Assembly: GCA_002269645.1 (NCBI GenBank)
Contig: NIVC01003627.1
Location: 1 to 33,429 of the forward strand
Reading direction: 5' to 3'
Origin: Macrostomum lignano
Lineage: Eukaryota
Length of the DNA stretch: 33,429 nucleotides
The position numbers and the translations under genes were made by a program. The notes under the pieces were generated by a model. It had not been told where the DNA came from, ran no database searches, and was given only the letters and a program-made list of their open reading frames with translations. Positions 1 to 33,429 of this stretch are shown one piece after another. Positions within the stretch are counted from its first letter, which is position 1. Each line of letters opens with the position of its first letter.

Positions 1-412
1 CCCCAACGCACAGAGAGTGTACACGACGGACGATTAGAAAGTCGAGTCCGCTGTAAAACCTTGTGAGGAAGCAATGCTTAAATTGCCAATTTCAGGCTGT
101 CAGCCGCAGCCAGTCACTACTGCATCAACGGCCTGACTCAGCGAATCGAGTTGGACAATTTCTATCATAGGACGAGACGCTGATTCCCACCGGTCAGCCA
201 GACGGTGCGGCGACGGCCAACTAAGCGTAGAGCTTGTCGTTGGTTGATTTATCTACGGATCAGTGACGGGGAAACTGCTGACTCAGTTAAACACCTCCTT
301 GTGCTTGAAGGCCTTCCTACAGCCCTCAGCCGGTTAGACCGAGCAGCAGCAGCTCTAACGGCTCAGTCGATGCCTCAATGATTGTCCGAGGCGACAGTTT
401 ACCTAATGGGAA

Positions 413-800
<388 letters not shown>

Positions 801-949
801 ACTATTCATTAATCGGCCACACGTGTTTGCAAATGCATTTCCTACTTTCATAATCCCTTCAAAGGAAGCCTCTCACTGTGACAATCGTTTGGAATCCAAA
901 AGTCCAACAAAGGCAGCCAGCATCTTTGAGGATTGCGATACCCTGCGCA

Positions 950-2000
950 ATTACTGCGCAACCAGAATGCTCAGCTTTAATGGCAGCTGCTACTCAATCA
1001 GCGAGTTGAAGGCCAGCCTAATTGGATCTGTATCAAAACTTGGAGGCACAGCCCAGCTAGCAAGCTTCAACAGCGTCAAAGAAGTTGAGGAGTTGTTCGC
1101 GGCGAGTAAGTTTGGTATATTTTGCCTGCGACAGTTGTGGGCCTCATTGTTTCGGGCCAAAGGGCTAATGCGATTGATTGCATGTTTGGTCTCCAAATTG
1201 CTTTCCAGATAATGCCAAATGAAGATTTTTCCCTACGACGGCCACTCGACTTTCATAAGCCGGTGCGCATTGAATGGTTTCAGAGCGTCGCTGCAAGGCA
1301 AACCATTGAGCCGTTGGCATTACGTTCCGACGACGCGTGTTTAGCGAAATCAATTACTCGCAAAAACGCTTCATCGGCTACTATTGATAGTAACACGTGA
1401 GTCACGCATATCAGATGTATATGGCTTTGCGAGGGAGGTTTTGACTCAACTATTTTTATCAGAGGCAAGGAGGCTATTTGGACCCTGGTGACTTTAAGCG
1501 ACATTGTCACACAACCGGCGAGAGGCATGCTGCCCATTCCGCGACTCCCCTGAGCAGGCACACAAGCGCGCGGATACGTACGCAGTCATACGCACAGGCA
1601 CACACTCACACAGGAGTGTACAGCGGCCCTACTTTATTTATCGTTAGGCTGGCCCTCAAGGCTTTAATGGGACCGTTAACCGCAACGTGCTAAACTTTGG
1701 GCTACGGCCCTCTTAAATCGATCAACTTAAGTATTTATCTTTTGCTAGCTTTTTGTTGTCCTCTTAGCTACTACTAAGATACTACTGATGTATACAATAC
1801 TACTTATGTATACTGCTAGCTGCATAAAAATTTATAAAACTGAAACTCCAGAACTCACGGACACGGCTGCCCTGCAGGGTTATCAGGTGTGGCTATTTAA
1901 ACAAACTCTCCAAAAGACGTACTCGACAACAGCTGGTGGTGGTGACGTCTTACACTTCGACGACTGCAACATTAAAATGCGTTTTCTTATAAAATTTGAG
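950..2000 (+). pseudogene. Possible decayed C-type-lectin-like gene fragments
   Basis: CATRMLSFNGSCYSIS...KLGGTAQLASFNSVKEVEEL resembles a CTLD N-terminus and FDDCNIKMRFLIKF a CTLD C-terminus; splice-like sites are present, but key Cys/Trp are missing and phases do not join. Confidence 0.3.
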
Positions 2001-4022
2001 TTTTCGGAACAGCTGTATGCGACTAAGTTAGATAGAGGAAATCAGTCCCAAGGATCGTCAGCTGTTGACAGATATTGTGTCATTGCTCAGCGGACGTGTC
2101 CCAGGGCTCCGTTGCAAAATCGAGCAGTATTGTTAGCCACTACGGTTGAGACGATAAAAAGTTTACTGTTGCTTTTAACTTTCTGCCACGTTTTGTTCAG
2201 TAATTTTATCTAGATAATGGGAATGTGATTAACTTAAAATCATTTTCCTTGAAAATCAATAAATTGATAATTACAATATGATCTGAGATGGAATTCGGTT
2301 GTGTGTACCACGACTAAAATCCAGTTTTTTGGACAACAGCTTTGAAAGTTGGGATTTTGTGGATTTTTATGTTTAGAAGAATGTTGACCGACTGTATTTT
2401 TGGCTCAAATTCATTTCCACAGGCTACCTCACAGATTCTGAATACATTGGAAGGTTCACTTAACACTTTAGGCATCAAGTTGCACTTGCCACTCTCTGTT
2501 GCTTTTTTCGCTCATACTACCGAAAGGAGAGTACAGTCTTGCTAAATGTGGTTGAGTAGTGAAACAACCAGTGTATTTAGCATCTGTGATTCTGCCTACT
2601 GGCTTATAGACTTTTGTAATCGACTGTACATGTTTTTATTTCTTTTATTTAAGGTATACAAAAAAATACAAAAAGCTTAACAATGAAAACATTTGCTGCC
2701 TTCTTGCGTCATTGGGTAAAATACTTTATCCTTTGCTGTGAGGTTTTTACCGGTAAAACACAAAGATTTATCCAAGATTTCCTGTCTCAGAGAATGAGTT
2801 GTCGGTGCGCTTTACTGCTCCAAGGACAACTAATTATATCTTAGAATGATGATAATATGATAGCCGCAGTTTTTGCTATAATTTCTACTGCATGGGCATC
2901 TATGACCCCTTCTTGTTTAGATGAAATTGTCTCTGTTTAATCGCTTGGAGTTTGCGTCACAACGTGCTGTTGTAACATGAATTTTTATTTTTACAATAGC
3001 TTTTTAATTTTAACCGTCTTATCAAGGTCTTCTAGGAACATCAATTCTTTTGTGGTTATATTCGTCCCCAAAGCTTCAGGAAAGTTTTAAGAAATTATCG
3101 CGCAATAAATTTGCATCTTTTTCAAGAAAGCCGTTTTAAAACGTAGCGCGTACGGAGGCTTTCTAATATTAGAATATTTTCGATGCATATCGGTGTAATA
3201 TTCTTTATTTTCTAAACAAATTCAAACCTCACTATTAAAAATTAAAAGAAACAATAAAAATATATATGCGATCCGGTTAGACAGGCGTCAGTGCTTCTTA
3301 GGATTGTACTGGACACAATTACTGATGTATAAAAAATTATTTTATCAAAGGAATAAATTCTGACAAAAGGAAAAGTTTGCAAGCGAGAGGCTATTTAAAC
3401 TATTATCTATCGCGTTGCATTAAAAATTAATTGTTCCTTCAAGTAAATCTTAACAAATTAATAAATATACTGTCAAAAAATAGGAACTACAATAGTAAGG
3501 TAAGGGTAGTTAACTACAGGTAAGAATATTATTAGTTTAGTAGCACAAGGTGCAACTCCCAAGCTGCTGGTTTCGAATTGAGGAAGATTTGAACATCATT
3601 GAGCTTGTAATACGTATAATCTAACTTGTGGATAGGAAGAAAAGGTAAGAATTAGACAAAGGCACATCAATGTACATGTACATCAATCACAGTTCGGCCC
3701 CCGGAAGATCAAAATGTCGCATTCAAAAATATGTGTAAGGTAAAAATAGAATAATGGGTAAATTTTTCGATATTTTAACATCGAGATTCGAGGAATTGAT
3801 CAATAGTTATCTTAGTCGAACAAAACATACACACTTAGATCACTTGCAAGTCAGTGAAACCTTCAGAATCTTTGAAGATTTTAAGCAAATATCCATGGCA
3901 TTTCTGTAGTTGAGCCTGGTAGTTTTTAGTTATAAATCGTTTGAACAAAGTAGAAGTTCACGTGTTCTTTAAAAAGACAGAGTCAGCAAAAATACACACG
4001 CAAGAGTTAATTTTTCAGAGAC

Positions 4023-4253
4023 TCAGAACAGCGGCACCTGCTCCTTCTTGCACATCAGCGGAGCCAGCTTAATCGGCGAGCTCACTCCAGTGTGCTCCAT
4101 TCGCATATTTTCACGGATATAATTCTTCACTCGGCCGCTGCGCACGATCGGATTGGGGTGGGGACCGCTGACCGGCGGCAGGGAGCGGCCCTGGGGCGGC
4201 TGGTATTCCGGAATCTCGCCAACGATGATGTATGTCCATTCCATGTCGTCAGT
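4023..4253 (-). CDS. CFAP47: CFAP47 terminal coding exon 22 (TDDMEWTY...QVPLF*)
   Basis: TTGCAG| phase 0; NYIREN..TGVSSPIK.APL matches the recalled CFAP47 C-terminus; TGA at 4025-4023. Confidence 0.9.
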   Translation of the reverse strand, partial: TDDMEWTYIIVGEIPEYQPPQGRSLPPVSGPHPNPIVRSGRVKNYIRENMRMEHTGVSSPIKLAPLMCKKEQVPLF

Positions 4254-7200
4254 CTGCAATTGTTGATAGAGCGCTTTAGTTTGGCAATAGAATCATCATA
4301 ATGAATGTCGGTGTACATGTAGGTTGCAACTTGCAACTCTTCAACCGGGGTTGCACCGAGAAAGCAGCGTATTTACAAGTACGAAATAGTTGCTGTGTAA
4401 GAAACAGCTTAGCGACCTTCCTTTGTATGTGAAGTCTTTCGCTAGACATATATGTACAGTGCTAAATTCCCACATTGGTAACAATTTAATTTTAATGTGT
4501 GATTTTAAGTTCAAAATGCGTCACACACCTACCGTATAGAAACTACAGTGGCGTACGCAGGAGTTTTACATTGTAAGTACATAGGAGGGGGTTGTGCAAC
4601 CCCAAGGGGCTTCAATACTTGGTGTCTTTGTGAGCACCCCTGCCTCATGGTGGGCGTCCCTGTCTTTTGGTGGGCGTTCCTGTCTCTTGGTTGGCGCCCC
4701 TGTCTCTTGGTGGGCGCCCCTGTCTTTTGGTGGGCGTCCCTCTCTCTGGGCGGGCGCCACTGTCTCTTGAGTTAGCGCGTTTCTTAGGCCTTTACGTTAC
4801 TGTCCTAATAACCAGTACTTAAATTCCCATTCACATTACTCACACACAGTTCGGGTCGCTAACATGAAATAAAAATTCCAAACGTAGTGTCGTTCATACG
4901 ACTTTTCGTCGTCGTGATATTTCAGTCTAATTGAGAGGCCAGTGTGATATTATTCGCGAAAAACAACCAGCCAAAAACTCACTCGAATCACCAGACGGAC
5001 TCGCTTCGGCTTGCCGTAATAAGACGGCAAGAAAGTGACGGTGAACGGCAGGCCGTCCGTGCCGTGCGGCGGCAGCTCGCCCGACTGTGGCTCAACGTGG
5101 AAGTCGCCAGAGTCGTGGTTCTCCTCGAAGTAGGCTCGGAACTTCACTGGGTGACTGCATGGGGAAAAGCAGGACAATAATTATTAACTTCAATGAAACA
5201 AAATTTTCGTAGGTAATAGTCATTCAAGCCCATTTAACTAATGAGCTCAGGAGAAGAGGAGATGCAGCAGAGTTTGTATAACTCAACTAATAGCGGTTAC
5301 AGCGTGAGGGTACTTGAGTGGCGACCCCCTCCCCCTGAAATCCTTGGACTAAATAGCCGTTCGCAGCCTTCAGATGCGCCGCGTAATAGCTGCGGTTGAG
5401 CTGTCGGTTGCACATCTGCCCAATTAGAGCAGGTGTAATCAATTTTGATTAGCAGAGCTTGACTTTTCGCTAAAATTTACATGTGGTTCTATTCCCGTGG
5501 TTCAAATCCAAGCGCAGCCATCTTAACTTGTGCGATAGAGACCGCTAGCTCAGCTCAGGGGCCAGAGATGGACATGACTATCGATTGTCATCTTAACTTG
5601 TGCGATAGAGACCGCTAGCTCAGCTCAGGGGCCAGAGATGGACATGACTATCGATTGTCATCTTAACTTGTGCGATAGAGACCGCTAGCTCAGCTCAGGG
5701 GCCAGAGATGGACATGACTATCGATTGTCATCTTAACTTGTGCGATAGAGACCGCTAGCTCAGCTCAGGAGCCAGCGATGGACATGACTATCGATTGTCA
5801 TCTTAACTTGTGCGATAGAGACCGCTAGCTCAGCTCAGGAGCCAGCGATGGACATGACTATCGATTGTCATCTTAACTAAAAATTGAGATTCGCAGAATC
5901 TGTTCATATGGATAACTGGTCACCCAGAACTCACAGTTCCTTGCTAGTCAGTCGGAACATCACTTTACTAGCTCTGTCCAATCCAGCCGCGTTAATAGTG
6001 ATGACGTCATCCGGTTCGGGATCCGTGCTCTCCACCGTGAGCGGATAGCGCCAAAAACCGCCAGCGTTAGACTTGATTACCAGGTGCGTCTTGACTCGGA
6101 AGGTTTTGTACGGCTGCAGCCGGAGCGCGAAGGTGAGCACCACCATGCCGGTGCGAGAGTCGCGCACCTGGCGGAGCAGTTCAAGCTTCACGCTCTGCGA
6201 CAACAATCCCGCCAAACTGTCGTCCAGAGACACCAGGCCAAAGGTGAACGGCTCAGGCACGTCGGCGGCTTCTTCGACACCAGCTGGGAGGGCTGGCTGG
6301 TTGCCAGCCGGAGTTCGAGTCCTTGCGCGGATCAGCGTCTGCAAGGAAGGGTATGCAAGCGTTGAATAGGACTACTATTTAGTGCGAGCTATACAGTAGA
6401 AGATTACCATGCACTTAGAATCGGCTAGAGGCTTATTCTCCGTCCGAAAATACGTTGGACTCATCGCATTAAGCGACAATTGGCCGTACGAATACGAATA
6501 AACTAAGCAAAAACTGGATTTGAGGACTCTTCCCTCTCTCCCCTCTTTCCTCCCTGTGCCTTAGATCTCGCCCTCTTTTTTGACGTCGCTTTGACGAATA
6601 AAAACAGAGTTTTAGCTTAGCTTAGCTCAGTTTGATATCAATCATAAATAGATAAGCCTAGCAGACACTGAGCGAGGATTACTTCGTAATGCAACATCTG
6701 TGTCATCCTAAGGAGGAGGAGGAGGAGGAGGAGGAGGAGGAGGAGGAGGATGAGGAGGAGGAGGAGGATTAGTTCTAGGAGCTTCCAGAGGTCAGGGGGC
6801 TCACCTGCGGCGCCCCCGGGGTCGGAGGCCAGGAGGGAGGAGCCAAACCTCCAGCCGGGAGGAGGGAGGACGGAGGAGGCCGGACGACACCGCGGCCGGC
6901 ACCTCCGGCGGCGGGCACCTCCGGCCGGTCCGCTTTGTTCTCCGGCACGCCGACAACGCGGAATCGCCAGCGAATTTCGGCGATGCCACCGCTGTCGGAT
7001 CGCGGCAGTGCTTTCGGCTCGTCCGGGCAATAATGCCAGCCTTTGCCGTCGCGTCGGCGCATGATCACCACGCAGACGGCCTCGTGCTGTTGCATGTTCT
7101 CGGGCGCGAAGCTGACAGGAATGTCCAATCGAGCCTTGGGTTCCAGGCGGATTTTCTTGCAGTGCTTCAACAGCAGGCAGAACGGGGAGTTCTCGAGCTC

Positions 7201-10200
7201 TTTGATGCCGTCGTTGGTTGACTTGCCGCTGTCTGTCAGCAGGATGTCGCACATGACGGGCACTCCAGCGGATTGTGGAACGGAATAATCAGCGTGGAAT
7301 TGCGCCGGCTGGAGCCGTGATGGCGACGGATTCTGGGCCGAGCGGCATCAGGCCTGAGCCGTTCTTCGAAGATCACTCTTTGGTTTGTCTGTAGCATGTC
7401 GGTAGTAAAGTTGTGGAAATTGCATAAACTTTTGTGTGTAAAAAAATCGAGTCTGCATCAAGTCTCAATGCATAGTGCGAGTATAGTCATCTGAAACGCT
7501 TAGCTAAAGCAATAGAATTTGGTAGGTAAGTCTTTAATAATGTGGTGTTGTGATCTAATGTATTGGCTCGTACTGTACTTTTTCACCTCCCCTGTCCCTT
7601 TCGTGCCCACTCATGTTGAGCCCCTCCTCCACTTTAGCGATGTTAGCCTCCTCCACCCTTCCACATAAAAAGTCAAATATATAACGTTATTCGTGGTTGC
7701 GTGAGGCCGCCTAGATGATTGTTGGCCGTATAGTGTGCCAAATAGACACCAAATAAATCCCGGCTTTGTTCTTGAGCTTAATGCTCTTTAACGAAGACTT
7801 AGCTTCATTGTCGCATCAACTTCAAACAAGTCTCTCGAAACATGATAGACAAACCGGCGAACTCACCGGAGTGAAACGTGATGCGACAGGCGTGATCGGC
7901 AAATCCCAAATCCGATGGCGTGAACCGCAGGTTCAGCGTGACGGATCCGCCCGCCGGGATGTGGACCTCGCTGTCGGTAATTTCCAGGCCGAAATTGTTG
8001 GCGTTTGACAGTTGCGGTCTGAGCACGATTGGCGCGGAGCTGGGATTCTCAAGCGTCATCTCCTGGCAGACGTGCTGGCCTAGCTCGCACTCCATCGGCT
8101 CCAGCACGGTGAGCGGAGGCGGAGTGGCGTGCAAGTTGAGCTCGTACCAGAATTCACCAGCCTCACTATTAAAGAAGATTACAGAGCCGATTGTATCCTC
8201 AACCAGGGCTGGGGAGAAGGCCAGGCGGTAGGTCACTTCCTGCAATTGGTGAGGTCAACATTTCATGGAATAAAACTTCTCTGGTTGCCACTCCAGTTAA
8301 TGACTACGTTATTATCAAGCTAAAAGTGTTCTATTCCTAATAATTTAGTAGTCCCTGGTGTCGACGCCTCTTACCTCGGCCGGCGCCAAACGCAGCACTT
8401 TTTCGCCGCTGAGGGACTCGCCGCGAATTTCTGCGTCCAACTCGATCTCCTTGTCGGTCAGGGGATTCCTGACGGTGAATTCCACTTCGCAGGTTCGATA
8501 GCACGGGCATGTGACGTCGAGACGGCCCATTGGCTCTCCCGGAGCCACGCTGAGCTCCATGCTGTACCAAACTCGGTGCTCAGTGCTCGGATTGTCGTCG
8601 ACTGGTGGCAGCTCTTCGCCATCGGAGTCGTAGTCGACTAGGCGGTCCTTGTCGGCTACGAAAGCAATTACGCCTGGTGACAAGTGGTACAGTGTTTTTA
8701 GCAATAGTGAAGGTTTTTATCACATGACAGTGGTCGCTAAATGTAAACTAAATGTAAATTAAAAATAAGAGCGGAATGAATGAGCTTCATTTTGACAAAG
8801 TCATGGCATCATGTCTAGTCTATTTACTCTTGCATTAAATTCATTGTTCAGTGTGCCAAAGCGAAAATGTCGTTTGTCGTTGATCACTCTGGAGCAATAT
8901 TTTACATTGGAATAGCTGAATGCTAACAATTCAAATAAAGTAACCAACCAATATGCAGATTTACATGGATTAATTCTCGCTCATAATCTTGTTAACTTAG
9001 CAAGTAGCAGCGCTCTGTTTGAATAAGGATAAACTTGATGAGCAAATAACTAGCTAATGGAATCAAATAAAGCTCATAGAAGGCAAGGTTGAGTTGATTG
9101 GGATATCTGCCGGTAGAACTGACTGAACAGAATCAGGCCCACCATTGCTTGAAAATGAAGCACTTCTTTTAGGTTGGACCAGCTTCAGCTACTGGCAGCT
9201 GGACGCCCAAGCCTGAGAACGCTCACAACGACATCGGTAGCTTCGTAAACGAGAGGCAGTGGCCGCTTCTTATCAAGTGTCTGCTATCAGATGACGATAC
9301 AGCTCTGCGCGGCTTCGCTGATCGGCTGGGAGATGATGCATGGCGCAAGTTCCTGAAGAGCTGGGACACAACAAGCAAGATGCGTCACTGCGGCCAAGAA
9401 TATCGGCGCACTCAGTTTGGCAATTTCGTCGTACCGAGAACTCACCCGTACCCAACCAACGTATTCCTGATGGCCATCATGTTTAACGCAAGGCGCTGCT
9501 GCCAGCTAATTAAGCATTCGGCTTCAGATTTGGACCTTGCCGAAATCACCGAGTTCGATTTTAATGGCTATCACGTCCTCTTCCTTGGACTAGACGTCAT
9601 CTGGCCGGTCGACGCACTGGAGCATCTTAACAACGAGATGGATTACATGCGCTTCTTCCTGGCCGAGTTGTTTACGTCAGACCAGGTGGATCGAATGTCT
9701 CATGCTATGAACTGCATTGGCATGCGACCGCTGGATTGGGGCGTATTCCGCGGCAAAGTTCTTGTGGTTGAGAAATTAATGTACCTGTCGCATACTCTGG
9801 ACAGTAAGGCCAAAGTCGCCGGAGTGATGGAGCATGTTCAGGTGGACCTGTCATTCTCTGTTAGCACCTCGCCGACGAGAAGCCTCACTGCGCTGTCCAT
9901 CATGAACGATCTGTACGGAGAGACCAACCTAGCGAATCTCAAAACCATCGGTATTTTCCGCCGACCTTTGCTAATCGCCCCATGGATTGATGCGCTGTTC
10001 CGGCGCAACACCTGGCTCCTAGTTGTGTACTTCGTTGAAAGGATTCTGCACTGCAGCCTGACGCTTATCTTCTTTGACTACGAGGTTGGCGACTACATGG
10101 TTGAGAGGTGCAACAATAGCAATGGACAGCGATTACCGACAGGATTTCTGGTGATCGTTGGCTACAGTTTGTTTGCAAGCACCTGGCAGGCTGTCATTAG

Positions 10201-13200
10201 TGTGCTGGGCGAGAGACGAAAATTGAAGTACCGGCAATCAAATAACTACCCGTCCTTTTTTCGGACAGGCCTGAATAGCGCACTGCGCTGGCAGGTTCCC
10301 TATGTAACATCCGCAATCTTGGCTATTGTAATTATCTTTTTGGGTATCAGTCCGGAAGCGGTATGCAAGTCTATCGGAGCTGATAGACTACGCAGCTTCA
10401 TGGGCTGCATCATGCTCTTTTACGTCTTGGCTAGCATTCTGTCTGTTCTGGTCTTAAGTCGCCTAGCAATGGTCATGTCCAAGTTTATCAATAGTTTCTA
10501 TAAGAGCTTTTCAATGTTCGCCAATTTCCTTCTCTGCTACATACTACTATTAAGCATTTTTGCCCGACTATTCCAAGCTTCTGGCCGTTTCGTATGGCCA
10601 ACCGACTCGACTTCAGGTAACTGCAGCGGCGGTACCCAGGCCGGCGCGAGACGGTTCAGCTTCGCCGAATCATTCTACCAGTCGTTTCTGCTGACGCTGA
10701 ACGTCTTGGACACCGGGCTTTTCCTACCACAGCCGGATCGAGTCGACCTGCTGGTGACACATTTCTTCTTCGTTCTTCTCGTGCCCACTCTGTTCATCAA
10801 CTTCGTCACCGGCCTGCTGTCATCGGTGGTCAGCGAAACCATGGACAACGACGTAGAAGCCAAGTACCTGTTGAAGTTGAACTTCTGCGAGTACGCCGAG
10901 ACCAGCTACTTCTGGCTCTACCAGCTAGTGAATCGGTTGCGAGGTCGCGAATCTCGTCTGGTTATTTATCTGTGCATGCCGTTGCACCTAAACAGCAAGT
11001 CTATGAAAGTCATCAAAGAGGTTCTGTAGGTGTTCTGTAGATTTTCTTTTAACTTTTCATTTTTTGTAAGTTTGCTGTCAAGAATAGTTGTAGACGGATA
11101 AACTGTACTTATAACATCACAGATAGAAACCTTCTGAAACTCTTATTTTTTACCATTGACGCACTATAAGTTTTGGTAGAATTCATTCTATTATAGTGTC
11201 TTATTTTTCCAATTATAGTCTTTTACTAGTATACAAAATTAGTTACCTCCAATATTTTTTCATCTGTGTCAGCGATGAATATTTATTCCACTTTTGATAG
11301 ATACGGTAAAAATATACCATACTTACCATCAAATTTGCCTCTCTTGTTCGGCGCAATGACGATTGTGTACTCAACCTGCCTTCCCGGCAGTACCGTCACT
11401 TCTTTCTTGCCGCCAACAAATGACAGATTGCTCTCCACCTGATAGAGCAGCTTCCGCTTGGAATTGTTTGGCACCAGCACCACTCGGGTGATTGACTCTC
11501 CAACCTGGCAGTCGAACACCAGATGGTCCAACGCTAGCGGCTTGCGACCGATGCCGCCAAGGACGTAGCAGTGCTCCGTGCCGTCGTCCAAATTAGTTAG
11601 CAGCAGCCGACCGGTGGCTTCGCCTTCGTGCGTCGGCTTAAACGTCAACGGATAGCTGGTGGTTTTGTACGCTTTGGCCAGCAGGTAGTCCGGCCCGTGG
11701 AAGTTGACGCCGTGCATCTCTGCTTTCAGCCGCCAATCGTCCTTAGTCTGGTTTATCACGGGAATGTTCTGCAGGACGGCTTGATTGACGGGACTTTCGA
11801 ATTGCAGCTCGGCCGAGAAGCCCTCCGGAATGACGATGCATTCGACGCGGAATAGCCTGACATCGTCGTTGGCTTTCAAGATAATCGTCACCGGGTAGAC
11901 GCCCGGTCGCTTCGGACGAAACTCCAACGGCAGGTCGAAAGTTGTGACAGTCGGGTCTGAGGGAATTTCAGGGACGGATTATCGAGTTTTATAAACAAAT
12001 GTTCGTAGTTATCAGAAGAGTGAAGTACAAGCCAAGCTTGAATGATCTGTATGGGTGTTCTTATAATTCTTATCCGGACCAAGACTGCCCTAAATCGGCT
12101 CATTCGACGATCAAATACCACTCAAGATCATGCATTCAGCTATGCATTCACCGGCAGTAAAATAGATCAATAAATAGATTTACCTTTCTTCAACGAATTA
12201 TCAGTGCTCCTAGGATGCGGAATGCTGATCACGGATGGAGCACGGAAGTGATGAGAGTCCAGCTCCACTTGAAAGTCGATTGTCTCCTTGCTGAACTGGA
12301 ACTTGCGCTGTAAATAAATAAAAAAGCTAATTTTAGATGCATCGAAAGTAGATTTTGAGTAACAAAGCAGTATTAAGATACTGAAAAAGAACTGCTAAAT
12401 ACCCTTTCAATCGAGCTGTTAGTCTTCTCCAGTTTCTTGCCATCAACGCCAACAGCGCTCAGCATTTCCATGGCCTTCTCCACGAGGGTTCCAGACTCAA
12501 GCGTGCCCGTCACTCGACGCCGTTGCACCTCCTTGAGGCTGAGATGCTGCTGTGCTGCCTGGAGCAGTGCTTTCTCTTTGTATTCGTTAATTAGAGGAAT
12601 TTTTAGCACCTCCTTGACCTCCTTGTTGGCTTCGGTGCGCCAGTACACGATGGAGTGATCGTGTACAACGCTGCTCTGACCGCGGCCTGCGAGAATGCGT
12701 TTGCGGGAAGGTAAACCTCTAATTAACTGTTTTTGAGGTAGGTAGGTTTGATCCAGCGAGTAAGGAAGCCGGAAAACTGACAAATGCGTAAATTAAAGTT
12801 ACCATCATAATTCCTGTTAACTCACTGTGTGATTTGATAAACTGAAATAGTCCCTACTAAAAGTAGCAACCAGTGAACGTACAAACTTAAGGAGATTCAA
12901 ATAAATTAAAACACAATAGTCCCTACTAAAAGTAGCAACCAGTGAACGTACAAACTTAAGGAGATTCAAATAAATTAAAACACAATGATAACTGTACTAC
13001 AAAATGTACTACAGAGGAGTATGTGTCAATCATTCCTGTCAGAAAAATTACCGGACAATATTGTAAATTTTTGTCTGCTTTATACTATCAATAGTGCCAC
13101 TATGAGAAACAGAAAACAAAGACTCACTAGCTGCAACAGCGCTGCTGATTCGAACGGTCTTTGTCGGCGGCGCACCCGGCGTTGCGTTGGCCTCCTCCAT

Positions 13201-16200
13201 TGGAATTCTTGTCGGCACGGGCAGGTCCGCCACCGCCTCGACTCCGTAGACGAACTCGCCAACGGTGGGGTTGCGCAGCACCACTGAGCACTGCTTCTTG
13301 TCCACCTGGAACGGCAGGAAGTTCATGTCGATCTCGGCGCTGCCGCGCGGCGCCAGTCGAATTTCTGGCACGTGACAGAAGAACGATTTCATAGAAACTG
13401 GCGGCTCGGGGCGGCTCTGGGCGCCTTTGGTGTCCACGCTGCGCGGCGGCGGTGGACCTTGCTTGGACTTTTTCCTTTCGATTTGCCTCTCCTGCTGCTG
13501 TTGCTGTTGCTGCTGTTGTTGACGCTTTTCGCACGCATTTAGCAGCAGCTGGTCGGTGCCGCCTTCGACAAGTGACACCGCGAATACGGCTTCGCAGTTG
13601 AACGGATTGACGACATTTAGTCTGACCGGCTTCAACTCGTAGCAATGAGATGCCACCTGAACCGTGCTGATTGGTTGAATAGAATTCACCTGGGTTACCA
13701 AGCGAAACACCTGGGTAGAGCCCTGATGCGGCCCGGACGGTCGGCCGATGAGCAGCAGGACGGCCTCGGCTGGCCGAAGGAATCGGGAGCGAAACTCCAC
13801 GCTGACGGGCACCCGGCCTTTGGGAGGCAGCGAGACGAGGTCGCCTTTCGGCAGGGAGAAGTCGGCGGCGTCCCGGCCGGCCAGGGCTGCCCGGTAGGCC
13901 AGCGTTTTCGCCACCGGGTTCACCAAGGTCACCTGACGCGAACAGGTCTGATGCAGGCCGCCGGAGAAGTCAACGTTGGATTTGATGATGTACTGCGGCA
14001 GGGTCTGGTACAGGTACACGCACAGCAGCATCAGCAGAACCGGATTCGGAGCGGTCAAGTCAAGCGCTTGAACGTCGAAGTCCAGTCCAACAAAACGCAT
14101 AGCGTTGACCACTCGGAGAGAGTTGTGCAGGCACTGCTCAGGAGTGCTTGGGGCGGTGTACATGCCGCGCAGATGACTGTCAATCAGGTAGGGGCAGTGG
14201 GCGCCAATCACAGCAGCCAGGACCAGGCCATCGAGGAGGTCGTGGTCGAAGTTGATTACCCATCGAGCGGGTGGTACCCCGCCTGAAGTAAGAATTGTTG
14301 GTAGGTGTTGGTAGGGATCAAATTCATTGTTTGCAGTGTTCAAATGCTTAAGGAGGACGCTAAATCAGAAAATCGTTTGAAGCTCACTAGAGACCGGTTT
14401 TATGAATATTGATTGACAAGTTTAAAAAGCTCTTAGAAAAATGCCATCGGAGTGAAATTTCTTTTATAATTCCAATATTCTGAAAGATGCGATATTTTGA
14501 GGCTTTTCGATTTTCAAGCTCACCCTTGTCTCCGTCAGTCCAGATCTTTGTCCTGTAGTTGTCGTAGAAATGGTTCAGCCAGGCTAGCAAGATCCGCTCG
14601 TTGACCGTGTACACATTCGATGCCAATGGCGACAGGCTGATGCTCGGTAGCGGCATGTGAGGGTCCGGCTGGCGAAGGTTCTTGAAGCTGCGCGGTGTCA
14701 CCTAGGAAAGAAAGAATAGAAAAAATCCCTTTGTTAGATCTACCTGACCCAATATATTTACTGATTGACCTAACTGATCAAATCCATTTCTATCTGACTC
14801 AAAATTTTCCGCCTTTGACCTACGTAACCAAAGGTATTTATCTGTGAGCTCTGCTACATACAGTTACTCGTGTAAATGCTTTTACTTTCTCATTCGACTT
14901 AGGTGCCTTGATCCAAGCATATCCATCCTCACCTTGTACAACACCAGCGTCTTGAGTATCTGCAGCAGGACATCTGTCCAGGCCCGTTTAGAAACGCATT
15001 CGAACAGCTCTTCATCGCGTCCAGCCTCTTCAACGTCGCGTACCAGACGACCCGGCGAAGGCTCCAATCCGTCATCTTCGATGGACTCAGGTGAGCCGGA
15101 AGCTTCTGCAGCAGAATTTGGCTTCTTAGCCTGAAGTGACTTCCAGCAGCGGTAGTCCTTGGGCTCCATGAGATGCTCTGGCCGGACTGAGGCCAAGCAG
15201 CCACCCTGACTGCGCAGGAAGGTCAGCAGAGTGGCGTGCTGCCAGTAGATCTGCTTCACCCGCTCGGCTGCCTGGCTGGGCAAAGCAGCGCTAATTGGGA
15301 TGCCCGGGGCCGGCCTGCCGCACAGGTGTGTAATCATGTCGTAGATAGTCTTCACTTCGCTTTTACCGCCGCCGGAGTCAAGGGCGGCACCTTTGCCACC
15401 GGCGTTGTTTCCGTCTTTGTTACCGTCTTTGTCGTTCGACGTAGTTGTTTTCTTCTTTCGATTGCTACTGTCGTCTTGCTCGTCGGATTGCTGCTTCCGC
15501 GACAGGCCGCTGCGCATGCTGCTCGGCACCGTGACGGGGAACTGGCCGCCTGGCCAGCCGTAGTTGGTGAACCAGCGCTGGACTATGCTCAGCATGTCGC
15601 TGCGGGTTGGCGGAAGAGCATCAATTGATTTTGTCGGTTCGACCAGATTATCTGACTAGTATCTAAGACCGAAAGCACCAGAAACATTTATTCCAAGCCT
15701 ACTGTAGTATTTTTCTACGATTGCCGAGACGTCAAGGCTGAGAGGTCAGAGGCTACATGTAGTTTATTAAAAAATTCTATTCTTCGTTGGCTCATCAACA
15801 GGGGGCGCTGCAGATTACCATTAGTTTCTAAAACTGAAAACTTTTAATGTTCTACTAAAAACTTACCCGTAGCTCTTGACTAGAAACTAAAAGCGTACTT
15901 TAACAATGGCAATCTCTAGCCGAAACAGGGTTGTCTCCTGAGAGTCTATCTAATTTCCGATTGGCTCTAATTCAAATACAAAACATTTTTTCTTCAGAAA
16001 GAATTTGTTTTCAGTCGGTACTCGAGCACTGTTGTAAAGTACTGACACTGTCAGAGCTGCCACTCACACCTTGTATTTCTACAGCAGCTTAGAGCTGCTA
16101 CCTCTATCACAGAAAATCTAGCTCGTCGCTGGGTACTAACCAAAAAACTAACTCTTTGGCAGAATGCAGCGTTGGCAGAAAATGCCTGGCAACATTTAAA

Positions 16201-19200
16201 AATTGCGACTCACCGATAAAACAGTCCTTCCCGTTCCAGGTGATAGTTCTCATCCACTAGGCCATCGGAGCTGCTCTCCGTTAGGGCATGATCCGGCCAA
16301 CGGGTTTTGCCGGTCTTGCCAACCATGCCGGGAACGTGCGGACCCGACTGCCCAGTGGCTTTGCTACTCGACGCGGGATTGTTCACCGCGCCGTCGCGTG
16401 GCGTGTTGGATGCAGCCGACTCTGTCAGGGTCTCCTCGTAGGAGGTGCTGGAGTCTTCAAAATTGGAGCTGGTCGCTGTGGTGCTCGGCCTGCTCGATGC
16501 AGCTACCAGGCCCGACAGATCCTCGGCTCGACAGGCGACCATCTGCGGCTCGCCAGTTTCAGTTGCTGGCAGTTGCTGAGCAGCTCGACGACCTTCGAGT
16601 AGTTTTCCTTGCTCAGTCACGATGTGATAGTCTTCTCGATGCTTCAAAACGAACGGGTAGAGTGTCAGAAGGCAGTTATCGGCGGTGGCGGAGACGGGAA
16701 GTCGGGTCTGGTTGCCAAAGCTGTCCTGGAAGAGGATCTCCTTGCTGATCGATACCGGCGTGCTGGCCTCGAACGTCAGGCGGCACCTGAGCTCGATCAG
16801 CTGCGCCAACGAAGCGTCACTTCCGCCACCGTTCGCGTCAGGATCTTTTGTGGCCGGGAAAATATCCGGTCCGCGACCGTCGATGTATTCTAGGCGGAGC
16901 GGTTTGATCGGTGAACCGTCGTCGGCTTCGACCTGCGGCAAGGTGAATTCTAGCCGACTGGGCGCAGCGTAGTTGGCAGCCAGTATTGAGAACTGCACGG
17001 AGATGGCCGAGTGCAGCGGGCACGGCGTCAGGGTGAGTGCCGGCGGAACGAAAGTGATGCTAGGCCAGGTGAGCTCGCCTCGCAGGGTCAGGTGATCGTA
17101 GGGGAACTGCCAGTCGTCGTTGATAACCACAGGTAGACGGGCTTTAAATTGGCCTGGGCTCCTTGGTGAGAACTGCACGGTCAGGGTGACTGTGGCTGCG
17201 GGCTCGAGACGGCCGAAAAGGCGACGTCCAGATTCGCTGCTCGCCTCCTCGGGCGCAGCTTCGGTACCCTCGATTGGAGTCAGGCTGAAGCAGGAGTCTC
17301 GGAGGGCCTTCTGACTGTTTGGCAGGTCTACAGCCCATGTGATGGCTGAGTCTCCCGTGTTCTCCAGTGTCAGCAGCTGCAGACGGTTATTCGCCGGTGT
17401 CGCCTGGTTCAACGGCGGTGGCGTCGGCGACACCTGCGCGTCCAGTTGATCCTGGAGCGCCTCAGGCGCCAGCTGGAAGGCGAACTCGCGACGCGAGAGG
17501 CGCAGCACCGGACGCAGGGCGATGCCTTTGACCAGCTTGCGGGGCGTCTGCACCACGGGCACGTGAGGCGTCCAGCCGACGCGACCGCTGCTGCTACTCG
17601 TGGCCGAGTCGATGCGAGACATGCTGATGCCGTCCTTCACGGTGGGCGCTGGCGACGGAGGCACCTACGGTTTGCATGGTTTGGTGTATTTTATAATGAA
17701 TCTTCCAACTACGATACACTATCTACAACTTAAGCGGGATAGTAAGGTCGTACAAATTCTGTTTTAATATATACAAGCTCGCAGTACAAACTTAACTTTG
17801 TACGAATTAGCAACTTACTGGAGTAGCGGCAGGACTCGGCGCTCGAGTGTTGTTGATTACCACCGGCATCAGAAAGCTGTAAGACGCCACTTCCTTGGGC
17901 CGGAAAGTGAGCACAGCTTTTAAAGTCTCCTCAGGACGGAGCGTCACCGTGTGAACTCCAGGATTAGCCAGGTCCTCTGGGCTCGCCCGACCGCCGAAGT
18001 CGAGCGAGAAGTCCGGATACCGTTTCAAATCGAACTCGAGTCGCGAGTCTGTCTGCGTTTGATTGACCAGCTCGAAGCTGATCGACTTGCTCGCGCCAAC
18101 GTACACGCCATCAAAGTTGAACTCTTTTAACGGAATGTCGACGCACGGCGACAGGATTGTGCCGCCCATGCGCAGCTCCAGGTCGCGCCAGCCGCGGATG
18201 GCGACCCGAGTGCCGCAGTCGAACTTTGACACAGCCGACGGAGTAAACGAGATTCGAATCTCTTTCTGTCCGCCGACTGGGACAACGCCGCTTAGCGGCT
18301 CGAGCTCCATGCCAGGCCAGGGCTTGCTGTTGATCACGTGAAAGTACGCGTGGTTCTGAGAATTATTCACCAGGACAGCCTTCTTCACCGTGGTCATGTT
18401 GAGCGGCACCGAGCCAAACATCACGCGACGATTGACGAACTGTACGTTTGTGGGGCCAAACTTGGCCACGCACTTTAAATTCAAATCGTTTCCGCCCTCG
18501 ACGTGCAATCGGAAGTAGCCTTCGTCTGGCGCGTTGAACGACGGCCGAAAGACAACCTCGCAGTCGATGTCTTTGAAAGCTTCGACCACGCCGGCTCGGG
18601 GCCTGATTGAGAAGGCGGTGTGCTGGCGCTCCTTCAGCACCGGCTCCCAGCTGAACTCGGCCGGGTGGTTCAGCCGGTTGTACAGGGTGATGACGCCCCG
18701 GATTCCAGCCTCAGCTGGTTGGCCTTCGCATGGCACGACCTCGAGCTCTTGGGTGCTCAGCTCAAGCTGTACGGGCACAACTTCGGCCAGAGCGATCACG
18801 TGATTTCGATAGTTACCGTTGATCACATAGCTGACGTTTCGTTGGAATCGGCCCTGGAGGGCGGACTCAAAGATTAGCGGCACCAGAGCCTTGGACTTGG
18901 GCGGCACCACCTGGCTGAGCGGGCTGGAGTGGCGCAGCTCGCGGCAGTCAATCTCCACCACCAGGTGGATGCTCGTCTCAAGGTTGTTCATCACTATCAG
19001 CTCGCGGGTGACCACGGAACGAAGGCAGACGACGCCGAAATCGATGGTGCCGGGGGTGATGACAACCTGGTGTAGCTCTTGCGGCCGCAGCAGCATGCGG
19101 CACTCCTCCTTCTCCTTCTGGCTCATCGGCACCGCGCCCAGGCCGTCCTTGGCCGTCTGGTTGGCCGCTGTCTCCTTGACATCCTGGATCTCCTTGGTGC

Positions 19201-22200
19201 TGAGCAGTTGGAACACTTTGTTTGGCGGCTCAGGAGCTGCAAAACACCGAATTAAATAGCAGGAGGTTACTGCTTTGCTATTTTCTGCTTTTAATGAGCT
19301 GGTCAGCAAAAAAATAAAAAACAGGTGAAACATCCGCGCTAAAGTCAGTAGAGGGTAATTTCGGGAATTAAAAAAACTTTTCTGTTGACAAGCTGACCCA
19401 CGATATTGTGCAACATTGATTAAAGGTAAACAAACTTCTCATATGGTTTGTGACAATTTCCTGACCATTGTAAACCATTTTCAAGAGTCCCTTCTGGTGA
19501 CAAATACAACAAATAGCATTGTGTTTAGGTGAAATCTCGATACATATTCCGTGAAAAAGTTATGCGCAGAGGGATGGATAAAATTTGAGTAAAAATAAAA
19601 AAATCCACAAAAGCCTAGATGAACCTCTAACCTGGCCTGACTGGATGATAATATGTGAACTTGGCATTCGCTGAAATGCGTTGAATTGATACAAAATCAC
19701 ATAGCTGAACTTTCATAGCTTTAAAACTGAATCTCATACCTACCCAACCGAATCTCATACCTACCCAACCGAATCTCATACCTACCCAACCGAATCTCAT
19801 AGCTACCCCTGGTACCCAACCGAATCTCATAGCTACCCAACCGAATCTCATAGCTACCCAACCGAATCTCATACCTACCTAACCGAATCTCATACCTACC
19901 CAACCTGAATCTCAGACCTACCTACCCAACCGAATCTCATACCTACCCAACCGAATCTCACCTAGCTACCCAACCGAATCTCATACCTACCCAACCGAAT
20001 CTCATACCTACCCAACCGAATCTCAGGCCTACCCCTACCCAACCGAATCTCATAGCTACCCAACCGAATCTCATACCTACCTAACCGAATCTCTTACCTA
20101 CCCAACCGAATCTCATACCTACCCAACCGAATCTCATACCTACCCAACCGAATCTCAGACCTACCCAACCGAATCTCATACCTACCCAACCGAATCTCAT
20201 ACCTACCCAACCGAATCATACCTACCCAACCGAATCTCAGACCTACCCAACCGAATCTCATACCTACCCAACCGAATCTCATACCTACCCAACCGAATCT
20301 CATACCTACCCAACCGAATCTCATACCTACCCTAACCGAATCTCATACCTACCCAACCGAATCTCATACCTACCTAACCGAATCTCATACCTACCCAACC
20401 GAATCTCAGACCTACCCAACCGAATCTCATACCTACCCAACCGAATCTCAGCCTACCCAACCGAATCTCATAGCTACCCAACCGAATCTCATACCTACCC
20501 AACCGAATCTCATACCTACCCAACCGAATCTCATACCTACCTAACCGAATCTCATACCTACCCAACCGAATCTCATACCTACCTCAACCGAATCTCATAC
20601 CTATAACCGAATCTCAGACCTACCCAACCGAATCTCATACCTACCCAACCGAATCTCAACCCCTATAACCGCATCTCAGACCTACCTAACCGAATCTCAT
20701 ACCTACCCAACCGAATCTCATACCTACCCAACCGAATCTCATACCTACCTAACCGAATCTCATACCTACCTAACCGAATCTACCTAACCGAATCTCATAC
20801 CTACCTAACCGAATCTCATACCTAACTAACCGAATCTCATACCCACCTAAGTTAAGCTCATACCTACCTAACTGAGTCTCATAGCTAATAAATGGAATCT
20901 CACCCGACCTAAACAAATCCCATTGCCATTCAACGCTTCCCTCGAACTCACGAGGCGTATCAGGCCGCAGGTCTTCAAGTCCCAGCTTGACAGGCCTCAT
21001 CCCCATGGCGGGAATCATGCCCATATCTCTGTCATTCTCGAACCGCTTTAATCGCCGGTCCCGCTGAGACACAATGAGATTCTCCGTTCGCTTTCTCTGG
21101 CTATCGGCGTAGCCCTGCTTGTGCTGACGGACGCGCTCTACTTCGGAGTCTTCGTAGGCATAGTCCGGGTCTACGAAGTTGTGTCGCTTCACTCGGGTGA
21201 ACAGGGTGCTGCAGTTGGTATGAGGAGGGATGGTTAGGTGCAACTGATCCACTACTGAAGTTTAGTTTATGAAGTTTAGACTGCTGGGAATATACGAGGC
21301 GTACTGTACTTCGGATAGACAGTCCAAGGGGAACTTTAACGACCCAGCGCCAATCCTCACCAATAGTCCACGTGCCGCTCCGACGGTCGCAGGCTGGCGG
21401 CTCGATCATTCGGGAAGGCGATGCGCGCTTGTTTCCGACGCTTACCGTCGCCGCCGCTGCCCTCGTCGGCCGAGACGGCGTGCCGATGCAGCCGGGCATT
21501 CGTGTGGGCCACCAGCGCCGCCAGCGGAGGCTGCACCGGCCGTTCGTTTAGCTCGTCGAATCGGGTGTCGGTGCACAGGCCGACTTCGTTGGCCACCAGC
21601 GGGGTGATGCCGGGGTTGAAGCGACCGGCTGGCTGAGTGCCGAACACGCGACAGGAGCCGGAGAGGCGCATGAACACCTGTGACGGGCGGGAGTGACAAG
21701 CGAGGTTGAGATTTGGTTAAAGTCGAGGTGACAGCCGCAAGAGGTTGACAGATAATCCAAGAGCTACCTTGTCTACTAAAAAACACGGCTAATAGTAGTA
21801 GCTTTCATTTTTCACGCCAATTCAAACTGAAGTTTGGAAAATGTTTCTGCACGGTTCTACTATGTGAGCTCACCGAATGGATAACATCGAGTCGTCTCGT
21901 TAGCGGATCTTGCCTATCATCGGCCACCTCGCCGAGTATGCAGATCTCCAATTGGACGTCGAAGTTGCCAAACTGCCTCGGGCAGAAGGTGACGCTGACT
22001 GGCAGCTCGCGGCCTGGCTCAATTTGACCTCGCTCTGGTCTGGCATTGAAGTGGGCGATCTTGCGGAACGCGAACAGCACCGGTAGGCCGTCCTCGGATT
22101 GGTTGGCCAGCGTGAAAGCCGCATCGGCCGGGTTGTTCAGCTGGACAGCGCCGAAGTTCACCTCCGGCTTGGGCGAGACTTGCAGAAGGATTGGCAGGGC

Positions 22201-25200
22201 GGTGCCGGTGAGAGCGACCTCCAGCTGAGTTCGATGCGAATCGGGTGAGGCCGAGTCTGGAGATTTGCGGTTTTAATGAATAATTTTTTATTTTAATAGT
22301 GTCTTATCATGTTATTAATCGATAATAGTGTTTGCAGTTTCGGTGATAGCAAAACTAGCACATCGTGACTATCGCACGTGTATGTGAATCAATGCTTCAG
22401 AGTGCCTTCAAAGCTACGCAATCAGCAATGTTTCAGATTGTCTTCAAAGCTACGCAATCAGCAATGCTTCAGAGTGTCTTTAAAGCTACGCAATGATTAA
22501 TGCTTCAGATTGTCTTCAACGCAATCATCAATGCTTCAGAGGGTCTTCAACACAATCATCAATGCTTCAGAGTGTCTTCAAAGCTACGCAATCAGCAATG
22601 CTTGCAATTCGTCAGTTCGGGGTCAAGAAGACTAGTTGAAAGTGTCAAATAACATGTCCTCACCAGTCTGCGTCCCTACAAGCTGAATGTACATAAACAG
22701 CGCAAAATCCTGCTTTGGCGGGCTGTCTTCTGTTGTGTGAAACGACCTCTTAGATTTGTACCAACGAGGACTGAATCTAAAACAAACCAGAGCTTTCTGG
22801 TATGGCGCGATCGTGCCTTGATTGGGAATCATGCAGACCAGAGAGGTCAGCGGGTTCGTGCACTCTTTGGCCTCGGCCAGGTTTGCTGACTTGTTCACCG
22901 GACCCTGCGAGTTGTTGAAAGTGAAGAATTTGCCTTCTTTACATGAAATTTTCTGTAGTTACCTCAGTAGAAGGACTATGTTTTTTTCAATAAGCGTGAA
23001 TCTTGCCTCTTTACTCCACCAATCTTTGAGAATCTGCCTCTCCGCTCCCCCTGTCCTTGAGAATCTGCCTCTCCGCTCCCTCTGTCCTTGAGAATCTGCC
23101 TCTCCGCTCCCCTCCTGTCCTTGAGAATCTGCCTCTCCGCTCCCCCTGTCCTTGAGAATCTGCCTCTCCGCTCCCCCTGTCCTTGAGAATCTGGCTCTCC
23201 GCCCCCCTCCTGTCCTTGAGAATCTGGCTCTCCGCCCCCCTCCTGTCCTTGAGAATCTGCCTCTCCGCTCCCCCTGTCCTTGAGAATCTGCCTCTCCGCT
23301 CCCCCTGTCCTTGAGAATCTGCCTCTCCGCTCCCCCTGTCCTTGAGAATCTGCTTCTCCGCTCCTGTCCTTGAGAATCTGGCTCTCCGCCCCCCTCCTGT
23401 CCTTGAGAATCTGCCTCTCTGCTCCCTATGCTTGAGAATCTGCCACTCCGCTCCATGTCCTTGAGAATCTGTCTCTCTGCTCCCTGTCCTTGAGAATCTG
23501 CCTCTCTGCTCCCTGTGCTTGAGAATCTGCCACTCCGCTCCATGTCCTTGAGAATCTGCCTCTCTGCTCCCTGTCCTTGAGAATCTGCCTCTCTACTCCC
23601 TGTCCTTGAGAATCTGCCTCTCTGCTCCCTGTCCTTGAGAATCTGCCTCTCTACTCCCTGTCCTTGAGAATCTGCCTCTCTGCTCCCTGTCCTTGAGAAT
23701 CTGCCTCTCTACTCCCTGTCCTTGAGAATCTGCCTCTCCGCTCCATGTCCTTGAGAATCTGCCTCTCTACTCCCTGTCCTTGAGAATCTGCCTCTCTGCT
23801 CCCTGTCCTTGAGAATCTGCCTCTCTGCTCCCTATCCTTGAGAATCTACCTCTCTGCTCCCTGTCCTTGAGAATCTACCTCTCTGCTCCCTGTCCTTGAG
23901 AATCTGCCTCTCTGCTCCCTGTCCTTGAGAATCTGCCTCTCTACTCCCTGTCCTTGAGAATCTGCCTCCTAGTTTTCTCAATCCTTGAGAATCTGCCTCC
24001 TAGTTTTCTCAATCCTTGAGAATCCGTCATTTTTCACACTCCACACTCACAGACTCCTGTCCGATGGCGTTCTCCTCCAGAATGGACACAAAGCTGACAG
24101 GCTCTGGTGCATTGTTGAAGAGCACTGCCGCCTCAATTTTGTCTGTCCCGTAGAACGCGGAGCCGAAATGCACGCATGGCATCGGCTCCCCGGTGGCCGG
24201 GCTCAGTAGCTCCAGTTGGCGTTCGACTATTTCGCCGAACACGGCAATTTTCTGTGGCTCCGTGCGACCCTCAAGGACGGCGACGACTTCTTCGTTGAAT
24301 TTGCCGGGCTCTTTGGTGATGTAATCGAACTGCAATGCAGTTGGAGAAAGGGTGATGTTTACGGCATGAAACGCTGTATTACTGTCACAACAGGTAAAAC
24401 TATCTTAATGTGGAAGCGCAATCTGCTGCCTGTAGAACTGTAACCCAAACCATTCCAAAATCAGTTAGTTGCTATGGTAAGCCTCTCACCCGGACAGGCA
24501 GCACTGATTTCGGCGGTATCGATCCGTGCGGCGGCAGAATCGACAATGGCCGGCTGCCCGAATATTCGAATCGAAACTCGCCAGGCCTGGAGCCGCGATT
24601 GTACAGCTTCACGTTGGTGGTGACTACCTTGTTTGCCACAACTACTACGCCAAAGCTGACACTGTCTGAGATCTCCAGCACCGGCTGGCGAGGCATCCCC
24701 TGGACTGGTACCTGCGTGTTTTTTAAAACGTAAGATAAAAAACATAAATGGGTTCCTAAAAAACATGTCTTAAGAAGAGCCTTTAGTTAAACGCCTTTAG
24801 TCTAATAGGCTTCTATGTACCATGTGATTTTTTTCAATTTTTTACTCTAAAAGTGAAGACACGACATTGAGGCCAGAGTCCTTTGGTTGATTCATTTAAC
24901 ACGGACATCTTTAAGGGGTAAGAGAAACGAGTCCTCTGTGATGCTCTCTGGCTGGCCGAGAAACTTAATAGTCTAAGTGAAATACTTTATTAATTTTCGA
25001 TCAGTGGAACATTGGGACCTCGGAACGATGAAAAGTCAAATAGTACGGTGCTTTAGGATGGTTAAGAATTTCCATTTGGAAGCAGCTGTCAGCAATTAGG
25101 AGATTTAAACTGTAAAAAATATATCGACTTGCTGCGCGTAACAGATAAACTCTCATACCGGAATAACTTCGCCATCAACTGTGACGATGAGGCGATCACT

Positions 25201-26036
25201 CTGCGTGTTCTCGTCTGTGGGCGTGTACTCAATGCAGGCCACGTGGTCCAAACCGGACGCCACATTCTTCTCATGTTCCTTCACTTTTAATGTGAAGATC
25301 TAAAATTAGGTGGGGTTTTTGTAGATTTTTTGCTGCTGACTACAGACAGAAATCGAGTTAGTACTATACAAATTAGACATCTTATTAATGTTTTGACTTT
25401 GGGCCATTAATTAAAAAGCATTTATTTAGTAAGAAAATCATTTTTGGCTTTAATTTATACACACTATGTAAATTCATTATTAACACACATTCATAACTTT
25501 TAGAAAAATATTTATTATGCCTATCAATCTTATTTTCTAAAACAAAGCAATATTTTTTGCGATACAACACGAGCCAGTGGCCTTTAATAGAATACCGAAA
25601 TCGTTCATTACTGATGGACGCATCAGTATGGTTCAACTTTTTTAAAGATAATTACTTAATGACGCAGGTTTCCGAATATACATGTATTTAAGCCTACACC
25701 TTTGTACATAAACACCTAATGCCAGAATTGCTTGGACTCAGACAGTAAGTCTTTCCTATGCATGTCATGAATATAGGAGTTCGTGTGCGCTTAATGCCAG
25801 AAATTAATATATTTCACTTATTGAGGATTTTTTATTTTCAATTTATTTCGGACAATAGACTTAAAGAATTGCTCGTAAACACTTACCTTATTCTGAGGCG
25901 CGTAAAAACGAATCGTTCGTGTCTTTTCACTGATATTTTTCACAGACACATGGCATTTTTGAGAAACTCCAACATCGCAGTCAAAGAATTGGATGATTCC
26001 AGGGTTAATACGGATACCCTGGATGTCAAGTGCCAT
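4023..26036 (-). CDS. CFAP47: Cilia- and flagella-associated protein 47, whole gene span (22 coding exons, about 10.0 kb CDS; repeated ASH/MSP Ig-like domains plus calponin-homology domain)
   Basis: Exon translations are colinear with vertebrate CFAP47 as recalled: IAFPNDRAASLRP, LHQVVITPGTIDFGVVC, SKRAWTDVLLQI, ERILLAWLN..INFDHDLLDGLV (CH domain), EFWYELNL, C-terminal NYIRENMRMEHTGVSSPIKLAPL. All junctions traced are GT-AG with matching phases, apart from indels inside exon 19. Confidence 0.95.
4638..4769. repeat. 20-bp minisatellite (CCCTGTCTCTTGGTGGGCGC), about 6.5 copies, CFAP47 intron 21
   Basis: Direct inspection; imperfect copies. Confidence 0.9.
4983..5154 (-). CDS. CFAP47: CFAP47 coding exon 21 (HPVKFRAYF...VEPQSGELPP...LVIR)
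   Basis: ATGCAG| phase 2, CGA|GTGAGT phase 0; F.V.PQ.GEL.P motif. Confidence 0.9.
5519..5878. repeat. 70-bp tandem repeat, 5 full copies plus partial, CFAP47 intron 20
   Basis: TCTTAACT recurs at 5521, 5591, 5661, 5731, 5801 and 5871. Confidence 0.97.
5935..6338 (-). CDS. CFAP47: CFAP47 coding exon 20 (TLIRARTR...GFWRYPL...EPDDVITINAAGL...TSKE)
   Basis: CTTGCAG| phase 0, CT|GTGAGT phase 2. Confidence 0.9.
6711..6768. repeat. (GGA)n microsatellite, about 19 units, CFAP47 intron 19
   Basis: Direct inspection; one GAT interruption. Confidence 0.97.
6805..7388 (-). CDS. CFAP47: CFAP47 coding exon 19, interrupted as given by at least 3 apparent single-base deletions near its 5' end and a scrambled 3' end
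   Basis: CTACAG| at 7388, CAG|GTGAGC at 6805. Homologous blocks GSGLMP, STLIIPFHNPLE and PVMCDILLT...RLDIPVSFAP lie in three different frames. Confidence 0.75.
7867..8239 (-). CDS. CFAP47: CFAP47 coding exon 18 (EVTYRLAFSP...EFWYELNL...ITFHS)
   Basis: TTGCAG| phase 0, G|GTGAGT phase 1; MECELGQHV and PSDLGFADH motifs. Confidence 0.92.
8375..8673 (-). CDS. CFAP47: CFAP47 coding exon 17 (VIAFVAD...RVWYSMEL...LAPAE)
   Basis: CACCAG| phase 1, GAG|GTAAGA phase 0. Confidence 0.9.
9380..11029 (+). CDS. Divergent TRPV-like cation channel (degenerate ankyrin repeats, about 6 TM segments, pore loop), nested antisense in CFAP47 intron 16; frame open from 9173
   Basis: 549-aa uninterrupted ORF. DFNGYHVLF and NCIGMRPLDWGVFRGKVLVVEKLM resemble the last TRPV ankyrin repeats. 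FYQSFLLTLNVLD resembles pore helix plus filter; PTLFINFVTGLLSSVVSET resembles S6 (LL.NMLIA.M..T). Confidence 0.75.
   Translation: MRHCGQEYRRTQFGNFVVPRTHPYPTNVFLMAIMFNARRCCQLIKHSASDLDLAEITEFDFNGYHVLFLGLDVIWPVDALEHLNNEMDYMRFFLAELFTSDQVDRMSHAMNCIGMRPLDWGVFRGKVLVVEKLMYLSHTLDSKAKVAGVMEHVQVDLSFSVSTSPTRSLTALSIMNDLYGETNLANLKTIGIFRRPLLIAPWIDALFRRNTWLLVVYFVERILHCSLTLIFFDYEVGDYMVERCNNSNGQRLPTGFLVIVGYSLFASTWQAVISVLGERRKLKYRQSNNYPSFFRTGLNSALRWQVPYVTSAILAIVIIFLGISPEAVCKSIGADRLRSFMGCIMLFYVLASILSVLVLSRLAMVMSKFINSFYKSFSMFANFLLCYILLLSIFARLFQASGRFVWPTDSTSGNCSGGTQAGARRFSFAESFYQSFLLTLNVLDTGLFLPQPDRVDLLVTHFFFVLLVPTLFINFVTGLLSSVVSETMDNDVEAKYLLKLNFCEYAETSYFWLYQLVNRLRGRESRLVIYLCMPLHLNSKSMKVIKEVL
11327..11956 (-). CDS. 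CFAP47: CFAP47 coding exon 16 (DPTVTTFDLPLEFRP...KRGKFD)
   Basis: CCCTCAG| phase 1, G|GTAAGT phase 1; QNIPVINQT and YPLTFKP motifs. Confidence 0.92.
12184..12307 (-). CDS. CFAP47: CFAP47 coding exon 15 (RKFQFSKETIDFQVELDSHHFRAPSVISIP...), absent from the ORF track
   Basis: Manual translation of 124 nt between TTTACAG| and G|GTAAAT; phases fit both neighbours. Confidence 0.8.
12403..12686 (-). CDS. CFAP47: CFAP47 coding exon 14 (RGQSSVV...KEKALLQAAQQ...TGTLES...SIER)
   Basis: CGCAG| phase 1, AGG|GTATTT phase 0; EKAL..AAQQ and RRRVTGTLES motifs. Confidence 0.9.
12846..12986. repeat. 69-bp tandem duplication (2 copies), CFAP47 intron 13
   Basis: AATAGTCCCTACTAAAAG...ATTAAAACAC begins at 12846 and again at 12915. 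Confidence 0.95.
13128..14282 (-). CDS. CFAP47: CFAP47 coding exon 13 (GVPPARWVINFDHDLLDG...AVAA), CH domain and poly-Q
   Basis: CTTCAG| phase 1, A|GTGAGT phase 1; CLHNSLRVVN and GRDAADFSL motifs. Confidence 0.92.
14524..14701 (-). CDS. CFAP47: CFAP47 coding exon 12 (VTPRSF...SNVYTVNERILLAWLN...DGDK)
   Basis: TTTCCTAG| acceptor, G|GTGAGC donor phase 1; start of the CH domain. Confidence 0.9.
14933..15599 (-). CDS. CFAP47: CFAP47 coding exon 11 (DMLSIVQRWF...KTLVLYK)
   Basis: CCGCAG| phase 2, AAG|GTGAGG phase 0; WFTNYGWPGG, FLRSQGGCL and SKRAWTDVLLQ motifs. Confidence 0.92.
16214..17664 (-). CDS. CFAP47: CFAP47 coding exon 10 (VPPSPAPT...EREGLFY)
   Basis: CGTAG| acceptor, CG|GTGAGT donor phase 2; LPVSATADNCLLTLYPF motif. 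Confidence 0.92.
17819..19236 (-). CDS. CFAP47: CFAP47 coding exon 9 (APEPPNKVFQLLSTKEI...PSPAATP)
   Basis: 1418 nt inside ORF 17807-19333; TTTTGCAG| and |GTAAGT; several ASH-like repeats. Confidence 0.92.
19726..20885. repeat. 21-bp minisatellite (CCCAACCGAATCTCATACCTA), about 55 copies, CFAP47 intron 8
   Basis: Direct inspection; explains the periodic MRFGWVG and GRYEIRL ORFs. Confidence 0.99.
20904..21208 (-). CDS. CFAP47: CFAP47 coding exon 8 (TLFTRVKRHNFVDPDYAY...DLFRS)
   Basis: Phase 2 acceptor TGCAG|, phase 1 donor G|GTGAGA; an alternative in-frame donor lies at 20867. Confidence 0.85.
21361..21677 (-). CDS. CFAP47: CFAP47 coding exon 7 (VFMRLSGSC...IAFPNDRAASLRP...DY)
   Basis: CAG| acceptor, TG|GTGAGG donor phase 2; conserved AFPNDRAA motif. 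Confidence 0.9.
21874..22256 (-). CDS. CFAP47: CFAP47 coding exon 6 (DSASPDSHRTQLEVALTGTALP...LDVIHS)
   Basis: CTCCAG| acceptor phase 1, |GTGAGC donor phase 0; LEVALTGTALP and FRKIAHF motifs. Confidence 0.9.
22388..22603. repeat. 31-36-bp imperfect tandem repeat (AATGCTTCAGAGTGTCTTCAAAGCTACGCAATCAGC), about 6 copies, CFAP47 intron 5
   Basis: AATG(C/T)TTCAG recurs with spacings of 36, 36, 36, 31, 31 and 36. Confidence 0.9.
22664..22904 (-). CDS. CFAP47: CFAP47 coding exon 5 (GPVNKSAN...QDFALFMYIQLVGTQT)
   Basis: PNQGTIAPYQK and QDFALF motifs; donor G|GTGAGG, phase 1. The 5' boundary is ambiguous (second in-frame AG 48 nt upstream). Confidence 0.85.
23025..24024. repeat. About 29-33-bp minisatellite (CCTTGAGAATCTGCCTCTCCGCTCCCCCTGT), over 30 copies, CFAP47 intron 4
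   Basis: Direct inspection; variable C-run length. Confidence 0.98.
24051..24329 (-). CDS. CFAP47: CFAP47 coding exon 4 (FDYITKEPG...NAIGQES)
   Basis: TTGCAG| acceptor, |GTGAGT donor; contains CVHFGSAFYG and FNNAPEPVSFV motifs. Confidence 0.9.
24468..24481. promoter_or_regulatory. Candidate RFX X-box (GTTGCTATGGTAAG) in CFAP47 intron 3
   Basis: 13/14 match to the consensus GTTRCYATRGYAAC; function untested. Confidence 0.25.
24490..24711 (-). CDS. CFAP47: CFAP47 coding exon 3 (VPVQGMPRQPVLEI...LPVR)
   Basis: CAG| acceptor, CGG|GTGAGA donor, 222 nt, phase 0/0. Confidence 0.85.
25159..25299 (-). CDS. CFAP47: CFAP47 coding exon 2 (IFTLKVKEHEKNVASGL...DGEVIP), absent from the ORF track
   Basis: Manual translation of 141 nt between TTTTAG| and |GTATGA; resembles the KELASGL..VEY.P..D...DRL motif. 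Confidence 0.85.
25887..26036 (-). CDS. CFAP47: CFAP47 coding exon 1 (MALDIQGIRINPG...APQNK)
   Basis: ATG at 26036-26034; donor AAG|GTAAGT, phase 0. An acceptor-like TTTGTCTTCCAG 10 nt upstream of the ATG suggests a non-coding upstream exon. Confidence 0.85.
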
Positions 26037-27255
26037 CTTAAATCCACTGGAAGACAAACATGCATATACTTGTTTGCTACATAAAATATTTCTATTCGAC
26101 ACGAGTCAGTTAAAAAAGCAGTAACATTCAGGGATGCATAGCAACTAGACTATTTTTGAATTCTTAACTAATAGTATTTGAGAATTAGTTTTAAATTAAA
26201 TATTTTGCACTTATTTACCTGTAAAAAGTAGTAAAACGACCATACGATTAAACGCTTTGTTTAGACAGTGCTGATAAATAAAACATTCTATTTTTAAATG
26301 AGTAAGTTTCATCCCGTAAAGTCTTCTTGGAAAATCGGGACCAAACAAAATATGGAACATGCTTTGCCAAACAATGTGTGCGTCAACAAGCATTCTGCCA
26401 CATTTTAATGTGAGAAGGGCATGCCTAAAATTCCTATGTGAAATTCAAATGTATTCAAATAACTAAACATTTAACAATTATGATTATGCGAATCCTGCTG
26501 CTGGTCACTACAGTTTTTTAATGTTCCTGATTCCATTATTGTAACTATACCAATGTGCTATGCCCATAAAAATTGAAGTGCTGTATTTTAATGCATTTCA
26601 CAACTATATTTTATATACAACTATGTTTTTAAAAATTGTGCAACTATATTCTACTAGAATATGACAGTGACCTGCTAAAATTAATGTTAGTGAGTTTTTG
26701 TTTAGGAATTCTAGCCTACTTTGTTCTACTACTAGACATAACTAGTAGTAGTACTAGTACTACTATACTCTATAGTATAAGAATGCTTAGCATCCTGAAT
26801 CTAAAAATTAGTATCATAAAATTGATGTATCCTGATTTATTTCAAGAAATGTATAAAATAAACAGTATAGCATTTTCCTTTTAGTTTTGGGTTGGCATTT
26901 TTGCAACTTATTTTGACCAGACCTCTTGCCACCTAGCCAAATCAGCTAGGTCAGCTAGGTATTGAGCATGTATAATGATAATCATGTAGATGTAACAACT
27001 TTTTACTTATAAACTATAATGAAATAAAAAATAGGAACTTTATTGCTTATATATGAATATCACTTTGATTCATTTTGATTTTCCAATCAGAGTTTGCATG
27101 CATATTGCAAAGCAGCTGTCTGCCCAGTAGGGATGTCAACCCCAGGGAGCTTGTCAGGGAATACTCCCTGGGAATTGGACCAGGGACCCTAGGGAAAAGA
27201 AAAAAGCATTTTTAACCTAATTTTTGCCATTTAAATAAGAAAATGATTCATAGAA

Positions 27256-27943
27256 GGCAGTGCTTATCCCCACGGTACCGTAGGAATAATTTCTATCTTA
27301 TTCCAACGGTACTGTGTGAATAATTTTCTGCTTATCCGCACGGCACACTGAGGAGATAGCTGCCCTATCTTCTACATATGCCGTGCGAATAATTTTCTGC
27401 TTATCCGCATGGCACACTGACGAGATAGCTGCCCTATCTTCTACATATGCCGTGTTGTGGGAAGTTTAGTACATACAATTTGAGTGCAGTATAACAACAT
27501 AACTTGGCTTGAACATTTGTTGTAAAGAAATAAAGATTTTTTCTATGAGAAAGAATTTTTTTGTGTAGTAACAAATGATTTAAATTAAATTAACTCTAAG
27601 AATTGTTTATTATTTAAATTTTTAGCAAAGTCTAATCTGATCTCGCCGTGATTTATATAGTCCATTGCCGCTTCCGTAGAATTTTACTACTCATGTGAAT
27701 TCGCATGATTCATATTCATATTGCGGACAAGCAGAAAATTATTCGCACGGCATATGTAGAAGATGGGCAGCTATCTCGTCAGTGTGCCATGCGGATAAGC
27801 AGAAAATTATTCGCACGGCATATGTAGAAGATAGGGCAGCTATCTTGTCAGTGTGCCGTGCGGATAAGCAGAAAATTATTCGCACGGTACCGTTGGAATA
27901 AGACAGAAATTATTCCTACGGTACTGTGGGGATAAGCAGTGCC
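27256..27943. mobile_element. Non-autonomous Mutator/Foldback-like DNA transposon, 688 bp
   Basis: TIRs of about 200 bp (27256-27454 and 27746-27943) starting GGCAGTGCTTATCCCCAC and ending GTGGGGATAAGCAGTGCC, with internal 68-69-bp subrepeats; perfect 9-bp direct flanks TTCATAGAA at 27247-27255 and 27944-27952; no ORF of note inside. Confidence 0.85.
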
Positions 27944-30900
27944 TTCATAGAAAGCTAATTGAAACTGTCTATGTGAGGTGGGGGCAGAGGAAAGTTTTCT
28001 TGGAATAGGGTGTTTTGAAAATTTGTTGACACTAGTGAGGTGGGGCGGATGCCACATTTGAATTTCTGCCAGCATTGCATTTGCACTATTAAAGTCAGAA
28101 ATTGTGCAGATGAATCACAACAAATTATTTCCTCCTGTTTTACTCCAACAGCTGGGTTCTCAAGTCCGGGGGGAGGGTAGTCGTAATTGTAGTTGAGCGG
28201 TTGTAAGCAGCACGGTCATTTAGACTTTAGACTCAATAGTCTAGACACCATAAATCTGTTTTCTGAGTTGCTGAACTGATTACTTTCAGTAGAGTAGCAT
28301 TGCCACCACTGTAATTGCGTATTACGGAACGTTGAGATCTCAGAGCTCGTTCGGAGATAAGATTAATTTGGTTGTTTAATGCCCCATGGGCAAATGACTC
28401 AAGATAAACTATTAAGGGGCTTTGATTGACAAATGAACTGTTATTATTGTCAATTAATATTATTATTATTATTAAGCAATATTAAATGTTTAAATAGGAA
28501 TATTATTAAACAAAGATGATCGCGGCAGGTGCTAGGTGCCAATCAACTAACAAAATAATTGAAACGCTAATTAAGTTTTAAACGGCGATTGCTATTGAAC
28601 TCACTAAGAAATAAATGACAGGCAGAATAAACAAATGGATTGAATCAAAAATGCGCACGCAAATGGAGAAAAAAGAACTGGCATCCCGCATTGGCCTTAT
28701 AAATAGTGAAAGTGTCATCCAGACAGGGATGGGGCAACAGATAGGGCAGCAAGGCAAGGGATGGGGCAGAGGATGGGGCTAGGGACAACACTGAAACGTA
28801 AACGGAAAATAACAAAAAATGACTTCGTCAAAAGATGGGGCAAGGGGTGGCACACTGGGTGACAAAAGAAGTCATAGCAAAATTTCACCACCTGACGAAA
28901 TCTCGCTCAGACAGTGGTAGATTGCCCTACCACATATGCTTTTTTACTGCATAAATGCTTATTTCAATGTATTTTTTCAAATGCAACACACATTTGAATG
29001 TTTTTTCACTACAAGTCTTTCAATCAAGCAAATTACATATAGAAACCCATCAGGAAAATGAAGCCTTACTGACTATTATGTTGGTCTACGTTGACAGCTT
29101 GACGCATTTAATATAGGCACAGTGCTGTGTCCTGTGTCAGTTACTAACACAGGGGATAGCATACAATAACAAAATCTTCCCTATAAGACAAGGAGAAAAT
29201 GGTGATTGATCTGCAAGAAATAAAAATTCCAATTATAAAAACAGTCTCATTATCCCTCTACAAGCTATAAGCATAGCTGTTGAGCATGAATTTTCCATCT
29301 CCAAAGTCTGGACTCTTTCTAACAAAGGTGCACACACAATTTGGTGATGCCACATTGTTAAATAAAGTTTTAAATTAACATTGTTTAAAGTTTTTATCCT
29401 TGCCCCTTGAACATATAGTCTAAAGCTTAAATCAAAGTTTAAAAAATGCCACCTAAAATCTATGAGTAAGTTATCCGCTGTTTTTTATTATTTTTTTCCC
29501 ATGGGGTCTTCAATAAGAAAATTCCCTAAGGAATCGATATCCCTACTGCCCAGTATTTTAATTGCATACATGGCAGCAATCTACCCTACCTACTATTTTA
29601 ATTGTGTGCATGGCAGTTGGCAAATAGGCAATATAGCAAATTGGACCCTTTCTATCCAATCTCTGAATTGCTATTAACTGAACCTAATTTTATAATTTGT
29701 TATTTGTTTTATCCCACAACCCACATACAATATAATTTCAATTCATTGCTTTTTTGTTTACTTGAATAATAATTCCTAATAATTTGAACATTATATGATA
29801 TATTCTTTATAAGATATGGCTATTGTACTTATAATGAAAACACTAGGTAGATAGCTGCCATGCATACAAGCTTTCTATTTCCTAATATTTTATAACTTTT
29901 TATGCCTGCTAGTGTTATTGAGACAATGTGCCTATTTACATTTTATTATTAACTAATTGGCTTATAAGTTTCAAATAAATAAGTTGCTTCTTTTACTTTA
30001 CTTACTTGTCTTTTACTAGTATTTTAATAGTAGTAAAAAAGTAAACTTATTCCTTACCTTTTAGCTGTTAAATTACTAGTATAATATTTCTATAATATTA
30101 GCTAAAAAGATAAAACAGCAAAGACAATGCATTATATCGTCTGTCTTATTAAAAAGTGCAAAATTATTATTTTCTATGTTAACATTAACTAATTAATGCA
30201 TATCAATGATTACTAATATTAAATAACTTTTAATCAATTTAATAAAATCAAGTATTTAATTGATATGATATATATTGGAGATTATATAGGATATGACAAC
30301 AGTTTCTATAATAAATTTGGGTTGCTAATTAGAAGTTGGCATATATTTTTAGTCAAAATCTTAGTAAGTGTATTTCAGAATAAAAATTCTTGTCTTTTTA
30401 ATTCCATGCTAATATAAAAGAAATAATTTTATACAAAAAATAAAGTTTTGTCTTAGGGCTTTTCTTTGTCTTTTATAAATATTGCATGGTTAAGATACCA
30501 AAGTTGTGCTAAGGATATTCTTCTACTTCTTTGATAATTCCACTGCTGTCACTAATTTATCACTATGTAGACTGTAGTGTATTATTTACAATTGACCTAA
30601 GTTGTCTTATGGCATTATACTTATCCTATTTAAAGATAGTATTGTATCACTTGACGCAGATAAAATTTAAGAGATTGTATATATTTTTTCTTGAAAATAA
30701 TCTTATTTGATATGGTATTTTAACAAAATAGTTAGAGCTTATCAATTTCTAATGGAGAAGATCCTAGTGGAAATCTTTACCACTTTTGCCTGATAGTAAT
30801 CTAAGTAGCATCTTTGGACTTTGGTCAGTATTCAAGTAGTTTTCCAGAGTCATGATTAGCAGTTTATGCTGCAAACATGATATAACTTGACCAAAATTTT

Positions 30901-31091
30901 TAGCAGTGAAATCAACTAATTATACATGTCTAATTATAATGACTTTTCATCTGTGTGATTATTTCTTAACCCTCACAAACTTACTGGCAGTCCAAATAAA
31001 ATTTCACAATTTCCTTACTGCACTAGCAAGGCATATGCAGACAAGCCGAATTTGATTCTCAACAGCTTCAAAAAAACTGCAATTCAGCAAA

Positions 31092-31882
31092 ATGGGATCG
31101 ACAACATCCCTGCCCACCCTTGGCCGGGGAAATCCGCACAGTAATTACACAGCCGCTAAGCGCAGTGCATCTTCTGCTGGAACCGACAAGCAGCATAAAA
31201 AGCAGCAATCTTCCTCCTCTAATGGCGCTAATTCTCTTGCCAGATCGAAGAGCTGTAGCAATGCCAATTTTGGCAAGCAGCAAAAGCAACATTTGCTTCA
31301 ACAGCAGCAGCAGAATGGCGGCTTGGAATCCACAGTGGAGCCGGCAACCAATGGTAGCCAATGGCACAAGGTGTCCAATGGTAACTATGCCCCAGAGCCG
31401 GAGAAAACTCTTGCATCAACAACTTCTTTGCAGAAGCAAAAGCAACAGCAGAGATTGAAAAATCTTCAGCGACCGCCAGCAAACGGCGGCCTAGTTGGCC
31501 TGAACAACCTCGGCAATACCTGCTATATGAATAGCATTCTGCAGTGCCTGAGTCACACCGAGCCTCTGTTGCGTCACTTCGTGCTGGAGCGACGCTTTCA
31601 ACCAAGCGCCGGGCGAAACGGCAGCGGTCTGGCCAAGGCCTACGCCAATCTCATGCTGCGAATGTGGGCGGCGTCTGCCTCCCCAACTGGCGCTGACTGC
31701 ACCAGCCCGACCGAGCTGAAGCAGTGCGTAGCGCAATACGCGCCGAGGTTCCGCGGCTACAGTCAGCAGGATGCGCAAGAGTTCCTGCGCTATTTGCTAG
31801 AGGGACTTCACGAGGACCTGAATCTGGTCTCGGTCCGACCTAAGCTGCCGCCTGTTGATTATGAGCATCTGGACTTGCTTTC
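31092..31882 (+). CDS. USP2/USP21-like ubiquitin-specific protease, exon with S/Q-rich N-terminus, Cys box and QQDAQEF box
   Basis: GLVGLNNLGNTCYMNSILQCLSHT (catalytic Cys present) and FRGYSQQDAQEFLRYLLEGLHEDLN; donor TC|GTGAGT. An in-frame acceptor at 31065 means the true start may be upstream. Confidence 0.9.
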
Positions 31883-31925
31883 GTGAGTGCTCTGGACTGA
31901 GTTCTTCCACCCGCTTTGTTCTCCA

Positions 31926-32459
31926 GTTGCTGGGCCAGCCTCCTTGATCCTTAGTTGCCGGGCCAGCCTCCCAGATCCTCAGTTGCTGGGCCAGCCTCAT
32001 TGATCCTTAGTTGCCGGGCCAGCCTCCCAGATCCTCAGTTGCTGGGCCAGCCTCCAGATCCTCAGTTGCTGGGCCAGCCTCCCAGATCCTCAGTTGCTAG
32101 GCCAGCCTCCCAGATCCTCAGTTGCTGGGCCAGCCTCCCAGATCCTCAGTTGCTGGGCCAGCCTCCCAGATCCTCAGTTGCTAGGCCAGTCTCCCAGATC
32201 CTTAGTTGCTAGGCCAGCCTCCCAGATCCTCAGTTGCTGGGCCAGCCTCCCAGATCCTCAGTTGCTAGGCCAGTCTCCCAGATCCTTAGTTGCTAGGCCA
32301 GCCTCCCAGATCCTCAGTTGCTAGGCCAGTCTCCCAGATCCTTAGTTGCTGGGCCAGCCTCCCAGATCCTCAGTTGCTAGGCCAGCCTCCCAGATCCTCA
32401 GTTGCTGGGCCAGCCTCCCAGATCCTCAGTTGCTGGGCCAGCCTCCCAGATCCTCAGTT
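31926..32459. repeat. 28-bp minisatellite (GTTGCTGGGCCAGCCTCCCAGATCCTCA), about 19 copies, in the USP intron
   Basis: Direct inspection. Confidence 0.98.
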
Positions 32460-32481
32460 TGAGCACTAAACTCGTTTGCAG

Positions 32482-32649
32482 GGACGATGACAAAGCGGAC
32501 GAGCTGTGGCAGCGCTACCTGCAGCAGGAGAACAGCCCAGTTGTTGAAGCGTTCGTTGGCCAGCTGAAATCCACTCTGGAGTGCTGCCACTGCTCGCACA
32601 AATCCGTCACTTTTGATCCTTTTTGGGATTTGGCTCTGCCCATTCCAGG
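32482..32649 (+). CDS. USP2/USP21-like protease exon (DDDKADELWQRYL...FVGQLKSTLECCHC...FDPFWDLALPIP)
   Basis: TTTGCAG| phase 2; FVGQLKS.L.C..C and FDPFWDL.LPI are typical of USP2-type enzymes; donor GG|GTAAGC. Confidence 0.88.
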
Positions 32650-32749
32650 GTAAGCTTTCAATTCTCTATAGATTTTTTTGCAAATTTGCGTCTATTGTTA
32701 GTAGTGTTATTGGAACGTGTCGAGCTTATTTTCCAATAATATTGTGCAG

Positions 32750-32999
32750 AAATCGCGCACAAGTCTGGACGCCTGTCTGAAGTTGTTCACCAATCAGGAG
32801 ACTCTGGACGGAAACGAGCGGCCAACTTGCGACCGATGTCGATGTCGCAGGAAATGCGTCAAGCGTTTTCACCTGTATCGATTGCCCAGCGTTTTGGTGA
32901 TTCATCTGATGCGCTTCTCTGGCGAACGGTTCAAAACGAAGTTAAATACTCTTGTTGAGTATCCTATGGAGCTGGACGTTAGCGAGTTTCTCGATAAAA
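32750..32999 (+). CDS. USP2/USP21-like protease exon (KSRTSLDACLKLFT..LDGNERPTCDRC...IHLMRF...LDK); His box lies beyond the window
   Basis: LDG.E.PTC..C zinc-finger motif, LPSVLVIHL.RF; donor A|GTGAGT. 5' boundary uncertain because of a phase mismatch with the previous exon. Confidence 0.8.
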
Positions 33000-33048
33000 G
33001 TGAGTTTGCGAGTATTAAATGCTTTTTAATAAGTGGCTTATGATTTTA

Positions 33049-33429
33049 TTGGGTGGTGGGTGTTTTATTTGATGGTGGGTGTTTTATGTGATAGTGGGTG
33101 TTTTATGAGGTGGTGGTGTCTTAAGGGGTGGTGGGTGTCTTAAGGGTGGTTTGTGTTTATGGGGTGGTGGGTGTTTATTGGGTGGTGGGCGTCTTATGTG
33201 GTATTGGCTGTTTTATTGGTTGTGTGTGTTTTATAGAGTGGTGGGTGTCTTATGGGGTGGTGGGTGATTTTATGGGGTGGTGGGTGATTTTATGGGGTGG
33301 TGGGTGATTTTATGGAGTGGTGGGTGATTTTATGGGGTGGTGGGCGTTTTATGAGACGGTGGGTTTTTATGTGATGGTGGGTGTCTTATGGTGCGTGGGT
33401 GTCTTATGGGGTGGTGACGTGTCTTAAGG
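33049..33429. repeat. G/T-rich about 20-bp minisatellite (GGGGTGGTGGGTGATTTTAT), degenerate, running off the window end
   Basis: Direct inspection; lies in the USP intron after the 32999 donor. Confidence 0.92.

What the first reader, a model, noticed from the sequence alone, without database searches (positions are those of the whole stretch)
9173..11029. Highly divergent TRPV-like channel gene nested antisense inside an intron of the ciliary gene CFAP47
Seen: CFAP47 intron 16 (11326-8674) is mostly filled by a 549-codon stop-free ORF on the opposite strand with no internal introns, whereas both neighbouring genes are intron-rich. It has about six hydrophobic segments. Established: TRPV channels have ankyrin repeats, 6 TM segments, a pore helix and an S6 motif L.NMLIA; the invertebrate TRPVs OSM-9/OCR and Inactive/Nanchung act in sensory cilia. 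Inference: this is a lineage-specific TRPV-derived channel, possibly retroposed or an expanded paralogue, sitting inside a motile-cilium gene. Nesting could mean co-regulation or mutual transcriptional exclusion. It is too divergent to assign to a named orthologue.
Basis: partly seen in the sequence, partly recalled or inferred. Interest (0 to 1): 0.72.

Follow-up and report, generated by a model that had tools for sequence, protein, structure and literature searches.

The report
Divergent TRPV-like channel gene in CFAP47 intron
A flatworm (Macrostomum) gene with no internal introns, sitting backwards inside an intron of the cilium gene CFAP47, encodes a very divergent relative of the TRPV sensory ion channels that ordinary domain searches miss; it belongs to a small, uncharacterised family.

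Summary
A stop-free frame of 618 codons (9173-11029, + strand; first ATG at 9380 gives 549 aa) fills 70% of a 2,653-bp CFAP47 intron (8674-11326, minus strand). The window is from Macrostomum lignano or a very close relative.

The TRPV reading is supported, but only by sensitive methods. Pfam, single-sequence PDB search and a word-indexed protein search found nothing. Exhaustive phmmer found 21 relatives. The closest are four M. lignano paralogues (24-33% identity). A family profile hits only TRPV channels at the top of the PDB list (TRPV3, E=1.8e-19). So does a profile that leaves out the Macrostomum sequences (TRPV5, 3.6e-18), and that profile scores the window protein at 180 bits. The AlphaFold model (pLDDT 81, pTM 0.80) matches TRPV1/2/3/5/6 and Nanchung-Inactive (TM about 0.55).

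Differences from TRPV: three ankyrin repeats rather than six, S6 motif reduced to its Asn, TRP-box Trp replaced by Tyr, filter LNVLD.

Homology starts 49 codons upstream of the first ATG. The start codon is therefore probably supplied by the flatworm spliced leader (which ends in ATG) or by an unseen exon. Retroposition is unsupported, and the nesting is absent at the closest paralogue's locus. Expression and function are untested.

The parts
9173..11029 (+). Open reading frame of the TRPV-like gene: 618 sense codons plus TAG, with no internal intron.
   Evidence: Homology to the M. lignano paralogue P0001 runs over aa 21-609.
9171..9172 (+). Candidate 3' splice acceptor (cacttcttttAG|GTT) at the very start of the open frame. 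A spliced leader ending in ATG joined here would read in frame. This is inferred, not shown.
   Evidence: The SL sequence and acceptor motif come from PMC8629364. Other in-frame AGs exist at 9210, 9216, 9252 and 9258.
9173..9379 (+). The 69 codons upstream of the first ATG. They are homologous to the N-termini of the paralogues and so are probably translated.
   Evidence: BLASTP of these 69 aa alone: P0003 E=3e-7, P0001 E=1e-5, colinear. AF2 predicts helices at aa 29-62 with pLDDT up to 95.
9380..9382 (+). It is the fallback initiator if there is no SL or upstream exon.
9449..9790 (+). Three ankyrin-like repeats (aa 93-206), aligned with TRPV ankyrin repeats 4-6.
   Evidence: The profile-to-TRPV alignments start at TRPV3 residue 255-260, TRPV5 164 and TRPV6 156. 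AF2 predicts helix pairs at 97-116, 132-166 and 186-205. Assigning these start points to repeat 4 rests on my knowledge of the TRPV repeat boundaries.
9803..10006 (+). Linker beta-hairpin, linker helices and pre-S1 helix (aa 211-278), including W271.
   Evidence: AF2 strands 211-216 and 219-225, helices 234-278. Aligned to the TRPV3 linker region.
10010..10459 (+). S1-S4 helical bundle (aa 280-429).
   Evidence: Hydropathy and AF2 helices.
10478..10846 (+). Pore domain (aa 436-558): S5 with F452 and F463, pore helix with F505 and L509, filter LNVLD with D513, and S6 with H530, F533 and N543.
10850..10906 (+). TRP-helix equivalent (aa 560-578). Y565 sits where TRPV channels have the TRP-box Trp.
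   Evidence: AF2 helix 560-578. The family consensus aligns to TRPV3 IWRLQRA.
10961..10981 (+). C-terminal beta-strand (aa 597-603, VIYLCMP), the equivalent of the TRPV C-terminal strand that joins the linker sheet.
   Evidence: AF2 strand 597-603. The family motif TVCxP aligns to TRPV3 FRLCLRI.
8674..11326 (-). Host intron of CFAP47, 2,653 bp, GT...AG.
11327..11927 (-). CFAP47 exon upstream of the host intron, with Ig-like/ASH-type domains. Its upper boundary is approximate.
8345..8673 (-). CFAP47 exon downstream of the host intron. Its lower boundary is approximate.

Best explanation
The ORF is a real protein-coding gene of Macrostomum (lignano or a very close relative). It encodes one subunit of a tetrameric six-transmembrane cation channel of the TRPV type.

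The protein belongs to a small, very divergent TRPV-related family. The family has several paralogues in Macrostomum and unnamed members in other, unidentified eukaryotes. The predicted protein keeps the TRPV body plan: ankyrin repeats 4-6, linker beta-sheet, pre-S1 helix, S1-S4 bundle, S5-pore helix-S6, a TRP-like helix and the C-terminal strand. It also keeps the pore-lining hallmarks: the S5 and pore-helix aromatic residues, an acidic filter residue (D513) and the S6 Asn (N543). It has lost ankyrin repeats 1-3, the filter glycines and the TRP-box Trp.

Inferred steps:
- It forms a cation-permeable, probably sensory, channel with gating and ligand properties unlike those of the characterised TRPVs.
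- It is transcribed on the plus strand from within the CFAP47 intron.
- Because homology starts 49 codons before the first ATG, the mRNA most likely gets its initiator AUG from the flatworm spliced leader, trans-spliced at an AG near the start of the open frame (9171-9172 is the best candidate).
- The nesting in CFAP47 is an accident of where this paralogue landed, not a functional coupling.
For: Real gene:
- A 618-codon open frame, about 3e-11 expected by chance.
- Codon-position GC like the host exons and unlike the surrounding intron.

Homology chain:
- phmmer against 1.84 billion representatives gives 21 hits, the best being M. lignano P0001 at 4e-81.
- Profile A3, built without the window or the Macrostomum paralogues, scores the window protein at 180 bits over aa 35-609. 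The same profile hits TRPV5, V3, V6, V2 and V1 at 3.6e-18 to 1e-10.
- The full family profile A1 hits TRPV3 at 1.8e-19 from residue 260 to 736.

Fold:
- AF2 pLDDT 81.3, pTM 0.80.
- Foldseek top 49 hits are all TRPV1/2/3/5/6 or Nanchung-Inactive, probability 1.00, TM about 0.55, about 550 aligned columns.

Conserved residues: F452, F505, L509, H530 and N543 are at least 90% conserved in the family, and the filter Asp is invariant in A3.

Selection in the family: the homeologous copies P0001 and P0022 differ by 12 synonymous and 9 nonsynonymous changes, dN/dS 0.21, binomial P=5e-4.

Translation upstream of the first ATG: the 69 upstream codons alone match P0003 (3e-7) and P0001 (1e-5).

Spliced-leader hypothesis:
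- The M. lignano SL ends in ATG and about 30% of its genes are trans-spliced (PMC8629364).
- Use of the flatworm SL AUG as initiator methionine was reported by Cheng et al. 2006, as cited in PMC12582326.
- No GT[AG]AG donor lies on the plus strand between 8675 and 9172.

Organism:
- 61/62 aa identity to an M. lignano protein.
- A minisatellite shared at 92% identity with an M. lignano contig.
Against: - No expression data of any kind could be consulted.
- The exact protein is not in the 15-billion-protein collection. No representative above 33% identity exists. So no annotation pipeline in those sources has called this gene.
- The window protein alone, and a profile of the Macrostomum subclade alone, do not reach any TRP entry. 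The link depends on intermediate sequences and on the predicted fold.
- Pore and gate residues differ from conducting TRPVs: no GxG in the filter, Thr at the I679-equivalent gate position, Ser at the G563-equivalent, Tyr for the TRP-box Trp. Conduction is therefore not guaranteed.
- The dN/dS was measured on a paralogue, not on this gene.
- There is no genomic initiator ATG at the homologous N-terminus.
- The acceptor TTTTAG is not the commonest M. lignano trans-splice motif (YTNCAG), and four other in-frame AGs lie within 90 nt.
Confidence: 0.8

Rival explanations
1. The ORF is a young, silent or decaying paralogue: an unexpressed copy or early pseudogene. It still has an intact frame but has lost its start codon and promoter.
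For: - There is no in-frame ATG where the paralogue P0001 has its genomic ATG.
- The protein is absent from all annotation-derived collections searched.
- It lies in an intron, a common landing place for dead copies.
Against: - It is 33% identical to its nearest paralogue, so it is old. Yet it keeps 618 codons without a stop or frameshift, and the frame ends colinear with its relatives.
- Its codon-position GC is still coding-like.
- Family-conserved residues are retained, and AF2 is confident over most of the chain.
- The flatworm SL can supply the AUG.
Confidence: 0.12
2. It is a retrogene: a processed mRNA copy of an intron-containing TRPV-like parent, inserted into the CFAP47 intron.
For: - The ORF has no intron, whereas the paralogue P0001 has one 101-bp intron in the S2-S3 loop.
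- A 9-bp direct repeat, GGATAAACT, lies 138 bp upstream of the frame and 67 bp downstream of the stop.
Against: - There is no poly(A) tract before the 3' repeat copy, and a 9-bp two-copy repeat is within chance.
- The five other family loci examined are also single-exon, so being intronless may be the family's ancestral state and the P0001 intron a gain. Prokaryote-style gene calling on metagenome contigs does bias that sample.
- There is no parent above 33% identity, so any retroposition signature would have eroded and cannot be tested.
Confidence: 0.08
3. Translation starts at ATG 9380, giving the 549-aa protein. The upstream 69 codons would be 5' UTR that is open by descent only.
For: - ATG 9380 is the first genomic in-frame ATG.
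- AF2 is poorly confident for aa 67-91, around this ATG, so a shorter protein could still fold.
- GC periodicity is weak in 9173-9379 (0.57/0.51/0.58).
Against: - The 69 upstream codons are stop-free and match the paralogues' N-termini on their own (E 3e-7 and 1e-5).
- AF2 predicts helices there with pLDDT up to 95.
- GC drops sharply just upstream of 9173, next to a polypyrimidine-AG.
Confidence: 0.25
4. The protein has the TRPV fold but is not a plasma-membrane sensory cation channel. It could be a non-conducting modulatory subunit that co-assembles with paralogues, or an organellar channel.
For: - The filter glycines, the I679-equivalent gate residue, the G563-equivalent and the TRP-box Trp are all changed.
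- The closest paralogue P0001 even lacks the filter Asp (LNIVN), which suggests subunit specialisation.
- Several paralogues exist in one genome.
Against: - D513 and N543 and the pore-helix and S5/S6 aromatic residues are kept.
- The filter Asp is invariant in the non-Macrostomum members.
- Nothing in the sequence points to an organellar location.
Confidence: 0.2

Closest known systems
TRPV channels (vertebrate TRPV1-6; invertebrate OSM-9/OCR and Inactive/Nanchung)
   Same: - Family profiles match TRPV from ankyrin repeat 4 to the C-terminal strand (E 1.8e-19 and 3.6e-18).
- The predicted fold matches TRPV1/2/3/5/6 and Nanchung-Inactive best (TM about 0.55).
- Shared parts: linker beta-sheet plus C-terminal strand, pre-S1 Trp (W271), S5 Phe residues, pore-helix Phe (F505), acidic filter residue (D513), S6 aromatic residue (F533) and S6 Asn (N543), and a helix after S6.
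   Different: - About three ankyrin repeats instead of six, with a roughly 90-aa N-terminus that does not align to TRPV.
- Filter LNVLD instead of G(M/L)GD or TIID.
- S6 reads NFVTG instead of NMLIA.
- Tyr replaces the TRP-box Trp, and Ser replaces the S4-S5 Gly (TRPV1 G563).
- A family-invariant His (H530) at the outer end of S6.
- No Pfam family matches.
- The window protein and its Macrostomum subclade cannot reach TRPV by sequence alone.
- M. lignano is reported to have a canonical TRPV as well (PMC5196486), so this is not its TRPV orthologue.
TRPVL (TRPV-like family, described as sister to TRPV in cnidarians, annelids and molluscs) and the 'unclassified TRPV-related' channels reported in lophotrochozoans
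   Same: - A TRPV-related lineage outside canonical TRPV, found in spiralian invertebrates.
- The literature notes unclassified channels near TRPV/TRPVL in abalone (PMC12980990; PMC9242649).
   Different: - No TRPVL sequence could be obtained here, so membership is untested.
- None of the 20 hits whose source names were looked up (of 21 phmmer hits) is called TRPV or TRPVL. The only organism-named ones are Macrostomum proteins, plus one fragment labelled as a bacterial MAG.
M. lignano paralogues PAA64149.1 / PAA49257.1 (P0001/P0022), UniProt A0A1I8HKA1, A0A1I8HLH7 and A0A1I8J5T3
   Same: - Same family, with 24-33% identity colinear over the aligned length (three of them are partial models).
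- P0001/P0022 are about the same size (623 aa against 618).
- The homeologous pair P0001/P0022 is under purifying selection (dN/dS 0.21).
   Different: - The P0001 locus lies between Arv1 and UGGT, not in CFAP47.
- P0001 has a genomic ATG and one 101-bp intron.
- P0001 has Asn where the window protein has the filter Asp.
- They are annotated only as 'hypothetical', 'Ion_trans domain-containing' or 'G_PROTEIN_RECEP_F1_2 domain-containing'.

Membership tests
TRPV (vanilloid TRP channels) | Significant sequence or profile homology to TRPV channels across the cytosolic and transmembrane parts | tested here: met
   Met at the family level: A1 against PDB gives TRPV3 at 1.8e-19. A3, which excludes the window and Macrostomum sequences, gives TRPV5 at 3.6e-18 and scores the window protein at 180 bits. 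Not met by the window protein alone or by its subclade profile.
TRPV (vanilloid TRP channels) | TRPV subunit fold: ankyrin repeat domain, linker beta-sheet, pre-S1, S1-S4, S5-pore helix-S6, TRP helix, C-terminal strand | tested here: met
   AF2 model pLDDT 81.3, pTM 0.80. Foldseek ranks 1-49 are all TRPV-family chains, E down to 6e-8, TM about 0.55. TRPA1 appears at rank 50 with TM 0.30. This is a predicted structure, not a solved one.
TRPV (vanilloid TRP channels) | N-terminal ankyrin repeat domain of six repeats | tested here: not met
   Alignments to TRPV begin at TRPV3 residue 255-260, TRPV5 164 and TRPV6 156, which is about repeat 4. Only three helix-pair repeats are predicted at aa 93-206. 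Three short helices (aa 29-62) precede them, followed by a low-confidence stretch.
TRPV (vanilloid TRP channels) | S6 motif LLNMLIA (Asn, then the Leu-Ile-Ala gate region) | tested here: not met
   The window reads LFINFVTG. N543 is kept. The L678-equivalent is Val, the I679-equivalent is Thr and the A680-equivalent is Gly. So the match is partial: the Asn only.
TRPV (vanilloid TRP channels) | TRP box with conserved Trp (IWKLQ) in the helix after S6 | tested here: not met
   The helix is present (aa 560-578), but the aligned residue is Y565 (EAKYLLKLN). The family consensus has no Trp there.
TRPV (vanilloid TRP channels) | Acidic residue in the selectivity filter after the pore helix | tested here: met
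   D513 in LNVLD aligns with the Asp of TRPV3 GLGD. The Asp is invariant in A3. The flanking glycines are absent.
Group I TRP channels (12 'fingerprint' residues of Cabezas-Bratesco et al. 2022, PMC9242649) | [quoted passage not shown] | tested here: inconclusive
   Mapped through the HMMER alignments to TRPV3 and my own TRPV1-to-TRPV3 equivalences.
- Kept: W271, F463, F505, F533, N543.
- Conservative changes: V545, G547, Y565.
- Changed: S436 (for Gly), T546 (for Ile).
- Ambiguous: the two S1 positions.
That is about 5 identical and 3 similar of 12. The paper reports 7-11 for accepted Group I TRPs.
TRPVL (TRPV-like family) | Phylogenetic placement with cnidarian and annelid TRPVL reference sequences (for example Nematostella XP_032222722.1, Capitella ELU06894.1) | not testable with these tools
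   Only accession numbers could be found. No named TRPVL protein was found among the 20 phmmer hits whose source names were looked up.
Nested (intron-hosted, antisense) gene | The whole coding region lies inside one intron of a host gene, on the opposite strand | tested here: met
   ORF 9173-11029 (+) lies inside the CFAP47 intron 8674-11326 (-), which has verified GT/AG ends and an in-frame exon junction. The transcript ends are unknown. If a cis exon exists upstream, it would lie outside this intron.
SL trans-spliced flatworm gene with SL-donated initiator AUG | An SL-bearing mRNA joined at an AG so that the terminal AUG of the SL is in frame with the ORF | not testable with these tools
   Only compatibility is shown. 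AG at 9171-9172 follows a pyrimidine tract, and SL ...TTGCATG|GTTGGA reads in frame. No transcript data were available.

The most novel reading that the evidence does not exclude
The window gene, its Macrostomum paralogues and the unnamed relatives from other eukaryotes may form a previously unclassified TRP subfamily. It would sit beside TRPV and TRPVL and be defined by:
- a three-repeat ankyrin stub;
- an LN(I/V)xD filter without glycines;
- an invariant His at the outer mouth of S6;
- a Trp-less TRP helix;
- mostly intronless genes.

Its gating (for example by protons or metals through the His/Asp ring) would be unlike any studied TRPV. In Macrostomum, at least this member would depend on the spliced leader for its start codon.
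Probability: 0.3. Interest if true: 0.55.

Novelty: new variant of a known kind. Interest (0 to 1): 0.42.

Why it matters
TRP channels are the main polymodal sensors of animals, and lineage-specific expansions often mark new sensory abilities. This family shows that a TRPV-type channel can lose half its ankyrin domain, its filter glycines and its TRP-box Trp, and still stay under purifying selection (measured on a sister paralogue pair).

The family escapes Pfam-based surveys, so counts of TRP channels in flatworms and probably other invertebrates are underestimates.

M. lignano is transparent, transgenic and open to RNAi, so function could be tested directly.

For annotators, the locus is a clean example of two traps: a gene hidden antisense in an intron, and a coding region without a genomic start codon in a trans-splicing organism.

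The nesting in a cilium gene looks incidental. The closest paralogue lies elsewhere in the genome.

Tried and rejected
- **Pfam on the window protein and on 9 relatives.** No Ion_trans, TRP or ankyrin hit at E<=1.
- **phmmer of the window protein against PDB.** Only spurious histone H2B at E=0.035. Rejected as chance: a low score within a hydrophobic region.
- **Word-indexed protein search, with the protein and with alignment A1.** No hits. The index appears to be swamped by hydrophobic words.
- **Exact look-up of the 549-aa product.** Not on record.
- **Macrostomum-only profile (A2) against PDB.** No TRP hit, only ankyrin-repeat proteins at E about 0.7.
- **Retroposition.** Looked for a poly(A) tract and a target-site duplication. 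Found only a 9-bp repeat with no A-tract. Rejected.
- **A cis upstream start exon inside the intron.** No GT[AG]AG donor on the plus strand in 8675-9172. The nearest consensus donors lie antisense to CFAP47 exons, at 8109 and 8249.
- **SL RNA gene, tRNAs, Rfam families in the window.** None.
- **A second copy of the gene in the window.** None.
- **Source organisms of the unnamed relatives.** Literature searches for their accessions (GCA_022702875.1, DRR639055, DRR639838, SAMN10622497, the ERZ records) found nothing useful.
- **TRPVL reference sequences from paper supplements.** Only accession numbers.
- **Synteny.** The P0001/P0022 loci are flanked by Arv1 and UGGT, so nesting in CFAP47 is not shared.

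Full report
**1. What is in the sequence**

The plus-strand frame starting at 9173 is open for 618 codons and ends with TAG at 11027-11029. It is the longest open frame in the window. From the window's base composition, about 3e-11 such frames are expected by chance.

GC by codon position is 0.51/0.38/0.63. That is the same pattern as the neighbouring minus-strand exons. The DNA immediately upstream and downstream is 36% and 28% GC.

A hydropathy scan finds six hydrophobic segments, at aa 282-300, 326-344, 375-393, 410-428, 446-464 and 531-549. A long loop lies between the fifth and sixth.

**2. The host gene**

The minus-strand ORF blocks around the ORF carry the Pfam CFAP47 domain (PF24529, 3e-19), a CH domain and many ASH/Ig-like domains. 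Their database homologues are named CFAP47, CFA47 or CXorf22.

The joined exons read in frame as ...KRGKFDGVIAFVADKD. The ORF fills 70% of this 2,653-bp intron, on the opposite strand.

CFAP47 exons extend at least to 22179. By ORF blocks the host intron is about the eighth visible in the window.

**3. Organism**

A 62-aa stretch of a CFAP47 exon is 61/62 identical to a Macrostomum lignano UniProt entry. A 28-bp minisatellite at 31924-32459 is 92% identical to an array on M. lignano contig NIVC01001778.1. The window is therefore from M. lignano or a very close relative.

**4. Is it a TRPV-like channel?**

Standard searches fail:
- Pfam gives nothing at E<=1.
- phmmer against PDB gives only a spurious histone match.
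- The word-indexed search of 5.8 billion proteins gives nothing.

An exhaustive phmmer against 1.84 billion representatives found 21 relatives. Four are M. lignano paralogues, plus a near-identical homeologue of the best one found by cluster look-up. They are P0001/P0022 (623 aa, 33% identity, E=4e-81), P0002, P0003 and P0011. They are annotated only as 'hypothetical', 'Ion_trans domain-containing' or, for P0011, 'G_PROTEIN_RECEP_F1_2 domain-containing'. The rest come from metagenome and read-archive assemblies and one unannotated NCBI genome. None of the nine relatives scanned has a Pfam ion-channel hit.

Three profile searches against PDB give the following:
- The full family profile (A1) hits only TRPV channels in its top 60. 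TRPV3 scores 1.8e-19, aligned from residue 260 to 736. TRPV5, V2, V4 and V6 follow.
- To rule out circularity I built a profile without the window and without the Macrostomum paralogues (A3). It still hits TRPV5 (3.6e-18), V3, V6, V2 and V1. It scores the window protein at 180 bits over aa 35-609, against -1.6 bits for a shuffled control.
- A profile of the Macrostomum subclade alone (A2) does not reach TRPV. This shows how far the subclade has drifted.

AlphaFold2 with alignment A1 gave a confident model (pLDDT 81.3, pTM 0.80). Foldseek against PDB returned TRPV1/2/3/5/6 and the insect Nanchung-Inactive complex for ranks 1-49. Probability was 1.00, TM about 0.55, with about 550 aligned columns. 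TRPA1 appeared at rank 50 with TM 0.30.

**5. Anatomy compared with TRPV**

Kept:
- Three ankyrin-like repeats (aa 93-206), aligned to TRPV repeats 4-6.
- The linker beta-hairpin (211-225) and the pre-S1 helix with W271.
- S1-S4.
- S5 with F452 and F463.
- The pore helix with F505 and L509.
- An acidic filter residue, D513.
- S6 with F533 and N543.
- A helix after S6 (560-578).
- The C-terminal beta-strand (597-603, VIYLCMP), which in TRPVs completes the linker sheet.

Lost or changed:
- Ankyrin repeats 1-3.
- The filter glycines (LNVLD instead of GxGD).
- The S6 motif (NFVTG instead of NMLIA; only the Asn survives).
- The S4-S5 Gly (Ser here).
- The TRP-box Trp (Tyr here).

A His at the outer end of S6 (H530) is conserved across the family and has no TRPV counterpart.

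Against the 12 'fingerprint' residues proposed for Group I TRPs (PMC9242649), I count about five identical and three conservative. This mapping uses the HMMER alignments plus my own TRPV1-to-TRPV3 equivalences and is approximate.

**6. Gene model**

Homology to P0001 begins at aa 21 of the open frame. The 69 codons upstream of the first ATG match the paralogues' N-termini on their own (E 3e-7 and 1e-5). AF2 predicts confident helices there. The coding region therefore starts before ATG 9380, yet there is no in-frame ATG between 9173 and 9380.

The frame opens right after cacttcttttAG (9171-9172), a plausible 3' splice site at the point where GC content jumps. No consensus donor (GT[AG]AG) lies on the plus strand in the upstream part of the intron.

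M. lignano trans-splices about 30% of its genes to one 35-nt leader that ends in ...TTGCATG (PMC8629364). Use of the flatworm SL AUG as initiator methionine was reported by Cheng et al. 2006, as cited in PMC12582326. Joined at 9173, the leader's ATG is in frame.

This is my preferred model, at roughly 40%, but it is inference only. Four other in-frame AGs lie within 90 nt. TTTTAG is not the top trans-splice motif (YTNCAG). A distant cis exon, or use of ATG 9380, remains possible.

**7. Origin and context**

The closest paralogue (P0001) and its homeologue (P0022) lie between Arv1 and UGGT, not in CFAP47. They carry one 101-bp intron in the S2-S3 loop that the window gene lacks.

The other five family loci I could read are single-exon. 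That sample is biased, because prokaryote-style gene calling on metagenome contigs favours intronless genes.

I found no poly(A) tract or credible target-site duplication. Retroposition is therefore unsupported and, given the age of the copy, no longer testable.

The nesting is specific to this paralogue. Nothing here suggests functional coupling with CFAP47.

**8. Selection**

No close copy of the window gene was available. For the sister paralogue pair P0001/P0022 I computed 12 synonymous and 9 nonsynonymous differences by the Nei-Gojobori method. This gives dN/dS = 0.21, with binomial P=5e-4 against neutrality. The family is under constraint in Macrostomum. For the window gene itself, the intact 618-codon frame at 33% identity to its nearest relative argues the same, indirectly.

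**9. Comparison with what is known, and novelty**

M. lignano is reported to have a canonical TRPV homologue (PMC5196486), so this is an additional, divergent lineage.

The literature recognises TRPVL as a sister family of TRPV in cnidarians, annelids and molluscs. It also notes unclassified TRPV-related channels in lophotrochozoans (PMC12980990, PMC9242649). I could not obtain TRPVL sequences, so whether this family is TRPVL, an offshoot of it, or a separate clade is open.

I rate it a new variant of a known kind. The fold and ancestry are TRPV-type, with a halved ankyrin domain and altered pore, gate and TRP-box residues. Interest is moderate: useful for TRP evolution and flatworm sensory biology, and a good annotation case. 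It is not a new kind of system.

**10. Verdict**

- Observation: confirmed.
- Interpretation: supported, apart from retroposition, the literal S6 motif, the ankyrin repeat count and the start of the coding region.
- Still untested: expression, channel activity and the SL-donated start codon.

Noticed in passing
window 31924-32459; L001 13179-13592: A 28-bp minisatellite (19 copies) just downstream of a UCH/USP exon (31092-31886, +). It is 92% identical to an array on another M. lignano contig (NIVC01001778.1), so it is a dispersed, genus- or species-specific satellite family.
   Followed up: partly
window 19725-20887: A 21-bp minisatellite with about 55 copies, strongly strand-asymmetric (GC skew about -0.68). 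It lies between CFAP47 exons, in an intron of the host gene.
   Followed up: partly
window 23026-23999, 5519-5878, 417-805, 33044-33416: Further tandem arrays: 29 bp x 32 copies; 70 bp x 5 copies at 99% identity; (TATC)n of about 97 copies; 19 bp x 20 copies. The window is unusually rich in minisatellites.
   Followed up: no
window 27261-27939: Two 69-bp-unit repeats (27314-27454 and 27722-27887) are reverse complements of each other, in an AT-rich stretch. This inverted-repeat structure could be a foldback or MITE-like element.
   Followed up: no
window 19049-19234 (-) versus UniProt A0A1I8F8Y4 (P0039): An M. lignano protein annotated as 'HP domain-containing' ends with 61/62 residues of a CFAP47 exon. 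It is probably a chimeric gene model that fuses an upstream gene to CFAP47.
   Followed up: partly
window 9027-9035 and 11096-11104: A 9-bp exact direct repeat (GGATAAACT) brackets the ORF. There is no poly(A) tract before the 3' copy, so I judged it a chance match rather than a target-site duplication.
   Followed up: yes
L001 9979-10000 (M. lignano paralogue locus): A consensus trans-splice acceptor (CTACAG) lies 21 nt upstream of P0001's genomic ATG. An SL ATG joined there would also be in frame, with no stop before the annotated ATG. The family may commonly be SL trans-spliced.
   Followed up: no
P0013 (NCBI MEL7309700.1, 912-bp contig): A fragment of this eukaryotic channel family is deposited as a protein of a 'Pseudomonadota bacterium' MAG. 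This is most likely eukaryotic contamination of a metagenome bin.
   Followed up: no
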